The notes beneath the pieces were generated by a model. The model saw only the letters and a list, made by a program, of their open reading frames with translations, searched no databases and was not told the DNA's origin. The position numbers and the translations under genes were made by a program. From a virus: DNA of 64,000 bases. The stretch spans positions 46,289-110,288 of the IMG/VR virus record IMGVR_UViG_3300027973_000032. One strand, 5' to 3'. Positions 1 to 64,000 of this stretch are shown piece after piece; the first letter of the stretch is position 1; every line of letters begins with the position of its first letter.

Positions 1-2
1 AC

Positions 3-227
3 GAACTATTTGAACAACTTGCTATTGATTGTGCTGGACAATTAGAATGGGACTTTCCCAAACCTCCAGCATCTTTTACTTTCAATCGTGAAGAACTGAT
101 CAAATTCTACAAGTGTATTGTCTACGATGTTCTAAGCGAATTGACCAACGATGACTCATTAGGAAGCCCAAGGATTGACACTATTCGCCGACTGGCAGAA
201 CGATATGGTGTGGCAAACAATGAATAA
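3..227 (+). CDS. Hypothetical phage protein (5'-truncated), MNE..LA..KF..IV..ERYGV family
   Basis: Read by hand in frame 3: ELFEQLAIDC...LIKFYKCIVYD...LAERYGVANNE*. Resembles the next two ORFs. Confidence 0.65.
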   Translation, partial: ELFEQLAIDCAGQLEWDFPKPPASFTFNREELIKFYKCIVYDVLSELTNDDSLGSPRIDTIRRLAERYGVANNE

Positions 228-429
228 AGTAATTAGAGAATTGGCTGAACAAGTATATGGTTCAGCACACTATGATGATTTCAAGTTTGCCGAGTTGATT
301 GTTCGGGAATGTATGAGAATGTGTGAGGTTGCTCAAGTAGGGTATCTTACACACGGACTAGAAAAAGAAGCATCGGGTGCTTTTTCTGTCAAACAATACA
401 TTGAAGAATATCTAGGAGTTGACGAATGA
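220..429 (+). CDS. Hypothetical protein, KFAELIVREC family
   Basis: ATG at 220 (MNKVIRELAEQ); contains FAELIVREC; overlaps neighbours. Confidence 0.75.
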   Translation: MNKVIRELAEQVYGSAHYDDFKFAELIVRECMRMCEVAQVGYLTHGLEKEASGAFSVKQYIEEYLGVDE

Positions 430-695
430 ACGAACGAATTAAACTACTTGCTCTACAGGCTGGTGACTATGTTAATGAAGTATATACTCCTCCACCTGTT
501 AGAAGCAAGACTCCTGGCAAGATTTGGGAAGATGGACATATAGATTGGCATACTCAATTTAATGAAAAATTTGCAGAGTTGATTGTGCGAGAATGTTTGG
601 ACATTGTTAATAGACACGAGTACAGTTATCATGAGGCTGATCCACTTTGGGAAACTGCACAACTGATTAAAGAACGTTTTGGAGTTGAACGATGA
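426..695 (+). CDS. Hypothetical protein, KFAELIVREC family
   Basis: MNERIKLLA...KFAELIVREC...IKERFGVE; ATGA overlaps at both ends. Confidence 0.8.
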   Translation: MNERIKLLALQAGDYVNEVYTPPPVRSKTPGKIWEDGHIDWHTQFNEKFAELIVRECLDIVNRHEYSYHEADPLWETAQLIKERFGVER

Positions 696-895
696 ACGAA
701 CTAATAGAACATATACACGATACTGGCATTAGCTTGCCAGAAGACCTAACCGACTATCAACTACGCATCCTATGCGAAGTCATCATTAGATACTGTGACG
801 AACAGGTAAAAAACAGTCTATGGGCCGAACCTGGCGATCTGTTAGATCACTTTGAACTGGATCGTCTTGACCGTGACGAGGAGGATGAACTATGA
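692..895 (+). CDS. Hypothetical protein, diverged member of the same family
   Basis: MNELIE...LCEVIIRYC...HFEL; ATGA overlap. Confidence 0.65.
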   Translation: MNELIEHIHDTGISLPEDLTDYQLRILCEVIIRYCDEQVKNSLWAEPGDLLDHFELDRLDRDEEDEL

Positions 896-1012
896 TTTGG
901 AGCGCCCTAGTATTTGGATTTTTCTCAGTGTTTGGCTGGAATACTGGTCAAAAGGTCTGGGATAAGTACATTGAACCTCGAACTGAAGCACACACACCAA
1001 AGGAACAAAAAG

Positions 1013-1300
1013 ATGACACAGGGAACTTGCCCCGTTTGTAACGGCACAACTCGTACACCAGCAGATGGATACTTACACACTCGAAGCCATATCTCAGGCT
1101 ATGACAAAGACACAGATACCTTCCCCTGCACAAATTGTGGCGGACAATATATGTACGGGAAACCCCGTGGCACTGTGCCTCTTCGCCCAGATGGCACACC
1201 CTGCAAGCATGATTACACAAGCTCTAACGCAGGACGATGCCTCACTAACTACCAATGTAAATACTGCAACGACAGCTACCAAATTGACAGCGGAGACTAA
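1013..1300 (+). CDS. Zinc-finger protein
   Basis: ATG at 1013 after AGGA; CPVC, CTNC and CKYC motifs. Confidence 0.7.
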   Translation: MTQGTCPVCNGTTRTPADGYLHTRSHISGYDKDTDTFPCTNCGGQYMYGKPRGTVPLRPDGTPCKHDYTSSNAGRCLTNYQCKYCNDSYQIDSGD

Positions 1301-1490
1301 ATGAAAACAATCATTGCACTGGCCTTGGCATTGAACTGCTTGACCTCAATGAGCATGGCCTTAGATAAAGACAAATATTGCCCAATGGGTCAACAACGAG
1401 TGCTAGTGTCAGAATGGCATCGTACTGGCACAGGGCCTTGGCAACGAACTAGCTACTGGATTTGCCAATCATAATATTTAAGGTTAATAA

Positions 1491-1784
1491 ATGAAAATAA
1501 TGAGTGATACTGTACTATGCAAAGATTGTAAACATAGTTTTACACCTTGGCACGCTTGGCTTCAACCAAGTAAATATGCACTACATTGCCGAAAGACCTT
1601 GGTGGCTACCCATACAAATATAGACCCAGTTATTGGTGAGGTTGAAGTAAAATCCCATTACCAAACTTGTCAAACAAATAGACTACGTAGCTTTAAAGAC
1701 GAAACTTGTGGTCCAGATGGTCGAAACTGGGAACCAAAACGTCGTCAAGATCTTTTTAAATATATCAAACACGTGAGCACATAA
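1491..1784 (+). CDS. Cys-rich hypothetical protein
   Basis: CKDCKH...C...C...CGPDG pattern typical of small phage proteins. Confidence 0.7.
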   Translation: MKIMSDTVLCKDCKHSFTPWHAWLQPSKYALHCRKTLVATHTNIDPVIGEVEVKSHYQTCQTNRLRSFKDETCGPDGRNWEPKRRQDLFKYIKHVST

Positions 1785-1972
1785 TGAAAATAATGATTGA
1801 TCCCCAAAATGGTTGGGAATACGACTTTCCCAAAGAATACGATCCTGATCGTGATGGCACAGACTTCTTTGCTTGGCTACTAAGAGAAGGCTATCCACAA
1901 CATATGATCGACTATACTATTGAAATACACGGTGCTTTTAAATATCGTAGCTGGGTTTCAGAAAGAGACTAA
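1784..1972 (+). CDS. Hypothetical protein
   Basis: IDPxxGWxYxFPK-type motif; translationally coupled to the upstream ORF. Confidence 0.65.
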   Translation: MKIMIDPQNGWEYDFPKEYDPDRDGTDFFAWLLREGYPQHMIDYTIEIHGAFKYRSWVSERD

Positions 1973-1973
1973 C

Positions 1974-2345
1974 ATGGAAATTATTGAACCAATCGTCATG
2001 TGCGCCATAGTATTCATTGTTGGTTACATACTGGGCCAACATCATGCTATAGATAATATCACAGACAAACTCATAGAAGATCCAGAAGGTTTTGTTAATC
2101 TAATAAAGAAAGCTAAAGCCGCAGACACTGAAACATTGGAACTAAGCCGAGACAAAGGCGTTATCTACTGCTTTGGATCTAACAAAGGATTCCTAGCACA
2201 GGCTGAAGATCTCGACACATTGGCCCAACGTATACGAGAAGCCCTACCCGGCAAAAGCTATCTCATCCCTGCACAGAAAGACTTTACCACAGACGAACTT
2301 TATAATTTGGCAAAACTCCTACAGAAAAACGTTGACAAAGCTTAA
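1974..2345 (+). CDS. Hypothetical membrane-anchored protein
   Basis: ATG at 1974; N-terminal hydrophobic helix. Confidence 0.7.
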   Translation: MEIIEPIVMCAIVFIVGYILGQHHAIDNITDKLIEDPEGFVNLIKKAKAADTETLELSRDKGVIYCFGSNKGFLAQAEDLDTLAQRIREALPGKSYLIPAQKDFTTDELYNLAKLLQKNVDKA

Positions 2346-2360
2346 ACAAATTAGTATAAT
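2332..2360 (+). promoter_or_regulatory. Consensus sigma70 promoter
   Basis: TTGACA (2332), 17 nt, TATAAT (2355); AGGAG RBS before the ATG at 2382. Confidence 0.85.
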
Positions 2361-2381
2361 TGCTACTCACAGGAGAACTTT

Positions 2382-2654
2382 ATGAAATACTTTAACCCAG
2401 AAAGCAAGACCTACAAGGTCTTCTCAGCACTCTACAACGGCGAAACTCTCACACAGGCAGAAGCTACCAAGCGTTTCAGCGTTGGCAATCTCAGCGCAGA
2501 AGCCACACGCATTCGTCAAAACGGCTATGCTGTATATAGCACCCGTCGTCGGGCAGGTAACGGCGTTATGGTCACCGAATACACTTTGGGCAAACCAAGT
2601 CGTGAAATCGTGGCCTTAGGTTACAAAGCCAAGAGCATGGGTATTACTCTTTGA
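2382..2654 (+). CDS. Small basic winged-HTH-like DNA-binding protein
   Basis: GETLTQAEATKRFSVGNLSAEATRIRQNGYAV HTH-like pattern; has its own promoter and terminator. Confidence 0.7.
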   Translation: MKYFNPESKTYKVFSALYNGETLTQAEATKRFSVGNLSAEATRIRQNGYAVYSTRRRAGNGVMVTEYTLGKPSREIVALGYKAKSMGITL

Positions 2655-2676
2655 TACTTAATAAGTATTAGAGTAC

Positions 2677-2700
2677 AGGGGCGTACAGCCCCTTTTTTTT
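2677..2700 (+). terminator. Rho-independent terminator
   Basis: GGGGC-GTACA-GCCCC followed by T8. Confidence 0.8.
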
Positions 2701-2710
2701 AGACTAAACT

Positions 2711-3466
2711 ATGGCAATAAAAGTTTACTACCATATACACTGCACAGGCGATATTTACGGCGATCTCTTCCTCGTCGACGAACAACTTAAGGCCCTACAA
2801 TGGAGCCGACTACTATACTCAGCAGAAGTTAACTGCGTGATCACCGGCACTAATAGCTGGAACGTTTGGGAACTGGTGGATCGTACACTGGGTCGAGAAC
2901 GTAAACGCTGCGTTAAAACCATTGAACGCGTGGACATTGATCACGAAGAACTCTACGAAGGACGCACACTTCAACACCTCTGGCAAGATGCCAAACCAGA
3001 TGACGCCATATGCTATATACATACCAAAGGTATTAGCTACTTTATGGGTAATCGTAAGGTCAACGGCGAATTCAACGCTAGACACATTAAGGCTATCAAC
3101 GGCTGGCGACTTAAAATGGAACAGAAGATTCTCACTGAATGGCCACAAAGAGTTGCTCTGCTACCACAATGCGACACACAAGGCTGCTACTTTCGACAAG
3201 ATCCATTTTGGCACTACATGGGCAACTTTTGGTGGGCTAAGGGCAGTCATATCCGTAAATTGGCTAATCCCATAGAGTACACCGCCTTACCTTATCCTGG
3301 TGAACAATACGAAGAAACTAAACCAGCTAGAATGAAATACGAACAATGGCTATTCAGCAAGGAAGGCTATCACCTAAACTTAGAACCCTACATGGACTGG
3401 CCAAAAAGACAACCAGGCTATGCTGAAGTGTTTAATCCCTACGAAGACGACGTTAGCGAACCATGA
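2711..3466 (+). CDS. Putative glycosyltransferase-like protein, HTKG/NFWW paralog 1
   Basis: YYHI, YEGRTL, YIHTKG, GNFWW and YEQWL motifs shared with three neighbours. Confidence 0.6.
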   Translation: MAIKVYYHIHCTGDIYGDLFLVDEQLKALQWSRLLYSAEVNCVITGTNSWNVWELVDRTLGRERKRCVKTIERVDIDHEELYEGRTLQHLWQDAKPDDAICYIHTKGISYFMGNRKVNGEFNARHIKAINGWRLKMEQKILTEWPQRVALLPQCDTQGCYFRQDPFWHYMGNFWWAKGSHIRKLANPIEYTALPYPGEQYEETKPARMKYEQWLFSKEGYHLNLEPYMDWPKRQPGYAEVFNPYEDDVSEP

Positions 3467-4302
3467 ACAAACTATTCTACCACATATACACTAGCGAACA
3501 TCCCACTGTGGGACTGATGATGATAGATCAACAGATACGCAGAATGAAATCCAGTGGCCTATACTACAACGCTGAAATGAACTGCGTGATCACAGGCCCA
3601 CACTGTAAACAGGCAGAAGAATTAGTCAAACTACACGGCGGATTTCGAATCTTAGAAGTCACAGAACGAGACGATGAACAGATCTTCGAAGGACGCACAC
3701 TGCGCTATCTATACGAACAAACACTACCAGAAGATAAAGTCTGCTACATGCACACTAAGGGCATTAGCTACATAACTGCACAGAATCGTATCAACGGCTT
3801 TATTGCTCCACGTAACGTAAGAGCAGTGAATGGCTGGCGTCATGCCATGGAATACTACTGCATAGATGAATGGCAAACTAGAACTGAACATCTAGGCGTG
3901 GCCTGCGATACTGTAGGCATTATGCTGATCTTCCACCCTTTCTACATGTACGGCGGAAACTTTTGGTGGAGCATGGGCAGTCATATACGCACACTACCAC
4001 ATCCCTTAGAATGGAAGGGCAACGACTACGAACGCACAGGCGAAAACGCTGACCCAACTCCCGAACTGACCATGCTACGCATGAGACACGAACAATGGAT
4101 CTTTGCACAACGAGAAGGCTATTTTATGAGCCTGTTTAACATACTGGACTTGCCCAAAGACGATGAACATCATCTTTGCAGCAGCTTCTGGCTCTACGAA
4201 GATGACCTACTACCTCACGTGGTCAGAGAAAGAGCTCTACACAAAGGAGATGGAGCTCTACTCCAACTACTGAACTATCGCATACAACCTCCCCCTCAAT
4301 AA
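3463..4302 (+). CDS. Putative glycosyltransferase-like protein, HTKG/NFWW paralog 2
   Basis: FYHI, FEGRTL, YMHTKG, GNFWW, HEQWI. Confidence 0.6.
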   Translation: MNKLFYHIYTSEHPTVGLMMIDQQIRRMKSSGLYYNAEMNCVITGPHCKQAEELVKLHGGFRILEVTERDDEQIFEGRTLRYLYEQTLPEDKVCYMHTKGISYITAQNRINGFIAPRNVRAVNGWRHAMEYYCIDEWQTRTEHLGVACDTVGIMLIFHPFYMYGGNFWWSMGSHIRTLPHPLEWKGNDYERTGENADPTPELTMLRMRHEQWIFAQREGYFMSLFNILDLPKDDEHHLCSSFWLYEDDLLPHVVRERALHKGDGALLQLLNYRIQPPPQ

Positions 4303-4305
4303 ACT

Positions 4306-5064
4306 ATGATTAAAATATACTACCACATTTGGACAGCAAGAAACGTCCCAGTTAATCTCTTCCTCATAGACGATCAACTGAAAAGACTACAACACACAGG
4401 CCTCACAGAAGAAGGCGAAGTCTACTGCACTATCAGTGGCAATAATCCCTACTCAGCACTGGACCTATGCAAGGCACACCCTTGGCTTAACGTACTGGAA
4501 TGCGTGGAAGGTGACCCCAATATGGAGTACGAAGGGCGCACACTAAAATATCTATGGAGAGACACTCGACCAGAAGATCATGTGTTCTACTTCCATACTA
4601 AGGGACTGAGCTTTCTCAGCGGCGATAGAATATGGGGCGAACTGAATCAACAACTTAGACCACGTAATATCAAGGCACTGAGCAGCTGGCGTTTGGTCAT
4701 GGAGACTGAACTACTGGACAGCTGGATTTGGCGCAGACATCAACTTAACGAAGGTGCAGACACACTGGGCTGCTACTTCTTAGGAGATCCTTTCTATCAC
4801 TACATGGGCAACTTTTGGTGGGCCCGTGGCACACACATCCGTAAACTGCCAGATCCCTTAAACTTTGACATTGCTCCATACCCTGCTATGGCTCTAATAG
4901 AAACTAGCCCACTTAGAATCAAATACGAACAATGGCTATTCCGCGCACCAGATAGCTACTACGTGGGCGTGAGAGACTGGCCATTCCACCTTCAAGACAC
5001 TAAAGAACCTGGATATAGCCCAGGAATAAACCCCTACGAAGATGACTACTGGGACTTGAAATGA
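4306..5064 (+). CDS. Putative glycosyltransferase-like protein, HTKG/NFWW paralog 3
   Basis: YYHI, YEGRTL, YFHTKG, GNFWW, YEQWL. Confidence 0.6.
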   Translation: MIKIYYHIWTARNVPVNLFLIDDQLKRLQHTGLTEEGEVYCTISGNNPYSALDLCKAHPWLNVLECVEGDPNMEYEGRTLKYLWRDTRPEDHVFYFHTKGLSFLSGDRIWGELNQQLRPRNIKALSSWRLVMETELLDSWIWRRHQLNEGADTLGCYFLGDPFYHYMGNFWWARGTHIRKLPDPLNFDIAPYPAMALIETSPLRIKYEQWLFRAPDSYYVGVRDWPFHLQDTKEPGYSPGINPYEDDYWDLK

Positions 5065-5852
5065 TTAAACTATACTACCACATTTACACTAGCACTAATA
5101 AGATGATCAGCCAAATGCTGATTGATCAACAACTACGACGCATACGCAACGCTGGCATTAACCAACATAACACCCAAATGAACTGCGTGATCACAGGTCC
5201 ATGGTGGCAACCCGCTAAAGAACTGGTTGAACGCTTTGGTGGCTTCCGTATCTTAGAAACTAAGAACCAAGACGAAGAAGGCTTCTACGAAGGCCGCACA
5301 CTACGCTACATTTGGCAAGACGCAAAGATGGACGATGGTATCTGCTTTGTACACACTAAAGGTTCAGCTTACCTCAGCGGAGAGAAACACGTCAACGGAT
5401 GGAACCAACCCCGTAACATCACTGCTATAAACAGCTGGCGCTGGGCTATGGAATACTACACACTGGACCTGTGGCAGGATCGCATACACAACTTGAACAC
5501 AGCCACTGACACTGAAGGCATTATGATGTACCTAGACCCATTTTGGCACTATGCAGGTAACTTCTGGTGGGCTAAGGGCAGTCACATTAGACGACTACCA
5601 GACCCTACTAGAATGGAAGCACCCTACGGTGATAGAATGAACCCCCGCGCTTGGCTTATGATCAATAAGGGACATCATATGAACTACTTTGATTGCTTGA
5701 CTCAACCACGCAGCGATGGCCGTACTGGACCATTCCGCATGCACGAAGACGACTGCATGCCACACGTACTGGCTGAACGTAAGAGACTGACCCTTCTTAA
5801 AGATGCACTACGACGCAACGACGGCGAAGCAGTTGCTCGCTACAGTAGGTAA
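5061..5852 (+). CDS. Putative glycosyltransferase-like protein, HTKG/NFWW paralog 4
   Basis: YYHI, YEGRTL, FVHTKG, GNFWW; the EQW motif is replaced by PRAW. Confidence 0.6.
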   Translation: MIKLYYHIYTSTNKMISQMLIDQQLRRIRNAGINQHNTQMNCVITGPWWQPAKELVERFGGFRILETKNQDEEGFYEGRTLRYIWQDAKMDDGICFVHTKGSAYLSGEKHVNGWNQPRNITAINSWRWAMEYYTLDLWQDRIHNLNTATDTEGIMMYLDPFWHYAGNFWWAKGSHIRRLPDPTRMEAPYGDRMNPRAWLMINKGHHMNYFDCLTQPRSDGRTGPFRMHEDDCMPHVLAERKRLTLLKDALRRNDGEAVARYSR

Positions 5853-5859
5853 ATACTCA

Positions 5860-6090
5860 ATGAAAGACTTCGGCGAAATGATGATTGTTATGGGCATGAT
5901 GCAGGTCATTGAACAGGCCTACAAACTTAAACAACCTATCTCTTGGCGCACTGTATACAAAACACTGCGCTTAGATGAAAGCTTCTGGTCTGAAGACTAT
6001 AGCATAGACGAAGAAATTGTGATAAACAACGACGCCGAACTATACCTGATCAAGGCCACACTGGAAAGTAAATTTACTACTAAACATTAA
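5860..6090 (+). CDS. Hypothetical protein
   Basis: ATG at 5860, just after TAAATA. Confidence 0.55.
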   Translation: MKDFGEMMIVMGMMQVIEQAYKLKQPISWRTVYKTLRLDESFWSEDYSIDEEIVINNDAELYLIKATLESKFTTKH

Positions 6091-6091
6091 T

Positions 6092-6646
6092 ATGCAACTG
6101 GTCTATCCCTTAGATTCATTTGAATACGAACAGACTGAAATTAAACAGATGTTTCTAGACGATTGGGACTGGATTAAAAATACTCAAAAATATAATCATA
6201 TGGGCTCTGATTTACTCAGCGAGGACTTGATAGAAAAAAACTTCCCAATATTGACAAAAAATATTCGAAAATTAATGCACGAAGACGACGTCTTCACAGC
6301 GAGATTTTTTGCTACTAGACCCCATAGCTGCGGCGACGTACATATTGATATGAGAAAAGAAAGAACTTTGGTCAGAGACTGGAGCTTGAATTTACCCATC
6401 GAGAACTGTGATAACACATATCATGAATGGTTCGATACACACAACGACCTACATACGGAGTCAAAATATAACTCTTTGTTTTGGAGAAACTACACTGCTG
6501 GCACACTGATCCACAGCCACGAACTTACTGGACCTGCCATAATGAAAGTGTCAATTCCCCATAGGATTAATAATCCCCTAGACACTTTTAGATTGATACT
6601 GGGCATACGCACAGAAAGTAATAGCTTTAACTACCCTTTGGTCTAG
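6092..6646 (+). CDS. Putative 2OG-Fe(II) oxygenase / cupin-like protein
   Basis: HID (HxD)...SLNLPI...PHRINN...RLIL metal-triad spacing. Confidence 0.55.
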   Translation: MQLVYPLDSFEYEQTEIKQMFLDDWDWIKNTQKYNHMGSDLLSEDLIEKNFPILTKNIRKLMHEDDVFTARFFATRPHSCGDVHIDMRKERTLVRDWSLNLPIENCDNTYHEWFDTHNDLHTESKYNSLFWRNYTAGTLIHSHELTGPAIMKVSIPHRINNPLDTFRLILGIRTESNSFNYPLV

Positions 6647-6762
6647 CTGTGAGCCTTACTGGTCTAGAACTAATTGATACTTGATACTATTTGATCACTG
6701 ATCGAGTGTACAGAGAACTGCTTAACGGCATCTAACCAACTAGACTCTGTACAACTCCATAT

Positions 6763-6791
6763 ACTATACACGCCATAACTGACTAAGTCAA
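6763..6791 (-). promoter_or_regulatory. Leftward sigma70 promoter with no protein-sized ORF behind it
   Basis: On the - strand: TTGACT, 17 nt, TATAGT. Confidence 0.55.
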
Positions 6792-6810
6792 CTACTAATA
6801 CAGCCAAAAG

Positions 6811-6901
6811 AGCTAGCTGTGAGCCTTTGCATATACAGCATATACAAATGGTCTAGCTGTGAACCTTTGCATACACAACAAATACAAAAGGTCTAGCTGT
6901 G
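6811..6901. repeat. 40-bp tandem repeat (about 2.3 copies), with dispersed partial copies at 6640 and about 7518
   Basis: CTAGCTGTG starts at 6813, 6853 and 6893; also at 6643. GCTGTGAACC occurs near 7518. Confidence 0.85.
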
Positions 6902-6942
6902 GGTATTACACATACGCACACAAGCACACAGATAAATACACA

Positions 6943-7126
6943 CATGATGGACTACATACCTTTACTCGTGCTCGTACCCTTGGCACTCATAGTACTATAC
7001 CTAGTTGACTACTACTGGGATGAAGCCGAAGGACTGTTTACCCTCACGTACCTACTGGCCATACTGAGCATACTCATAGGCTGGACTCTGACAGCGATAC
7101 TAGACTATAACATTTTCCTACCATGA
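6943..7126 (+). CDS. Small two-TM membrane protein
   Basis: MMDYIPLLVLVPLALIVLYLV...LLAILSILIGW; start position approximate. Confidence 0.5.
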
Positions 7127-7579
7127 TCCTGATCCCCCACATACTTTTGGTCATAACACTACTGTTCCTAACCACATACTGGCGCATTAAAGAAAGTCTC
7201 CTTTGGAGTGAATGGGCTATATTCACTATACTACTACTAGGCCTACTGGCGGCCTTTGTACACGAAATTATACAAAACTTTTGAACCTACTGTGGACATG
7301 GTGGATCTTACTGTACAGAAAGATTCATAGAATCAACGTAGAACATGCTAGAACGCAAGGTGAGTATTTGTGCATAGCCAGTCTCCACCACAGTCCGCCC
7401 AAAATATTTCTACTGTAGATACAGTTTTGCAACCGTTCAAAACTGTCATTGGCCCAGAAACATTACACTTTTCCACACCATTCTACACCTTTTAACACCT
7501 TTATACGGTACTAGTAGGCTGTGAACCTAGTAGTCGAGGAGACTTATTGGGTTGGCCCGAGCCGTAGTAAATAACTAGT

Positions 7580-7774
7580 ATGTATACAGTACAGTTAGAC
7601 ACAGCCACTATAGAGGCGCACTTGGAGCAATTAGCTTGGTGTCAAAGCCAGCGTTGGGTTCCGGGTCGAGATTTTTGGTTTGTTGGGATCAAATTACCTT
7701 TTGTGCCGGTAGAATGGCATTTTCAGGATCAAAAGAAGGCTGTATGGTTTAGTTTGTATTGGACTTCAGTGTAG
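7580..7774 (+). CDS. Hypothetical protein
   Basis: TAAATA upstream; WC...W.F.D.K.A.WF.L.W pattern common in such phages. Confidence 0.65.
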   Translation: MYTVQLDTATIEAHLEQLAWCQSQRWVPGRDFWFVGIKLPFVPVEWHFQDQKKAVWFSLYWTSV

Positions 7775-7814
7775 TTGTTTCGTTCATAATAGTTATTGAA
7801 ATCATAATTAGGAG

Positions 7815-7938
7815 GTTCTGAAGGTTAGAACAGTCATTCAGTCCAGAACTATCGTACGAATCAGAACTATTCTGGAGACTAGAACGTTCTGAAGGCTAGA
7901 ACTATCATGCGGATCAGAACTATTCTGGATTTCAGAAC
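7815..7938. repeat. Phased AGAAC array with 17-18-bp period (iteron-like)
   Basis: AGAAC at 7827, 7845, 7863, 7881, 7898, 7916 and 7934, interleaved with TTCTG. Confidence 0.85.
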
Positions 7939-8094
7939 AATTGTCGCGGAAAAACAACGAAGGTGCAGGAAAACAACACCGGTTGACAGAATTCTCCTTT
8001 TCCAATCCAAACTCATTCTGGAATTCATAATGACCAAACCTGTTAGGCAGCCTCGCCGTCCACCCCCAGTATGCCTGTTCGAACACATGCTCAT

Positions 8095-8143
8095 ATTATA
8101 GCTGAATCACTGTGGGCCGTCAATAGTGTTGCAGATTCACAAC
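8095..8143 (-). promoter_or_regulatory. Leftward composite box promoter pointing into the repeat region
   Basis: On the - strand: GTTGTGAATCTGCAAC, ACTA, TTGACG, 17 nt, TATAAT. Confidence 0.8.
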
Positions 8144-8144
8144 A

Positions 8145-8193
8145 GTAGTGAAAAAACAACAGCATTGACGTAGCCCCCAACTGACACTATAAT
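8145..8193 (+). promoter_or_regulatory. Composite box promoter 1
   Basis: GTAG-N8-CAAC (degenerate), 4 nt, TTGACG, 17 nt, TATAAT. Confidence 0.8.
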
Positions 8194-8226
8194 AACAACA
8201 TGGCGACACAGACACAGGAGCACAAG

Positions 8227-8556
8227 ATGCAAGTCACAGCAAAGATTCTTCTCTTAGACCCAGAGTACATGGGCCAGTTCTACTTCAAACCTAACCCACG
8301 TGAGACTGCACGAGAGCTGTTGGCCAAGGACCTTTACACTGAGCAAGGCCAGTTCACGCTGAACGTCACTGACAGTGAAGACGCGGCGGAGTTCTTGTTC
8401 GATCTTACCAACAATCCCAGCAAGGATGACTTGCGGGCTGTACTGTACGGACGTGGTCGTTCGCTCAGTGTGGGCGACATTGTTGACGTAGACGGTGAGC
8501 TTTTGCTCTGTGCTAACACGGGATGGCAGCGTGTTGCATACGCACAACAGGCTTGA
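8227..8556 (+). CDS. Early hypothetical protein (YodL-like SLSVGDIV motif)
   Basis: GGAG RBS; RSLSVGDIV...GW; in-frame upstream ATG at 8200. Confidence 0.7.
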   Translation: MQVTAKILLLDPEYMGQFYFKPNPRETARELLAKDLYTEQGQFTLNVTDSEDAAEFLFDLTNNPSKDDLRAVLYGRGRSLSVGDIVDVDGELLLCANTGWQRVAYAQQA

Positions 8557-8581
8557 CGTAGGGCCGCAAAGGCCTTATACT
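8533..8581 (+). promoter_or_regulatory. Composite box promoter 2
   Basis: GTTGCATACGCACAAC, AGGC, TTGACG, 17 nt, TATACT. Confidence 0.85.
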
Positions 8582-8610
8582 AAGAACATGGACACAAAGG
8601 AGCGAACGAT

Positions 8611-8814
8611 ATGATGGCAGGATTTAGTACTATGGCCAGTTTGGCGGCCAGTCGTGTGCGGCTATTAATGCAACAGACGGACATGGAACGTCCAGCTGAT
8701 TTGATTGCAGATATTATGCACTACTGTAAGGCAGAGGGCATTGAGTTTGATGCTGAAGTCAATGTGGCCGAATTGTACGTGTCAGAAGAAGAAGGATATG
8801 ATGATGCAAATTGA
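8611..8814 (+). CDS. Early hypothetical protein
   Basis: GGAG RBS; DLIADIMHYC motif. Confidence 0.7.
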   Translation: MMAGFSTMASLAASRVRLLMQQTDMERPADLIADIMHYCKAEGIEFDAEVNVAELYVSEEEGYDDAN

Positions 8815-9019
8815 TGGCCTAACAGATGAGCAATACGAGATTGCCGAAACTCTTTGGAACTGTGAAACAGAAGACGAAGTTAGGGAAGTCATTGACCAAA
8901 TTGGCAGTGAAGCATATAGTGTATACCAATTGATGGTGGCCGCACACTTTGATGAGAATTGTACTGATGTCAGTGAAGCGGCGGAGTATTTAAATTCAAT
9001 TAGGGGATGTTATGAGTAA
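8804..9019 (+). CDS. Early acidic hypothetical protein
   Basis: GAAGGA RBS; MQIDGLTDEQ. Confidence 0.65.
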   Translation: MQIDGLTDEQYEIAETLWNCETEDEVREVIDQIGSEAYSVYQLMVAAHFDENCTDVSEAAEYLNSIRGCYE

Positions 9020-9272
9020 GCTTGCATTCATTGGTAGGCCTTGGGTTGCATTTGATGCAGCCAATGCTAATCATCGTCAACAGTTTGCACAATTCCAACG
9101 TTTGGGTACTTGGGGTAAGTGTCCAGTTCGTTTTATTATTTCAGATGATCACGGCGACTTAATCACTATGATACAGCGACGACTTATTGAGTATTACATC
9201 AATCAGGAGTTTGGTCGCAGTGAGTTCCTCCGTCGTACAAATACAACGGCTGTTGACACAAAGACAGCCTGA
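9012..9272 (+). CDS. Early hypothetical protein
   Basis: RPWVAFDA...WGKCPVRF; GGGG RBS. Confidence 0.7.
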   Translation: MSKLAFIGRPWVAFDAANANHRQQFAQFQRLGTWGKCPVRFIISDDHGDLITMIQRRLIEYYINQEFGRSEFLRRTNTTAVDTKTA

Positions 9273-9281
9273 CGTTATACT
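9232..9281 (+). promoter_or_regulatory. Composite box promoter 3
   Basis: GTCG-N8-CAAC, 5 nt, TTGACA, 17 nt, TATACT. Confidence 0.8.
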
Positions 9282-9311
9282 ATTGAAACAGTAACGCAAC
9301 GGAGCAAAGAT

Positions 9312-9596
9312 ATGTGGACCACAGACAATCAACGTGAACTGAGTGCGGCACTTGACCTCATGTATGAGGACCAAGGAGCCCAATTCACTTCAGGCTATGC
9401 TAACAGCTTGGCAGTAGAGATGTTGAACTCCTTGCCCAAACGCCGGCAAAAAGAATTCATCAAACAGGTACAGACCTTCAATGGTCGTCAGCTGGTCAAA
9501 GTAAAGCATCTGTTGACTGGTGCTGAGGTAGAGATCCGTAGGAGTGAGCGTGGTACCTGTGTTGACCCCAGCACGGAACGGTATCACACTATGTGA
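9312..9596 (+). CDS. Early hypothetical protein
   Basis: GGAG RBS; C-terminal DPSTERYHTM. Confidence 0.75.
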   Translation: MWTTDNQRELSAALDLMYEDQGAQFTSGYANSLAVEMLNSLPKRRQKEFIKQVQTFNGRQLVKVKHLLTGAEVEIRRSERGTCVDPSTERYHTM

Positions 9597-9597
9597 T

Positions 9598-9646
9598 GTT
9601 GTATGCATACAACGGCCTAGACAAACTGGGCCGTTGAAGTTATACT
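9598..9646 (+). promoter_or_regulatory. Composite box promoter 4
   Basis: GTTGTATGCATACAAC, GGCC, TAGACA, 17 nt, TATACT. Confidence 0.85.
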
Positions 9647-9677
9647 AATGAAACAGTAACGCAACGGAGCAACAAAG

Positions 9678-9911
9678 ATGGCAAATTCCAGATTCCCAAA
9701 CATGAGCTATTGTATGTGTGAGAATACAGTAGCGGCCCTAGTCCAGATTATTGAGCACATGGACGAGGATCCTGAGAACTTCCTGCAAGACTTGAGCATG
9801 ACGGAATTGAATTCGTTCAATCGTTTATACGAGCTCTGCAAAGAGTTTCGTAGGACTGCGGACTTTGTTGCTGAAATTGCCGATGAACTTGCATTATCAA
9901 CTGAGGAGTAA
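9678..9911 (+). CDS. Early hypothetical protein
   Basis: GGAG RBS; NMSYCxxENT motif. Confidence 0.75.
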   Translation: MANSRFPNMSYCMCENTVAALVQIIEHMDEDPENFLQDLSMTELNSFNRLYELCKEFRRTADFVAEIADELALSTEE

Positions 9912-9916
9912 TTAGC

Positions 9917-10111
9917 ATGAACTTGACATATAAAGATCTCAAAGACTTTTTAGAAACTCTTACTGCCGAGCAATTGGCCTGTAATGTGTCTGTATATACT
10001 GGAGACACTGACGAAGCCTATCCTGTATTTGCCGCTGGGTTTAATACTAAAGAGGAAATGGGCGAAGAGTTAGATACATTAGATCCTGGCCATCCTATTC
10101 TATTGTTTTAA
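9917..10111 (+). CDS. Early hypothetical protein
   Basis: GAGGAG RBS. Confidence 0.7.
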   Translation: MNLTYKDLKDFLETLTAEQLACNVSVYTGDTDEAYPVFAAGFNTKEEMGEELDTLDPGHPILLF

Positions 10112-10123
10112 GGAGTAATTAGC

Positions 10124-10417
10124 ATGAACGCAGATCAAATTGCCAAATCCATTCGTTTCACGCCCTGGACCAATGACGACCTTACCAAATTCGTTGATGC
10201 TGTCAAGTATGCGCGAGCCCAATTGGTTCGTAATAACATTAGGGAATTCGTTGAAGGCGATGCTGTTCGTTTTAACAGTCGTAAACACGGCCTTATTGGT
10301 GGCATTGTAGAGCATGTGGCAATTAAGTATGTCACAGTCCGTAGTCCAGTAGGCTTATTCCGTGTGCCAGCTAACATGCTGACACGGCGTGAACAACCAA
10401 TGGTTGCCTTTGCCTAA
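10124..10417 (+). CDS. Early hypothetical protein, SH3-like C-terminus
   Basis: AGGAG RBS; same GGAGTAATTAGCATGAAC start context as the previous ORF. Confidence 0.7.
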   Translation: MNADQIAKSIRFTPWTNDDLTKFVDAVKYARAQLVRNNIREFVEGDAVRFNSRKHGLIGGIVEHVAIKYVTVRSPVGLFRVPANMLTRREQPMVAFA

Positions 10418-10419
10418 TT

Positions 10420-10468
10420 GTTGTAAGAACGCAACGGGCTAGACACACTGGCCCAACGATAGTATACT
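10420..10468 (+). promoter_or_regulatory. Composite box promoter 5
   Basis: GTTGTAAGAACGCAAC, GGGC, TAGACA, 17 nt, TATACT. Confidence 0.85.
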
Positions 10469-10497
10469 AGTGAAACAGTAACGCAACGGAGCACGTG

Positions 10498-10662
10498 ATG
10501 AAGAAAGGCATTTACCTTACAGTAGAGCAGACAGTAGAGATTCTCAGTAACACAGATTCGTTTGTGTTGGAAGAGATCTTAGAGCGATTGGTTGAGAGTG
10601 ATCCAGGCACTGCCTACGTGATTCAAACCATTCTCAATAACTTGGAAAAGGAAATGGCATGA
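10498..10662 (+). CDS. Early hypothetical protein (54 aa, not in ORF track)
   Basis: GGAG RBS; MKKGIYLTVEQ...LEKEMA*. Confidence 0.65.
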   Translation: MKKGIYLTVEQTVEILSNTDSFVLEEILERLVESDPGTAYVIQTILNNLEKEMA

Positions 10663-10750
10663 GCGGTGACAAAGGTGATCGCATGGTAGCCATTGCAATG
10701 GCTGCATGTTTTGCTGTTCTTACTTGTTTGACTATTAAAGGATATCTATA

Positions 10751-11227
10751 ATGGGTACTCGTAGCCGCATTGGTGTTAAGGTCAATGGTGTATACCTCAG
10801 CGTATATTGTCATTGGGATGGTTATGCAGAACATAACGGTGCAATCCTTATGGCTCACTACAATGATCAGGCCCGGGTTGAAGAGCTTGTATGCATGGGC
10901 GATATGAGCACGCTAGGCAAAGACATTGGTGAGAAGCATGGCTTTAGCAGCCGTGACATGGATATCCCATACGAGAAGTTTGAAGAACTCTATGGCGATA
11001 TGTGTACCTTTTACGGACGTGATCGAGACGAAACTGATGTAGGCTTTAAGACTGCTGCCACTGTTAAAGACTTCCTTGACCAATGTGAAAGCTGTGGTGC
11101 TGAATACTACTACATCTTCAACAATGGTGAATGGCTATATGGTAGCCTACATGAACGTGACGACGAGTACTATACGTTCGTTTCGTTGCGTACGGTATTT
11201 GCCAAGAAAGAAAGGGAAGCAGCATGA
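10751..11227 (+). CDS. Conserved phage hypothetical protein
   Basis: MGTRSRIG...YCHWDGY...EYYYIF motif. Confidence 0.8.
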   Translation: MGTRSRIGVKVNGVYLSVYCHWDGYAEHNGAILMAHYNDQARVEELVCMGDMSTLGKDIGEKHGFSSRDMDIPYEKFEELYGDMCTFYGRDRDETDVGFKTAATVKDFLDQCESCGAEYYYIFNNGEWLYGSLHERDDEYYTFVSLRTVFAKKEREAA

Positions 11228-11373
11228 ACTCAGCACAAACAGTAGAAGTCATTGTGCGTCTGTATATTGAAAAGGATGCAGACGTCAATGAAGTATTGCA
11301 AGAGATGGATTACAGTTTCAAGTATCCAGGCATTCTAGCCACAGAGATTGTGGATGTGAACACAGAGATTTGA
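11224..11373 (+). CDS. Early hypothetical protein (49 aa, not in ORF track)
   Basis: ATGA overlap; MNSAQTVEV...EMDYSF...VNTEI*. Confidence 0.6.
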   Translation: MNSAQTVEVIVRLYIEKDADVNEVLQEMDYSFKYPGILATEIVDVNTEI

Positions 11374-11375
11374 CT

Positions 11376-11424
11376 GTTGTACTCTTACAACAGAGTTGAC
11401 AGGGCGTGGGGTAGGCTATATAAT
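11376..11424 (+). promoter_or_regulatory. Composite box promoter 6
   Basis: GTTGTACTCTTACAAC, AGAG, TTGACA, 17 nt, TATAAT. Confidence 0.9.
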
Positions 11425-11457
11425 ATTGAAACTGTAACAAAGAGTTGGAGCAAATAG

Positions 11458-12333
11458 ATGCCTAAGATGATCACTATGGAGACCATGCAGTTAAAAAAAG
11501 CACCCGTTCGCACAGAGAGCCTTGCACAAGAACCAAGTAAGAAGGTTCTCAAAGAGACTGATGACCAAATCAAAAGTCGTCTACGTGAACGTTTCCAAGT
11601 ACTTGAAGACATGACTCGTGCCGTAAAGAAAGGCCAAGTACGAGCAATGATTGTAAGTGGTCCACCTGGAGTGGGCAAGAGCTTTGGTGTTGAAGCTGTA
11701 TTAAGTAAACACGACACAATGGCCAATATCGCTGGCAATGAAAAGCTCAAAAAGTATGAAGTAGTCAAAGGTGCAATGAGTGCATTGGGTCTCTACAAGA
11801 AGCTGTTTGAGTTTAGTGGCACAAAGAATATCCTTGTGTTCGATGACTGTGATAGTGTATTGTTAGATGACTTGTCGCTGAACATTCTCAAAGCAGCATT
11901 GGACAGTGGCAAGAAGCGTATGATTCACTGGAATACGGAGAGTCATGCATTGAATAGAGATGGCATTCCAGACAGCTTTGAGTTTAAAGGTGGTGCAATC
12001 TTTATCACCAATATCAAGTTTGACAATGTAAAGAGTCGCAAACTGCGTGACCATTTAGAAGCATTGGAGAGCCGTTGCCATTATTTGGACCTGACCATTG
12101 ACACTGATCGTGAGAAGATCTTACGTATTAGACAGATCATTGAAGATGGCATGTTAGATGAGTATGAGTTTGGTGATGATGGACGTGAAGCCGTTATTCA
12201 CTTCATTGACACTCACAAGACTGAATTGCGTGAGTTGTCATTGCGTATGGTATTAAAGATTGCAGATCTCAAAGCATCGTTCCCAGACCGTTGGGAGAAT
12301 GTTGCAAAGATGACTTGTATGCGTCGTAATTAA
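11458..12333 (+). CDS. AAA+ family ATPase
   Basis: Walker A GPPGVGKS, Walker B LVFDDCD, sensor IFITN, arginine finger ALESR. Confidence 0.85.
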   Translation: MPKMITMETMQLKKAPVRTESLAQEPSKKVLKETDDQIKSRLRERFQVLEDMTRAVKKGQVRAMIVSGPPGVGKSFGVEAVLSKHDTMANIAGNEKLKKYEVVKGAMSALGLYKKLFEFSGTKNILVFDDCDSVLLDDLSLNILKAALDSGKKRMIHWNTESHALNRDGIPDSFEFKGGAIFITNIKFDNVKSRKLRDHLEALESRCHYLDLTIDTDREKILRIRQIIEDGMLDEYEFGDDGREAVIHFIDTHKTELRELSLRMVLKIADLKASFPDRWENVAKMTCMRRN

Positions 12334-12339
12334 TTCCCG

Positions 12340-12398
12340 TCAAAAACTCGTCGCTCCCGAGTTTTTGAATCCCCCGTCGCTCCCGGGGGATTTTTTTT
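12340..12398 (+). terminator. Twin hairpins; the second is a Rho-independent terminator
   Basis: CAAAAACTCG/CGAGTTTTTG and AATCCCCCG/CGGGGGATT plus a T run; both loops are TCGCTCC. Confidence 0.8.
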
Positions 12399-12399
12399 G

Positions 12400-12448
12400 G
12401 TTGCATAGAAACAACACCATTGACTGAACTACTCAAAGGCACTATACT
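12400..12448 (+). promoter_or_regulatory. Composite box promoter 7
   Basis: GTTGCATAGAAACAAC, ACCA, TTGACT, 17 nt, TATACT. Confidence 0.85.
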
Positions 12449-12481
12449 AAGAACATGGACAAAACGAAACTGGAGTACAAG

Positions 12482-12724
12482 ATGGCACGTAAGCAAACCA
12501 ACTACCTTTTGGAACTCATCGACAGCGGCATGCTCAGTGCTGATGACGTCGTTACTATGGCACTCAAGTACATGAGTGAAGACGAAGTCGCTGACATGAT
12601 GCGGGTTAACGACATCCTTGTTGAAGACGATGAAGAGTTTGGGGACGACGATGATCAGGCAGAAGAATGGCACGACAGCGTCAGCGAGTCACAAGAATGG
12701 CACGACTACGACGAAGATTGTTGA
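12482..12724 (+). CDS. Early acidic hypothetical protein
   Basis: GGAG RBS; YMSEDEVADM; in-frame upstream ATG at 12455. Confidence 0.75.
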   Translation: MARKQTNYLLELIDSGMLSADDVVTMALKYMSEDEVADMMRVNDILVEDDEEFGDDDDQAEEWHDSVSESQEWHDYDEDC

Positions 12725-12725
12725 T

Positions 12726-12774
12726 GTTGTAAGCATACAACGGGCTTGCTCAAAAGGCCCGTTGGAGTTATACT
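12726..12774 (+). promoter_or_regulatory. Composite box promoter 8
   Basis: GTTGTAAGCATACAAC, GGGC, TTGCTC, 17 nt, TATACT. Confidence 0.85.
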
Positions 12775-12801
12775 AAGAGCATGGACACACAGGAGCACAA
12801 G

Positions 12802-12957
12802 ATGAAGACAGACAAAGCACAACAGGCCGTAATCCAACTGCTTAAGAGCAAGTTGGCTCGGGAAGACGAAGCAACGGTAAAGGCTGCTTTCTTTAACGTG
12901 TTCAAAGACATTGATCAGAAGTTGGCTCGTGTACTGTGGCTGGAGGCAAAGGTATGA
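12802..12957 (+). CDS. Early hypothetical protein (51 aa, not in ORF track)
   Basis: AGGAG RBS; MKTDKAQQAV...WLEAKV*. Confidence 0.65.
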   Translation: MKTDKAQQAVIQLLKSKLAREDEATVKAAFFNVFKDIDQKLARVLWLEAKV

Positions 12958-13094
12958 CCGCACAAGAATTGATTGACTTGTTGACGAAGTTAGATCCCAA
13001 TAAAGAGATACTGATCTATGATGGATCGTGGGATCAAAACAAGTCAATCAGCGAAGTAGAAGTTAACGAAGACGGCGACGTCGTTATTTGGTAA
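12954..13094 (+). CDS. Early hypothetical protein (46 aa, not in ORF track)
   Basis: GGAGG RBS and ATGA overlap; MTAQELIDLL...DVVIW*. Confidence 0.65.
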   Translation: MTAQELIDLLTKLDPNKEILIYDGSWDQNKSISEVEVNEDGDVVIW

Positions 13095-13104
13095 GGAGAA
13101 CATA

Positions 13105-13308
13105 ATGGCACGAATGAAAGAACTTTACGAAGATGTTAGGGAAATGTTCGAACAGGGCCTTAGCGATGCAGCCATTGCCTATGCCACTGGTCAACCCATT
13201 GAATTGATACAAGACTGCACGGCGCAGTTCATTGACGAAGATGAAGAAGGCTTTGACTTCGACCAAGTGGCTGCGGATGACTTTTCCTTCGACGAAATAG
13301 AGTATTAA
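13105..13308 (+). CDS. Early acidic protein, possible HTH
   Basis: AAGGAG RBS; GLSDAAIAYATGQPIELI. Confidence 0.7.
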   Translation: MARMKELYEDVREMFEQGLSDAAIAYATGQPIELIQDCTAQFIDEDEEGFDFDQVAADDFSFDEIEY

Positions 13309-13350
13309 AAAAACAACAGGCTTGCTCAAACTGCCTGTTGATAGTATACT
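13302..13350 (+). promoter_or_regulatory. Composite box promoter 9
   Basis: Degenerate left half-site, CAAC, AGGC, TTGCTC, 17 nt, TATACT. Confidence 0.8.
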
Positions 13351-13377
13351 AAGAACATGGCAACACAGGAGCACAAG

Positions 13378-13593
13378 ATGGGGTACAAGGTGGTAGCAGA
13401 CAAGTACCAAATGGACATGATGCGTGAGAAATACGGCCCACGCAAAGGTCTGGAAGGTCCCTTCAACTTCAGTGGCCGTGTTCTTTACTACGATGTCCGA
13501 GAAGGCTCCTACTACGACCCACGTACAGACTTCTACGTGGCTCAGGACGAAATGACGTCAATCCACAACCAACTACTGGACAAGATGCGATGA
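13378..13593 (+). CDS. Early hypothetical protein
   Basis: GLEGPF..GRVLYYD..EG.YYDP..DFY; in-frame upstream ATG at 13357. Confidence 0.75.
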   Translation: MGYKVVADKYQMDMMREKYGPRKGLEGPFNFSGRVLYYDVREGSYYDPRTDFYVAQDEMTSIHNQLLDKMR

Positions 13594-13829
13594 ACTGGAA
13601 CAAAGAAGGCCAACAGGTTGCTGGAGTGTACTTGGGTGCCTACACCGTCACTGGTGTGGTTCAAAGCAGCCGTGTCAAATACGGCGGCAAGGTCCAACAC
13701 CGCGTCCTGCTAGACAAGCCCGTTATGGTGTTTGGCCGTGAGGCAGAGGAACTCCTGTTGGACGACGAAGAACTGTTCACCAAACCCCGTAAGGGCATGA
13801 TGGATGTTGTATTTGAACAACAGGCTTGA
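13590..13829 (+). CDS. Early hypothetical protein
   Basis: G.V.SSRVKYGG.VQH motif; ATGA overlap. Confidence 0.75.
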   Translation: MNWNKEGQQVAGVYLGAYTVTGVVQSSRVKYGGKVQHRVLLDKPVMVFGREAEELLLDDEELFTKPRKGMMDVVFEQQA

Positions 13830-13854
13830 CGATTTGAGCAGCCGACGTTATACT
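13806..13854 (+). promoter_or_regulatory. Composite box promoter 10
   Basis: GTTGTATTTGAACAAC, AGGC, TTGACG, 17 nt, TATACT. Confidence 0.85.
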
Positions 13855-13883
13855 ATTGAAACAGTACAGCAAAGGAGCAACTA

Positions 13884-14108
13884 ATGTTCGCAGTAGTAGA
13901 TACCAAAACAGAAGAACCCATTAAGACTTATAAGACATTTAAAGGCGCTGCCATTGCCATGCGAGCAATGAACAAGAAGGCAGGCTTTCCAATACGAATG
14001 ACTCGTTGCTGGACACGCGGACTGAGCTTGGAATGGTGCCGCACAATGAACGATGAATACGAATACGGTCCCTACGCTGTGGGCGGCCAAATCCATTACG
14101 TAGGTTAA
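13884..14108 (+). CDS. Early hypothetical protein
   Basis: AAGGAG RBS. Confidence 0.7.
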   Translation: MFAVVDTKTEEPIKTYKTFKGAAIAMRAMNKKAGFPIRMTRCWTRGLSLEWCRTMNDEYEYGPYAVGGQIHYVG

Positions 14109-14118
14109 GGAGAATACA

Positions 14119-14607
14119 ATGCCTAATTGGTGTAATAATACTGTCACTATCAAACATAGTGACCCAAAGATGATTGCTCGTGTACGCGATGCCTTTGAAC
14201 AAGAACGGCTGTGCAATGAGTTCCTTCCCAATCCCAATGGTGAATGGTCGTGGGAACACTCGGTGAACACTTGGGGAACCAAATGGGAAATTGCCGGAGA
14301 GATTGACAGCATTGAAGACGGAGTAGTCCTCACCTTTGATAGTGCATGGGCTCCCCCAATTGGCCTATACGAAAAGCTCTACTCACTGGGCTATGAAGTC
14401 ACTGCTCGTTACTATGAACCAGGTATGGCCTTTGCCGGCACATACGAAGATGGTAGCGATGACTGCTACGACTACAGTGGCATGAATGCTGATGAGATTG
14501 AAAAGTACCTCCCAGAAGAACTGGACCAGTACTTTGGCATCAGCGAGACTGTGAGTCAGTGGGAAGAAGAAAACAACGAAGAAACGGTTGACAGCAACGA
14601 CGATTGA
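14119..14607 (+). CDS. DUF1281/YubB-like ferredoxin-fold protein
   Basis: MPNWCNN...WGTKW...FDSAWAPP...YYEPGMAFAG. Confidence 0.8.
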   Translation: MPNWCNNTVTIKHSDPKMIARVRDAFEQERLCNEFLPNPNGEWSWEHSVNTWGTKWEIAGEIDSIEDGVVLTFDSAWAPPIGLYEKLYSLGYEVTARYYEPGMAFAGTYEDGSDDCYDYSGMNADEIEKYLPEELDQYFGISETVSQWEEENNEETVDSNDD

Positions 14608-14661
14608 TGTTACTATATTGATACTGCGAAAGCACGTACACACACTAAAAGGAAATTGAAA

Positions 14662-15057
14662 ATGGCTACTGATAAGACTTTTACCGTTGCAGGTGTATCC
14701 AAACACAAAGGCGAATACAAGGTTCGCTTTGCCAATGATGTTATGCGAGTTAAGGTACTGACTAAAGGCGGACACGAAGATATTCGTCTTGTTGAACTAG
14801 ACGAACCCCTCTCCAAGCTTGATGCAGTTCTGGCAATTAAGAACATGACTGAGTTCGCAGACGTCAATGCACAGAATGCATTTTTGGAATACGTTGAACG
14901 TAATGTGCCAGCTGCCAAACCAGAAAGCACACCCTCTGCTACCAAAACCAAAGCAGTCGTTGCTAAGGCAAAGGTAAGTACAGTGACCCCACAAGTGCCT
15001 GCACTGAAAGGCATGACCCCGTTGGGTTTTAAAGATGTAGAGGACGCACCGTTTTAA
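14662..15057 (+). CDS. Hypothetical protein with a Lys/Ala-rich tail
   Basis: FTVAGVS...KVRFAND; preceded by TTGACA, 17 nt, TACTAT at 14588 (no box). Confidence 0.75.
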   Translation: MATDKTFTVAGVSKHKGEYKVRFANDVMRVKVLTKGGHEDIRLVELDEPLSKLDAVLAIKNMTEFADVNAQNAFLEYVERNVPAAKPESTPSATKTKAVVAKAKVSTVTPQVPALKGMTPLGFKDVEDAPF

Positions 15058-15058
15058 T

Positions 15059-15247
15059 ATGAGCTGGGAAATGTACGAAGTCTGGGCCGTTGACCTCAAC
15101 GGTCACGAGACACTGATCGACACTACTAAAGACATCAAACGAGCAAGGCTACTGGCCAGAGAGTCGTTGGATGAAATCAATATAGAATGTATCATCTATA
15201 AAGAGACTGAGGATGGTGAATTAGCATTGGTGGAAAGACTTCAGTGA
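15059..15247 (+). CDS. Hypothetical protein
   Basis: Contiguous ORF just before the tRNAs. Confidence 0.6.
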   Translation: MSWEMYEVWAVDLNGHETLIDTTKDIKRARLLARESLDEINIECIIYKETEDGELALVERLQ

Positions 15248-15253
15248 TGTACG

Positions 15254-15331
15254 GGGCCTCTAGCTCATGTTGGTTAGAGCAGTGGACTCATAATCCATTG
15301 GTGCCGAGTTCGACTCTCGGGGGGCCCACCA
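15254..15331 (+). tRNA. tRNA with CAT anticodon, most likely Ile2 (lysidine type)
   Basis: Acceptor GGGCCTC/GGGGCCC, anticodon loop CTCATAA, TTCGA, encoded CCA. C4-G69 and C5-G68 match tRNA-Ile2; there is no C1:A72 initiator mismatch. Confidence 0.9.
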
Positions 15332-15335
15332 ATTA

Positions 15336-15420
15336 GCCCGGATGGTGAAATAGGTAGACACAAGAGACTTAAAATCTCTCGCCGAAAGGTGTGCCGGTTC
15401 GAGTCCGGCTCCGGGCACCA
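15336..15420 (+). tRNA. tRNA-Leu(TAA)
   Basis: GCCCGGA/TCCGGGC stem, CTTAAAA loop, long variable arm, CCA. Confidence 0.93.
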
Positions 15421-15423
15421 TAT

Positions 15424-15499
<76 letters not shown>

Positions 15500-15518
15500 T
15501 TGATATAACCATGGGGGT

Positions 15519-15567
15519 GTTGTAAAAATACAACACTCTTGCTTTTTTTTACGAGCTGTGCTATAAT
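15519..15567 (+). promoter_or_regulatory. Composite box promoter 11
   Basis: GTTGTAAAAATACAAC, ACTC, TTGCTT, 17 nt, TG-extended TATAAT. Confidence 0.85.
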
Positions 15568-15604
15568 TTACACATACTAAATTAACACACAGAGAGTTCT
15601 AAAA

Positions 15605-15895
15605 ATGCAAAAGCTTACAGCTACACACATTACTAAAATTAATACCATTATGCTTGATACTATTAGCACGTACATTAAACAGTACAACATTGCTAATACT
15701 TACGATCCGCTCTTAATTACGGATACTTTGCATAACACTTATGCATTGCATAAGTTTAATAATACAAAAAACATACAAGAGTTGCATAACGCAATTATTG
15801 CACAAGACACCTTAGTACGCGAGTACTTTGTTAATGTACTTCGTTATATTGAAAATAACAATTTAATCCCTGCTAGCAAATTTTGCTGTAGTTAA
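15605..15895 (+). CDS. Early hypothetical protein (AT-rich, no Gly or Trp)
   Basis: Directly downstream of a box promoter; AGAGAG RBS. Confidence 0.65.
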   Translation: MQKLTATHITKINTIMLDTISTYIKQYNIANTYDPLLITDTLHNTYALHKFNNTKNIQELHNAIIAQDTLVREYFVNVLRYIENNNLIPASKFCCS

Positions 15896-15911
15896 AAACG
15901 ATATAACAAGT

Positions 15912-15980
15912 GTTGCATAAAAACAACACTTGTTGTAATAAAACAACAGCATTGACAAAAACAGATCCAGACACTATAAT
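15912..15980 (+). promoter_or_regulatory. Composite box promoter 12 (two tandem boxes)
   Basis: Boxes at 15912 and 15932, AGCA, TTGACA, 17 nt, TATAAT. Confidence 0.9.
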
Positions 15981-16016
15981 ATACACATACTTAGTTAACA
16001 CAGAGAGAGAAAGAAA

Positions 16017-16265
16017 ATGGCTACAATGGCAAACGTATACAAACGTATTATTATTAACTGCTACGGCAAAATTTATGCACGAGGCGATGCAGGCTTAGAC
16101 TACATGGATAGGCATGAGGCAATGCTTGCAGACGATTTAGATGTGCTAATGCAACATGTATATAACGATGAGTTAGATACTGTTAGCACAGATAAATTAC
16201 GTGCGCTTGCAGATGCATTGCAAGTCGTTGTCTACGACGCTGAGTTTGACTTAGAGTCTTTTTAA
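16017..16265 (+). CDS. Early hypothetical protein
   Basis: Directly downstream of a box promoter. Confidence 0.7.
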   Translation: MATMANVYKRIIINCYGKIYARGDAGLDYMDRHEAMLADDLDVLMQHVYNDELDTVSTDKLRALADALQVVVYDAEFDLESF

Positions 16266-16337
16266 TACAGGTACTATAATGCAAGGCCAATGGATTTGCG
16301 TCAATGGCAAATGGATCTTTATTAGAGACAACGAACA

Positions 16338-16649
16338 ATGAATAAAGTTATTAGAGATGGATTTGTTGCAGTACTATACAGCCCAGGCTACGGCGCAGGT
16401 TGGTATACTTGGCATAACATTCCAGAACTCATATACGATCCAACTATAGTTGAAATGATTGAACAGGGTCGTCTCAACGACGTCGAAGCTTATTGCGAAC
16501 TCACATACCCCTCCTTTACCAAATGCTATATGGGCGCATCTGATCTCGAGATCAGCTGGATTAAAGAAGGTCGCGTATTCCTTATAGAAGAATACGACGG
16601 CAACGAAAGCATCCGCTTCAGAGAAGACATCCACTGGCTTGTTGCTTAA
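16338..16649 (+). CDS. Conserved phage hypothetical protein
   Basis: VAVLYSPGYGAGWYTW...IEEYDGNESI. Confidence 0.8.
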   Translation: MNKVIRDGFVAVLYSPGYGAGWYTWHNIPELIYDPTIVEMIEQGRLNDVEAYCELTYPSFTKCYMGASDLEISWIKEGRVFLIEEYDGNESIRFREDIHWLVA

Positions 16650-16689
16650 CTACAACAGGGTAGACATAGGGCCCAACTGGCCGTATAAT
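16641..16689 (+). promoter_or_regulatory. Composite box promoter 13
   Basis: GTTGCTTAACTACAAC, AGGG, TAGACA, 17 nt, TATAAT. Confidence 0.85.
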
Positions 16690-16722
16690 TACTACATGGA
16701 CAAAGCAAACAAGGAGCAGGCA

Positions 16723-17097
16723 ATGAGCGAATACACTTACAAGAGCTGGGACGAGTACACTCCATTGGAGCAGGCTGCCATGACCTGGTGGGATATGTAC
16801 AAGGACGCCTACGGCGTTCGCCCACGTGGCACAGACACCAGCTCCTGGACACTGGAGAAGTTTGAGAGTGAATTCAAGTACCTCCAGGACGTGATCCACT
16901 GCAACGAACGCCAACGTGAACTGGACGAGGCCTTCAACATCAAACGGTTTGAAGAGCGCGTGGCCAAAGTCATTGAACTGGGTGCCAAAGACCGCGCAAT
17001 GGCCCTGCGTTGGATCCACGAGGCTGAAGGCAGCAACGGCGACGACGAATACCTTTGCTTCTGCGTTGGCGTTCCATACGGCTATATTAAATCTTAA
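16723..17097 (+). CDS. Early hypothetical protein
   Basis: AAGGAG RBS; DMYKDAYGVRPR; in-frame upstream ATG at 16696. Confidence 0.8.
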   Translation: MSEYTYKSWDEYTPLEQAAMTWWDMYKDAYGVRPRGTDTSSWTLEKFESEFKYLQDVIHCNERQRELDEAFNIKRFEERVAKVIELGAKDRAMALRWIHEAEGSNGDDEYLCFCVGVPYGYIKS

Positions 17098-17118
17098 TCC
17101 TAAACTGAGGACTACGCA

Positions 17119-17364
17119 ATGACTGCATCACAGAAACAACAGGCCTTCCAGGAAATCATTAGCTGGCTAATGTGGCGTAAAGACACTAGGAAATGTAAGT
17201 CTGTAACACGTAAGGCCATTGTATCCTATTACGAAGCTGTCAGTAAACAGATCACTGGCGTATTTGAAATAAAGGTACTAGAGGCTACCCATATGAACTC
17301 ACTGGCGCAGGCCACAGGCGGCGTCTATGTCGTATCCAAGCACAAAGGCAGTATCAAATACTAG
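17119..17364 (+). CDS. Early hypothetical protein
   Basis: GAGGA RBS. Confidence 0.65.
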   Translation: MTASQKQQAFQEIISWLMWRKDTRKCKSVTRKAIVSYYEAVSKQITGVFEIKVLEATHMNSLAQATGGVYVVSKHKGSIKY

Positions 17365-17365
17365 T

Positions 17366-17414
17366 GTTGTAATAGCACAACGGGCTAGACATCATAGCCC
17401 ACCGATGCTATACT
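17366..17414 (+). promoter_or_regulatory. Composite box promoter 14
   Basis: GTTGTAATAGCACAAC, GGGC, TAGACA, 17 nt, TATACT. Confidence 0.85.
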
Positions 17415-17442
17415 ATTGAAACTGTAACAAAGGAACAACGCA

Positions 17443-17778
17443 ATGACTACTACTGCTAACATCCCCGCACTCCACGTTGAAGCCTCACGTAAGGCAGCTG
17501 AGAAGGCACGTGAACTAAACGCTACACTGGGACAAGCTTGGCCCTGTGGCTTTGCTTGGGTTAACATCAGCGGCGTTAAGCTGAGCACTAGGCAAGGCAA
17601 GGAGTTTGCCAAGCTGGGCTTCCGTAAAGCATACGGCTACCCCAACACTGTACAACTGTGGAACCCCAGCGGACACCCTACACAGAACATGGACGTGAAG
17701 GAGATGGCTGCTGATGTTTACGCTGAAGTGTTTCGTCAAGCTGGCTTCAATGCTTTTGCCGGCTCGCGTATGGATTGA
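17443..17778 (+). CDS. Conserved phage hypothetical protein
   Basis: CGFAWV...Q..D.KE..A..YA...SRMD. Confidence 0.8.
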   Translation: MTTTANIPALHVEASRKAAEKARELNATLGQAWPCGFAWVNISGVKLSTRQGKEFAKLGFRKAYGYPNTVQLWNPSGHPTQNMDVKEMAADVYAEVFRQAGFNAFAGSRMD

Positions 17779-17809
17779 TTGTGCTCGCGTTTGTTTGGTA
17801 AATCCCTTT

Positions 17810-17835
17810 AACTCCACTTCGGTGGAGTTTTTTTT
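17810..17835 (+). terminator. Rho-independent terminator closing the early array
   Basis: AACTCCAC-TTCG-GTGGAGTT followed by a T run. Confidence 0.9.
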
Positions 17836-18024
17836 GGTGGTGGTGATGATAGGTGGTGGTGGCTTATAAAAAGAAAAACTGTTGTAAAAAAACAACAGCT
17901 ACTAGCACCCCCAAAAAAGGACCCATATAGGCGAAAACACCCCCTGGAAACTCTAAGTACTTTGTAGCAATTTTTCGTAGCGCAGAAAAAAAGAGTGCAG
18001 GGCCCATTTCAGCTAACTAGTATT

Positions 18025-18783
18025 ATGAAAATCTGTAAAACTTGTAATCAAGATAAACCAATAAATGAGTATTATAAAAATCGATCAGTCTGTCGAGCTT
18101 GTTTAAGTATAAAATATCATACCAACAAACCCCCTAGTCAAGGTCCCCGTATATACAAGCCCAAGCCGATGCCTGAACATAGAACTTGCCGAGGTTGCGA
18201 TCAAACTCTCTCGATAAGTGAATTTAGTATGTGGCAACCTAAAAAAAGAGTTAGTTTAAGAATTGACACAGTATGTAAATCATGTAGAAAAGAATACTAT
18301 TATAAAAACAGAGAAACAATAAGAGCCAAAGCTGCTAGTAAGCGTATACCAAAACCCAAGCCGCCAAGGAGAACTATTGAAGAAGTTCGCGCTAGGACGG
18401 CTGCATATAAAAAGCGTAGGCGTAATGAAGATCCTTTATTTAGGTTGCGTTCTAATATTGGAACTGCCATCGCTAATGCATTATCTGCCATCAAACATAG
18501 GAAGAGTAATTCAACTGAAGAAATTATTGGTTGTTCTTTCGCTCAGCTCAAAGAGCATTTAGAGTCACAGTTCCTGCCTGGTATGAATTGGAGTAATCGA
18601 GAGTTATGGCATATAGATCATATTGTTCCTCAATCCTTAGCCACTACAGAACAACAAGTGATTATGTTAAATCACTATACTAATCTACGTCCATTGTGGA
18701 TTATTGACAACTTGCATAAAGCAGCCGCAATAACAGAAGAAGTAAAAACTCATTCCTTATATACTAAACTTTATACCCTGTAA
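18025..18783 (+). CDS. Free-standing HNH homing endonuclease
   Basis: Two CxxC...CxxC zinc repeats; WHIDHIVP...NHYTNLRPLW..DN..K. Confidence 0.85.
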   Translation: MKICKTCNQDKPINEYYKNRSVCRACLSIKYHTNKPPSQGPRIYKPKPMPEHRTCRGCDQTLSISEFSMWQPKKRVSLRIDTVCKSCRKEYYYKNRETIRAKAASKRIPKPKPPRRTIEEVRARTAAYKKRRRNEDPLFRLRSNIGTAIANALSAIKHRKSNSTEEIIGCSFAQLKEHLESQFLPGMNWSNRELWHIDHIVPQSLATTEQQVIMLNHYTNLRPLWIIDNLHKAAAITEEVKTHSLYTKLYTL

Positions 18784-18830
18784 ATTTTTCGCGCGCCAAT
18801 TTTTTTGGGCTGTAGACCCGGTTCGGATAG

Positions 18831-18838
18831 TATAAATA
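18831..18838 (+). promoter_or_regulatory. T4-type late promoter
   Basis: TATAAATA, 4 nt before the ATG at 18843. Confidence 0.7.
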
Positions 18839-18842
18839 CTGG

Positions 18843-19586
18843 ATGCAATTACGTGAGTTATTTAAACCTAGTCCAGTGTCAGACCAGCATGTGAATTCTT
18901 GGGAGTGGCGTTTTCGCAATGACCAATTTGCTCAAGCTCTATTTAAAGTTGGTAGCATAGTCTACATGTTCAGTGCCACCAGTGATAATGAAGATGGGGA
19001 TGAAGGGGATTGGTCCATTGAGTTTCAATCTATGAAACGGGTCAAAGGCATTTCAGGATTTGACAACACTGGTACGGGCAATGAAGTAGAAGTATTCAAC
19101 ACAGTCATTGACATCATACGGACCTTGATAGCAGACTTGGGCCATAGAGTACAGCGATTAAATTTTTCAGCAGCTACCTCAAGAAGAAAAAGTTTGTATG
19201 CACGAATGGCTCATAGGTTATTGCCCAATTGGCAGTTAGATCAGTATGGTGATCATTTTACATTAACCAGACCACAACCTCAACATAAGCATCAACCTAA
19301 ACCTCAGCCCCAAGAGCATCCAGTAGATGAGGATTGGAATGCAGTAAATCGTCATGATCATACTGATGGACTTAGTAAGGGTGCAGTCAGTGCATATCGT
19401 CGTGAGCATCCTGGTAGTAAGTTACAAACAGCAGTAACTACCAAACCCTCAAAGTTAAAAGCTGGTAGTAAAGATGCAAAACGACGTCGTAGTTTTTGTG
19501 CTCGTATGTCAGGTAATAAGGGACCAATGGAAAAAAATGGTAAGCCCACACCTAAGGCTCTGTCCTTACGCCGTTGGAATTGTTAA
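18843..19586 (+). CDS. Late protein with a basic C-terminal DUF6321-like domain
   Basis: PGSKLQTAVT...RRRSFCARMSG...LRRWNC, after a Pro/Gln linker. Confidence 0.7.
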   Translation: MQLRELFKPSPVSDQHVNSWEWRFRNDQFAQALFKVGSIVYMFSATSDNEDGDEGDWSIEFQSMKRVKGISGFDNTGTGNEVEVFNTVIDIIRTLIADLGHRVQRLNFSAATSRRKSLYARMAHRLLPNWQLDQYGDHFTLTRPQPQHKHQPKPQPQEHPVDEDWNAVNRHDHTDGLSKGAVSAYRREHPGSKLQTAVTTKPSKLKAGSKDAKRRRSFCARMSGNKGPMEKNGKPTPKALSLRRWNC

Positions 19587-19623
19587 AATAAATAAATATA
19601 CGTATTAATAGAGGAACATATTC

Positions 19624-20322
19624 ATGAGTGCCATTTTCAGAGTTACCAATGAGTCCAGTGCATTAAGTACCAGTGTAGACTATGCCTTAAGTAGAGCCAT
19701 CAACAGTTATCGTGAGTTACCAGATGCATGTATCAGTGTAGTGGGTTATAGTGGATACAAGACACGTTATTTTATCAATAATCTAATGAGAAAAATCATA
19801 GCACCCAAGTATTTACAAGTGGGTTTATGGAAAGGCAGTATGTTCTGTTCAGCCATTGGTGGGGTGCCAGGTATCACAGCCTTGGGCATTGACAATTTTA
19901 GTTTAAGTCCAGACCGTGATGCATTAGATTCAAACATCAGTCTAGTCAAGTATAGTTCCACCACAGTTGACGTATTAGATCAGGATTTCAGCACAGTAAA
20001 TTTCAGTGGTCGTGGTCCTTTCAATGTCATGGTCTATGATGGTGGACGTGGTATTGCGCCTGATAGTATTCTTCCCACTGTAATCGATGCCATGGACAGT
20101 AGTTTTGTGTTTGTAGTACAGGATTGGGATCATGCATATGGTGGTGGATCTAGTCCTTTAAATGCTGGTGTATTAAGTAGTATTGCTGACCTAGGCCTGA
20201 CCACACAGTATTATACAGATGTACAAAGTGGTGGATATTATGAGAGTGGTGGGAACAATTCCAGTGATGTCTACTATACCGACTGGCATAATGGACTAGG
20301 CATATTTGTTTTAACTAAGTAA
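19624..20322 (+). CDS. Class I SAM-dependent methyltransferase (Methyltransf_24-like)
   Basis: YLQVGLWKGS, GIDNFS, VYDG, VQDWD, WHNG. Confidence 0.7.
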   Translation: MSAIFRVTNESSALSTSVDYALSRAINSYRELPDACISVVGYSGYKTRYFINNLMRKIIAPKYLQVGLWKGSMFCSAIGGVPGITALGIDNFSLSPDRDALDSNISLVKYSSTTVDVLDQDFSTVNFSGRGPFNVMVYDGGRGIAPDSILPTVIDAMDSSFVFVVQDWDHAYGGGSSPLNAGVLSSIADLGLTTQYYTDVQSGGYYESGGNNSSDVYYTDWHNGLGIFVLTK

Positions 20323-20378
20323 TAGTAGCAGTTAATGGAGTAAAAAATCGCTAAAAGCGGTTCGCTGCTTCGCAGTCA

Positions 20379-20810
20379 TTACAGCCACATTTCTCTAAAT
20401 TCGCCTTGGCTATGTAACACCGTCCAAGCAACTTCAGCTAGGAAATCAAAGTGATCTCTAAGTTGTTGTATTTCATGATCTGGTCCAATCTGTGCCAGTA
20501 CTCTAGTATAACAGCCCTGTCCCAAGTCTGTATAGTAGCTGGCACTAATGCCTCTTCGTGATCCAATATCTGGGAATACAGCTCTAGTAAACCAGCAAGT
20601 ATCTCCTAGAGCCATAGTAGCTTCTATGCCGCGTACAGTCATGTATTGTTCAGCGTAACTGGGTTGTGGTTGCCAAGGGTTTTGATCTATCTTGCTGACC
20701 AAAACTTCTACCATATGTTGTTGTAATTTTTGGGGAATATGCCATCCCTGACGATCTAATGTGTCAGACATCAATGTGGTAAAAGCCTTTTCAACGCCTT
20801 TATGTTTCAA
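20379..20810 (-). CDS. Hypothetical protein
   Basis: 143-aa ORF; TAAATA upstream on the - strand. Confidence 0.7.
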   Translation of the reverse strand: MKHKGVEKAFTTLMSDTLDRQGWHIPQKLQQHMVEVLVSKIDQNPWQPQPSYAEQYMTVRGIEATMALGDTCWFTRAVFPDIGSRRGISASYYTDLGQGCYTRVLAQIGPDHEIQQLRDHFDFLAEVAWTVLHSQGEFREMWL

Positions 20811-20848
20811 ACTGTATTCCTCGACTAGATATTTATAATAAATATGGT

Positions 20849-21076
20849 ATGAACACTGTACAAGAACAATATGGGCAATATGGTGCTGCCGAAGTCAATC
20901 ATGGCGGCAATGCCAGTCCTGTTGGTTCAAAAGCCACTTCTGATAGTGTGTCAGATAATGATCAAATTCAAAAATTGCAACAGCAAGTTAATATGTTGCA
21001 TCGTGAAATACGTAAGTTACATAATCGCCATCGTGAAATGCACAGTGAGTTACAGCGTTTACGTCAGAGGGATTAA
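20849..21076 (+). CDS. Small coiled-coil protein
   Basis: ATAAATA upstream; heptad-like C-terminus. Confidence 0.65.
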   Translation: MNTVQEQYGQYGAAEVNHGGNASPVGSKATSDSVSDNDQIQKLQQQVNMLHREIRKLHNRHREMHSELQRLRQRD

Positions 21077-21078
21077 TC

Positions 21079-22305
21079 ATGGACAGTAAACAGACCACCA
21101 TACTATGTAGTGATGTCATAGGGTATAGTAAAATGATGGGTATGGATGAGCAAGGTACCTTAGTCAAATTAGATGCTTGCCGTGCCATAATTGATCCATT
21201 AATTATAGAGTACAGGGGTAGGTTGTTTAATACTGCTGGTGATAGTGTATTAATGGAGTTTGCCAATCCTGTAGATGCCATTAGGTTTGGTGTGGAAATG
21301 CAACATCGTATTGGTGAATTAAATAACGGTATGCGTTGGCGTATTGGAGTACATATTGGTTCAGTTTACGTTTATGGCACCAATCTTTTAGGTGACACAG
21401 TGAATCTCGCTGCTCGTATAGAAAGTCAAGCCGACTATGGCGGAATCTGTTTGAGCAGTAGTGTATATGAAGTTGTCAAAACTGCTGTCGATGATTTAGT
21501 TATTGAAAATCGTGGACTACAAGAATTTAAAAATATAGATAAACCCATTAACATATATGCAGTAAAAATGCCAGGATCAGAGATCAATCCGTCTGTCAAA
21601 GTCAAACAGACTGTACGTTATAGTAGGGAAGAATTAATCAAGGGTGTGGTAAATGATCGAGCTGCACAGGGTCGTAGTTTTGCAGAAGCTCAGCATTATA
21701 AATTAGATCGTAATTACAGGGCTACAGTACGTATTCTAATGTGGCGTTTAACACGTAAGTGTATGGACAGTATGACTGAGTTATTTGACATGGCTGCAAA
21801 GGGGCTAGTGCCGGAAGAGTTACGTGATCCTTGTGTAGCTGTAATCACTGAATATTGCAAGGGCATAGACAGTGAAAATGCCATGAAGATTAGCAAGTTG
21901 TTAGAGGGGCCGTTAGGCGCTCATCGTGCTTATAGTTTGTATTTCTTAACATTGGCAGCAAAGACTAACGTAGAAGCTCTAGTGCGATATTTTGACATAG
22001 TCATAGAAGATTCCGCCAGTAGCCTACGTGAAATTACAGATGCTGTGGAGAGATTAACGGAAGCTGCTCATAGAAAGCACGTACCTGCTATATTAAGATT
22101 AGCCCAGCATTATGCCTTAGATGGCAATAAGCGTGAGCAGTTTAAGTGGTTATGGGTAGCACGTAGTATGCGTGATGAATCAGCACAGGAAGAATTACAA
22201 AAACTAGCCAATAGTATTAGCAAGAGTGATTTTAATAATTACAAGTTTGATGCAGAAGCCTTGTTGGACGAGGTCAATTTCAATCGTTCAACCAGTATAT
22301 ATTAA
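21079..22305 (+). CDS. Class III adenylate/guanylate cyclase with helical-repeat (Sel1/TPR-like) C-terminus
   Basis: ILCSDVIGYS, TAGDSV, RIGVHIG, GDTVNLAARIE and FKNI motifs. Confidence 0.88.
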   Translation: MDSKQTTILCSDVIGYSKMMGMDEQGTLVKLDACRAIIDPLIIEYRGRLFNTAGDSVLMEFANPVDAIRFGVEMQHRIGELNNGMRWRIGVHIGSVYVYGTNLLGDTVNLAARIESQADYGGICLSSSVYEVVKTAVDDLVIENRGLQEFKNIDKPINIYAVKMPGSEINPSVKVKQTVRYSREELIKGVVNDRAAQGRSFAEAQHYKLDRNYRATVRILMWRLTRKCMDSMTELFDMAAKGLVPEELRDPCVAVITEYCKGIDSENAMKISKLLEGPLGAHRAYSLYFLTLAAKTNVEALVRYFDIVIEDSASSLREITDAVERLTEAAHRKHVPAILRLAQHYALDGNKREQFKWLWVARSMRDESAQEELQKLANSISKSDFNNYKFDAEALLDEVNFNRSTSIY

Positions 22306-22619
22306 TAGTCCTCTTCTTCGTCGTCTTCGTTAGGTCCACTGTTAATACGACGATCGGCCAGTATACGTTCCATTTCAATGGTCTTACCACGTAGTTCCAT
22401 CACAGTAACAACCTTTTGATTTAGGCGTATGAGGTCGTTGTCCAACAATCTAATACGATCAATCAAGTGTATAATAGTTTCATTAGTTTCTTTAATAACG
22501 GGTTTAATTTCTGTGGTAACCCAGTGCCATACATAATAGATTAGGTATGCCATGCCACCAGCAGCTACCACTGGAAATCCGTATTCGTTGATAAGATCGG
22601 TAATAGCACTAGTTTCCAT
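22302..22619 (-). CDS. Single-TM coiled-coil protein (holin/YvrJ-like), paralog A
   Basis: GFPVVAAGGMAYLIYYVW followed by a coiled coil. Confidence 0.7.
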   Translation of the reverse strand: METSAITDLINEYGFPVVAAGGMAYLIYYVWHWVTTEIKPVIKETNETIIHLIDRIRLLDNDLIRLNQKVVTVMELRGKTIEMERILADRRINSGPNEDDEEEDY

Positions 22620-22891
22620 TAGTCTTTCCTATGATCAATCTGTTCAGCTCTGGCTATGCGTTCATAGTCAGGTTCTAGGCCTAGTGCATGACTAACTTTG
22701 ACATCAACTCTTGTTAGTTGATTGGTCATAACATCCACACGGATTTCTAAATTTTTAATAGTACTACTCATGCTATGGATACTGCTGGTCACGCCATCCA
22801 GTATGAATTTCAGTGTAAGGAATACAAAGTATCCTGCCATTAGGCTAGCAGCAATGGGAAATCCTACATCAGTGATTAATTTAAAATCCAT
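22619..22891 (-). CDS. Single-TM coiled-coil protein (holin/YvrJ-like), paralog B
   Basis: GFPIAASLMAGYFVFL followed by a coiled coil. Confidence 0.7.
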   Translation of the reverse strand: MDFKLITDVGFPIAASLMAGYFVFLTLKFILDGVTSSIHSMSSTIKNLEIRVDVMTNQLTRVDVKVSHALGLEPDYERIARAEQIDHRKD

Positions 22892-22947
22892 GGCTTTTCC
22901 GTTATATACATATTTAAATGTACTCGTGGAAAAGTTAAACTAGTAGA

Positions 22948-24348
22948 TTATTCGTTAAATTTGTTTAGCAGTTGTTTTAGTTTAGTGCTTTCTACTTCGA
23001 CCTTTCTAGGTGCTGACACACCTTCAGAAGGTTCATCTCTCTGTGCTGCTGAGCGTTGTTTAATAGTGTTAAGAATATTGCTGCCACTTCTAACATCTAC
23101 TGGTTCAGCATCCTCATTAAGGTCACTGATACGTAGACTATCCAAATCAAAAGCCAATTCAATCTTCTGTCCAACTCCACTACTGCTACGAGTTTTCAGC
23201 AGTTGTATTTGATATCTGCCATGATCTCGCATACCTCTGCTAATGTAAATACCAAACACGTTGTCAGCTGTTTGAATCTTACTAATACCACCGCTGATAT
23301 GGCTGTGGTCAAATTCAACTTCTTCCACTGCACCTCTGTTCAACTGCGCCGCTGTAACTAGCACACAGTTCTTTTCTACTGCCAAATTGCGTAGTTCTTC
23401 TGACACGTATTTGTCTTTGATAAACAAATTTTCAGCACTGATCTTCTTGCTCATGGGCATGAGTAAGTCCAAATAATCTACCAGTAGTACGTCAGTCTTA
23501 CGTCCAATTTTAATTTCAAATTCCTTCATGAAGCTGCGTATATCGTTAACAGTCTTGCCTGCGGGCATGTATTTGATCTGATAATTGCCGCTCTTTTTAC
23601 CTATTACACGAACCTTCATTTCTACTTCATCAATCTGTTTGAACACTTCTCTAGTACTGATTCCAGTGCTCATACTGTCTAGTCTTAGCCCCACTAGTTC
23701 TTCACTAAGTTCCAATGTCAAGTATACTACATTAAGTCCAGCTAGTGCCCAGTTAAGTCCAAGATTGGCCAAGAACAAGCTCTTACCAGCGCCTGAACCA
23801 CCAGCAAAAATGTTTAGTTCACCTCTGTTAAATCCACCAAATAGTTTCTGATCTAGACTAGACCAGCCTGTACTGACCTGTCCATTTTTATCCTTAATGC
23901 GTAGTAATCTGCTACGTGGATCTTCAAAGTAGTCAGTGCCTAGATCTTTTTGCAAGCCTATTTGTACTGCTTTCTTAATGAGATCTTCCACTGGTCCATA
24001 TTCGCCTTGTTCCAGCAAATCAGCACTGGCCAATATGGCTCTGCCCAAGCTTTTGTGTCTAATAAAAGTTTCAAAGCTGGTCAGTAGCCAGTCATAGTGT
24101 TGTTCTTCTAGTTCGCCAACTTCTTTAATTTCAATGCCAGTGGCAGCAGTCACTATGTCGTAAGTGGGCATGATGCTATGATTAGTCACATAGTCATGTA
24201 TAAATTTTGCTGCTGGTTGTAGTTTACGATCAAACAGTTCACTGTCAAAAATGCTTTGGCAGCGTACAAAGGTAGCGCTGTCACTCAGCATCATTTCCAA
24301 GTATAGTTTCTGTACGTCGTAGCCGTATTCTGGATTCTGTGTAGCCAT
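22948..24348 (-). CDS. Replicative DnaB-like helicase (T4 gp41 type)
   Basis: GGSGAGKS, TLEL, LLVDYLDL, TAAQLNR, KTR. Confidence 0.92.
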   Translation of the reverse strand: MATQNPEYGYDVQKLYLEMMLSDSATFVRCQSIFDSELFDRKLQPAAKFIHDYVTNHSIMPTYDIVTAATGIEIKEVGELEEQHYDWLLTSFETFIRHKSLGRAILASADLLEQGEYGPVEDLIKKAVQIGLQKDLGTDYFEDPRSRLLRIKDKNGQVSTGWSSLDQKLFGGFNRGELNIFAGGSGAGKSLFLANLGLNWALAGLNVVYLTLELSEELVGLRLDSMSTGISTREVFKQIDEVEMKVRVIGKKSGNYQIKYMPAGKTVNDIRSFMKEFEIKIGRKTDVLLVDYLDLLMPMSKKISAENLFIKDKYVSEELRNLAVEKNCVLVTAAQLNRGAVEEVEFDHSHISGGISKIQTADNVFGIYISRGMRDHGRYQIQLLKTRSSSGVGQKIELAFDLDSLRISDLNEDAEPVDVRSGSNILNTIKQRSAAQRDEPSEGVSAPRKVEVESTKLKQLLNKFNE

Positions 24349-24353
24349 ACTAT

Positions 24354-24382
24354 ATTATAACTTCTTTAAACGTTAATTTCAA
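24354..24382 (-). promoter_or_regulatory. sigma70 promoter for the helicase
   Basis: TTGAAA, 17 nt, TATAAT; 5 nt before the ATG. Confidence 0.65.
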
Positions 24383-25313
24383 TGTGTTTGACAGGATCCC
24401 ATTTATAATCCCATACTCTTTGTGTTGTATGATATAGTACTGCGCCAATGCTGCTACTTGGATCTCCTGGATTTGGCAAGCTCCATCTATACTTAAACAA
24501 TGGTTCAACTACAGATTTATTAGCCTTGCTATTCATAGCACATCCTCCCATATAAACTAAACAATCTGTATTAGTAAGTTGTTTTGCTGTGGTCATTACC
24601 ATTTTAACTTGCTCTTCAAATACCTGTTGTACTGCGGCTGCCAAATCGCATTGTTCTTCTAATGTTGTTAATTCATTATGTTCCCAACGCAATACTCCTC
24701 GATGAAAGTTTGTATTAGAGTTCAATACACTAGCATTAAAGTAACTTCTTACATACTGTAAGAATTTAGATGGGCTGCCTCGCTCTGCCATTTGTTGTAG
24801 TAAATATTCATCTTTGATCGGAGTTAATCCTACAAATTTTGTGAATGCACTGTAGAACAATCCAAGACTATGTGGATAACTTCGACGCCATACCTTTGTC
24901 ATTTTGCCTTGAGCACATTTCCATATGGTAGCACATTCAAATTCTCCAATTGCATCTAATACAACTACTGCACAATTATCGAAGGGGCTAGTATAATAGC
25001 CTGCGGCAGCGTGGCTACCATGATGTGGAGTATAAGTCACAGGAACATAATTAAACTGTGTTAGATGGCGTTTAGGCAATACCTGCATGTCCAATGCTGT
25101 TGAATATTGGCCAGCATAGAATTGCCTTGCTTTTTTAAGCCAAGGTCTTTCGTACCAAAAAATACGATTGGGCTGACCATGGGCCAATGCTGAATTATAT
25201 AGAGTACTATCTATGTAATCCAAAGTACTTGTAGTCTGTGACAGTAGTTTTCCCTCTTTAAACACAGCAAGACTACTGCCGTGATTAAGAGCGTTTATGC
25301 CCCAGTTAATCAT
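24366..25313 (-). CDS. Carbamoyltransferase, NodU/CmcH family (N-terminal Kae1-like domain only)
   Basis: HGSS, HHGSHAAAGYYTS, DAIGE, SLGLFYS, GGCAMN, PGDPSSSIGA. Confidence 0.85.
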   Translation of the reverse strand: MINWGINALNHGSSLAVFKEGKLLSQTTSTLDYIDSTLYNSALAHGQPNRIFWYERPWLKKARQFYAGQYSTALDMQVLPKRHLTQFNYVPVTYTPHHGSHAAAGYYTSPFDNCAVVVLDAIGEFECATIWKCAQGKMTKVWRRSYPHSLGLFYSAFTKFVGLTPIKDEYLLQQMAERGSPSKFLQYVRSYFNASVLNSNTNFHRGVLRWEHNELTTLEEQCDLAAAVQQVFEEQVKMVMTTAKQLTNTDCLVYMGGCAMNSKANKSVVEPLFKYRWSLPNPGDPSSSIGAVLYHTTQRVWDYKWDPVKHIEINV

Positions 25314-25426
25314 TTGTAGATAAATGGATCACGTTTGCGTAATTCTTCAAGACGACGTTTAAATCGTTGACGTTCTTGCCAACGATGATACGGATACAAT
25401 ATGAAATTTTTAATTTTTTCTAGCAT
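25310..25426 (-). CDS. 38-aa basic peptide ending RDPFIYK (not in ORF track)
   Basis: MLEKIKNFILYPYHRWQERQRFKRRLEELRKRDPFIYK*; overlaps both neighbours. Confidence 0.7.
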   Translation of the reverse strand: MLEKIKNFILYPYHRWQERQRFKRRLEELRKRDPFIYK

Positions 25427-26379
25427 TTAAACCACTCCCTAGCTATTAATTTTATTTTAACGTCGTTGGTAATTTCAGCTTGTTTAATCATCAACAACGT
25501 GGTCAATTTACCATATGTTCGAACTGCATCATTGATATCTTTTATGCCTTCATCCCAGTTAGGCATACTCACTGACCAATTATATTTAACGGCTTCTTCT
25601 ACTAATTTTTTACCTGCATCGTCTCTATCTGGGACTAGAATAATTCTTTTGTTTAACCGTTCAATAATGTATCTTTGTTGACTGTTTATTTCTGATCCCA
25701 TAATAGAAACTGCATCAATACTTATAGCATCTAATGGACCTTCACAAACAATTATGCAATTTCTATCAGTTTGATGATCCAAATTAAAAACGTATCCTGG
25801 TTGTTGTTCACTCAAGTATTTGGGAGTGCCTGATCTAATATGTCTAGCAGTATATCCTACAATGCGATTTTGATAGTAAAATGGCACAATCAATCTACTG
25901 ACAAAAGCAGGTTCAGGACTCCAATAAAATTTATAATCCTCAAGATATAAGTTTCTACTCAGTAAGTATTCTAATACTGGGATTAAGCTTTCAGGTGGAT
26001 CATTTATATAGTTTTCAATAGGTTCTGCGCCTATGGGTAATGATTTGGTCAAAAATGTAGGTGTTAGCTGTTTGGGCGTATATGAGTCTGAATTCTGTTC
26101 TCTTAGTGCTTCAATAAAACATTTGGAAATAATGTCATCAGGTACATGCAGTTGTTGCATGAGTTTGTGTAATTTGGAACTAATTGTTCTACCAGGTTGC
26201 CAACTGGCTTTGAAACCGCAGTTAAAGCAATGATAGCTAATGACTTCATTTTCCATAATAATGCCACCACGTTGCCTATCATCTTGGCAGCAAGGTGCAT
26301 TGAAACTGATCCAGCCGCTGGGAGTTTGTTTTCTTTTAGGCGGCAGATAATTGGTGATTATTTCACTGACATAGCTCAT
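25420..26379 (-). CDS. DNA primase (T4 gp61/DnaG type)
   Basis: Zn finger (APCC...HCFNC); TOPRIM EGPLDA and PDRDDAG. Confidence 0.9.
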   Translation of the reverse strand: MSYVSEIITNYLPPKRKQTPSGWISFNAPCCQDDRQRGGIIMENEVISYHCFNCGFKASWQPGRTISSKLHKLMQQLHVPDDIISKCFIEALREQNSDSYTPKQLTPTFLTKSLPIGAEPIENYINDPPESLIPVLEYLLSRNLYLEDYKFYWSPEPAFVSRLIVPFYYQNRIVGYTARHIRSGTPKYLSEQQPGYVFNLDHQTDRNCIIVCEGPLDAISIDAVSIMGSEINSQQRYIIERLNKRIILVPDRDDAGKKLVEEAVKYNWSVSMPNWDEGIKDINDAVRTYGKLTTLLMIKQAEITNDVKIKLIAREWFKC

Positions 26380-26384
26380 GCTAT

Positions 26385-26413
26385 ATTTTACACACTTAGT
26401 ATAGCGTAGTCAA
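26385..26413 (-). promoter_or_regulatory. sigma70 promoter for the primase
   Basis: TTGACT, 17 nt, TAAAAT; 5 nt before the ATG. Confidence 0.65.
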
Positions 26414-27212
26414 CTTTTCCGGTGGTATTAGTGTATTTTAATCTAAGATAAGTAACTTCGGTTACGTCTATGTTATCAAATATTACGGGAGTATTTCTTG
26501 CTTGTGTAAATGTTTGAGTTTGAATTGGATCTTTCAAAAATGATTCGTGGCTAAAAGTTTCAGTTTGCGTTGACTGTATACTAATTGTACCTATAAAGTC
26601 TGTGACATATGCTGTGACTTTTAAAGTAGTGGTCGGTACAGCTTCATAAAATCTCACAGGCATGGAGTCGCTATAGTAGGTAATAATGTGGTTTTGATTT
26701 GTTTGGTAGTTGGTTTCTTGTTTAAAGTTATCGTAGCGTTTGTTTAGACTGGGTTTGGCATTCAAGCCATTAAGTAAGTCAATAGTACCTCTGGCTCCAT
26801 ATTTGCTGTCGCCATAGAGTATTTCCAGTGTGGCATCCTCATTGTGCATATAAACAATAAAGCTAAAAGATTGAGGAATCAGATTTTCTAAATCAGTGCT
26901 CATTATGTTTATTCTTGCTAGTCCTTTGCTGGTTTGACTGCTATCATCTTCCAAATTAGTAGCAAGGTATCTATTAACTTCGTTATTAGCTTGATCAAAA
27001 ATAACCATATAAATCTGTTTGCCCAATAGACTAATACGTTTTTGATCATTATTTTTAACGTCTACTTCCAAGACATTATCAATGCCTTTATAAATTTTTA
27101 TTGTACGTTGATACACGATACGCCACTCCACTTGGTCATTGTTAGATTCTTCATCCAAATTGGTGAGTAACTGGATTCGATTTGGATATAAATAACTTGA
27201 TATTTTTTGCAT
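26388..27212 (-). CDS. Hypothetical beta-rich protein, possibly structural
   Basis: 274-aa ORF; ATAAATA upstream on the - strand. Confidence 0.7.
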   Translation of the reverse strand: MQKISSYLYPNRIQLLTNLDEESNNDQVEWRIVYQRTIKIYKGIDNVLEVDVKNNDQKRISLLGKQIYMVIFDQANNEVNRYLATNLEDDSSQTSKGLARINIMSTDLENLIPQSFSFIVYMHNEDATLEILYGDSKYGARGTIDLLNGLNAKPSLNKRYDNFKQETNYQTNQNHIITYYSDSMPVRFYEAVPTTTLKVTAYVTDFIGTISIQSTQTETFSHESFLKDPIQTQTFTQARNTPVIFDNIDVTEVTYLRLKYTNTTGKVDYAILSV

Positions 27213-27232
27213 AGTATCACCTAATATTATTT

Positions 27233-27610
27233 ATGACAATAAAACTCAAGGATGTAGCCCAAGAAAATTTTCCATTTATCAGTGTTATCAATTACGGTGA
27301 CAATGAATATGTGGGTATCATTATCAATCAAGATCAGCATGTGACCAGTTTCTACGACATCAATGCCATACATAATGTTGACGATAAAAACCAGTTCCTA
27401 CTCATGGGAGAAACATGGTGGTGGGAAAGCAATAGACAAATACCCATAAATATATTTCTCAAAACAGAAATAGAGCAATTCAAATATTGTATTAAGACAT
27501 TCAATAGTAAGGGTGTTAGAATAGTTCTAGGACCCACAGTAAACGTCTTAAATCTCAGCTATAAACGACCCAAACGTAAGAGTGTAGAATTAGTTAGACG
27601 AGTAGATTAA
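27233..27610 (+). CDS. Conserved jumbo-phage hypothetical protein
   Basis: EYVGIIIN...GETWWWESNRQIPINIFL. Confidence 0.75.
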   Translation: MTIKLKDVAQENFPFISVINYGDNEYVGIIINQDQHVTSFYDINAIHNVDDKNQFLLMGETWWWESNRQIPINIFLKTEIEQFKYCIKTFNSKGVRIVLGPTVNVLNLSYKRPKRKSVELVRRVD

Positions 27611-28170
27611 CCATAGTCGTAGCTAACGCTTTCACAGATTAAATTCATCTGCACTACCACAGCCATAGCATAGGCAATGGCATGTGCTTTCTTAAAATAA
27701 TATTCGTTGTTGTCAGGTTTCGTCCAAACTTGACTCATGATCTCCGTCCATGATTTCCCAATCAAATGTTTCTTTGCTGGGCGGATCATAGCTAGGACGG
27801 CAGCTAATTGTTCCAAAGAAGTTGGGCAATTCATCTTCAAAATTGAACTGTGGCCATTCAAATGAAATAGTAGATCCACAAATTCTTGTTGTTCGAGTAG
27901 GTCCCATAGTGGTTCAGTCTCCATTAAAGTTTTAAGATGTAGTTCATCTCTAATGTCTTTATAAACATTGAGATTTAAAAAATCAATTTTAAAATATCCT
28001 CTATTTTCCGCTGTTTTATAATCTATACTGGCAATATTATTTACTGGATCATGTGGTATATGTTGTGCGTATATGCCTGTATTATGATGTGCGTGATCTC
28101 TTCTTGCTCTAATATGTGGTATAATATTTAATATTTTTTCTCTATTTGCAAAGTCTATATCAATGTCCAT
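27607..28170 (-). CDS. Stand-alone DNA polymerase III alpha (DnaE) palm-like fragment
   Basis: DIDIDF, HNTG, GYFKIDFL, LAMIRP, YYFKKAHAIAYA. Confidence 0.8.
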   Translation of the reverse strand: MDIDIDFANREKILNIIPHIRARRDHAHHNTGIYAQHIPHDPVNNIASIDYKTAENRGYFKIDFLNLNVYKDIRDELHLKTLMETEPLWDLLEQQEFVDLLFHLNGHSSILKMNCPTSLEQLAAVLAMIRPAKKHLIGKSWTEIMSQVWTKPDNNEYYFKKAHAIAYAMAVVVQMNLICESVSYDYG

Positions 28171-28334
28171 TAATGCGCTACCTCGCTATTGAAGAAAATT
28201 AATCTAGCATGTTTATGTAAGAATTCACAATATTTTTCTGCGTCCTCTAGGGTGTCAAATCCTTTTAATGCAACATGAACGGATTTTTCATCCTCATCAA
28301 TTTCAAAACTTATTTCTAATTTAGTATAGTTCAT
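28170..28334 (-). CDS. Hypothetical protein (54 aa, not in ORF track)
   Basis: MNYTKLEISF...FFNSEVAH*; fills the gap with overlaps on both sides. Confidence 0.6.
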   Translation of the reverse strand: MNYTKLEISFEIDEDEKSVHVALKGFDTLEDAEKYCEFLHKHARLIFFNSEVAH

Positions 28335-29011
28335 AAATTACTTTCTTTGGCAATTTGCCTAGCAAAATCCGCATCATCTGGCATGGTTCTAAATTTTTTA
28401 TACCAAAAATTTGGATCAATAGTTGTGCCAATCGACACCAATTGTTCATCATTTAATGTGGTCAATAACTTTTTACCAGTGTCGCTGTTCAATAAAATCC
28501 AAGGGCTAATTTTTCCATCTTTAATGTCAAAAGTTGCTCTATTTGTGGACACATAAAGAAAATAATGATTCCAAACGCTGTCATGTGTACTAGCCCAATC
28601 ATTCATGTGCATTATGGATCTTTGTAGGGCAACTTCAACAGGTTCGTTTTTAATCAAATTTAATATGTATTCTTCATATAAACTTTCTCTACACCAATGA
28701 TCTAGTTTTACTCCGCTAGTAACCACATAGTCAATGTATTTTTCTGGATATAATGGATTTACATTACTTAGAAAACTGCCAAACTTAACAAAGGCATTAT
28801 AGTAAGGACTTTGTGCGAATTCTTCGTAGGTTTTTGTTTTATCATTCTTTTGAGCAAGTTTATAAAATTTATCGTATGTTTGATAGGCCAGTTGTACATG
28901 TTTTTCATTTTTGGCCAAGTGTCTACGTTTTTGTTCACACATATGTACAAACAAAGTTTTTTCTTTGGTAAACTTTGCATTACAGTGGTCACAATTATAT
29001 GCTATGGTCAT
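28331..29011 (-). CDS. Hypothetical protein with an N-terminal zinc finger
   Basis: CDHC..F.....L..H.C. Confidence 0.75.
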   Translation of the reverse strand: MTIAYNCDHCNAKFTKEKTLFVHMCEQKRRHLAKNEKHVQLAYQTYDKFYKLAQKNDKTKTYEEFAQSPYYNAFVKFGSFLSNVNPLYPEKYIDYVVTSGVKLDHWCRESLYEEYILNLIKNEPVEVALQRSIMHMNDWASTHDSVWNHYFLYVSTNRATFDIKDGKISPWILLNSDTGKKLLTTLNDEQLVSIGTTIDPNFWYKKFRTMPDDADFARQIAKESNL

Positions 29012-29484
29012 GGAAAATATTTTTTAATTTCTTCGTCACTCCATCCAAAACTAACAGCTAATTCTTTTAATTCTTTAGTGGAATTAATTTTAGCCAAGGT
29101 TTCAATATCACTAGATTTTAGTTCAGGATAAAGTATTTCTAAAAATTTTGTTTTTTTGTTATTGCCAGTTTTCTTTTTAAAACCAATCCATTCATGAAAA
29201 TAGTTTTCCTTAGTTTCATAACCACACATGCAAAGCAGTTGCCAAAGCAATTTGGGATGTTTGCTCAATGAATAAAAATGTTTGTTGAAATATTCATTAG
29301 TGGCCAACACATAATGTTCTTGAATATCTCTTTTAGGATTTTTTACTGAACTAACGTATCGATTCAAAAGAAAGAATTTTACCTCTTTTCTTTGTTCATC
29401 GTCAAGTAGATCCCAAATATCTCTGCCACCTTGATCGATAGCAGATAGTATTTCACTTAGTGTTATTTTGCTCATGATTGCCAC
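29008..29484 (-). CDS. Clamp loader small subunit (T4 gp62-like), probable
   Basis: FLLNRYVS...NE..N...HPKL.W...HEWI pattern; replication context. Confidence 0.6.
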   Translation of the reverse strand: MAIMSKITLSEILSAIDQGGRDIWDLLDDEQRKEVKFFLLNRYVSSVKNPKRDIQEHYVLATNEYFNKHFYSLSKHPKLLWQLLCMCGYETKENYFHEWIGFKKKTGNNKKTKFLEILYPELKSSDIETLAKINSTKELKELAVSFGWSDEEIKKYFP

Positions 29485-29713
29485 TTAATTTGTGTATTAG
29501 TATAGCACGATCAAGGGCCTTTTGTAAAGTAGGATTGGTCTTCGCTGCTGCTCTAATCTCTTGCCAAAGCATAGTTTGTTCAGCTTCCACAAGCAGATCA
29601 CGTGCTCGTTCACTTATGGAGTGAAGTTTTCGATCAGTAGATCCAAATGGCCTACTGTAAACAGTTTCACCTCCATCAGGACTTTCGTAAACTATCCTAT
29701 CTTGATTTATCAT
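29453..29713 (-). CDS. Hypothetical protein
   Basis: VYESPDGGETVYSR motif. Confidence 0.7.
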   Translation of the reverse strand: MINQDRIVYESPDGGETVYSRPFGSTDRKLHSISERARDLLVEAEQTMLWQEIRAAAKTNPTLQKALDRAILIHKLSGNHEQNNTK

Positions 29714-30231
29714 AATATTTTACTTACATCTATGAGTTCACTTTGACGACTGACTTCCTTGATAAAAAACACGCATTCTGGTTTTTCTTCAAATCCCATC
29801 GGGGTAACCAATAATTGATTGTTACGCATTTTAGGAAAGTACCATTTGACATCATTGTAAAAATTTACTATTTCAATCGGTCTATAATCGATTTTAAAAC
29901 TGCTTAGAGGGTTAAAAGCAATTGCGTCAAATCCTCTGTCATTCAAGCTGGTCAATGGTAAGATTTCTGCATCTATGTTACTGGTACTGTCGCCCACAGC
30001 AATACTCCAATCTATGGGCATGGAGATTTCGTTGTCACCAATTCTTAGTACAATTGCTGGACTATTAAAACTTTCTAAAAAGATCAAGGGTACAAAAAAG
30101 AAATCTGGGTTTTTTGGATCACTGTTGTCTAGTACTGCAAACCGAGTATTTTCGTCTACTTGTTCTGGAAGATTATTCAATGAGAACAATTTATTTTCTA
30201 ATGTTAGTATCTGCATGATTATTTTTGCCAA
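29710..30231 (-). CDS. Conserved hypothetical protein
   Basis: DFFFVPLIFLESF...VKWYFPK; lies in the operon. Confidence 0.75.
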   Translation of the reverse strand: MAKIIMQILTLENKLFSLNNLPEQVDENTRFAVLDNSDPKNPDFFFVPLIFLESFNSPAIVLRIGDNEISMPIDWSIAVGDSTSNIDAEILPLTSLNDRGFDAIAFNPLSSFKIDYRPIEIVNFYNDVKWYFPKMRNNQLLVTPMGFEEKPECVFFIKEVSRQSELIDVSKIL

Positions 30232-31691
30232 TCTATCTTTTCTAAAGAGAAAGGATATTGTGCGTCCTTATAAAATTTTTTGCGTTCTGTGAGATGACGT
30301 TTGGCAAATTTGCAAGTGCTGGTAATATCCCAAATTTTCACAAAGTCTTTGTCTTCGGCTCTTCTAATTCCTCTTCCAATGCTTTGAATAACTCGGACAA
30401 AACTTTTTCCTGGTTCCAAAAGGACCAGATTAAAAATCCTGGGTATATTAATCCCAACGGCAGCAACGCCATAAGTGGCCACGATAATTTTGTTGTCACT
30501 TGTTTTAATTTCGTCATATTCTTCTTTCCTATCTTTGGTCTTTACTTCGCCTGAAATAAACACACTGTCTTCGATTTCATTTACTATAAATTTGCCTGAG
30601 TCTATTCTGTTTACTAATACTAGTGTGTTGCCTGAGTCTGCTATTTGTTTGATTAATTTACTTACGAAGATCATTCTGTCTTCATCTGTAACAAGATACT
30701 TTAATTCTTCTGCATATGTCCTAAATTCAGCCACATCCAACAATTGTGAAATGGTAACGTGGCAATTACTAAGCACACCTTTTTCCTGCAATTCATGTGC
30801 AGCAATGCCTCCAACTACTGGCCCAATTGATGCAAAAATCACTTCGCTTTCATGTTTGGCTTTGGGAACAGTACCAGTCAAACCCCAACGTATACAAGCA
30901 TTATTCAAGTTACGTGTCAGTAAGTTCTTTAGTACATCTGCTTTGGCCATGTGTACTTCGTCAACAATTACTGCTCTAACACCGTCTAAAAATTCAGCCA
31001 AAGTCAGTTGATCCTCTACTGCACCTTTGCTTTTTTTATCTAGTATATTGAGGCTTTGCCAAGTACAGATTGTATGAGTTTTGTTTAAATCTTTGCGATC
31101 ACCATAGTATACACCCACATCTAATCCTACGTTAATATAGTCTTCCTCTGTTTGTTCTACTAGGCTTTTGTTGGGAACAATAGTAATAGTTCTGCCATAT
31201 TGTTCACATAATTGACTCAATGTGGCAGTGGTAATTGTTTTGCCAGCGCCTGTGGCAATTTCCTGTAAACTATGTGGATTTTTTAAGAATGTATTAATTG
31301 CGTCAACTTGATAATCACGTAGTAAAATAGGCTGACCTGCCATTTGATGCCCTTCTGGCCATACTTTACCCTGATCTTTCCAATATGTTTCTGTTACAGG
31401 TTGAAAGTCAATGTTTATAGCTGTCCTGTTGTCATTGACGTCAGTAACTTCAATTTTCATCTCTTCCAGCAGTTCTAATATCTTTTCTATTTGATACAAG
31501 TAACCACTGCCGCCAATACTAAACATGCTAATTGAGCCGTCCCAGCGTCCTAATTTGTAACTGGGACGATGTCTTGCAGTGGGATCTTGAAATTTAAAAG
31601 TATTAGCCAACTTTCTTCGTGCTTCAATAGGAAGCCCTTCCAGTTTGATGTTTACTTCATCCTTAATGATTAATTTACATGATGTCATCAA
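30219..31691 (-). CDS. uvsW: SF2 DNA helicase, UvsW-like
   Basis: LRDYQ, ATGAGKT, DEVH, GLTGT, QSIGRGIR. Confidence 0.88.
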   Translation of the reverse strand: MMTSCKLIIKDEVNIKLEGLPIEARRKLANTFKFQDPTARHRPSYKLGRWDGSISMFSIGGSGYLYQIEKILELLEEMKIEVTDVNDNRTAINIDFQPVTETYWKDQGKVWPEGHQMAGQPILLRDYQVDAINTFLKNPHSLQEIATGAGKTITTATLSQLCEQYGRTITIVPNKSLVEQTEEDYINVGLDVGVYYGDRKDLNKTHTICTWQSLNILDKKSKGAVEDQLTLAEFLDGVRAVIVDEVHMAKADVLKNLLTRNLNNACIRWGLTGTVPKAKHESEVIFASIGPVVGGIAAHELQEKGVLSNCHVTISQLLDVAEFRTYAEELKYLVTDEDRMIFVSKLIKQIADSGNTLVLVNRIDSGKFIVNEIEDSVFISGEVKTKDRKEEYDEIKTSDNKIIVATYGVAAVGINIPRIFNLVLLEPGKSFVRVIQSIGRGIRRAEDKDFVKIWDITSTCKFAKRHLTERKKFYKDAQYPFSLEKIDWQK

Positions 31692-32841
31692 TTTTTACGC
31701 TCAATGGTGTGGTAGCTGTATAGTATACAATAAGATCACAGGCATTGCAATAGGTTACACTTCGATTATTTCTAAAACTATTTGTGAATGTTATTGCAGC
31801 ATCTGGGTACCATTCATTATCAATCATAAATTTTGGTATTTTTCCATTTGCAATACCTACAATTTTGGTATTTTTGTCTAATTTTTTATTAAAAGAATTT
31901 TCTGCAATTAGTTTATTAAATTCTTTTCCATCACTTTTGTTATCAAATCTAAAATAAATTCCCACATTATTTTCACATAATTCATTTAGGGAATTTTTCA
32001 CATTTTTTAGTTGTTCTACGCAATCTACTGGTTTATACTCGTCAAAAATCAGTAAAATTTTGTCTCTTTTTAATGACAGTAAATTTTTTAAAATGTCAGT
32101 TAGAGTGACCTGTTTAGGGTCCAAGTACACTGGAGCTTTTTTTCTACTAGCAATTTTATAGGCCAAACTTTCTTCAGTATTTTTGTCAAATTTTGGTGAA
32201 AAATGGTATTGATAGCGAATTTTTCGATCTAAAATTAATAAGTCATTTTGTAAAATATCTTCTTTGATTTTTTCTTGATTAAAATTAGTAAAATTAAATT
32301 TTGATTGAATTTTTTCAACATCAACGTTTTTAACTTTTTCTAAAATTTCTAAAAAATCGTCAGAAAATTCAAAATTTAGTGGTTCTAACACCTTATGTAT
32401 ATTGACACAGGCTCTTTCCTCCAATACAAAAAAGATATGTTTTCCCTCATTGTACTTTTTGTCAATTTGAGCAACTTTTTCTAAGCCTTTTAAAATTTTT
32501 ATGATCTCACTGTCATAGCTAAAATACACATCTATCAAAAAATTCTTATTTGGGGATTGAATAACGCTGACTTTTCTAATTACTTCCAGAGTTTTAAATT
32601 TTTTCCTCCAAGTAGGATTTTTTATAGCAAAAACCAAACTGGGACCAATAAAAGTCAAATAGTCTAAATTATTTTTTAGAATTTTTAAAATCAAATTAGC
32701 TTGACTTTCGGTAATATAGGTGTCGGAGTTTAACAAAACTGGCATATTTTCCAATATGCGTCTATCTCTATGGGAGACACATCGATTTAAGTTTTCAACC
32801 CCAAACTTATCTAATTCAAAAATGATATCATCTACATACAT
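31675..32841 (-). CDS. Hypothetical protein
   Basis: 388-aa ORF with its own consensus promoter. Confidence 0.75.
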   Translation of the reverse strand: MYVDDIIFELDKFGVENLNRCVSHRDRRILENMPVLLNSDTYITESQANLILKILKNNLDYLTFIGPSLVFAIKNPTWRKKFKTLEVIRKVSVIQSPNKNFLIDVYFSYDSEIIKILKGLEKVAQIDKKYNEGKHIFFVLEERACVNIHKVLEPLNFEFSDDFLEILEKVKNVDVEKIQSKFNFTNFNQEKIKEDILQNDLLILDRKIRYQYHFSPKFDKNTEESLAYKIASRKKAPVYLDPKQVTLTDILKNLLSLKRDKILLIFDEYKPVDCVEQLKNVKNSLNELCENNVGIYFRFDNKSDGKEFNKLIAENSFNKKLDKNTKIVGIANGKIPKFMIDNEWYPDAAITFTNSFRNNRSVTYCNACDLIVYYTATTPLSVKIDDIM

Positions 32842-32847
32842 AAGGCA

Positions 32848-32876
32848 ATTATATACGATTAAACTAATGGTGTCAA
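32848..32876 (-). promoter_or_regulatory. Consensus sigma70 promoter
   Basis: TTGACA, 17 nt, TATAAT; 6 nt before the ATG at 32841. Confidence 0.8.
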
Positions 32877-33716
32877 CTTAACTTTACTTAATAATCTTTC
32901 TAAAGGTAAGCCTGATGCAATTTCTTCTTGGGTCCACTCGGTATGCACAATTTTTTTGAACCATTCAGTTCTATCTACTAGTATTGGCTCATTAATTTGG
33001 TCAAGACTGATTGAAACTTCATGTGCCAAACTGGAATGGTCTGTAAGTACTGGTGTGCCATTCAAGGCTGCTTGTACAGCAATACCGCTATTATAGTTGA
33101 TTACAACGGAATAGTCAAAATCTAAGTCATATTTGTCATAGGTATTGGCAATCTTAGTAGGCGTACTCATGAATATATTATTTCCTGTAAAATTTCCAAT
33201 ATAAAATCTTGGATGCGGACGAACTACGATAGGTCTATCTGTATATTGCCTTATTTTTTCTATTTGTGCCTTAATCCATTCACGTACAGTCAATGGCGAC
33301 GTCCATTGTAGGCTATTTTCATGTTGTGCTGCAATCAATATAGGTGATTGACTGTCAATTTTCCTAGTAACTAAGTTAATATCTAATTTTTTACTTCTGT
33401 CTGCGTCTAAATTTTCAGTATTGGCATAATCACCATATTTTGTAATATTGTTTAAGGCAACTTTCCAAGTTCTTCCACGATCCAATGCACCTACTTCAAT
33501 TATGAAAACAGGTTTTCCTTGTTTTCTGTAATGTTCGTAGACTAACTGATTTTTTTCCATCCTACCTTGCCATAGTACACTCCAAATTAAAGCTGCATCA
33601 GCTGTCATGCTATTTTCCACGGCAGTGATATTAAATTTTTTGCAGCTATCTAAAAAACTTTGCCAAATTGGTTGAGATTTCTGAGCTGTTTGGTCGGGAA
33701 AGTAGGATATATACAT
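32859..33716 (-). CDS. GT-B glycosyltransferase-like protein (KpsS/KpsC capsule type)
   Basis: IEVG, VRPHP and NSGIAVQAALNGTPV motifs. Confidence 0.7.
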   Translation of the reverse strand: MYISYFPDQTAQKSQPIWQSFLDSCKKFNITAVENSMTADAALIWSVLWQGRMEKNQLVYEHYRKQGKPVFIIEVGALDRGRTWKVALNNITKYGDYANTENLDADRSKKLDINLVTRKIDSQSPILIAAQHENSLQWTSPLTVREWIKAQIEKIRQYTDRPIVVRPHPRFYIGNFTGNNIFMSTPTKIANTYDKYDLDFDYSVVINYNSGIAVQAALNGTPVLTDHSSLAHEVSISLDQINEPILVDRTEWFKKIVHTEWTQEEIASGLPLERLLSKVKLTPLV

Positions 33717-33732
33717 ATATTATTATTTAATC

Positions 33733-34542
33733 TTGAAACTACCACCTTTATTAGGGGAATTCCCCCAAACTGATGTTTGTTTTTATGTAGCTGCCGATGA
33801 AACGTATTTTAATCAGCATGCCAAGCCTTTGATTGGCAGTATTAGGCAGTATTTTTCATATCCCATACACTTTCATTTATATAATCCTAGTGATGTGTCA
33901 AAAAAATGGTGTGGAGTCAATGATATCAGTTATAGTTATGAAGTTGTTGACATAAAAATTGTAGATCCAGCATTTGACATTTATCGCAACATGCCCACTG
34001 ATGTAGAATTACAGCGACGTCGCAGCAAAATGATCAAGCCTGGTGAAAATGTTGAAAAAATTCGTAATGAGTTGATAAAAACATATTATGCCTGTACTAG
34101 ATTTGTGAGATTGAGTGAATTATTGATCAAGCCTACTTATATTATTATGTTAGACACTGACAGTTTAGTTAGAAATAAGTTTTACTTATTAAGTAAGGAT
34201 TGTGACATTCATATCTATGAAAAAAATCATAGAAGCCATGTAAACTATACTCAACATTTAGCCAGTACTATATTTTATACTGGTACACAAGGTAGTTTTG
34301 ATTTAATTCAAGATCATGCTAGATTAATCTTAGAAGAATACGTTAAAGATACACTATATTGGTTTTTAGATCAAGAAACATTAGATGTAGCCATACAAAA
34401 GTATTCTAAACAGCCATTATCATTAAGTTTCGTAGACTTTGAAATGAAAGACGCCAGTAATATATGGTGTGCCAAAGGTCCTAGAAAGAATTTACCTGTT
34501 TGGTTGGGCGAAATCAAAAAGTACATGCCTATAAACATCTAA
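33733..34542 (+). CDS. GT-A glycosyltransferase-like protein, inverted orientation
   Basis: YYACTRF, LDTD (DxD), WFLDQ, AKGPRK. Confidence 0.7.
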   Translation: MKLPPLLGEFPQTDVCFYVAADETYFNQHAKPLIGSIRQYFSYPIHFHLYNPSDVSKKWCGVNDISYSYEVVDIKIVDPAFDIYRNMPTDVELQRRRSKMIKPGENVEKIRNELIKTYYACTRFVRLSELLIKPTYIIMLDTDSLVRNKFYLLSKDCDIHIYEKNHRSHVNYTQHLASTIFYTGTQGSFDLIQDHARLILEEYVKDTLYWFLDQETLDVAIQKYSKQPLSLSFVDFEMKDASNIWCAKGPRKNLPVWLGEIKKYMPINI

Positions 34543-35517
34543 AACTGAAAATATTTCTTTTTTTAAATTAATTTTAAATTGATCTAAATTTATCAGATTT
34601 AGTAATTGTTTAGCTTGTGGTGAATTTAAAAAATAGTGACCACTCACTAATAATTTAGTTTCATCGTCATCTATATTTGAAGTGATCCATTTTTTCCATA
34701 CTTCTTTTTTAAGTACATATTCTTTAAAAATATTATATTCTATTTTAAAATATTTGCCTAAGTTCAGTAAATTTTTTGTATGAATTACACCTAATTGAGG
34801 GGCAATATTTAATGAATCTACCCCGGCTTGTTTACGCAAACTAATATTTGCTGCTGTTAAATAGTCAGCATTATGTTCTTTAAACAAAAAGTCATTAGAA
34901 TGAATAATATCAGCTAGTTTAGTGTTGTTTAATAAGGAAAAATTTCCTACTTGTTCATGTTTAGTAAGACTGCCAGTTCTTCCAACTAGGAATTTTATAT
35001 TAGATTTATATTTTTTACTAAACTCAATATCGTCATATATTTGATTAATATTTTCTTCTTCAGAAAGATTATCCTCGCTGCCAAATTCTAAAAATATTTC
35101 ATTATTCAATTTTAGAATGTGACTGATAAACTCATCTGCTATGATATATTTTTTTTCATCAGAAACTCTACTAGGGTCTATATGAATCAAATCAAAATCA
35201 TTTTTAATGTCAGATTCAATTGTGCTGATACAATTTTTTACAGCGTCTTCAATTGATAAGTTGTTATCAATATCTGCATAGTAAGGACCACAATGATCTC
35301 TACATATAAGTATCCTATTAGGATCATAGTTTATATTAGATTTGACAAAATTTACTAATTTTTCTGTAGTAAATGAATATCCAGTATAAGCGTCAACCTG
35401 ATTTCTACTGGCAATGATCATCATAGGGAAATTATTAACTTTGCTATATTCTAAGCAAATATCAACAATTTCTGGGCTCATAGGCCCTATACCTAATTTA
35501 AATTTGCTCAAGTCCAT
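34492..35517 (-). CDS. GatZ/KbaZ-family protein (ketohexose-phosphate epimerase-like)
   Basis: IASRNQVD..GY, RDHCGP, IHIDPS, EFGSE, EHNADY, NIAPQL. Confidence 0.75.
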   Translation of the reverse strand: MDLSKFKLGIGPMSPEIVDICLEYSKVNNFPMMIIASRNQVDAYTGYSFTTEKLVNFVKSNINYDPNRILICRDHCGPYYADIDNNLSIEDAVKNCISTIESDIKNDFDLIHIDPSRVSDEKKYIIADEFISHILKLNNEIFLEFGSEDNLSEEENINQIYDDIEFSKKYKSNIKFLVGRTGSLTKHEQVGNFSLLNNTKLADIIHSNDFLFKEHNADYLTAANISLRKQAGVDSLNIAPQLGVIHTKNLLNLGKYFKIEYNIFKEYVLKKEVWKKWITSNIDDDETKLLVSGHYFLNSPQAKQLLNLINLDQFKINLKKEIFSVLDVYRHVLFDFAQPNR

Positions 35518-35989
35518 TTATTACTTTTTCTAAATACAAACATGCATCTAAAACAGCACCCTCGCCTGCACGAGAGCATGTTACATATTTTGCTGCTTCT
35601 CTTGCTTCTATTCTTGCCGAAATTGGTGCTATACCAATTTTAACTCTTTTCAATATAGGCGCATCATTATACCCATCAGCTATGTATGCTGTAGTGTCAA
35701 AATTGCAGTTTTTTTCAAACCATCCCATACGATCCTCTTCTGTAACTAATAATAATTGCGAAGGATCATATTTCCAATCTTTTACAATTCGGGCATAAGT
35801 TATGTCCCAACCAGTTACATCTGCTGTAATAAAAGTAATATCATTCAAATATTTTTTTATTATTTTAAATCCATCTTTGTCATGTGGACCAAAGACTTTG
35901 AACATTTTTCCTTGACTGCTATATAAAATATGTCCAGTGTTAAGTACTCCGTCAACATCTAATACTAGTTTATTAATTATCATCTTCAA
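35498..35989 (-). CDS. KdsC-like HAD phosphatase
   Basis: LDVDGVL, D.DG, IADGYND, GEGAV. Confidence 0.8.
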   Translation of the reverse strand: MKMIINKLVLDVDGVLNTGHILYSSQGKMFKVFGPHDKDGFKIIKKYLNDITFITADVTGWDITYARIVKDWKYDPSQLLLVTEEDRMGWFEKNCNFDTTAYIADGYNDAPILKRVKIGIAPISARIEAREAAKYVTCSRAGEGAVLDACLYLEKVINGLEQI

Positions 35990-36671
35990 TTTCCAATTGA
36001 CTCAAAGTTATTCCAGTGTAAATTTCAAATTGTTTTTTAAATTGTTGTTGGTAAAACTCTTTTCCGCCTACATATTTAATACTAGATAATGTGGCCTGTT
36101 TTTTTAAATCATTTTCATTTATAGCCAAATCAATTATGTAATTTATTTTTGGCAATTTGGTAAAAGGACTGTCCTTGGTAGAAGTTCCCAAGCTTGTGCA
36201 GTTTATTACCGTTCCAGTTAATGAGTATATTTTATGCCAGTTGCCCAAGGAACGACTATAGACATTAGCTCGATTATTTAAAATCTTTTTGAACATATTT
36301 CCCATTGCACCGTTGCCTAATATATTAATAGGCTCATATTCTGGCACATTTTTCAATACATGTATTGCTCCATAATAATCAGTGTTATAACCAATATATT
36401 TTTGATCAATATTCACTACTGTATTACAGCTATTGAATTGTGTAACTAATTTATCTACTGAATCTAACAACGATATCACCGACGATTTATAAGGCATGCT
36501 TACACTAAATCCATTAATATTAGATTTTTTTAATTGAGTTACACTTTCAATTATATTTTCGCATGCTAAGGCATTATAAGTATATGGTAAATTTTTTAAA
36601 GTAAAAAACTTACGATAATAGTTTTCTCCTGTTTTGCCAGGATATCTACTTAAACTAACATAATTTTTCAA
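35973..36671 (-). CDS. Shikimate dehydrogenase (AroE)-like oxidoreductase
   Basis: SVSMPYK, CNT, GYNTD..G, LGNGAMG, INCTSLG. Confidence 0.8.
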   Translation of the reverse strand: MKNYVSLSRYPGKTGENYYRKFFTLKNLPYTYNALACENIIESVTQLKKSNINGFSVSMPYKSSVISLLDSVDKLVTQFNSCNTVVNIDQKYIGYNTDYYGAIHVLKNVPEYEPINILGNGAMGNMFKKILNNRANVYSRSLGNWHKIYSLTGTVINCTSLGTSTKDSPFTKLPKINYIIDLAINENDLKKQATLSSIKYVGGKEFYQQQFKKQFEIYTGITLSQLEIEDDN

Positions 36672-36672
36672 T

Positions 36673-37587
36673 TTACAATAAACTATGTTTAGTTATGTAT
36701 TCAGCTAGTTCTTTAGCCCAAATTGCATGTCCTTCAGGACTAGGGTGTATTCCAGTAATTGGGTCATCAATATTAGAATTTTCTATAAAAGATTTGAATG
36801 AGTTACTAGTCTGATTTTTGTTATAATATCTAATATCGTCAATTTCTGCCCAAAGATTTGAAAAATGAAATGGGGAAGCCTGTCTAACACCTAGATTTTT
36901 AGAATCAAAAAAGTTTGTATAACCCAACATAGAATTGTCTAGCTTTTTTAGCTCATCATGTAAATCTAAATCTGTCCAATTACTAATATGCCTTACACCG
37001 CCTTCTCGAATTGTCCCGTTTCCTTGATAAAATGCATTAAAGTGTAAAAATTTAATTCCATTTGATTTACAAAAATGTTCAAATGTGAGTAAATTGATTA
37101 TATGTCTCACTATATATTCTTCAGGATTCCAAAAATTCATAGCATAAATTTTCCAAAATTTATAAATGTCAGAATCCGTTGGGAAGCCAATACCATGCGG
37201 GCTAAGTCTATATATAAAACTTTCTGATGGATTTGTTGGATTTTTGTACCAAAATTCTCTACGCTCCGGGGTAGTCCAACCGTGTATTATCATCAAGTTA
37301 TCACTGGTAAAAGTTTTATTTTGTAATCCTTGAAGTACAAAATTTATAGTTCTATTTAAGATTGCATTGTTATCATCAGCTACTCTACCAATATTAATTG
37401 TTCGTACATTTAGTTCCCTAGACAAACAAGTTGGCCAAATTCTATCAACTCGATAACTATCATTTTCTATTAACAACTCAAGTTCCCAAACTGATTTTTC
37501 AGGGTATTTTGTAAAGAGCTCTGGTAGAAATATTTCAGAACCATATGTCCAACTGTCACCATTACAAATAATTACTTTATCATTCAT
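36673..37587 (-). CDS. SGNH/GDSL hydrolase-fold protein
   Basis: GDSWTYG...HPSPEGHAIWA. Confidence 0.75.
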   Translation of the reverse strand: MNDKVIICNGDSWTYGSEIFLPELFTKYPEKSVWELELLIENDSYRVDRIWPTCLSRELNVRTINIGRVADDNNAILNRTINFVLQGLQNKTFTSDNLMIIHGWTTPERREFWYKNPTNPSESFIYRLSPHGIGFPTDSDIYKFWKIYAMNFWNPEEYIVRHIINLLTFEHFCKSNGIKFLHFNAFYQGNGTIREGGVRHISNWTDLDLHDELKKLDNSMLGYTNFFDSKNLGVRQASPFHFSNLWAEIDDIRYYNKNQTSNSFKSFIENSNIDDPITGIHPSPEGHAIWAKELAEYITKHSLL

Positions 37588-39133
37588 ATTCTATTCCTTG
37601 AAATAATTTAATTCCTAAATACCATAAAAATAAATCAAAAGGTGCGGCATGTAGAGGACTCATGTTCCAATATATGATTGGGATTAGCGTTTGTACTTTT
37701 TTGTAATCGTATCCTTGATTTATTATAAATTCTTTAAGTTGTTTTTGATATATTGTAATTTGATCTACACTTGGGATAGATAAAGTAACATTATCATTGT
37801 CTATTTTAATATCAAAATTATGTTCTTTAATTTTAGAATAGTTAATTATTAATCCACCTGCTAATTTAGCTAGATCATAATAGATATCGCCAAACTCAAC
37901 TACATTACCAAATTCATGTCTCCAGTCTATTACTTTGAATTCACCGTCATTATTGATAATAGTATTATCAAAATGTAAATCACCATGAATGAAACCTGGC
38001 AATGTAGTATTGCTCAAATAGTCCCAATCAATCTTATCTAAATAATAGCCATAATCATTAACTTTTACTCCATCAATAAAATTAATTTGTTTGAGGTTTG
38101 GATATTTTTCTAAAAACTTATTGACTCGTGATAGAGTTTTATTTTTATAAAATTCAATCGATGCATTAGTAATATCTATGTCTACCAACAACCAAACATC
38201 ATCTTTTAACCAATTAAGATATGAAGCAAATATATTTGAATCATTACGTTCATATAATATTTTACCATCAAAATAATCATATGCCATAAAGTTACCAATA
38301 TGTTCACAATTGGATGGGAAAACTGAAGGATTTTTTAATGTTTTAATATATTTTTTCTTTGGAGTTGATGAATCTAGCCACCATTTAACTACACGATTAT
38401 TACAGATATAGGTTAATTCATTTTCTTTAGTGAAATCAAATTTTTGGCTTTTATTCAATTCAATTTGATAATTTATAGGATTACCAAAGTCCTGCCATGA
38501 GTTTAAATTGGCCACATTATCACCTAACTGTATCGAGTAAATTAATTCTTCAGAATTAATTTGTTCTAAACTATCAAAAAAATTCTTATACTCATGTATG
38601 TACATTAGCCCAGTAAAGGCCTTATTTGTATGCGGGGTATGTTGTTTAAATGTTATTTTACTAATTTTTTGATTGTCATCCACGTCAAACATAGTATACA
38701 AATGTGTGTCTTTTTCTAAAATTGTCTTTACAAAATAACAATTTTTATCTGTTACTTTATCAACAATTGATTCATTAAAATAAGTATCACAGGGTACGTA
38801 CCAAAATGGACCGTTTACCTTTTCTCTGCAATGTCGTAATGTATATGAAGTTCCAGATTTACTACTAACATAGTCATCTATTTGAACAAATTCAATATCT
38901 CGATTAGCATACGCTATTTTACAAAAGTCTTTAATTTGATCGGCCAAGAAACCAACTGGAATGATAAATTTAGCATCTACAGGAAATTGATCAATAATGT
39001 GTGATATGACTGGTTTAAATTTATAGGGCAGTAATGCTTTGTTAAGATTTTTTGTATAATTTTTCATTCTACTGCCCAATCCAGCAGTAGGTATAATAAC
39101 AATGCTATTCGTGCTCGTATCTAATTCTACCAT
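37580..39133 (-). CDS. NTP transferase fused to an APH/choline-kinase-like domain
   Basis: IPTAGLGSRM...NKALL, PCD; C-terminal HGDLHFDN, IDWR, YDLAKL. Start uncertain. Confidence 0.82.
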   Translation of the reverse strand: MVELDTSTNSIVIIPTAGLGSRMKNYTKNLNKALLPYKFKPVISHIIDQFPVDAKFIIPVGFLADQIKDFCKIAYANRDIEFVQIDDYVSSKSGTSYTLRHCREKVNGPFWYVPCDTYFNESIVDKVTDKNCYFVKTILEKDTHLYTMFDVDDNQKISKITFKQHTPHTNKAFTGLMYIHEYKNFFDSLEQINSEELIYSIQLGDNVANLNSWQDFGNPINYQIELNKSQKFDFTKENELTYICNNRVVKWWLDSSTPKKKYIKTLKNPSVFPSNCEHIGNFMAYDYFDGKILYERNDSNIFASYLNWLKDDVWLLVDIDITNASIEFYKNKTLSRVNKFLEKYPNLKQINFIDGVKVNDYGYYLDKIDWDYLSNTTLPGFIHGDLHFDNTIINNDGEFKVIDWRHEFGNVVEFGDIYYDLAKLAGGLIINYSKIKEHNFDIKIDNDNVTLSIPSVDQITIYQKQLKEFIINQGYDYKKVQTLIPIIYWNMSPLHAAPFDLFLWYLGIKLFQGIEYE

Positions 39134-39578
39134 GCGTTCTACCTCGATCATCTTGTAATCTAAAAACATCATCTAGCTCAGGAGAACTCATCTCGATAAA
39201 TTCTAAGTCTGTATTTGAATTTGCTATAACACGATGTACATATCCTGGGAATATATGAAAAACTATGCCAGGACTGAGCAGTATTATATCAAATGTTTTT
39301 TCATATTCTTCCACTTCATTGGCAGGCATACCTTTTTCTAAAAAAGTTGATATATCAAATACCTGTTTACTGCGACGTAAAATCCCAGTGCCATTTAATA
39401 CATAACTAGTTTCTATTTTATGCTGATGTACTTGAAGACTAGTTCGATGTCCGGCCAAAAATAATATTTTTTTACCAGCGTATGGGGTACTTGTACCATC
39501 AGCTATCCATAATTCTTCACCCCAGTGTTTTTTTACAATTTTCATATTTTTATTTATAGCTATCCTGGTCCTTGCCAA
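39105..39578 (-). CDS. Cupin, mannose-6-phosphate isomerase type II-like
   Basis: KHWG, SLQVH..K.E, HRV, E.SSPELDDV.RLQD..GR. Confidence 0.8.
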   Translation of the reverse strand: MARTRIAINKNMKIVKKHWGEELWIADGTSTPYAGKKILFLAGHRTSLQVHQHKIETSYVLNGTGILRRSKQVFDISTFLEKGMPANEVEEYEKTFDIILLSPGIVFHIFPGYVHRVIANSNTDLEFIEMSSPELDDVFRLQDDRGRTHGRIRYEHE

Positions 39579-40357
39579 ATAAAGGGGGGATCACTGCCAT
39601 AGTATTGTTGTTCACAATCGTAACACTCTTTAAAATTTAATGGATCAAGGTGTTTGCATTCTTCTCGAAATATTGAATATCCATTTTGATATTCAATAAT
39701 GTCATTTTTAATCTTTTTATATTTGATATTCATTAGTTTCATATAATCTATAAATTCTAATGTTTTAAAATCATTTTCTAACCAATATTTATACAAGTAA
39801 AACCAATATTCACTAGCTTTTAACATATTACTAGCACTAGCAACCCAAAATACATCATCGATTCTAGTATCAATTAAATTATCAACTAAAAATATTTCTT
39901 GATTTAAATTATATTGATTTATTGCATTTTTTAAACTTCTATAAGAAGGAAATATAACATCAGTTCTTAATTTTACCATTACATCATATTGTTGATACTC
40001 AGAAGCCATTAAGACACTTTTTTGCCACGAATAAAATAATGGGACCCAATTCCCCCCAATTGATAATTTTCCATGTTTAGCTTCTATGCTAGATAAACAT
40101 TCATTATAATTTTCAATTTCAATTTTTTTAGGCTGATATATCTGTTTAAGTTCTTCAAATCTTTCCATTGGGACTTGTGTGACTGGTCTAGGCTTAAAGG
40201 CTGTTGGACCCCAATGCTTACTTCGTAACTGCTCAATATCCCATGTGTGTATAAAAAAATCGCATTGGTCCCACAAATCTCCTATAAATCTTTTTAGATT
40301 AATAGATGATAATGTAGAAGTTCGAGTCTGACCACTAAAACATATTGCTATTTTCAT
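39560..40357 (-). CDS. Putative glycosyltransferase-like protein, MKIAICFSGQ family 1
   Basis: KIAICFSGQ.R, FIHTW, YD...KLRTD. Confidence 0.65.
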   Translation of the reverse strand: MKIAICFSGQTRTSTLSSINLKRFIGDLWDQCDFFIHTWDIEQLRSKHWGPTAFKPRPVTQVPMERFEELKQIYQPKKIEIENYNECLSSIEAKHGKLSIGGNWVPLFYSWQKSVLMASEYQQYDVMVKLRTDVIFPSYRSLKNAINQYNLNQEIFLVDNLIDTRIDDVFWVASASNMLKASEYWFYLYKYWLENDFKTLEFIDYMKLMNIKYKKIKNDIIEYQNGYSIFREECKHLDPLNFKECYDCEQQYYGSDPPFIWQGPG

Positions 40358-41028
40358 CTTAAATCTCTAGGTATAATATTTTTTATAGCCAGCCATTTCC
40401 AAACTAATGCTTTATAATGCATGTTCTTATAAGCGGAGTCATAATAATCTGATTTTAATATTTGATACAGTGCTCCGTTACTATAATATCTATGAAAATT
40501 ATTAACGACATCCATGGTCAATGAAGAACCAAAACAAAAGTCAGTATTAAATCTAGGAGTTTTGTAATCAGAATATTCTACACTATATTTCCCAAATACA
40601 CTATTAGGATAATTATCAATGCCTATATTTGTAATAGTATTAAATAATTCACCTTGACAATCAACGCTAAAATTAATATTTACTACAATATTGAATACTA
40701 TGTCATGATCTATTTCATATTTCCTTTTTAAGGTATTCACTTTCATCATACTATTAGTTATATCTGTATATTTGTCGGGTCTATTGTGTATTGCAGTTAC
40801 TTCAGTTAAACAACTTGGAACGGCGTTCAATTTAATATTCAAATCCGTATAATATTCATTATCTTTTATGACATAGGGTGTATCTATAATAGTAGATGTA
40901 AATCCATCATTATTAAATTCAGTATATGAATGAGCAAATAGGCAATAGTTGCTTACTTTAGGATAAAGTAAATTTCTCATATCCTTATAGTTAAATCCAT
41001 TACCAAATAAACAAATTGCTATATTCAT
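40354..41028 (-). CDS. Diverged MKIAICFSGQ-family protein 2
   Basis: NIAICLFG, FAHSY, LKRKYE; lacks the R.D motif. Confidence 0.6.
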   Translation of the reverse strand: MNIAICLFGNGFNYKDMRNLLYPKVSNYCLFAHSYTEFNNDGFTSTIIDTPYVIKDNEYYTDLNIKLNAVPSCLTEVTAIHNRPDKYTDITNSMMKVNTLKRKYEIDHDIVFNIVVNINFSVDCQGELFNTITNIGIDNYPNSVFGKYSVEYSDYKTPRFNTDFCFGSSLTMDVVNNFHRYYSNGALYQILKSDYYDSAYKNMHYKALVWKWLAIKNIIPRDLR

Positions 41029-41807
41029 ATGCTCGTATTTAATATTTCATTACCTTGAAGGAATCCCTTTCGTGCCATTGATTCAGCAGTAACTACGACT
41101 CTAGGATCAACGTTTGCAAAATCTAAATCTATCCCGATACTTTTTATATAATAATAAAAAATATATTCAGGAGGGGATCCTGGAATTAAATCTATTTCGT
41201 CTATAAATCTTAATGCATCAATAAACCAACTAATTTGATCAAATGTAAAACTATCACAATGATAATATACATCGCCTATTGCATATTTGTCTAATTCCTT
41301 AGAAAATCTTCTATGTATAGTATACACTGTGTTAGGTTTTACTTTGTCAATAGTTGGTCTGCTCTCAAATATAGAATCAGGACGCATACGAATAACAATA
41401 TCATATTCAAAATTATTTTCTAATTCATACTGTCTTTTTAAATTCGCCGATTTCATTAAACTATAAAATTGATTTCGATGCCAAGGTATTAATCTATTGG
41501 CTACTTTTTTTGAATACCAATTTTCTAAATTTGGCAAAACTTGAACATCGCCCCATATCTTTTTAGATCCAAATTCAATTTTTTTAGGCTTTAATGAATC
41601 TATTATAGTTTGTTTTTCATCAGCAGTTAATAATACATCCTCTGGAATTTTATCATATCCATTTTTAGATCCTTCAGGAACTGAGTTATAATCCCAAAAA
41701 TGGCAGAAATAATCAACATCCCCAAGCGGGGTTAAATTATCTATCCAATTTTGATAACAATATTTCCAAGTTCTTACTTGGCCACTAAAACATACTGCTA
41801 TTTTCAT
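41025..41807 (-). CDS. Putative glycosyltransferase-like protein, MKIAICFSGQ family 3
   Basis: KIAVCFSGQ.R, FCHFW, LKRQYE, YDIVIRMRPD. Confidence 0.65.
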   Translation of the reverse strand: MKIAVCFSGQVRTWKYCYQNWIDNLTPLGDVDYFCHFWDYNSVPEGSKNGYDKIPEDVLLTADEKQTIIDSLKPKKIEFGSKKIWGDVQVLPNLENWYSKKVANRLIPWHRNQFYSLMKSANLKRQYELENNFEYDIVIRMRPDSIFESRPTIDKVKPNTVYTIHRRFSKELDKYAIGDVYYHCDSFTFDQISWFIDALRFIDEIDLIPGSPPEYIFYYYIKSIGIDLDFANVDPRVVVTAESMARKGFLQGNEILNTSI

Positions 41808-42781
41808 TTTTTCCATTTTTCGAGTAGCTCTTGAAAGTACTGTTTTTTGACTAAATGATCATAAATTTGTTCAGAAAAATTGAAATGAGAGTTAGGTCCC
41901 CAATGCAGTGCATCACGAGCAATTTCATATGGAAATTTTTTTTTATAAATACCTGGATAAAATCTATCAAACTCTTTGTCAAATACTAGTGAACCTGGGA
42001 TATAGTGATCTTGCAATTCGTACGGAATGGATGTATCTAGATTTAAATTTCCTTCAACGGCATTAGAAATCATATCTGAGTTGAATTCACCATTCCAAAA
42101 AGCAAATGCCCAATTAATTTGCTCAGTCATTAAAAAATATTTCAAAAACAATAAATTTTTAAAAGCTGAGTTATAACTATCTCTATAATTAAGCATGCCT
42201 AATAATGCTGAATGAGTTCGTTTTAGCTCAACGAATGCATCATTTGGGGGAGTATAGTTATGTATAAAATTAAAAGTTGTCATCCTATTTAAGGGTTTAC
42301 AATCTAGTATTACTTCTTTTCGCGTAACTCCTGGCATCATAAAAAAAACAAAATCAGGTTTAAAATTATTTTTAATTGTTAGATATGTGTATCTAACCAT
42401 TGAATCAATTGCGTGACCTCCACGTGATACATTATATAGGTTTATTGGTTTTCCTATTTCTTTTGAAATTTGATCATTTAAAAAACTAGCCCAAATATGT
42501 TCTATTGGAAGACCAGTTCCCTCGGTTACTGAACACCCCACGTACAATATTTTAATAGGATCATGATTGTCAAATTCAGATGATCTAAAACCTAAAGAAT
42601 TAAATTTATAAACAAATTCGTCTTTACCATAAGTTTTAATATTTTTTTTTATATTTTGAGCCCATGCTTCCTCATTGTCCGCCCCAGAAGAGTTAAAAGT
42701 TTTATTTCGAAGAGTATATTCATGATAATTCATGCCAGTATCCAGTGTATCCCATAAATTAATTACATTAAGCATACTCAT
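41804..42781 (-). CDS. SGNH-like protein
   Basis: YKFNSLGFR, GCSVTEG, ARDALHWG. Confidence 0.7.
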   Translation of the reverse strand: MSMLNVINLWDTLDTGMNYHEYTLRNKTFNSSGADNEEAWAQNIKKNIKTYGKDEFVYKFNSLGFRSSEFDNHDPIKILYVGCSVTEGTGLPIEHIWASFLNDQISKEIGKPINLYNVSRGGHAIDSMVRYTYLTIKNNFKPDFVFFMMPGVTRKEVILDCKPLNRMTTFNFIHNYTPPNDAFVELKRTHSALLGMLNYRDSYNSAFKNLLFLKYFLMTEQINWAFAFWNGEFNSDMISNAVEGNLNLDTSIPYELQDHYIPGSLVFDKEFDRFYPGIYKKKFPYEIARDALHWGPNSHFNFSEQIYDHLVKKQYFQELLEKWKK

Positions 42782-42785
42782 TTTA

Positions 42786-44372
42786 TTAGATATTTCCTTT
42801 TTTTTCTATGGGATTTTGGTATCCTTCTATTGGTTTAACATAGTTTTTACTACCTGGATTTGGATGAGTTGGTTTTAAAATCCATTTTTCTTGATTTGCC
42901 TTTTCTATTAATTGTTCTAGATGACTTGATTCCAATACGCTGTCTCCACTAATTAATTTTATTAATGGAGCAATATTAGTTTCAGGAATAGAATCATACC
43001 ATTCTGAAAGTTCTGGAAAAACTTTTTTAAAATCCTTACCTCTTCTTTGATCATATTGCATGAAAAAACTTTTAAAATCTCTTTGTCTAGATTCTAAACT
43101 ACTAGTATGGTTATGCCCTACATTCAATTCTCGAAGATAGGATACAAGCCTTTTGATCCCTTCATATTCCATTTGATTTATAAGTCGATTGCCTTGTAAA
43201 TCTACATTTTCTTGTCCACTCCATTTAGCATCAATCCAAGTTTCTATTTTATTAGATAGTTCAACTCTTATATTTTCTGGTAATACTAATGGACTCATAA
43301 AACTAGGAAAACGTAATATATTAAAACTCATATGACAATGATCACGCCCATATTGACGTCGAATAGACAACATTTCTTCCATGAATTCCACAATACTAAA
43401 AAGACATAGAGCATTGATAGTCATCATGATATGTGTAGATTTACATTTTCCCTTAGAAATCATCATACGTAAATTATCTAGCCAAACAGACCAATCTAAC
43501 CCGTCTCTAATATATTCTGCTTGATTGCCAAAGCATTCATTACTGGTATATAAACGAAAATTTTTAAAACTATGTGTAGATTTGCATAATCTTTCAATAA
43601 GCTGTTGTTTGGCTCCTAAATTGCTATTAACTGCCAATCCAACATCACATTCAGGATGCTGTTCCCACCAATCTATTAATCGCCAAAAATCTTGGCTCAT
43701 GGTGGCCTCGCCGCCAGTAATTCTTAATTCACGTAGGCTATGTTGTAAATCACCTTCCCACCATTTCCAAAATGCAGCTATGTATGGATTATCTAAGTTT
43801 TTGATTCCATAAGGCTGAGCCCAAGTACCATCCTGTTGATATGCCCCTCCGCCATCGCTAACTAAGTTTTGATAAAAGCCATGAGTTTTGATGTCAGTCA
43901 TCCAAGTAGTGCTAAAACTAGGATTACAATAGCTACAGGCAAAATTACAATTAGCATCAAACGCTATTTCCAAAGTCTTTAAATCTACATCTAAGTTACT
44001 GCCAAAAATATTTTTAGCATCTTGTAATTCCTGCTCTGTGTAAAGTAAACTTTTATAAACACGATCACTAACCTTATCCTCGCCCAACCCCTCAATTTTC
44101 CAACAATAATCACATTCTTCGGGTTTCTTACCTTGAAGCATTTGCTCTCTCATTAATTTTTTATATTTGGTATTATGTAATGCTTTTGGGTTATCCCTTA
44201 ATTCTTCTAAAGGTATTTTATGTGAAGGTGGATGATGGCAACTAGTTGTTGTGCCACTTCCTAACCAGATAGTTGCATTATACCATTTAGCCCCACAAAA
44301 ACCAGGGCCTATAGAATTTAATACTCTATCTCTATATTCTACGTTACTTTCGTTATTTGGTTTATGCATCAT
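42786..44372 (-). CDS. Radical SAM enzyme with an N-terminal twitch/SPASM-like domain
   Basis: CNFACSYC, ITGGE, FCGAKW...SCHH...CDYCW. Confidence 0.88.
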   Translation of the reverse strand: MMHKPNNESNVEYRDRVLNSIGPGFCGAKWYNATIWLGSGTTTSCHHPPSHKIPLEELRDNPKALHNTKYKKLMREQMLQGKKPEECDYCWKIEGLGEDKVSDRVYKSLLYTEQELQDAKNIFGSNLDVDLKTLEIAFDANCNFACSYCNPSFSTTWMTDIKTHGFYQNLVSDGGGAYQQDGTWAQPYGIKNLDNPYIAAFWKWWEGDLQHSLRELRITGGEATMSQDFWRLIDWWEQHPECDVGLAVNSNLGAKQQLIERLCKSTHSFKNFRLYTSNECFGNQAEYIRDGLDWSVWLDNLRMMISKGKCKSTHIMMTINALCLFSIVEFMEEMLSIRRQYGRDHCHMSFNILRFPSFMSPLVLPENIRVELSNKIETWIDAKWSGQENVDLQGNRLINQMEYEGIKRLVSYLRELNVGHNHTSSLESRQRDFKSFFMQYDQRRGKDFKKVFPELSEWYDSIPETNIAPLIKLISGDSVLESSHLEQLIEKANQEKWILKPTHPNPGSKNYVKPIEGYQNPIEKKGNI

Positions 44373-44381
44373 AATTAATTC

Positions 44382-45836
44382 CTAGTAAGGTCCTTGTGTT
44401 TGCCACTTTTTAGTATACATTTTACATTTCTGATAAAAATCAGCTAATTCTGGAAAAGTTTCTTTAAAATTAGTGCCGCGGCGTCGATCATATTCTGTGA
44501 TATATTCTGCAAATTGTGCTCTTAATGGATCAATCCTAGAAGGATCAGAATGGTTTCTTATCATTTCATCCCTCACAGTATAAAATACACGCTCAATTCT
44601 ATTTACTTCGTAATCAAAGAAGCCTTTACCACAAAGTGGTGGCCAATTTAGTTGATGAAGATTTTTAAACATATGGGTAACTACGTCTTCAAGCATGGGC
44701 AAAAATTTGACATCAGCGACCCATGGTGCTAAAAACTCAGGCCAACGAATATAAGGTACATCCAATGATACTGGATTTTTACGAATAGGTTGTTGAGTAT
44801 ATTGACATTTCATATCAATGATATCATTCATCAATAATTTAAAACTGGGCAAACTAAGAATATTGTAAGCAGCCATAATTGTTAATTGACTATCAGGAAT
44901 TTCAGATAATACGCGATGACAATTTTTTAACCATTGATCATAATTTAATCCAAATCTAATATATTCAGCCTGTTTGCCGTGTGCTTCATTACTGGTATAA
45001 ATTTTAAACTTTCGTATTGCTTTTTTTTCTTGAACAATTTTCATCTTATCAATAAATTTGTTCATAATCTCCAGAGGAACATCAAGATTAGTATTAATAT
45101 TAAATTCTAAATTTGGTTGAGGATTATCGATTAAATGATCCAATACTCTAAATACTTGTTTACTTAATAATGGCTCTCCACCTGTAATTCTAAAAACATG
45201 TAAATCTTTAACAAGATCAGGCCACCATTTCCAAAAAGCTTCCATGTATGGATTGTGATGTGATACTGGAATTGGCATCGAGCCCTTTTCTTTTAAATAA
45301 TCTAAACTATGCATTGTCATATTTGTCAAATTATAAGGACCATGCTGTTCTATTTCTTGACGCCAAGTAGAAGAAAAAGTTGGTGAACAATAAGCACACT
45401 TAAAATTACATACAGTATCAAATGATACTTCTAGATATGTAGGGTTGACGTCGAAATCCCAAGGTTTAGATTGAATTTGTTCTAGATATGGTCTAGCCCA
45501 AGGCTCAGCACTTTTTGTAATTCTGTCACTAAAAACAACATTTTCATTAATATTTGTTTGAGCATCCTCTACTCTCCAACAATAATTACATTCAACAGGT
45601 CGTTGGCCTTCCATCATCTGTTTTCTTAATAATTTTTTATGTAAAGTGTTATGTAAAGCAGTATGATTTTCTTCTACTTCTTCTATAGGTATTTTATGTG
45701 GTGCTGGATGATGACAACTATGCGTTAACCCTGCTCCTAGATGAAGTGTAACTTGATTCCATTTAGCTAGACAAAAACTAGGACTAGTTTTATCAAGTGA
45801 TTCCTTTGTTTGTCTAAATGCTTCAAAATTATCCAT
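44382..45836 (-). CDS. Radical SAM enzyme with an N-terminal twitch/SPASM-like domain (paralog)
   Basis: CNFKCAYC, ITGGEP, FCLAKW...SCHH...CNYCW. Confidence 0.88.
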   Translation of the reverse strand: MDNFEAFRQTKESLDKTSPSFCLAKWNQVTLHLGAGLTHSCHHPAPHKIPIEEVEENHTALHNTLHKKLLRKQMMEGQRPVECNYCWRVEDAQTNINENVVFSDRITKSAEPWARPYLEQIQSKPWDFDVNPTYLEVSFDTVCNFKCAYCSPTFSSTWRQEIEQHGPYNLTNMTMHSLDYLKEKGSMPIPVSHHNPYMEAFWKWWPDLVKDLHVFRITGGEPLLSKQVFRVLDHLIDNPQPNLEFNINTNLDVPLEIMNKFIDKMKIVQEKKAIRKFKIYTSNEAHGKQAEYIRFGLNYDQWLKNCHRVLSEIPDSQLTIMAAYNILSLPSFKLLMNDIIDMKCQYTQQPIRKNPVSLDVPYIRWPEFLAPWVADVKFLPMLEDVVTHMFKNLHQLNWPPLCGKGFFDYEVNRIERVFYTVRDEMIRNHSDPSRIDPLRAQFAEYITEYDRRRGTNFKETFPELADFYQKCKMYTKKWQTQGPY

Positions 45837-45838
45837 TA

Positions 45839-46744
45839 TTAATCCGTTTCTATTAGATCAACTCTATTATGAGGTTGATATACTATTTTAAAAAATTTAG
45901 ATTGAACACTATCTAAAGTAGTCACACTTAAATCTAAATCATTAATTAGCTCTTTGGCATAAAAATTCAATCTTTCAACAAGATTCACTTCTTTAACTTG
46001 ACTATGCCACATGTCAGTCAAATAGTCAAAATCTCTTACATTACGATAATCCCAATCAGTTAAATTGGTCATATAACAACCTTGTCTAGCACCCATCATA
46101 GCCCATAACCCATTATCTACATCACTGCCAATATTACACCAAATCATTAGTCTATGTAAATTTTTCCAATGTACGCCTTCTTTAACTGAAACTTTAGTTA
46201 GCTTGACTCCACGATCTAGACTCATTTTAACACCTTCTCTAAATCCTGCTCGCCATGCTTGAAAAGCAGTAGCATTGTTATGTACATCACTATAACAATC
46301 ATTCATTTGAATATATTGATGGTCCCAACAAAAATCAACTTGACCTACGCTATCTTTGGGATCAGCATTTTCATGTGTACGCATATTCATGACAAAGTCT
46401 ATAGTCCAACATTTTAATCCGCCATTACCATACATTAGGCCATTGATGATATTATAGCCACTCCAACTGATTACACTGTTTTCTAAATTGGGATATTTGG
46501 CTATGTCTATTTCTATGTTTAAAAAATCTGGACGAATTATATTGTCGCCATCCACTGTGGTAAATCTTGGAGTCTCGCTTAATCGAGCACAGGCTTTGTG
46601 AGCACTATCACTACCTTTGACCCCGTGAACACGTTTGGCCCAAGGCACTTTGGTTAATAAATCTGCGTAATTTTTCTCAGCATTTGGTTCATCATAGCTA
46701 AGATATATGATATCATAATCAAGTGGTCTGAATATTTTTGTCAT
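45839..46744 (-). CDS. GT-A glycosyltransferase-like protein
   Basis: SYDEPNA, VDGD (DxD), AWRAGFREGVK. Confidence 0.7.
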   Translation of the reverse strand: MTKIFRPLDYDIIYLSYDEPNAEKNYADLLTKVPWAKRVHGVKGSDSAHKACARLSETPRFTTVDGDNIIRPDFLNIEIDIAKYPNLENSVISWSGYNIINGLMYGNGGLKCWTIDFVMNMRTHENADPKDSVGQVDFCWDHQYIQMNDCYSDVHNNATAFQAWRAGFREGVKMSLDRGVKLTKVSVKEGVHWKNLHRLMIWCNIGSDVDNGLWAMMGARQGCYMTNLTDWDYRNVRDFDYLTDMWHSQVKEVNLVERLNFYAKELINDLDLSVTTLDSVQSKFFKIVYQPHNRVDLIETD

Positions 46745-47403
46745 ATTTTTGTTTTAATATATTGATATTTTTCAAATATTTTTCTTGCATATACACTAAC
46801 CCTAATCTCATCTTCATCTACTCGATCAAATGGTAGTATGCAATAAAAATTATTAATTAACTCAGTCATAGGAACTTTTAATGTTTTATATAACACGTTA
46901 GGGTCATTAAATTCTGTTAAGTAAATTTCGTAAATTTGATCAAAATATAATTTTCTATCACGTAATGATCGAGCTAAATTACCATTAATATATATTTTCC
47001 AACAAGTATCTGTATAGTCTTGTATAACAGTAATATCATTGGTAAGATCATACTCTAAAGGCACACTAGTGTCTATTATGCATGGAAATTGAAATATCAC
47101 ATCATGTATGCTTTGTAATATTTCTTCTTGCTCATCTAATCGAATAAATGCGTAGTCTTTGGCATCTGGACTAAAAATAACTTTATAGTTATGTATGACA
47201 TCTGTGCCTTCTAGCAAGCTTTTAACTTGACTAAAAGTTACAGTAACAGATGGCAATGCTTGATCATTGGCCATATTAGATATGCCTTTTATTTCACCAG
47301 TCTCGGGTTCATAAAAAACAAATCTAAAATCATCTTGTTTGATTTTGTCTTCGTAGGATTTTAAATCTTCCTCGGTGATGTCCCACTCTACTTGTAACAA
47401 CAT
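46741..47403 (-). CDS. Hypothetical protein
   Basis: 220-aa ORF coupled to its neighbours. Confidence 0.7.
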   Translation of the reverse strand: MLLQVEWDITEEDLKSYEDKIKQDDFRFVFYEPETGEIKGISNMANDQALPSVTVTFSQVKSLLEGTDVIHNYKVIFSPDAKDYAFIRLDEQEEILQSIHDVIFQFPCIIDTSVPLEYDLTNDITVIQDYTDTCWKIYINGNLARSLRDRKLYFDQIYEIYLTEFNDPNVLYKTLKVPMTELINNFYCILPFDRVDEDEIRVSVYARKIFEKYQYIKTKI

Positions 47404-48246
47404 TTAATTTATTCCTGTAATTTTTTCTAATTGATTTATTATATGATCTGTTAAAAAACTATATTCTGTATAATGGAATAAGCCTTGTTGTTGATAATTG
47501 CCTATTTTAAGTTCACATTTTTTGTCAAAATATGCCCCAATGCTATCCTGCCAAGATTCAGTTGGGCTCTCCCAATTTTGAATCATGGGCTTCATATGAG
47601 TAAAAGTTATAGGTGCATTTTTATGACTAACTAGATTTTCGCAATCTAAAATTTTGGCAGCTAAACTAACAGTTACATCCATACTGGGCAATTTAGGATA
47701 ATTTACATTAACATAACGCCCATAAAACAATTCCCAATTATTACTGATATCTTCGACCCAATTAAAATATTCTTTTGCATAATCGCTCTTTTTAAAATAA
47801 GCAGCACCAAAGTAAAAGTTTGGTAAGTTATTACTATCAAATGTTTTTCTGTAATATCTCCCAGTTATAATTTTTCCTCTGTAGTCTAATACATTACTGG
47901 TTAAAAATACGTCATAATCTTTTAAATATTCCCACCAAATATCCAAGTTAGAAAACGCCAACATGTCTGCATCCAATACAATAGTTTCGTCATATGGACT
48001 ACAATGATAGAGTTTCCATCTATCTTCTGTTTTAAAAAATGTAGTTGTTTTATTTCTATCACGCCATGGGACTGGGACAATTTGATCGAATACTAAACGA
48101 TATTTTTCAGGAACTTTATTGTCAGTGACCAAACTTATGTTACTATCAGGCATATGATTTTTTATACTCAATGCTAATGCATAAGCAGATCTTGTATACT
48201 TTTTTAACTTGGCATCCTCAGCGAATATCAAAAATCCTTTAGACAT
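47404..48246 (-). CDS. GT8-like glycosyltransferase
   Basis: MSKGFLI, SPYDETIVLDAD, FTHMK. Confidence 0.72.
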   Translation of the reverse strand: MSKGFLIFAEDAKLKKYTRSAYALALSIKNHMPDSNISLVTDNKVPEKYRLVFDQIVPVPWRDRNKTTTFFKTEDRWKLYHCSPYDETIVLDADMLAFSNLDIWWEYLKDYDVFLTSNVLDYRGKIITGRYYRKTFDSNNLPNFYFGAAYFKKSDYAKEYFNWVEDISNNWELFYGRYVNVNYPKLPSMDVTVSLAAKILDCENLVSHKNAPITFTHMKPMIQNWESPTESWQDSIGAYFDKKCELKIGNYQQQGLFHYTEYSFLTDHIINQLEKITGIN

Positions 48247-49894
48247 TTAGTTCCTCATTTAATATTCTGCTTATACTAAATTTATTCATTACATGCACAT
48301 TAATACTCTTAGTTTTCATTAATGTATATTCACCTCGATATTTTTCTTTTTCAATTAAAAATTTCATCTCAGTATCTTCATGTTCAAGTAATATGTCTTT
48401 GTCAATGGTATAGTATAATTTTCCTGGCAGATCATGGGACCATGTGCCATTTTGATATCCATTCATGACATGTATAGCGATACTAAAAGCAAAGTCATTT
48501 CTATATAACCCTTGCTCAATTTGATAGATATATCTATAATAATTCCAGTTTTCTTGTATATGTCCTAGGTAATTAAAAAAGATTTCTGTATTTTTATTTT
48601 TTCTAAAAAAGAACACAGTGGCCCAATAGAAGTCAATGCTTTTATCGCTTAAAGTAATTAATCTTGGGTCATACCTATAACCACTAAGATCTACTGCCTG
48701 TTTATGTATTAAAAAATCATGGGGCTGTTGCCAGCAATATTTTAATATATCGTTATTGATTAAGTAGTCGCAATCAATAACCAAAGTTTCATCAAATGGA
48801 CTCAATTCAAAACTTTTAATACGAATATCATTTTTAAATCTTAGTTTTTTATGAGTCATCGCACCATCAAAATATTGACGATATTGTGGAGCAGAATCAT
48901 ATACTAAAAATCTTTCTTTGGTATTTTCCCACAAATCATATCTAATTTTATCTTTAGTGTTATTATGTGCAAGATCATAATTTATTAATGATATCCATAA
49001 AACTCTTTCATGAAATAATATATCACCTTTGGTAAATTTAGTTTGCTGCGTTAATTCCTTGACATTTTCTAAAACAACGTCATATTGGTCTAGGCTAAAT
49101 TTTTCTTTTTCCTCATATTCATTATGGCATCTATATAAAGTGTTTTCATACCAAACGTGTTGGCCTACCAAATAGGGTAAATTAGGATACCATTTATCAA
49201 TGTCAATACCTTCATAAACTCTAATAAAATTATCCTCAATTTTATAAGTTTTTTGAATATTAGTATTGCTTGCAGATATTTTATCAATTTTACTCATCCA
49301 TAAAGTACGATTAAACAGAACAATATCACCTTTAATTATTTCTTCAATGACTTCGCTATCTCGAACACGATCAATTAATGAAATATATTTGTCTTTACTA
49401 AATATTTCTCCTTCAGTATATTGTATAGCACATCTATATAACGTGTTTTCATACCAAACGTGTTGGCCTACCAAGTAAGGCAAGTTTGGGTACCATTTGT
49501 CGATGTCAATGCCTTCATAAACTGGTTCAAAGTCTTCTTGATTAAAAGTGTAAACTTCTTTCTCAGCGACTTCAACAACTTCAAGAACTTCAAGAACTTC
49601 AGGACCTTCGTTAATTTTGTGCCATATAGTACCATTATAAAAAGCCAAACTGTTTACAGGATATTGCCAGGTCGATGTCCAAGGCTGTACTTCCGCATCT
49701 TGAACAACTTTTATGACCATGTCAACGTCGTCTTTATAATTGGGATATTGTTGATATAACCAATCAGCACTATCTGTGACTAAGGCTACAGGCACACCTA
49801 AGTACTGTTTTACTCGTCTCGCAGCATTTAACGCCAATTTAGCATAGTCAATCTGCTCATTGTTTAGAGCATAGATTAGAACTCCTTTGCTCAT
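48239..49894 (-). CDS. GT8-like glycosyltransferase with inserted CBM5/12-like repeats
   Basis: MSKGVLI, SPFDETLVIDCD, RND; duplicated WYPNLPYLVGQHVWYENTLYRC. Confidence 0.72.
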   Translation of the reverse strand: MSKGVLIYALNNEQIDYAKLALNAARRVKQYLGVPVALVTDSADWLYQQYPNYKDDVDMVIKVVQDAEVQPWTSTWQYPVNSLAFYNGTIWHKINEGPEVLEVLEVVEVAEKEVYTFNQEDFEPVYEGIDIDKWYPNLPYLVGQHVWYENTLYRCAIQYTEGEIFSKDKYISLIDRVRDSEVIEEIIKGDIVLFNRTLWMSKIDKISASNTNIQKTYKIEDNFIRVYEGIDIDKWYPNLPYLVGQHVWYENTLYRCHNEYEEKEKFSLDQYDVVLENVKELTQQTKFTKGDILFHERVLWISLINYDLAHNNTKDKIRYDLWENTKERFLVYDSAPQYRQYFDGAMTHKKLRFKNDIRIKSFELSPFDETLVIDCDYLINNDILKYCWQQPHDFLIHKQAVDLSGYRYDPRLITLSDKSIDFYWATVFFFRKNKNTEIFFNYLGHIQENWNYYRYIYQIEQGLYRNDFAFSIAIHVMNGYQNGTWSHDLPGKLYYTIDKDILLEHEDTEMKFLIEKEKYRGEYTLMKTKSINVHVMNKFSISRILNEELNV

Positions 49895-50238
49895 TGAGTC
49901 AATGCCTCTACGCTTCTATTCTTTTTAAGAAGTTGATAATCGTTATAATAACTGTTTGAAGCAATAAAATATTGATCAATTACATCATCTAAAAATTTTT
50001 GTAAATCACTTACTCTAACAGGCAAGTCATTATCATCAATCACAACTACATCAGTAGTATTGCCCATGTCTATTAGTGTTTTAAGAAAAGTAATGAGATC
50101 TTTGGTAATTGTAAATGTACCACCATTTTGGTAGTATACACAATCAGTATGATATTTTTCTTTTAGAGATCTTTTTTGATTATTTAGAGTTACCATAAAA
50201 TTGGCAAACTCTAGAGCCTTTTCCAGTCTTTCGTCCAT
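49891..50238 (-). CDS. Conserved hypothetical protein
   Basis: MDERLEKALEFANF; AGGAG RBS. Confidence 0.75.
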   Translation of the reverse strand: MDERLEKALEFANFMVTLNNQKRSLKEKYHTDCVYYQNGGTFTITKDLITFLKTLIDMGNTTDVVVIDDNDLPVRVSDLQKFLDDVIDQYFIASNSYYNDYQLLKKNRSVEALTQ

Positions 50239-50291
50239 AGAAACTCCTGCATTGTATATTAATTATCTGCTAGGAGTTGGTGTTAGAAAAT

Positions 50292-51104
50292 TTATGGACC
50301 GCTAGTAGTAGTTACTGTGGGCGCTGTCACTGATACATAAGAACCAGTGGCACGATAATGACTTACAGTGCTGGTAGTTGTTCCATCAACGTCTTCGTCA
50401 ATGTTACCAGTTGAACCTGTGTCTGCAAATGTCATAGTTAAATAAAGATTAGTAGAGTCTGCTCTAGCCTGTACCCTAAAAATATTTCCAGAATAAGTAC
50501 CAGTATCTGTAAAAGTAGTTATTGTTTGATCACTACCAGTCATAGCCGCCCAATTTGAGTAGTTAAACGTCACTGTACTAAAAATAGCAGCCCATCTTCC
50601 GCCTTTTGAAACAGAGCTAGTATAGCCAGTTTGACTGGGTATAATTTTTATTGTACTACCACTATTGAAAAAATATCTTGCCGCATCTGCAGATGCAAAT
50701 GTCACTCTTACAGCATGAGTTCTTGTTCCATTCCAATTAGTAAAAGTTGGATTTACTCCAACAGTTTCTGTTGCTTGAGCACTGCTTAATGTAAATTTAT
50801 TAGTTTGTAACGTAGTTGCTTGACTAGAGTAAGTGCTCCAATCACTGGCCGTAATACTGCCCCCAACTGACACACTAGGAGCTGTGCTTGCTGCATTAGT
50901 TTGATGGTAGGAAATTTTATCCAAATCAGTTTTTAAATTTTGCATTTGACTGGCTGTTATGGTGTTGTCTGCTGCTACTTGACTACTAGTTACTGATTGT
51001 CCATAACCTGATTGGCCACTGCCAGACCCCAACACTGTAGACACTATGGTCTGTATTGCGTTATAATCTGATGCTAAAATTGTATTGCCGGCGCCAATGG
51101 TCAT
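50292..51104 (-). CDS. Virion structural protein (tail/baseplate associated)
   Basis: Thr/Ser/Gly-rich; GYGQ; ARYFFNSG; AGAGG RBS with ATAAATA upstream. Confidence 0.7.
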   Translation of the reverse strand: MTIGAGNTILASDYNAIQTIVSTVLGSGSGQSGYGQSVTSSQVAADNTITASQMQNLKTDLDKISYHQTNAASTAPSVSVGGSITASDWSTYSSQATTLQTNKFTLSSAQATETVGVNPTFTNWNGTRTHAVRVTFASADAARYFFNSGSTIKIIPSQTGYTSSVSKGGRWAAIFSTVTFNYSNWAAMTGSDQTITTFTDTGTYSGNIFRVQARADSTNLYLTMTFADTGSTGNIDEDVDGTTTSTVSHYRATGSYVSVTAPTVTTTSGP

Positions 51105-51122
51105 TTTTATTCCTCTCGTTAT

Positions 51123-52982
51123 TTATAGTATTAAACACTCTACTAATTTAATACCAGCTTCAACATTAGTTTCCAATGCAATAGCAAATGCGTCATTGTG
51201 ATTACCAAATGCCTGCGCTGTACCATTAGGAGCTGCTACTAATCTTTGTCCTTTGATGACACTGCCTGCAACTTTAACTGGCACACGGCCTTTCAGCGCA
51301 ACTGCTACCCCGCCCTCTAATTCATTATTCATCAAATAAGCTGGACTTTCAGACACAACACCTACAGCACGAAATCCTGTTTGTGCTGCTGTAACTTCTT
51401 TTTCTCCGCCTACCATTAACACAGTGCCAACATCATAATTGGCATCTGGCAAGTATTTTTCTGCCAAGTCTGCATATTTTGCTGATGTTGATACACCACT
51501 AAAAATGGCACATCTTAATGTGTTTGTGTTTGGATTATAGGTAAATCTGTCATCATCAACTCTTAGTGTTTCACTACTAGTTTTGCCACTGGTAAATGTA
51601 ACATAATAATCAGCATTGGTGTCTGTGGTATTAGTAACACTGATACTGGTAGCTTGTCCTACGTTAAATAAGGCGCTTAATGATGTCCAAGTTGGTAATC
51701 CATTCTTAACTGCCAACACTTGATCTGTTGAGCCAATAGTTAAAAAGTTTGTTAAATTCTGTGAACTTTGATAAACAAGTGATCCAGTAGCACCACCACT
51801 GATTGTGCTAGTAGCGTCTACAAGACCAATAAATCTACGGGCTGTGATATCACCGTTACCATCCCTGACTGTTACAGTATTAACTGTTGCCGCTGTTGCC
51901 GCAGCTCTATAAGTTCCGCCGACATTTAACAGATCTGCTCTACTGGCAGTGCCGCTAAGATCACCATTAAAATTAACTGCATAAATATTGCTAAATTTAT
52001 TATCACTTGACCCTATAGTACTATATTCAGAACCAGGTAATAGTGCTAACCCTTGTAATTTAATTGGGGTTTTTTCAGTTGCTCCCCCACCTAAAACATT
52101 GACGGTAGTTTTAAAAATTATAGGTTTGTCAGCTGAATTGTTCTTGATAACAGCGTTGGTATTATCAATAAAAACTGCTAAGTCGTTGTTATTCCCAACA
52201 GTAAATCCTGGATCAAGAAATCTTGTAAGATTAACAAAACTAGGAGTGCCTACTTTGACAAAGTCGTTAGCTGTTAATAAAGTTGATCCGTTGCTGTCAA
52301 CAATTCCTTTGGCTGCACTGGCTGTGCCCCAATAAACATAATCATTAGAACTAATCCCACTATTACTAGGAGTATTGGCTAAAGTGATACCCTTTTTAAT
52401 TGTAGTGAATACTCTTTGAGTATTTTCAACAAGATCAACATCTAGCAGAGCAATATCTGTTGGTAGATTGAATGTTGTTTTACTTATGATAAAAACAACT
52501 TTGCCATCAATAATGCCTTTGATGATTGGATGCGGATCGCCTTGATCATCATCAACGCTAGTACTCTTAAGTTCAGTAGTTTGTGCATTTTGTACGGCCT
52601 GTGGCCCAATAAGCACAAAGTTATCGTCTCCAGAACAGCTATACAATTGATTTGTATCAGTGTTATACCAAAAATCGCCCACCGATAACCCGCTTGGTTT
52701 TAGTGCTCCTATTTCAGTTCCGCCTGCACTTTTGAATTTATTGCCATCAAAAAACTTTAATTTTTTAACACGAGTATCGTACCAAATTTGACCTGTGATT
52801 TTTCTAGGTGGTTCAGTGCCACTGGCAAAATTTTCTAAAAGATGCACTAGATTTTCATTTTGAACTTCGCCATACCCAGCGTAATTTCTTCCAATTAGAC
52901 TGATGTCTAATGTATTATCCACAGTGCCGTCTTCTACAACTGCAACCAGTGTACCATCATATTTGTTAATATTATATGGCAT
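51123..52982 (-). CDS. Tail fibre/baseplate protein with a C-terminal chaperone-like domain
   Basis: N-terminal GRNYAGYGE..NEN..HLLENFA...GQIWYD; C-terminal ADLAEKY...VALKGRVPVKV. Confidence 0.8.
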   Translation of the reverse strand: MPYNINKYDGTLVAVVEDGTVDNTLDISLIGRNYAGYGEVQNENLVHLLENFASGTEPPRKITGQIWYDTRVKKLKFFDGNKFKSAGGTEIGALKPSGLSVGDFWYNTDTNQLYSCSGDDNFVLIGPQAVQNAQTTELKSTSVDDDQGDPHPIIKGIIDGKVVFIISKTTFNLPTDIALLDVDLVENTQRVFTTIKKGITLANTPSNSGISSNDYVYWGTASAAKGIVDSNGSTLLTANDFVKVGTPSFVNLTRFLDPGFTVGNNNDLAVFIDNTNAVIKNNSADKPIIFKTTVNVLGGGATEKTPIKLQGLALLPGSEYSTIGSSDNKFSNIYAVNFNGDLSGTASRADLLNVGGTYRAAATAATVNTVTVRDGNGDITARRFIGLVDATSTISGGATGSLVYQSSQNLTNFLTIGSTDQVLAVKNGLPTWTSLSALFNVGQATSISVTNTTDTNADYYVTFTSGKTSSETLRVDDDRFTYNPNTNTLRCAIFSGVSTSAKYADLAEKYLPDANYDVGTVLMVGGEKEVTAAQTGFRAVGVVSESPAYLMNNELEGGVAVALKGRVPVKVAGSVIKGQRLVAAPNGTAQAFGNHNDAFAIALETNVEAGIKLVECLIL

Positions 52983-53013
52983 TCCCTAAACCCCTTTAGA
53001 ATATTTATCAAAA

Positions 53014-55848
53014 TCAAGCATTATCGTAAACCCACCCTCTGGTTGCTCCAGTATATACTAAATTGAAAGCACGACCTGGAGTAGTAATATTAATATCATC
53101 AGTAGAAGCATTAATCAAATTACCATTTCTTCTAATAAACAATTGAGCTGCTAAACTAATACCAGTTTGGTCAATGAATCGAATTTCATCGCCCACTGCG
53201 GGCGTTAAAGGTAATGTTACTTGAATATTATTATTAAATCTAACTGTGTCTATTAGTAAACGATCCCCGGCCTTAGCTTCATAGTTAGCCCTAATCACTG
53301 TCCAAGCAAGTGTTAACTTGCCCGGGATATCAACTACTGTATCAGCATTACCAATATTAATAGTATCTACCTGAACTCCTGTGCCAGATCCGTTGTCAAC
53401 AAAAAGATTTGCAATATTTGTTAAAGATTTGATCTGACCTTGATCTAGTATGAAATCTTCTTGTACTTCAGCATTCCAAAGCACAGCGGTATTATTGTCA
53501 CCATAAATTCTTCCACTGAGGTATATGTCGCCCAAAATCCCTAATGCACGTGATGGACCATAAGTTCGTACTAGTTCCGAAGCAGTAACTATATCGTCAT
53601 TGTCCTTGAATAATAATCCTGCCCCACCAATACCACTGGCATTAGAATCAAGATTGGGCATTATTAAATTATTATTAACGGTCAAATTATGTTGAATTGT
53701 GACCATACCACCTTCTTGTAAATTGGCAATGTCCTCAATACGACCTATTCTAATTTGACTAGCTACTGCACCAATTTTTAAGTCAGTAACATACGTTGGA
53801 AACAAATCAAACTCAGTAGTAAATTGACCTACTGAGATTGTGCCCTTACTATTGACACCACGACCGTTGATTGTAATACTACCATTGATTTCTAAATTAT
53901 TCTTAATTAGGGTTTGACCAAAAGTATTCCCCATTTCAATGTTAAATGCAGCACCACCAATGGCCAGTGAAGTAACATTTTGGTTGAATATACTGGCTGT
54001 TCTAGTATCATCAGCGGAGCGTATGTCAGCTGATGATCCACCAGTTAAAGACTTTCCTTCAATTACAATATCGCCATCAAAATAAGCCGAAGCATTACGA
54101 ATACGCAGTCGTCCTGTGGAATCCCCAATAACTATGTTGTCAGCTTTGCCACCTAAATATATGTTTTTAGTTTTAGTATCAAAAACATACATAGTTTCTG
54201 TTTTAGCTTTTAAGTAGGCTGGAGTACTGTCGTCATATCCTATGAATACTTGACCAATGACATTTAAATCGTTATTAACATAGGTATCCCCTGTTACAGC
54301 GCCTATAGTAATAAAAGTAGCTTCTCCACCAAAATATATATTTTCTACAGTATCTGGTAAAAAGTTAAAATATAACCCTGCTGGATTTGATGTAGTAATT
54401 TCAGCAGTTCCTGCCACATCAAAAATCAATTTTTTCTGTAAAATTAAGTCTTGTTTAGCCAATGCATCAGTGCTAAATTCAATAGAATTAGTAGCATCTA
54501 AAATTAAGTTGCCTGAAGTAGATCTAACAGTATTGCCTTTAATTAAAACGTTGGTAGATTGAATCTCGTTAGAAACAGTAAGACGATTCTGTATATCTAC
54601 ATCGTTTTTAAATTTAGATATACCAGTAGCACTACCAATGTTTATGGTATTAGTAACAGCACCTAAATTAATTGTCTTAACTGTGGTGTTAAAAAGATTA
54701 AAATTAGTCAATGTAGTGTTTAAACTGCCGCCATCAATATTGACGTTTTGAGTTACGCTTAAATCATTATTGATCTTAGTTGTGCCAGTGCCGGCACCAA
54801 TATTAACTTCTGTAGCAGCACCAGCAAAATTCACTGCGGTTGCTGTGGTATTAACAATGCCAATAGAACTGCTATTAGTTACAATGTTGTTACGGAAATT
54901 AGCATCACCAGCAACATCAAATGTGCTTACTGGGTTTGAATTATAAATGCCCACTCTGCTTCTGGTTGCATCAATATAGATTGCATTCCTAGATCCAGAA
55001 TTATTTTTTACATTTACCGCCAAGTCTGAATTTTGAATATTACTTTTAAGCGTGGTTAGATTAGATGCTAACTCAAATGTTAAATTATTAGATGCGCCCA
55101 ATGTCAACGGTGTATTACTGACAATGGTCAATGAGCCGTTAATAAAACTATTTCCAGTTGTCTGAACAAAGTTACTGACGTTAATAACATTGCCAAATGC
55201 ATCAATTAAGTTTTGCGCACTTAATGCTGTGCCATAAAACCCAAATCCTGTAATTGCTGGGGTAAATCCTTTTCTAATAACTCCGGTTATGCCTTCGTTT
55301 TGTAAAATGCGTCCGGTTGAAGTTAGATAGTTTGGAGTAAATGTGTCTTTACTGAATACACCTAAGAGAGCATCACCAATTTTTAATTTGATTAAAGTTT
55401 TTGTTACACCACCAACATCAGTTATGTTAATAATTTCGTTACCAGAAACACCTTGTTGTGCTGTGTAAATAGGGCCTGCTAGTCTTGTACCTTGACCATC
55501 ATTAAAATACAACTGTCTTCTTAAACTGTCAATCCAAATATCACCAGGACTTAAAGAGGGTTCGACGCTGCTGACCTGTGGTCTATTTGGTTCTTTAAAG
55601 ATGCTACCATTAAAAATTCTAATTTTTTCTTCACTAGTGTCATACCATATCTGCCCTTTAATGGGAGCTTTTGGTGCAGTTGTGCTGGCAAAGTTTTCTA
55701 ATAATTTAATAAAATTTTGATTAAATTCTAAGCCATAATTGTTAGTGCTTTTGCCTACCAGTGTTAAGTCAGTAGATATTTTGTCTACACTGTTATCTAA
55801 GATATCAGCTAATACACTTCCGTCAGTTTTAATTATAGTATATGGCAT
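53014..55848 (-). CDS. Long tail fibre-like protein
   Basis: Same N-terminal module; repeated [TS]xxxN[IL]GGAAxxIxIG units; C-terminal VTLP.P..GD.I.F.D...GW domain. Confidence 0.8.
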   Translation of the reverse strand: MPYTIIKTDGSVLADILDNSVDKISTDLTLVGKSTNNYGLEFNQNFIKLLENFASTTAPKAPIKGQIWYDTSEEKIRIFNGSIFKEPNRPQVSSVEPSLSPGDIWIDSLRRQLYFNDGQGTRLAGPIYTAQQGVSGNEIINITDVGGVTKTLIKLKIGDALLGVFSKDTFTPNYLTSTGRILQNEGITGVIRKGFTPAITGFGFYGTALSAQNLIDAFGNVINVSNFVQTTGNSFINGSLTIVSNTPLTLGASNNLTFELASNLTTLKSNIQNSDLAVNVKNNSGSRNAIYIDATRSRVGIYNSNPVSTFDVAGDANFRNNIVTNSSSIGIVNTTATAVNFAGAATEVNIGAGTGTTKINNDLSVTQNVNIDGGSLNTTLTNFNLFNTTVKTINLGAVTNTINIGSATGISKFKNDVDIQNRLTVSNEIQSTNVLIKGNTVRSTSGNLILDATNSIEFSTDALAKQDLILQKKLIFDVAGTAEITTSNPAGLYFNFLPDTVENIYFGGEATFITIGAVTGDTYVNNDLNVIGQVFIGYDDSTPAYLKAKTETMYVFDTKTKNIYLGGKADNIVIGDSTGRLRIRNASAYFDGDIVIEGKSLTGGSSADIRSADDTRTASIFNQNVTSLAIGGAAFNIEMGNTFGQTLIKNNLEINGSITINGRGVNSKGTISVGQFTTEFDLFPTYVTDLKIGAVASQIRIGRIEDIANLQEGGMVTIQHNLTVNNNLIMPNLDSNASGIGGAGLLFKDNDDIVTASELVRTYGPSRALGILGDIYLSGRIYGDNNTAVLWNAEVQEDFILDQGQIKSLTNIANLFVDNGSGTGVQVDTINIGNADTVVDIPGKLTLAWTVIRANYEAKAGDRLLIDTVRFNNNIQVTLPLTPAVGDEIRFIDQTGISLAAQLFIRRNGNLINASTDDINITTPGRAFNLVYTGATRGWVYDNA

Positions 55849-57737
55849 TATGCAAACCTACCAGTAAAAATTATAAATTTTAAGTTGTTTAATGGATTAT
55901 TATCAACAATATTCAATGGGCCGCCAAGATTAGGTTTAATATTAGGACTACTATTACTGAGGTTGGGCAATTTAAATACTGGAATACCGTCTCGAATAGT
56001 TTCGTTGTCTGCCGTATATTCATGACCTATTGTTGAAAACAAATCTGAATACAAACTTTGCGGCAATGCTGTGCCATCACAAATTAAATAACCAGGCGGA
56101 ATAGCAGCAGTTGGTTTGCCAGCCCAAATTGTTATTGTGCCTACTGGTACTAATGGTAAAGAATTAAGTAAGCTATTTTTAGAAATTTTACTTAATTGTC
56201 TACTACCATTTGATTCCCTACTAACTAGAAATAAATCAGTGCTAATTAAACTGGTTATTTCAGGTTTATTAGCAATCATATCTGGAGTTAATGAGATTGT
56301 CATCAAACTAGGATCTAATGTATTCAAATATAGTATATTTTCAGTATTGGTTAATTTAATATCGCCAGTAAATTTAATACCTATGCCGTTGGTTAATTTA
56401 TTGGCAAACTCAGATATTCCATTAAAAGTATCACCAGTTATCGTAGTTGCATTTATTATAGGTGCAGTAATATTATTTGCCCAAATATTATTCCATTTAT
56501 TTGCTTGCGAGCCTAAATTTGCTTGTGAGGTCGAAGCATTAGGTTCAATTTTTGGTAAAATATTAGCCATTGTGCTAGTTTCGTCAACATAAAGATTTCT
56601 ACCAACAAAAAGTGATAATTTAATTTTTGCGCCACCTTCCGTATATATGCTTGGGTAATTTGGTGCTAGAACATCACTGTTATTAGTGCCGTTAATAATC
56701 AATGATTCATTAGAGGTTATGCTGCCATTTACATCTAAACTTTGAGTAGGGGCAGTGTTATTGATACCTACCCTTCCAGTTCTAGTGTTTACTAATCCAG
56801 AGTCAATAGTAAAAATAGTTTCTGCAAATAATGATTTTTGAATTTTAAAATTTATTTTAGAGCCAGTATTTTTATTAAAAATTACACTGGTGCCATTGTC
56901 AACGCCCAAGCTTAATGATAAGTCAGTGCCTATTACTAGGCCATTGTCATTTCTAATATTAAATCCGTATTTTGTCACACTGACCTGATCAGATCTAAGA
57001 AAATTACTAGCATCAACAACTGTGTCGCCTACGATCAATGATTCTGCTTTTTCGCTAGTGCCCCAAAATTTAACTCCCTTTGCGTTAGTTTGCGGGATAC
57101 TGGAGTTTAAATTCAGCCCTTGTTTAATTATAGGAAATCCTTGCTGAACTGCTTTGGGTGTAAATTCTCTATCACTGACAATGGCCACTCTACTATTTTT
57201 AACATATAATCCCAATACTGGTCTTGTCGTATTGTCAGCAGCATCTATGATCAAATCAACTTCAGCAGTGGTTTTTTCTCCCTCATTATATTTTGGCCCA
57301 ATTAATTGCCAAGGAAAACTGCCAAATCCCGTATAGATATACAGTTGTTTTCTAGTAGTATCAACATAAAAATCGCCTAGATTAAATCCAGCAATAGGAC
57401 CTATAGGAGCACTGGCTGATTTTTTTACAATGCCTAGTTGTACCCAAGTTGTTCCATCAAATACCTTTAATCCTCTGCCTAAATTATCATTTAATGAGTT
57501 GTACCAAAGTTGACCTTTCACTGGGTTTACTGGGCCAGAGCTTATATCTGAATTGGAATTCTTAGCAGGACTAGAAAAATTTTCTAATAAATGTAAAAAG
57601 TTTTCACCAATAATCTGCGTGTATCCCGTGTAATTTCTACCTATAAAAGTTAGGCTGGTATCTGTATTCGTGCCTTGATCTGGCACTGTATATACATGGT
57701 CTAGAGCAGTATTACTTATGGGGGTAGTATTTGCCAT
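55848..57737 (-). CDS. Tail fibre protein with a C-terminal tail-collar domain
   Basis: Same N-terminal module; PVGTITIWAG...PPGYLICDG...LFSTIG...FKLPNL. Confidence 0.85.
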   Translation of the reverse strand: MANTTPISNTALDHVYTVPDQGTNTDTSLTFIGRNYTGYTQIIGENFLHLLENFSSPAKNSNSDISSGPVNPVKGQLWYNSLNDNLGRGLKVFDGTTWVQLGIVKKSASAPIGPIAGFNLGDFYVDTTRKQLYIYTGFGSFPWQLIGPKYNEGEKTTAEVDLIIDAADNTTRPVLGLYVKNSRVAIVSDREFTPKAVQQGFPIIKQGLNLNSSIPQTNAKGVKFWGTSEKAESLIVGDTVVDASNFLRSDQVSVTKYGFNIRNDNGLVIGTDLSLSLGVDNGTSVIFNKNTGSKINFKIQKSLFAETIFTIDSGLVNTRTGRVGINNTAPTQSLDVNGSITSNESLIINGTNNSDVLAPNYPSIYTEGGAKIKLSLFVGRNLYVDETSTMANILPKIEPNASTSQANLGSQANKWNNIWANNITAPIINATTITGDTFNGISEFANKLTNGIGIKFTGDIKLTNTENILYLNTLDPSLMTISLTPDMIANKPEITSLISTDLFLVSRESNGSRQLSKISKNSLLNSLPLVPVGTITIWAGKPTAAIPPGYLICDGTALPQSLYSDLFSTIGHEYTADNETIRDGIPVFKLPNLSNSSPNIKPNLGGPLNIVDNNPLNNLKFIIFTGRFA

Positions 57738-57738
57738 A

Positions 57739-58344
57739 TTATGTTCCTAGACCAGTTAAACTTTGAATTCTAACTGTGTAATCTATTTGAATTAGACGGT
57801 TTAAACTTTTTTGTACTGGATGAAATACCACATGAGTTAGCAATCTACTTTGATTAGTGTCGCTATATGATTTTAATCCAAGCTCATCAAACACATATTC
57901 TGATTCATTATTATTCGTATTATCAAATGCACTTTGACCACTGGGCTCGCCGTAATCTAAAAAGCAGGTGACAAACACATCTGTATAATTTGTACCAGTA
58001 ACATGTCTGGTTTCTATGTAATTTCTTATGGGATCAATGTTAGTAATACTTCTATCATCGACCACTTTGGTATAAGTTGGATTGTATAAATCGGCATTAA
58101 TACCAGTAGAATTTGGAGTCAAGTACGTGATAATGCCTGTAGGGTCTACAGCAGTGCCACCGTTACCAAAGGCCATTTCATAAATAAATCCCTTCCCTGA
58201 ATTAGATATACTGTTGGCCAGGGCCACGCTCATATTTTCATAATGTATGGCATTACGCTTATTGATGTATATTTCTTTAGAACTAGGGTCCCAAATTTTA
58301 ATATGTCCTTCTATGTGAATTCCGCCAAAGTCTTTGTTTTGCAT
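57739..58344 (-). CDS. Baseplate/tail structural protein
   Basis: NAIHYEN, FDELGL, THVVFHPVQKSLNR; ATAAATA upstream. Confidence 0.72.
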   Translation of the reverse strand: MQNKDFGGIHIEGHIKIWDPSSKEIYINKRNAIHYENMSVALANSISNSGKGFIYEMAFGNGGTAVDPTGIITYLTPNSTGINADLYNPTYTKVVDDRSITNIDPIRNYIETRHVTGTNYTDVFVTCFLDYGEPSGQSAFDNTNNNESEYVFDELGLKSYSDTNQSRLLTHVVFHPVQKSLNRLIQIDYTVRIQSLTGLGT

Positions 58345-58371
58345 GATTATTTCTCTATCAAAATATTTATT

Positions 58372-61300
58372 TTATCCATTATTCAGTTTTTTAGGCTTAA
58401 ATTTTAAAAAATATGCTATGCTATTGCTTGAATTAGCTATATCTTTGCCTGGATCGTTCCATAAGGTCAATGTCTTTCTAACAACCTGTGTTTTAATTCC
58501 CACCCTTGGTGTGCTATTTAAGTGTAACTGGGCTGTATTTTCATCAATTGTAAAATCTGCAGGATAGTTTACATCTCCCTCAGGACTTTCTGGATGAATT
58601 CTTGCATCATGTAACACATATGGATTCTTTCTTTGTCTAACACCGCCCACAAACACCTCAATATTATCCTTACTGAGAATATAAGGTAATCTAGTATTTG
58701 GATCCCATTCCTGCACATCTGTTTTATCTTCATAAGGAATAGTTTCTGCCACACCAATATCTAATACTTCTGTTCCTGTACCATGTATAGTTGGCACACC
58801 AGTGCCCCAAGTTCCCCTACGTAATTGACTAAGTTTATTTTGATTTTTAATAAAATATTCAATTCGTTCGCCATTAATATAAATTACTCCTGGCTGATTT
58901 AGAACAATATTTGGTTCATTCAATGCTGTTGGATCACTAACTTCAATTTCTTTATCAGAAACTTTTAATTCTTTAGTCAAATAAGTTGTTCTATTTTTGC
59001 TTATTCTTTTATAATGTGATCTATTAAGAATATCTTTAAACTGCATGAATGAAATTGGATCTCTAGTAGTGTTAGATCCAAATGTCATCACTGAGAATCT
59101 ATCTTGATCAGTTGGGATTACATTTAAAATTATTTCTGTTTTGTTTTCAGACAATACATAGTCTATATTAGGTATTAATAAAGTTTTATTTTTAATAACC
59201 CATACATAGTTAGCATTAATTATTGGGGCATTTAAGGTCAATATACCGCCACTAACTCTAATAGCGTCTAAATAAAAAACGCTATTTTGATAACTTTCTA
59301 TGTTGGCTTTAATTTTATAATCACTACGTTGAATATTTAATACGTCATGATTGTACATGGAGATAACTTCAATTTGAGTATTATCTGGGTAAGCTGTTTT
59401 AAATTCAATATAATTAGAATCGTCATCTTTAGTTATGGCATAGTCTGAATATTTCACCAATGTAACTATAACTTTAGAATTTTCTGAGTAATAATTTGGT
59501 TTAATAATGACCTTTTGCGTAATTAGGTCTATATTATATGCATCACCTAATTGAACTTCATTATTATCAATATAGACCTTATAGTCTTCGATGATGTTAA
59601 ACACTTCTGCATCAGTAACACTGCCCTTACCTAATGGAATATCATAACTGTACACATTGTCTTTTAATATAAAAGAGAATGAATCAGTGGAAGTTAATAT
59701 TTCATTACCAACTCTAACAATGGTATTTTGTGTTAGTGGCAAACTTTTGCCAACAGGATTGAATAAATTGTATCTTAAAGTAGTACCATCTGTAATAATT
59801 GTTTCTCTACTTACTACACTAGTAGAAATGCTTGCTGTCTTTTTAAAAATTATATAATTTACTACCTGTCCTACACTAATTTCATCTACAAATTTAATGG
59901 CCAATTTATTTTTAAGTGAGTAAGTGTCATCAGTTTTAAATATGGTAAAGTTTGCAATTTCACCAGAAACTAATACCATTAATTCTAAATCATCTCTCCA
60001 ATTAAAATTCAATAACAATTCTTTAGTGGCAGTTTCTATAATCTTATGATCAATTTCTAAAATATTATCTCCGTTAAATCCCACATTGATAATTGATATA
60101 ATTTTTCCTTGAGCTGGGATGCTAGTTAAACTGACTGATAAATTATCAAAGTTCACAGTGTAATCTAATTTTGGACGTAATATATCAGCCCCAACTTTGA
60201 TAATCACTGCTGATTTATTATTAGGATATTGACTTATTTTATAACTAGTGGTTGCACCATCAGAGATATAATTGTCACAAGCAATATCTGCAGATTCGTT
60301 AATTAAGAAATCTGATACCTTAATGACCAGTGTATCTGCCACATGTCCTGGCAACATTTCTTCTGGCGCTGGGCTAGTCAATGGGCTAATAAAACGATCG
60401 CCATCAATAATGATGTCATCAGCATTAAATCCTGAAGCAGTTATATAGGGTGTATTACCATTCTTTCCAAATTTACCACCTTCAATTAAGGCATCATAGA
60501 TTCTAGTATCATCATTGGCTGTTCTAGGATCCCATAACTTTTCACCCCAAGGGTTATTTTCACTATCCCATTTTTCAGGTGGATCAAAGTTTATGCCTAC
60601 AATGCTAACTCCGCCGTAGTCAATGCCTGTCATTAATTGGGCAAAGTCACGACCTATCATACCACTTTCTGGATTATAGTAATAAGTAATCCTATCTAAG
60701 GCCTTTAAATGATTAAAATCTTTTGCATAATTAACTGTTATAATGGAGCCATTTACTGGAGGAGTATTAAAAACTATTTGTCCATAATGCACAGTATGAC
60801 TGGCATCCCCGCTTAGTTTGCTGGTTTTTACCAAAGAATATTCATCTGATATAACGTCTACAGTGATCATATTAATTTCTTTTGTCACTGAAGTTCGACC
60901 TTTTTCAATATTTGGACTATAGATAAGATCGTATGCGATAGTGGCACCATCACCTAAGAAAGTTTCAGTTTTAGTCAAAGGCAGTATATTTTCTATTGGT
61001 TCCTTGGCATATCGATCAAATTTTAATACCATAGTATTAGACCTAACTAGATCATTTTTTATTACTGCTGTTGCTCTAGCTGGTATTCCATCAACATCTA
61101 GATGACCTTTTATAACAATGGTAGGTGCTGTATAATACCCAGATCCTTCATTTAGAACTTGAATGGCAATGACCTGTCCATTGGCAATAAATGCTCTAGC
61201 TGTTGCTGGTATTACACAATTGCCCACAATTTCGACTAATGGTCTAGAAAGATATCCGCTACCCCCGTCATAAACTTTGATTTCTTTAACAGAAAAACCG

Positions 61301-64000
61301 GCATTTTCTCGCCATAAGCGCCAAGGGTAAGTATCAACTATATTGTCAAAATAGGATAATTGATCCGATGCTCTTGTTTGAATAGCTGTTAATTGAGTTT
61401 GAGAAACATATGATGGCAAATCAAAGTCAGTAATCAAACTTTGTGTGTTTTCCATGTTATTATATACGCTGACAAATTCTCTTATTTTAGTACGATATGG
61501 TTTGACTTCAGCAATGTAATTTTCAAAATCTTCCAAATTGTCATTGTTGTATGTTACTTTTTGACGTAATTCACCTACATTATGTAATGCTTTGACAAAA
61601 CTAGTTTTAAAAACCCAATCTACAAATGGTTGCTCTGATAGAGCATACTTGATACTTAAAAAGAAAAGATTTAAGTAAAGTATTCTACGATTATCTATTA
61701 AGATTTTATCTTTGAGTGTGTTTAAAATAATTCTTAATTCAATACTTCCTGAATTATCAAATTTATTAATGTCATACAAACTGCTGTCGTAGCCAAGTTT
61801 ATTATATTTAAAATTATAAAATTTATCGCTTAATTGTAATGTTCCATTTTGACGACCTATTACTTGAAAACTTTGAGTATAGTCTATTGATTCTACATCG
61901 GCATATTTTTTCAATAATAGCCATCCTGCACTGCCTACATTTTTAACTTTGACAATTTGACCTATTTTATAGATATTTGTAAACAATTGATAAGTGCTAT
62001 CCACTACATAATCTATCTTGGTAAATTGATTATATCCATCTTCGTACCAATCAATATAATGCCAAAACCCAGTAACATCATATTCTTGAATTTTAATTTT
62101 ACTCCAAGTATTGTTACTATAGGTATAAATGCACCAACTTCCAAATATTGTACTATCACTGCGTACTAAGACTGTTAGATTTCTTATTGAAATTGCAGTG
62201 TTTGAAATATCATAGCCTTCGCCCTGTGACAGCACGGTGACGCTGCTTATTCCGCCTGTGGCATTTAACTTTGCTTGGACTTTGGCATTTAGTCCAAGAC
62301 CCACAATGATTATCGGTGGAGCATATTGATAGCCGTATCCACTGTCCAATATACTCACTGACACAATTTTGCCGTTTTCAATGTTCAAAGAAAGACTGGC
62401 TTTTTTAAATGAATCAACATTGATAAAACGCAATTCTTTTTCAGTGTCAATTACATAATCATATAATCCAAAAACTTTAATAGGAGCTTGATCTTTCTTT
62501 AGTAAATCAGTTAAGTCTATGTTGTCTATTTGTATTTTTTTGAATTCGCTATTAAATCTTTCAATAACTTGTTTAATTGCTTCTAATCTATTGACAAATA
62601 TACTTTGTCTTGGCTTAAATTCTATGCCGTATCTTTGTTTTGGAGACAATGAAATATCAGGTACCATCTTGCCATTTTCATCAAACCCTACAAGACTATC
62701 AATCCATTTTCTTTCAATTTGTTTAGGTATTTCAGTTTTTTCATTTTCACTGATAATTTTCCATTCACTATGTATGTTTGCATTATGATCAATATTTGGC
62801 AACCAATATTGAATAGATAGTACCACATCCTTAGACGTTAACAAGGGTTTAATATTGGTTAGACTAAAGGAATTAGTGTTGATAAATTCAATATATTTTA
62901 GTCCCTGTCCTTTGGGATTACTAATAATGTTTGCAATTTCCAAAGCTGAATTTAATCTGCTATTTGCATTAGGCAGTGTTGCTTTGTTTTTTACCCAAAA
63001 GTAGTATAAAAAAGTAAATTGTTTAGATATTGAATCGTATTTTCTTTTTACGCTGTATACTGAATTGCCATATAATGTAGTTCCAGTAATATCCTGCGCT
63101 ATTCCATCAGTGGTACTTGCTATTTCGTCCCAATCTGATGGCATTAATTTAGACTCGACCCATTCATAAACGTCAATACTGCCCGAATCATATAGTGTAT
63201 TCCAAGTAGAATTTTTATAAGTTATATCACCTATGTGTGCATCTAAAAATTTAGCTCTGCGTAAATCCCACCATAGTGTACCAACTTCTTGATCCAACCA
63301 TGACATGCCATCATCCACGTTTACGTCTACTGTGGCATCTAATGCTTTGTAAGTATATGTCGCAGGATCATAATAGGTTTTATATTTGATTTGCTCTTCA
63401 GCTTTGCCTGGAATTTTACCTTGATTTATATCTACAATATCTAAATAGGCTAATAATTCGTTGGAGCGTCTATTATATAAAAATATTTTTTTGAATAGAC
63501 TTAGATCAATTTTTGCACTTTCTTGTTCAATAATTTTCCAACTGTAATCATTTCTATAATGTGTGTATACTGCGCCACTCCTATAATCATTTTGTGCATT
63601 TGGGGCTGAAACTATGATATCATTGTCAGCGGCAGCAACTTGATAACCATACTCTTCAGCCTGACTACTGCCTACTCCTAATGATTCGGCGTAGATAAAT
63701 TTACTTTCATATCTATCATATATGTCAACTCTACCAGAATCAATATTAATAGAACTATCAGCATAGCTCACTGTGCTATCATCATAGCTCACTGTGCTAT
63801 CATCATAATTAAATATATCATTTTTAGAACTATCTCCTAATTTACTAAAAATTACTAGGGTTTTTTCATTGTTGACAAATTTAATATTTTTTCCAAATTC
63901 TTCATTGGTATCACGATTATTTCTTCCAGTTAATGTTTGAAATAGAGAATAATCTTTATAAACATGTACTGCTTCATTAGAACTAATAGCCAAATATGTT
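58372..64000 (-). CDS. Very large baseplate wedge-like virion protein; probably continues beyond the window edge
   Basis: >1870 aa; ILDSGYGY/VLSQGEGY/VYDGGSGY/VLNEGSGY repeats; EVKPYRTKIR. Confidence 0.78.
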   Translation of the reverse strand, partial: TYLAISSNEAVHVYKDYSLFQTLTGRNNRDTNEEFGKNIKFVNNEKTLVIFSKLGDSSKNDIFNYDDSTVSYDDSTVSYADSSINIDSGRVDIYDRYESKFIYAESLGVGSSQAEEYGYQVAAADNDIIVSAPNAQNDYRSGAVYTHYRNDYSWKIIEQESAKIDLSLFKKIFLYNRRSNELLAYLDIVDINQGKIPGKAEEQIKYKTYYDPATYTYKALDATVDVNVDDGMSWLDQEVGTLWWDLRRAKFLDAHIGDITYKNSTWNTLYDSGSIDVYEWVESKLMPSDWDEIASTTDGIAQDITGTTLYGNSVYSVKRKYDSISKQFTFLYYFWVKNKATLPNANSRLNSALEIANIISNPKGQGLKYIEFINTNSFSLTNIKPLLTSKDVVLSIQYWLPNIDHNANIHSEWKIISENEKTEIPKQIERKWIDSLVGFDENGKMVPDISLSPKQRYGIEFKPRQSIFVNRLEAIKQVIERFNSEFKKIQIDNIDLTDLLKKDQAPIKVFGLYDYVIDTEKELRFINVDSFKKASLSLNIENGKIVSVSILDSGYGYQYAPPIIIVGLGLNAKVQAKLNATGGISSVTVLSQGEGYDISNTAISIRNLTVLVRSDSTIFGSWCIYTYSNNTWSKIKIQEYDVTGFWHYIDWYEDGYNQFTKIDYVVDSTYQLFTNIYKIGQIVKVKNVGSAGWLLLKKYADVESIDYTQSFQVIGRQNGTLQLSDKFYNFKYNKLGYDSSLYDINKFDNSGSIELRIILNTLKDKILIDNRRILYLNLFFLSIKYALSEQPFVDWVFKTSFVKALHNVGELRQKVTYNNDNLEDFENYIAEVKPYRTKIREFVSVYNNMENTQSLITDFDLPSYVSQTQLTAIQTRASDQLSYFDNIVDTYPWRLWRENAGFSVKEIKVYDGGSGYLSRPLVEIVGNCVIPATARAFIANGQVIAIQVLNEGSGYYTAPTIVIKGHLDVDGIPARATAVIKNDLVRSNTMVLKFDRYAKEPIENILPLTKTETFLGDGATIAYDLIYSPNIEKGRTSVTKEINMITVDVISDEYSLVKTSKLSGDASHTVHYGQIVFNTPPVNGSIITVNYAKDFNHLKALDRITYYYNPESGMIGRDFAQLMTGIDYGGVSIVGINFDPPEKWDSENNPWGEKLWDPRTANDDTRIYDALIEGGKFGKNGNTPYITASGFNADDIIIDGDRFISPLTSPAPEEMLPGHVADTLVIKVSDFLINESADIACDNYISDGATTSYKISQYPNNKSAVIIKVGADILRPKLDYTVNFDNLSVSLTSIPAQGKIISIINVGFNGDNILEIDHKIIETATKELLLNFNWRDDLELMVLVSGEIANFTIFKTDDTYSLKNKLAIKFVDEISVGQVVNYIIFKKTASISTSVVSRETIITDGTTLRYNLFNPVGKSLPLTQNTIVRVGNEILTSTDSFSFILKDNVYSYDIPLGKGSVTDAEVFNIIEDYKVYIDNNEVQLGDAYNIDLITQKVIIKPNYYSENSKVIVTLVKYSDYAITKDDDSNYIEFKTAYPDNTQIEVISMYNHDVLNIQRSDYKIKANIESYQNSVFYLDAIRVSGGILTLNAPIINANYVWVIKNKTLLIPNIDYVLSENKTEIILNVIPTDQDRFSVMTFGSNTTRDPISFMQFKDILNRSHYKRISKNRTTYLTKELKVSDKEIEVSDPTALNEPNIVLNQPGVIYINGERIEYFIKNQNKLSQLRRGTWGTGVPTIHGTGTEVLDIGVAETIPYEDKTDVQEWDPNTRLPYILSKDNIEVFVGGVRQRKNPYVLHDARIHPESPEGDVNYPADFTIDENTAQLHLNSTPRVGIKTQVVRKTLTLWNDPGKDIANSSNSIAYFLKFKPKKLNNG
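63762..63807. repeat. 21-bp in-frame tandem duplication (YDDSTVS x2)
   Basis: CATAGCTCACTGTGCTATCAT occurs twice. Confidence 0.85.

Follow-up and report, generated by a model that had tools for sequence, protein, structure and literature searches.

T4-like phages are among the most abundant viruses of lakes and oceans and, to our knowledge, their replication origins are largely unmapped, T4 itself excepted. Iteron origins (oriλ and those of plasmids R6K, P1, and pSC101) are characterized by direct repeats of 17-22 bp with internal dyad symmetry and by an A+T-rich patch, and the primer-RNA origin of pBR322/ColE1 depends on transcription and has a DnaA box downstream of the primer promoter. In T4, oriE combines an early promoter with evenly spaced 12-nt repeats of unproven role, and R-loop priming has its precedent in the same phage (PMC3016281); in the T4 record, the primer RNA of oriE is annotated as complementary to the transcript of gene 5. 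At oriF (uvsY) and oriG (gene 34), which have a MotA-dependent middle promoter and, immediately after it, an A+T-rich unwinding element, the transcript from this promoter is proposed to remain hybridised and to prime one leading strand. Promoter-early stem-loops (PeSLs) of T4-type hyperplastic regions (Arbiol et al. 2010, PMC2839356) are shuffling cassettes in which strong sigma70-like promoters with a stem-loop or palindrome precede many small early genes. In T5, a 1.2-kb untranslated and repeat-filled stretch called Repeat Region 3, which has paired DnaA boxes and a bend and lies beside the pre-early genes, has been proposed as an injection-stop signal (iss) (Davison 2020, bioRxiv 10.1101/866236).

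Here we compare with these systems a locus in a 64,000-nt stretch of viral DNA (the window). The window is part of a single 110-kb contig (G000), ~31% of the roughly 320-kb genome of a T4-like jumbo phage that encodes a DnaB-like helicase and a primase; a Gp23 match (E 1e-81) marks its relatives as T4-type, and Gp23 was found in two of them that carry the element described below (G006 and G007). In this uncultured phage, positions 7300-8200 of the window form the central part of a non-coding hub that is conserved and essentially single-copy. The hub has no second copy in G000 and borders an early promoter-cassette region of PeSL type. Searching cultured phages with the hub region (blastn) gave no match, and the first cassette gene or a DUF8361 paralogue, used as queries, retrieved no relatives from IMG/VR. 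A sequence-only reading of the window had proposed a primer-RNA origin at this place; the promoter, the G-rich RNA start, and the repeat array that it invoked all held up, and its skew argument and its analogy with ColE1 did not. We consider a replication origin at the hub plausible and unproven. The specific version that we favor, in which transcription would activate the hub as an origin of the T4 oriE/oriF kind and the initiator-site module would be swappable, has in our judgment a little less than an even chance of being correct.

The hub is headed by a predicted leftward early promoter of sigma70 type (8095..8123, - strand), with a -35 TTGACG at 8123-8118 and a -10 TATAAT at 8100-8095. 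This TTGACG-17-TATAAT arrangement agrees with the consensus at 11 of 12 positions and would start RNA near 8088. Back to back with it is the first rightward cassette promoter (8145..8193, + strand), composed of a half-degenerate box at 8145-8160 and TTGACG-17-TATAAT at 8165-8193, which would drive the gene at 8200-8556. Four nucleotides upstream of the leftward -35 is a 16-bp palindrome, GTTGTGAATCTGCAAC (given also as GTTGCAGATTCACAAC; 8128..8143), in the same box-to-promoter geometry as in the rightward cassette promoters. The palindrome GTTGY-N6-RCAAC occurs 14 times, all within 8128-17896 of the window. A rightward -35-like hexamer or close variant was counted within a few nucleotides after 13 of them (among these thirteen, the copy at 17881-17896 has no recognisable hexamer), and the 14th is the box of the leftward promoter. 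Close relatives keep the palindrome at that promoter with paired changes, as GTGGC-N6-GCCAC. The box may serve as an operator or form the stem-loop in a cassette of PeSL type. A strong sigma70-like promoter with a palindrome, recurring between the small early ORFs of a T4-type genome, is what would be expected of PeSLs, and the leftward promoter is a PeSL-type unit turned round. PeSLs precede ORFs and are shuffled, whereas the hub unit precedes no ORF and is fixed, with a conserved non-coding element, at the edge of the array. Behind the element's promoter at 13 loci, strong promoters of opposite sense number 91 vs. three of the same sense, and in 10-11 of 13 informative loci (e.g., G005 and G006) the element borders the early promoter-cassette array and is directed away from it. 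In G005 and G006 a promoter precedes the element in the same position, and a strict pattern finds one there in at least 69 of 105 family members. The leftward box promoter of the sequence-only reading is real and conserved in relatives, and it has no protein product; neither of the - strand ORFs (71 and 82 aa) is conserved.

What this promoter would transcribe first is a conserved element of 48 nt (8048..8095, - strand). A 3-bp covarying stem (8088-8085 with 8074-8071) closes the loop GUUCGAACAG (8084-8075) and is followed by the core CUGGGGGUGGACGGCGAG (8069-8052), an 18-nt tract of the form CUGGGGRUGGACGGCGAG that is invariant in more than 100 related contigs. Phage and metagenome contigs yielded 111 distinct copies of the element. 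All three stem pairs covary; pair 2 is GC in 61 copies, UA in 18, AU in 18, and CG in 13, and is 99% Watson-Crick. Because G.U pairs outnumber A.C pairs in the stem by 10:1, the transcribed-sense strand is the folding strand. The loop contains UUCGA, which reads from its sequence as the T-loop pentamer. Pairing beyond the 3-bp stem was absent from the RNAalifold consensus of 14 or 105 sequences, and a 3' helix for the core was rejected since pairings seen in single sequences were not general. The element is not coding, because the linker inside it varies out of frame (4, 5, or 6 nt among copies); an MDGE... mini-ORF was also discarded, its frames and lengths not being conserved. A tRNA or tmRNA reading failed as well: ARAGORN and cmscan gave no match, a permuted tmRNA or tRNA half did not fit, and the Rfam 15 covariance models (E<=1) detected only three tRNAs in 6000-19000 and nothing at 7300-8200. 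The element had no blastn match among 50,697 records of cultured phages, T4 included, and 0 matches in bacterial genomes, and because of this last absence we rejected a host tRNA/tmRNA-derived attachment core. It is single in G000, and its covariance model recovered no further copies in 1.4 Mb of related loci. An apparent clustering at contig ends, hinted at by short loci, disappeared on record coordinates. Whatever its function, the element is an undescribed and highly conserved non-coding feature. Its core is also the G-rich tract with which the transcript had been said to begin; the leftward RNA is G-rich over about its first 50 nt (skew +0.54 in the core and +0.21 in the next 30 nt).

The features of the element give substance to a serious rival, which we nevertheless rate somewhat below the origin: that the hub makes an early non-coding RNA and has nothing to do with replication. 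Transcription from the leftward promoter would give a regulatory RNA, and its conserved 5' element (a T-loop-like hairpin and an 18-nt single-stranded tract) would be read by a conserved host or phage factor, with the repeat arrays as operators or roadblocks that tune leftward transcription. Such an RNA might work in trans (small RNA or decoy), in cis by a nut/put-like effect on RNA polymerase, or as an early antisense ("anti-late") transcript. The covariation of the stem and the excess of G.U pairs point to structure at the level of RNA or of a displaced strand, and the T-loop pentamer in the loop fits such a locus, but the first 149 nt of the leftward RNA fold no better than shuffled sequences (z +0.83) and no consensus structure extends past the stem. 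G006 has a second copy of the element, located inside the cassette array and followed only by a hairpin and the next promoter. It has no repeat array, which counts against an origin and means that the element has a role independent of the array; L106, L162, and L183 resemble it as self-contained units of promoter, element, and hairpin without a binding array. A terminator-like hairpin lies within 140 nt in the RNA sense in 24 of 102 loci, and this quarter of the family likewise speaks against an origin; however, such sites are no commoner than on the opposite strand (25 of 102). No general terminator intervenes on the way of the leftward transcript to the repeat array. A nut/put-like role has no genes to read through to leftward, in the window or in G005, and the RNA-locus explanation leaves unaccounted for the up to 11 phased DnaA boxes, the arrays found at one locus only, and the phased bend after the element.

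The antisense variant of this rival would have its targets to the left of the hub. All genes left of the hub are on the + strand, so that the leftward RNA is antisense to them. The stretch had been thought free of genes, but it contains one for a Trp-rich protein of 64 aa (7580..7774, + strand), and a transcript that reached 7505 would be antisense to this real gene. Purifying selection is seen in its ratios of synonymous to non-synonymous codon differences, which are 11:2, 11:2, and 9:3 in three of four diverged close relatives and 14:14 in the fourth (L163). The protein has no Pfam or PHROG match and no homology with a small ORF at the same place in L085. Together with small membrane, holin-like proteins to the left, it would be what the RNA acts on; one left neighbor is weakly holin-like (PF16079, E 0.01).

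At the other extreme, the hub might have no dedicated function and be a decaying PeSL cassette junction, in which a stray leftward promoter and remnants of shuffled cassettes lie beside a compositionally foreign island. The stretch does contain a decayed rightward cassette promoter (7943..7988, + strand), convergent with the leftward promoter, with near-boxes at 7943-7958 and 7962-7977, a -35 TTGACA at 7983-7988, and no usable -10. Its near-boxes are the two degenerate boxes that the sequence-only reading had placed on the path of the leftward transcript; each has one mismatch, and in the close relatives L129 and L190 one of the two is a perfect GTTGC-N6-RCAAC. PeSL regions are recombination hot spots (PMC2839356), and the left flank differs between the window and the near-identical L208. 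Decay is, however, incompatible with the conservation of the element, its promoter, its placement, and the phased array across phages of ~40-58% G+C, and this explanation is therefore largely refuted; we give it hardly any credence.

Downstream of the element, the leftward transcript would run into an array of AGAAC repeats with an 18-bp period (7814..7943). The array is present as had been described, with seven units at 7827-7934 spaced by 18, 18, 18, 17, 18, and 18 bp, and it includes several dyads (CAGAAC-TA-TTCTG, AGAACGTTCT, ACAATTGT) and a higher-order 71/53-bp duplication. AGAAC/GTTCT occurs nine times in one 500-bp bin vs. a G000 mean of 1.0 (sd 1.2), and GAGTAT occurs 11 times in one bin of G006 vs. 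a mean of 0.24; the array motif is at one place per genome. In close relatives the period is kept while the motif drifts in pairs (CATAA..TTATG, CAGAA..TTCTG), and L212 gains repeat units. The array folds better than shuffled sequences (z -2.97 on the - strand and -1.85 on the +). Across the family, the 350 nt that follow the element are enriched 33-fold in AGAAY-N0-3-RTTCT dyads (0.66 per kb vs. 0.02 in the background and 0 upstream). Between the array and the 64-aa gene is an A+T-rich patch of 38 bp (7775..7812, 76% A+T) that ends in AGGAGG without a start codon. Seven direct repeats of 18 bp with dyads beside such a patch are the arrangement of an iteron origin, and the DnaA boxes that relatives have downstream of the promoter (see below) recall ColE1. 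Compared with iteron origins, however, no O/Rep-type initiator gene was recognised that overlaps or adjoins the array, and the array motif differs between close relatives. The neighboring ORFs belong to no Pfam or PHROG family, and the lack of a recognised initiator gene beside the hub is a point against an origin. The proposed analogy with ColE1 proved weak: there is no long folded RNA II (the +0.83 given above) and no active antisense RNA I, the convergent promoter being the one without a -10.

The predicted DnaA-box arrays of relatives, at the homologous position, are the strongest origin-type evidence. Counted as matches to TTATCCACA with <=1 mismatch, DnaA boxes have a density of 3.37 per kb over the first 300 nt past the element, compared with 0.16 per kb upstream of it and a background of 0.28. 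In this stretch 17 of ~100 lineages have 2-11 boxes, mostly 11 bp apart, and other lineages, the window's included, have AGAAY-N0-3-RTTCT dyads instead. G000 has no DnaA-box cluster anywhere, an observation that tells against an origin, and its hub has one box with one mismatch (7469). DnaA boxes near promoters may, moreover, serve regulation or titration, which is a further reservation about an origin. On a second rival reading, the hub would be a docking or titration site whose arrays recruit or soak up host DnaA and, elsewhere, another host DNA-binding protein (at the AGAAC dyads), the purpose being to shut off host initiation, position phage DNA, or sense the state of the host, with replication not started there. 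In number and 11-bp phasing the DnaA-box arrays are like datA or oriC, and since G000, G006, and G011 showed no DnaA domain IV encoded by the phage itself, host DnaA would be the reader. Yet the window's phage is without a DnaA-box array, the invariant transcribed element is given no role, and the motifs turn over rapidly even among close relatives, as would be expected of a phage protein that co-evolves with them rather than of a conserved host factor. We regard docking or titration as improbable.

An origin at the hub could work as follows. The early promoter, directed leftward and away from the cassettes, would transcribe the 48-nt element, and transcription would then enter the array, whose short repeats look like protein sites and differ by lineage. 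An RNA-DNA hybrid would be seeded by the G-rich 5' part of the transcript, and the promoter-made R-loop would be the leading-strand primer, as in oriF/oriG. The array, bound by host DnaA or by some protein that reads AGAAC dyads, would open the duplex or hold it open and help to load the phage DnaB-type helicase and primase, and the palindromic box would couple firing of the hub to the early programme. The initiator-site module would differ by lineage, with host DnaA boxes in some and private dyad iterons (AGAAC) in others. It is a more doubtful proposition that aquatic T4-like jumbo phages share an unrecognised and widespread class of transcription-primed origin, with the element as its start signal and an interchangeable initiator-site module downstream.

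The closest T4 counterpart is oriE, which like the hub belongs to a T4-type phage and has an early sigma70-type promoter that needs no phage factor (for the hub, as predicted), an RNA antisense to the surrounding gene block, and evenly spaced short direct repeats without a demonstrated role. In the hub these are 18-bp units containing dyads, and T4 oriE has no counterpart of the invariant element. The oriE RNA encodes RepEA and RepEB, whereas the - strand ORFs of the hub are not conserved and have no similarity to RepEA; and oriE is inside the late gene 5, whereas the hub is at the edge of an early cassette region. With oriF and oriG the hub shares, besides the proposed priming by a promoter-driven transcript, a location near a change in transcription pattern or composition. 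It differs from them in its early-type promoter, its G-rich RNA, and the 42-46% G+C of the first ~100 nt (46% in 8000-8099 and 42% in 7900-7999, with 58% in the element itself). No A+T-rich unwinding element directly follows the promoter, the sole A+T-rich patch being ~280 nt downstream, and this also weighs against an origin. The hub is nonetheless a concrete, sequence-defined origin candidate, and the invariant 18-mer is a marker by which it can be found in any metagenome. That one locus has DnaA boxes in certain lineages but private repeats elsewhere amounts to a natural experiment, making testable how replication starts in such phages and whether they borrow the host initiator.

Resemblance to T5 Repeat Region 3 raises another alternative, in which the hub would be a genome end, the boundary of a terminal repeat, or an injection-stop region like that of T5. 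The hub shares the outward features of the T5 region: ~1 kb of untranslated DNA with repeats, palindromes, and a bend, a position beside the genes first transcribed by host polymerase, and, in its relatives, paired DnaA boxes. The T5 region, however, is in a terminal repeat at a fixed end, whereas the hub is internal in all long contigs and belongs to a T4-type and presumably permuted genome; T4 genomes are circularly permuted and have no fixed ends (PMC3016281). It is 54 kb into G000, at 37 kb of 142 kb in G005, at 119.7 kb of 322.5 kb in G006 (complete), at 229 of 332 kb in G007, and at 106 of 148 kb in G008. The end repeat of G006 is only a 99-bp assembly overlap, and the hub is single-copy in G000. 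The genome end that the sequence-only reading had offered as its alternative is, given these five long contigs, very unlikely.

The argument from base skew fared differently from the rest of the origin reading. The hand counts are exact (20 C and 4 G in 7441-7500; 4 C and 14 G in 7741-7800), and the change from C-rich to G-rich with + strand genes on both sides is real; it is not one clean switch, as 8000-8299 is C-rich again. By kilobase, GC skew is -0.11 in 6001-7000, 0.00 in 7001-8000, and +0.08 to +0.19 in 8001-12000. As an origin signal the switch was not borne out, its source being coding composition: skew is -0.34 at codon position 3 in the C-rich zone vs. -0.09 in the cassettes and +0.07 vs. 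+0.35 at position 1, and in non-coding DNA it is -0.08 on either side. The C-rich zone is an island of about 1000-7500 in the window, to the left of which skew is positive again, and the switch is the right edge of this 6.5-kb A+C-rich gene island. It is absent at the homologous place in G005 and G006. A genome-scale skew minimum at the hub, suggested earlier as a check, is not found in complete G006, where the global extremes are at ~35 and ~300 kb, at changes of strand between gene blocks, and the hub is at neither; this missing inflection, too, goes against an origin. In G000, which is ~31% complete, a whole-genome minimum at 7.5 kb cannot be established, and we rejected whole-record skew as an origin test because this contig is partial and skew tracks gene modules. 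The skew switch has no part in the origin reading.

The C-rich count at 7441-7500, exact as it is, has its own source in a phased repeat of ACACYTTT with a period of 10-11 bp (7462..7508), one unit of which is the relaxed-consensus DnaA box TTTTCCACA at 7469. Low-affinity DnaA sites were considered for this array and discarded, as a single unit fits the relaxed consensus. A phased A-tract/GTGTG array comes after the repeat array, and the same phased CACACTTTT/AAAAGTGTGA array is present in the hubs of G005, L085, L121, L125, and L132. Close by, at 7518..7528 (+ strand), is the motif GCTGTGAACCT, the fourth copy of a family whose others are at 6646, 6816, and 6856, and repeated motifs of the CCCCGCTG type occupy the same relative place in G005, L085, and G006.

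The leftward promoter proposed in the sequence-only reading is borne out: it lies at 8123-8095 on the minus strand (TTGACG-17-TATAAT, 11 of 12 consensus positions), and the palindrome GTTGTGAATCTGCAAC (8143-8128) stands 4 nt upstream of its -35. This palindrome is one of 14 copies of the box GTTGY-N6-RCAAC in the record, all of them inside window 8128-17896; 13 lie a few nucleotides ahead of a rightward -35-like hexamer or near variant (counting the box at 17881-17896, which has no recognisable -35-like hexamer), and the fourteenth serves the leftward promoter. The box, first described as an operator, could just as well form the stem-loop of a PeSL-type cassette (PMC2839356). The two degenerate boxes noticed at about 7943 and 7962 are also present (7943-7958 and 7962-7977), each one base off the consensus, and one of the two is perfect in close relatives; they are followed by TTGACA at 7983-7988 without a -10, and thus represent a decayed rightward cassette promoter. 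The cassette array of the related phage contig G005 likewise opens with a back-to-back promoter pair.

Immediately after the leftward promoter, G005 and the window share some 40 nt of nearly identical sequence. An 18-mer from this stretch identifies 15 genuine loci in IMG/VR, and a 27-nt pattern matches over 119 lake, estuary and ocean metagenome contigs, representing 111 distinct sequences; there were zero matches in 185,579 bacterial and archaeal genomes and in 50,697 cultured-phage records, and no Rfam family corresponds to it. Read in the sense of the leftward transcript, the conserved 48-nt element comprises a 3-bp stem around a 10-nt loop (GUUCGAACAG), a linker of 4-6 nt and an invariant core, CUGGGGRUGGACGGCGAG. 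The stem covaries at pair 1 (CG 41, GC 38, UG 8), pair 2 (GC 61, UA 18, AU 18, CG 13; 99% Watson-Crick) and pair 3 (UA 68, AU 29), and G.U pairs outnumber A.C pairs 10 to 1, so folding occurs in the strand that has the RNA's sequence (either the RNA or the displaced non-template DNA strand). By a strict pattern, at least 69 of 105 elements have a sigma70-type promoter in front, its -10 lying 0-50 nt from the hairpin, and the transcript start is G-rich over about 50 nt. Because linker lengths are out of frame and downstream frames are lost, the element is not coding, in agreement with the earlier view that the leftward transcript has no credible ORF. No structure beyond the hairpin is shared across the copies, and the first 149 nt of the RNA fold no better than shuffles (z +0.83); therefore, the 18-mer is probably read as sequence. 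The covarying hairpin and its T-loop-like loop suit an RNA that functions in its own right, and the main rival to the origin reading discussed below is that the locus makes an early antisense or regulatory RNA.

The placement of the element is similarly constrained. In the 13 loci flanked by at least 3 kb in each direction, 91 strong promoters behind the element's promoter point in the opposite sense and 3 in the same sense, and few strong promoters lie ahead of it; thus, the element sits at the edge of an early cassette array, pointing away. The record under study (G000) has one copy and the complete relative G006 has two, 13.8 kb apart and divergent: a canonical leftward copy at 119.66 kb, and a rightward copy at 133.5 kb within the array (L105:5494-5541; record 133,466-133,606), followed by a hairpin and, 20 nt on, the next cassette promoter. 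The same variant as this second copy also occurs at loci L106, L162 and L183.

The most telling result is what lies downstream of the element. DnaA boxes (TTATCCACA, allowing at most one mismatch) have a density of 3.37 per kb over the 300 nt that follow the element, compared with 0.16 upstream of it and 0.28 in the remainder of the loci. Seventeen loci carry 2-11 boxes, mostly as same-sense runs at 11-bp spacing that often open with a pair in opposite orientation; in L125, L121, L133, L132 and L175, arrays of 5-11 boxes start 17-90 nt after the element. In L175, an A+T-rich 30-mer (TTTAACATAATATAA..TTATGCGTA) occurs twice between DnaA boxes. The corresponding position in other lineages is occupied by different repeats confined to one locus, including GAGTAT in G006 (11 in one 500-bp bin vs a mean of 0.24), AGTAAGTACTTACT palindromes, TGCGAAT/ATTCGCA, CCCCTGCGAG (12 copies at an exact 10-bp period in L103:10880-10980, 230-330 nt downstream of the element) and AGAAY-N0-3-RTTCT dyads. 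The dyads, the type found in G000, occur at 0.66 per kb downstream and 0.02 in the background, with none upstream. The AGAAC array reported previously is confirmed, its seven copies being spaced 18, 18, 18, 17, 18 and 18 bp apart, with 9 AGAAC/GTTCT in one 500-bp bin vs 1.0 +/- 1.2 genome-wide. In G000's closest relatives the 18-bp period is constant and the motif drifts, often remaining symmetrical within the unit (CAGAA..TTCTG, CATAA..TTATG), and the array of L212 has additional units.

The RNA sense has no excess of terminator-like hairpins: within 140 nt of the core, 24/102 loci have one in that sense and 25/102 on the opposite strand. Transcription should therefore enter the array in most lineages. 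None of G000, G006 or the related contig G011 encodes a DnaA DNA-binding domain, so the host's DnaA would read the boxes. Promoter-adjacent DnaA boxes can be regulatory or titrating, and a docking or titration hub for host proteins ranks next after the main rival.

Further on, a phased 10-11-bp AAAAGTGTGA/TCACACTTTT array is found in G000, G005, L085, L121, L125 and L132, and a short motif of the CCCCGCTG/GCTGTGAACC type is present in three or four copies. In the window, GGTCTAGCTGTGARCCT occurs four times (6646-6866 and 7518-7528), with a 40-bp tandem at 6805-6901; at the same relative place, G005, L085 and G006 have three or four copies of CCCCGCTG(TG/CTA/AGACG). These motifs may be their own class of promoter or site. 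A metagenome twin of the locus, L208, is identical from ~7340 rightward; on its left side (compared with window 7296-7340), four copies of AACGTAGAAC replace the window's two AGAAC copies (7340, 7350) and the gene is different, which indicates a recombination breakpoint within the region.

The notion of a stretch without genes is contradicted by a Trp-rich ORF of 64 aa (7580-7774, +), which is retained in five close metagenomic relatives and for which no family was found. Codon comparison with four diverged relatives gives synonymous to non-synonymous differences of 11:2, 11:2, 9:3 and 14:14, and the ratio of 11:2 indicates purifying selection. Lying between the phased ACAC and AGAAC arrays, its product is a candidate reader of one of them. 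A leftward RNA extending to 7505 would be antisense to this ORF. To its left are two small, overlapping membrane-protein genes (6941-7284, +), the second weakly holin-like (PF16079, E 0.01); at the equivalent location, immediately ahead of the element, G005 and G006 have a hydrophobic ORF of 23-24 aa.

The window comprises bases 46289-110288 of one virus contig of 110,288 bp, whose genes include ribonucleotide reductase, collagen-like tail fibres, primase and a DnaB-like helicase with hundreds of IMG/VR contig relatives at ~70% identity. CheckV completeness is 29-39% for the 100-145 kb contigs of the group and 31% for G000. A T4-type Gp23 capsid protein (E 1e-81) is found in each of two element-bearing relatives, G006 (322,512 bp, 100% complete) and G007 (331,570 bp, 93%). 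G000 thus represents roughly a third of the genome of a T4-like jumbo phage, and whole-genome statements cannot be made from it.

An origin was first argued from a switch from C-rich to G-rich sequence near 7505. The hand counts of C and G were exact and the switch is real at the kilobase scale, but its meaning as an origin signal does not hold. The C-rich sequence forms a 6.5-kb island (~1000-7500), to the left of which skew is positive again, and this island is made up mainly of four tandem paralogues (2711-5852, +; 251, 279, 252 and 263 aa, with 40-46% identity) that share invariant EGRTL, HTKG and GNFWW motifs. These have no match in the copy of Pfam-A used, PHROGs or PDB; the ESM Atlas groups them with viral DUF8361 proteins of glycosyltransferase-like fold. 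It is these paralogues that form the A+C-rich island creating the switch. The difference resides in coding sequence, island vs cassette genes (-0.34 vs -0.09 at codon position 3; +0.07 vs +0.35 at position 1), and the non-coding segments either side of 7505 both have a skew of -0.08. The C-rich 60-mer is an ACACYTTT repeat phased at 10-11 bp, and the G-rich 60-mer is the 3' end of the Trp-rich gene plus a T-rich spacer. Neither G005 nor G006 changes sign at the homologous place. The predicted genome-scale inflection was checked in the complete G006, where cumulative skew peaks near 35 kb and is lowest near 300 kb, where gene blocks switch strand; its hub, at 119.7 kb, shows a small local dip only, at the start of a + strand cassette block. 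The sequence-only reading had named a missing genome-scale inflection as a refutation, and on that count the skew argument fails.

The primer-RNA origin is nevertheless retained as the leading explanation, on the new grounds of hub architecture and T4 precedents. The hub combines an early promoter, a conserved G-rich transcript start, a lineage-specific array of phased putative protein sites (often DnaA boxes), a phased bend, and a position at one locus per genome on the early region border, as expected of a transcription-activated origin. In T4, a promoter-made R-loop primes one leading strand at oriF and oriG, and oriE relies on an early promoter and contains direct repeats at even spacing, whose role is unproven (PMC3016281). 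In the T4 record, the oriE primer RNA is annotated as complementary to the gene 5 transcript; it is antisense to its neighbours, as the hub's leftward RNA would be. Against an origin, an A+T-rich unwinding element is absent after the leftward promoter, G000 has neither DnaA boxes nor a recognisable initiator, and the second G006 copy shows that the element can occur without an array. Outwardly, the hub resembles the proposed injection-stop region of T5 (bioRxiv 10.1101/866236); such a region, or the genome end previously offered as the alternative, is unlikely because element loci are internal in all long contigs, the relatives are T4-type, and the 99-bp repeat of G006 is an assembly overlap.

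Elsewhere in the window, genes for tRNA-Met, tRNA-Leu(UAA) and tRNA-Arg(UCU) lie within the early cassette array (15254-15499, +). About 20 kb at 30000-50000 (-) has ~30% G+C, compared with ~40-47% in the remaining record. Radical-SAM-like and carbamoyltransferase-like genes occur in this segment, apparently a cluster of sugar or modification genes whose composition is foreign.
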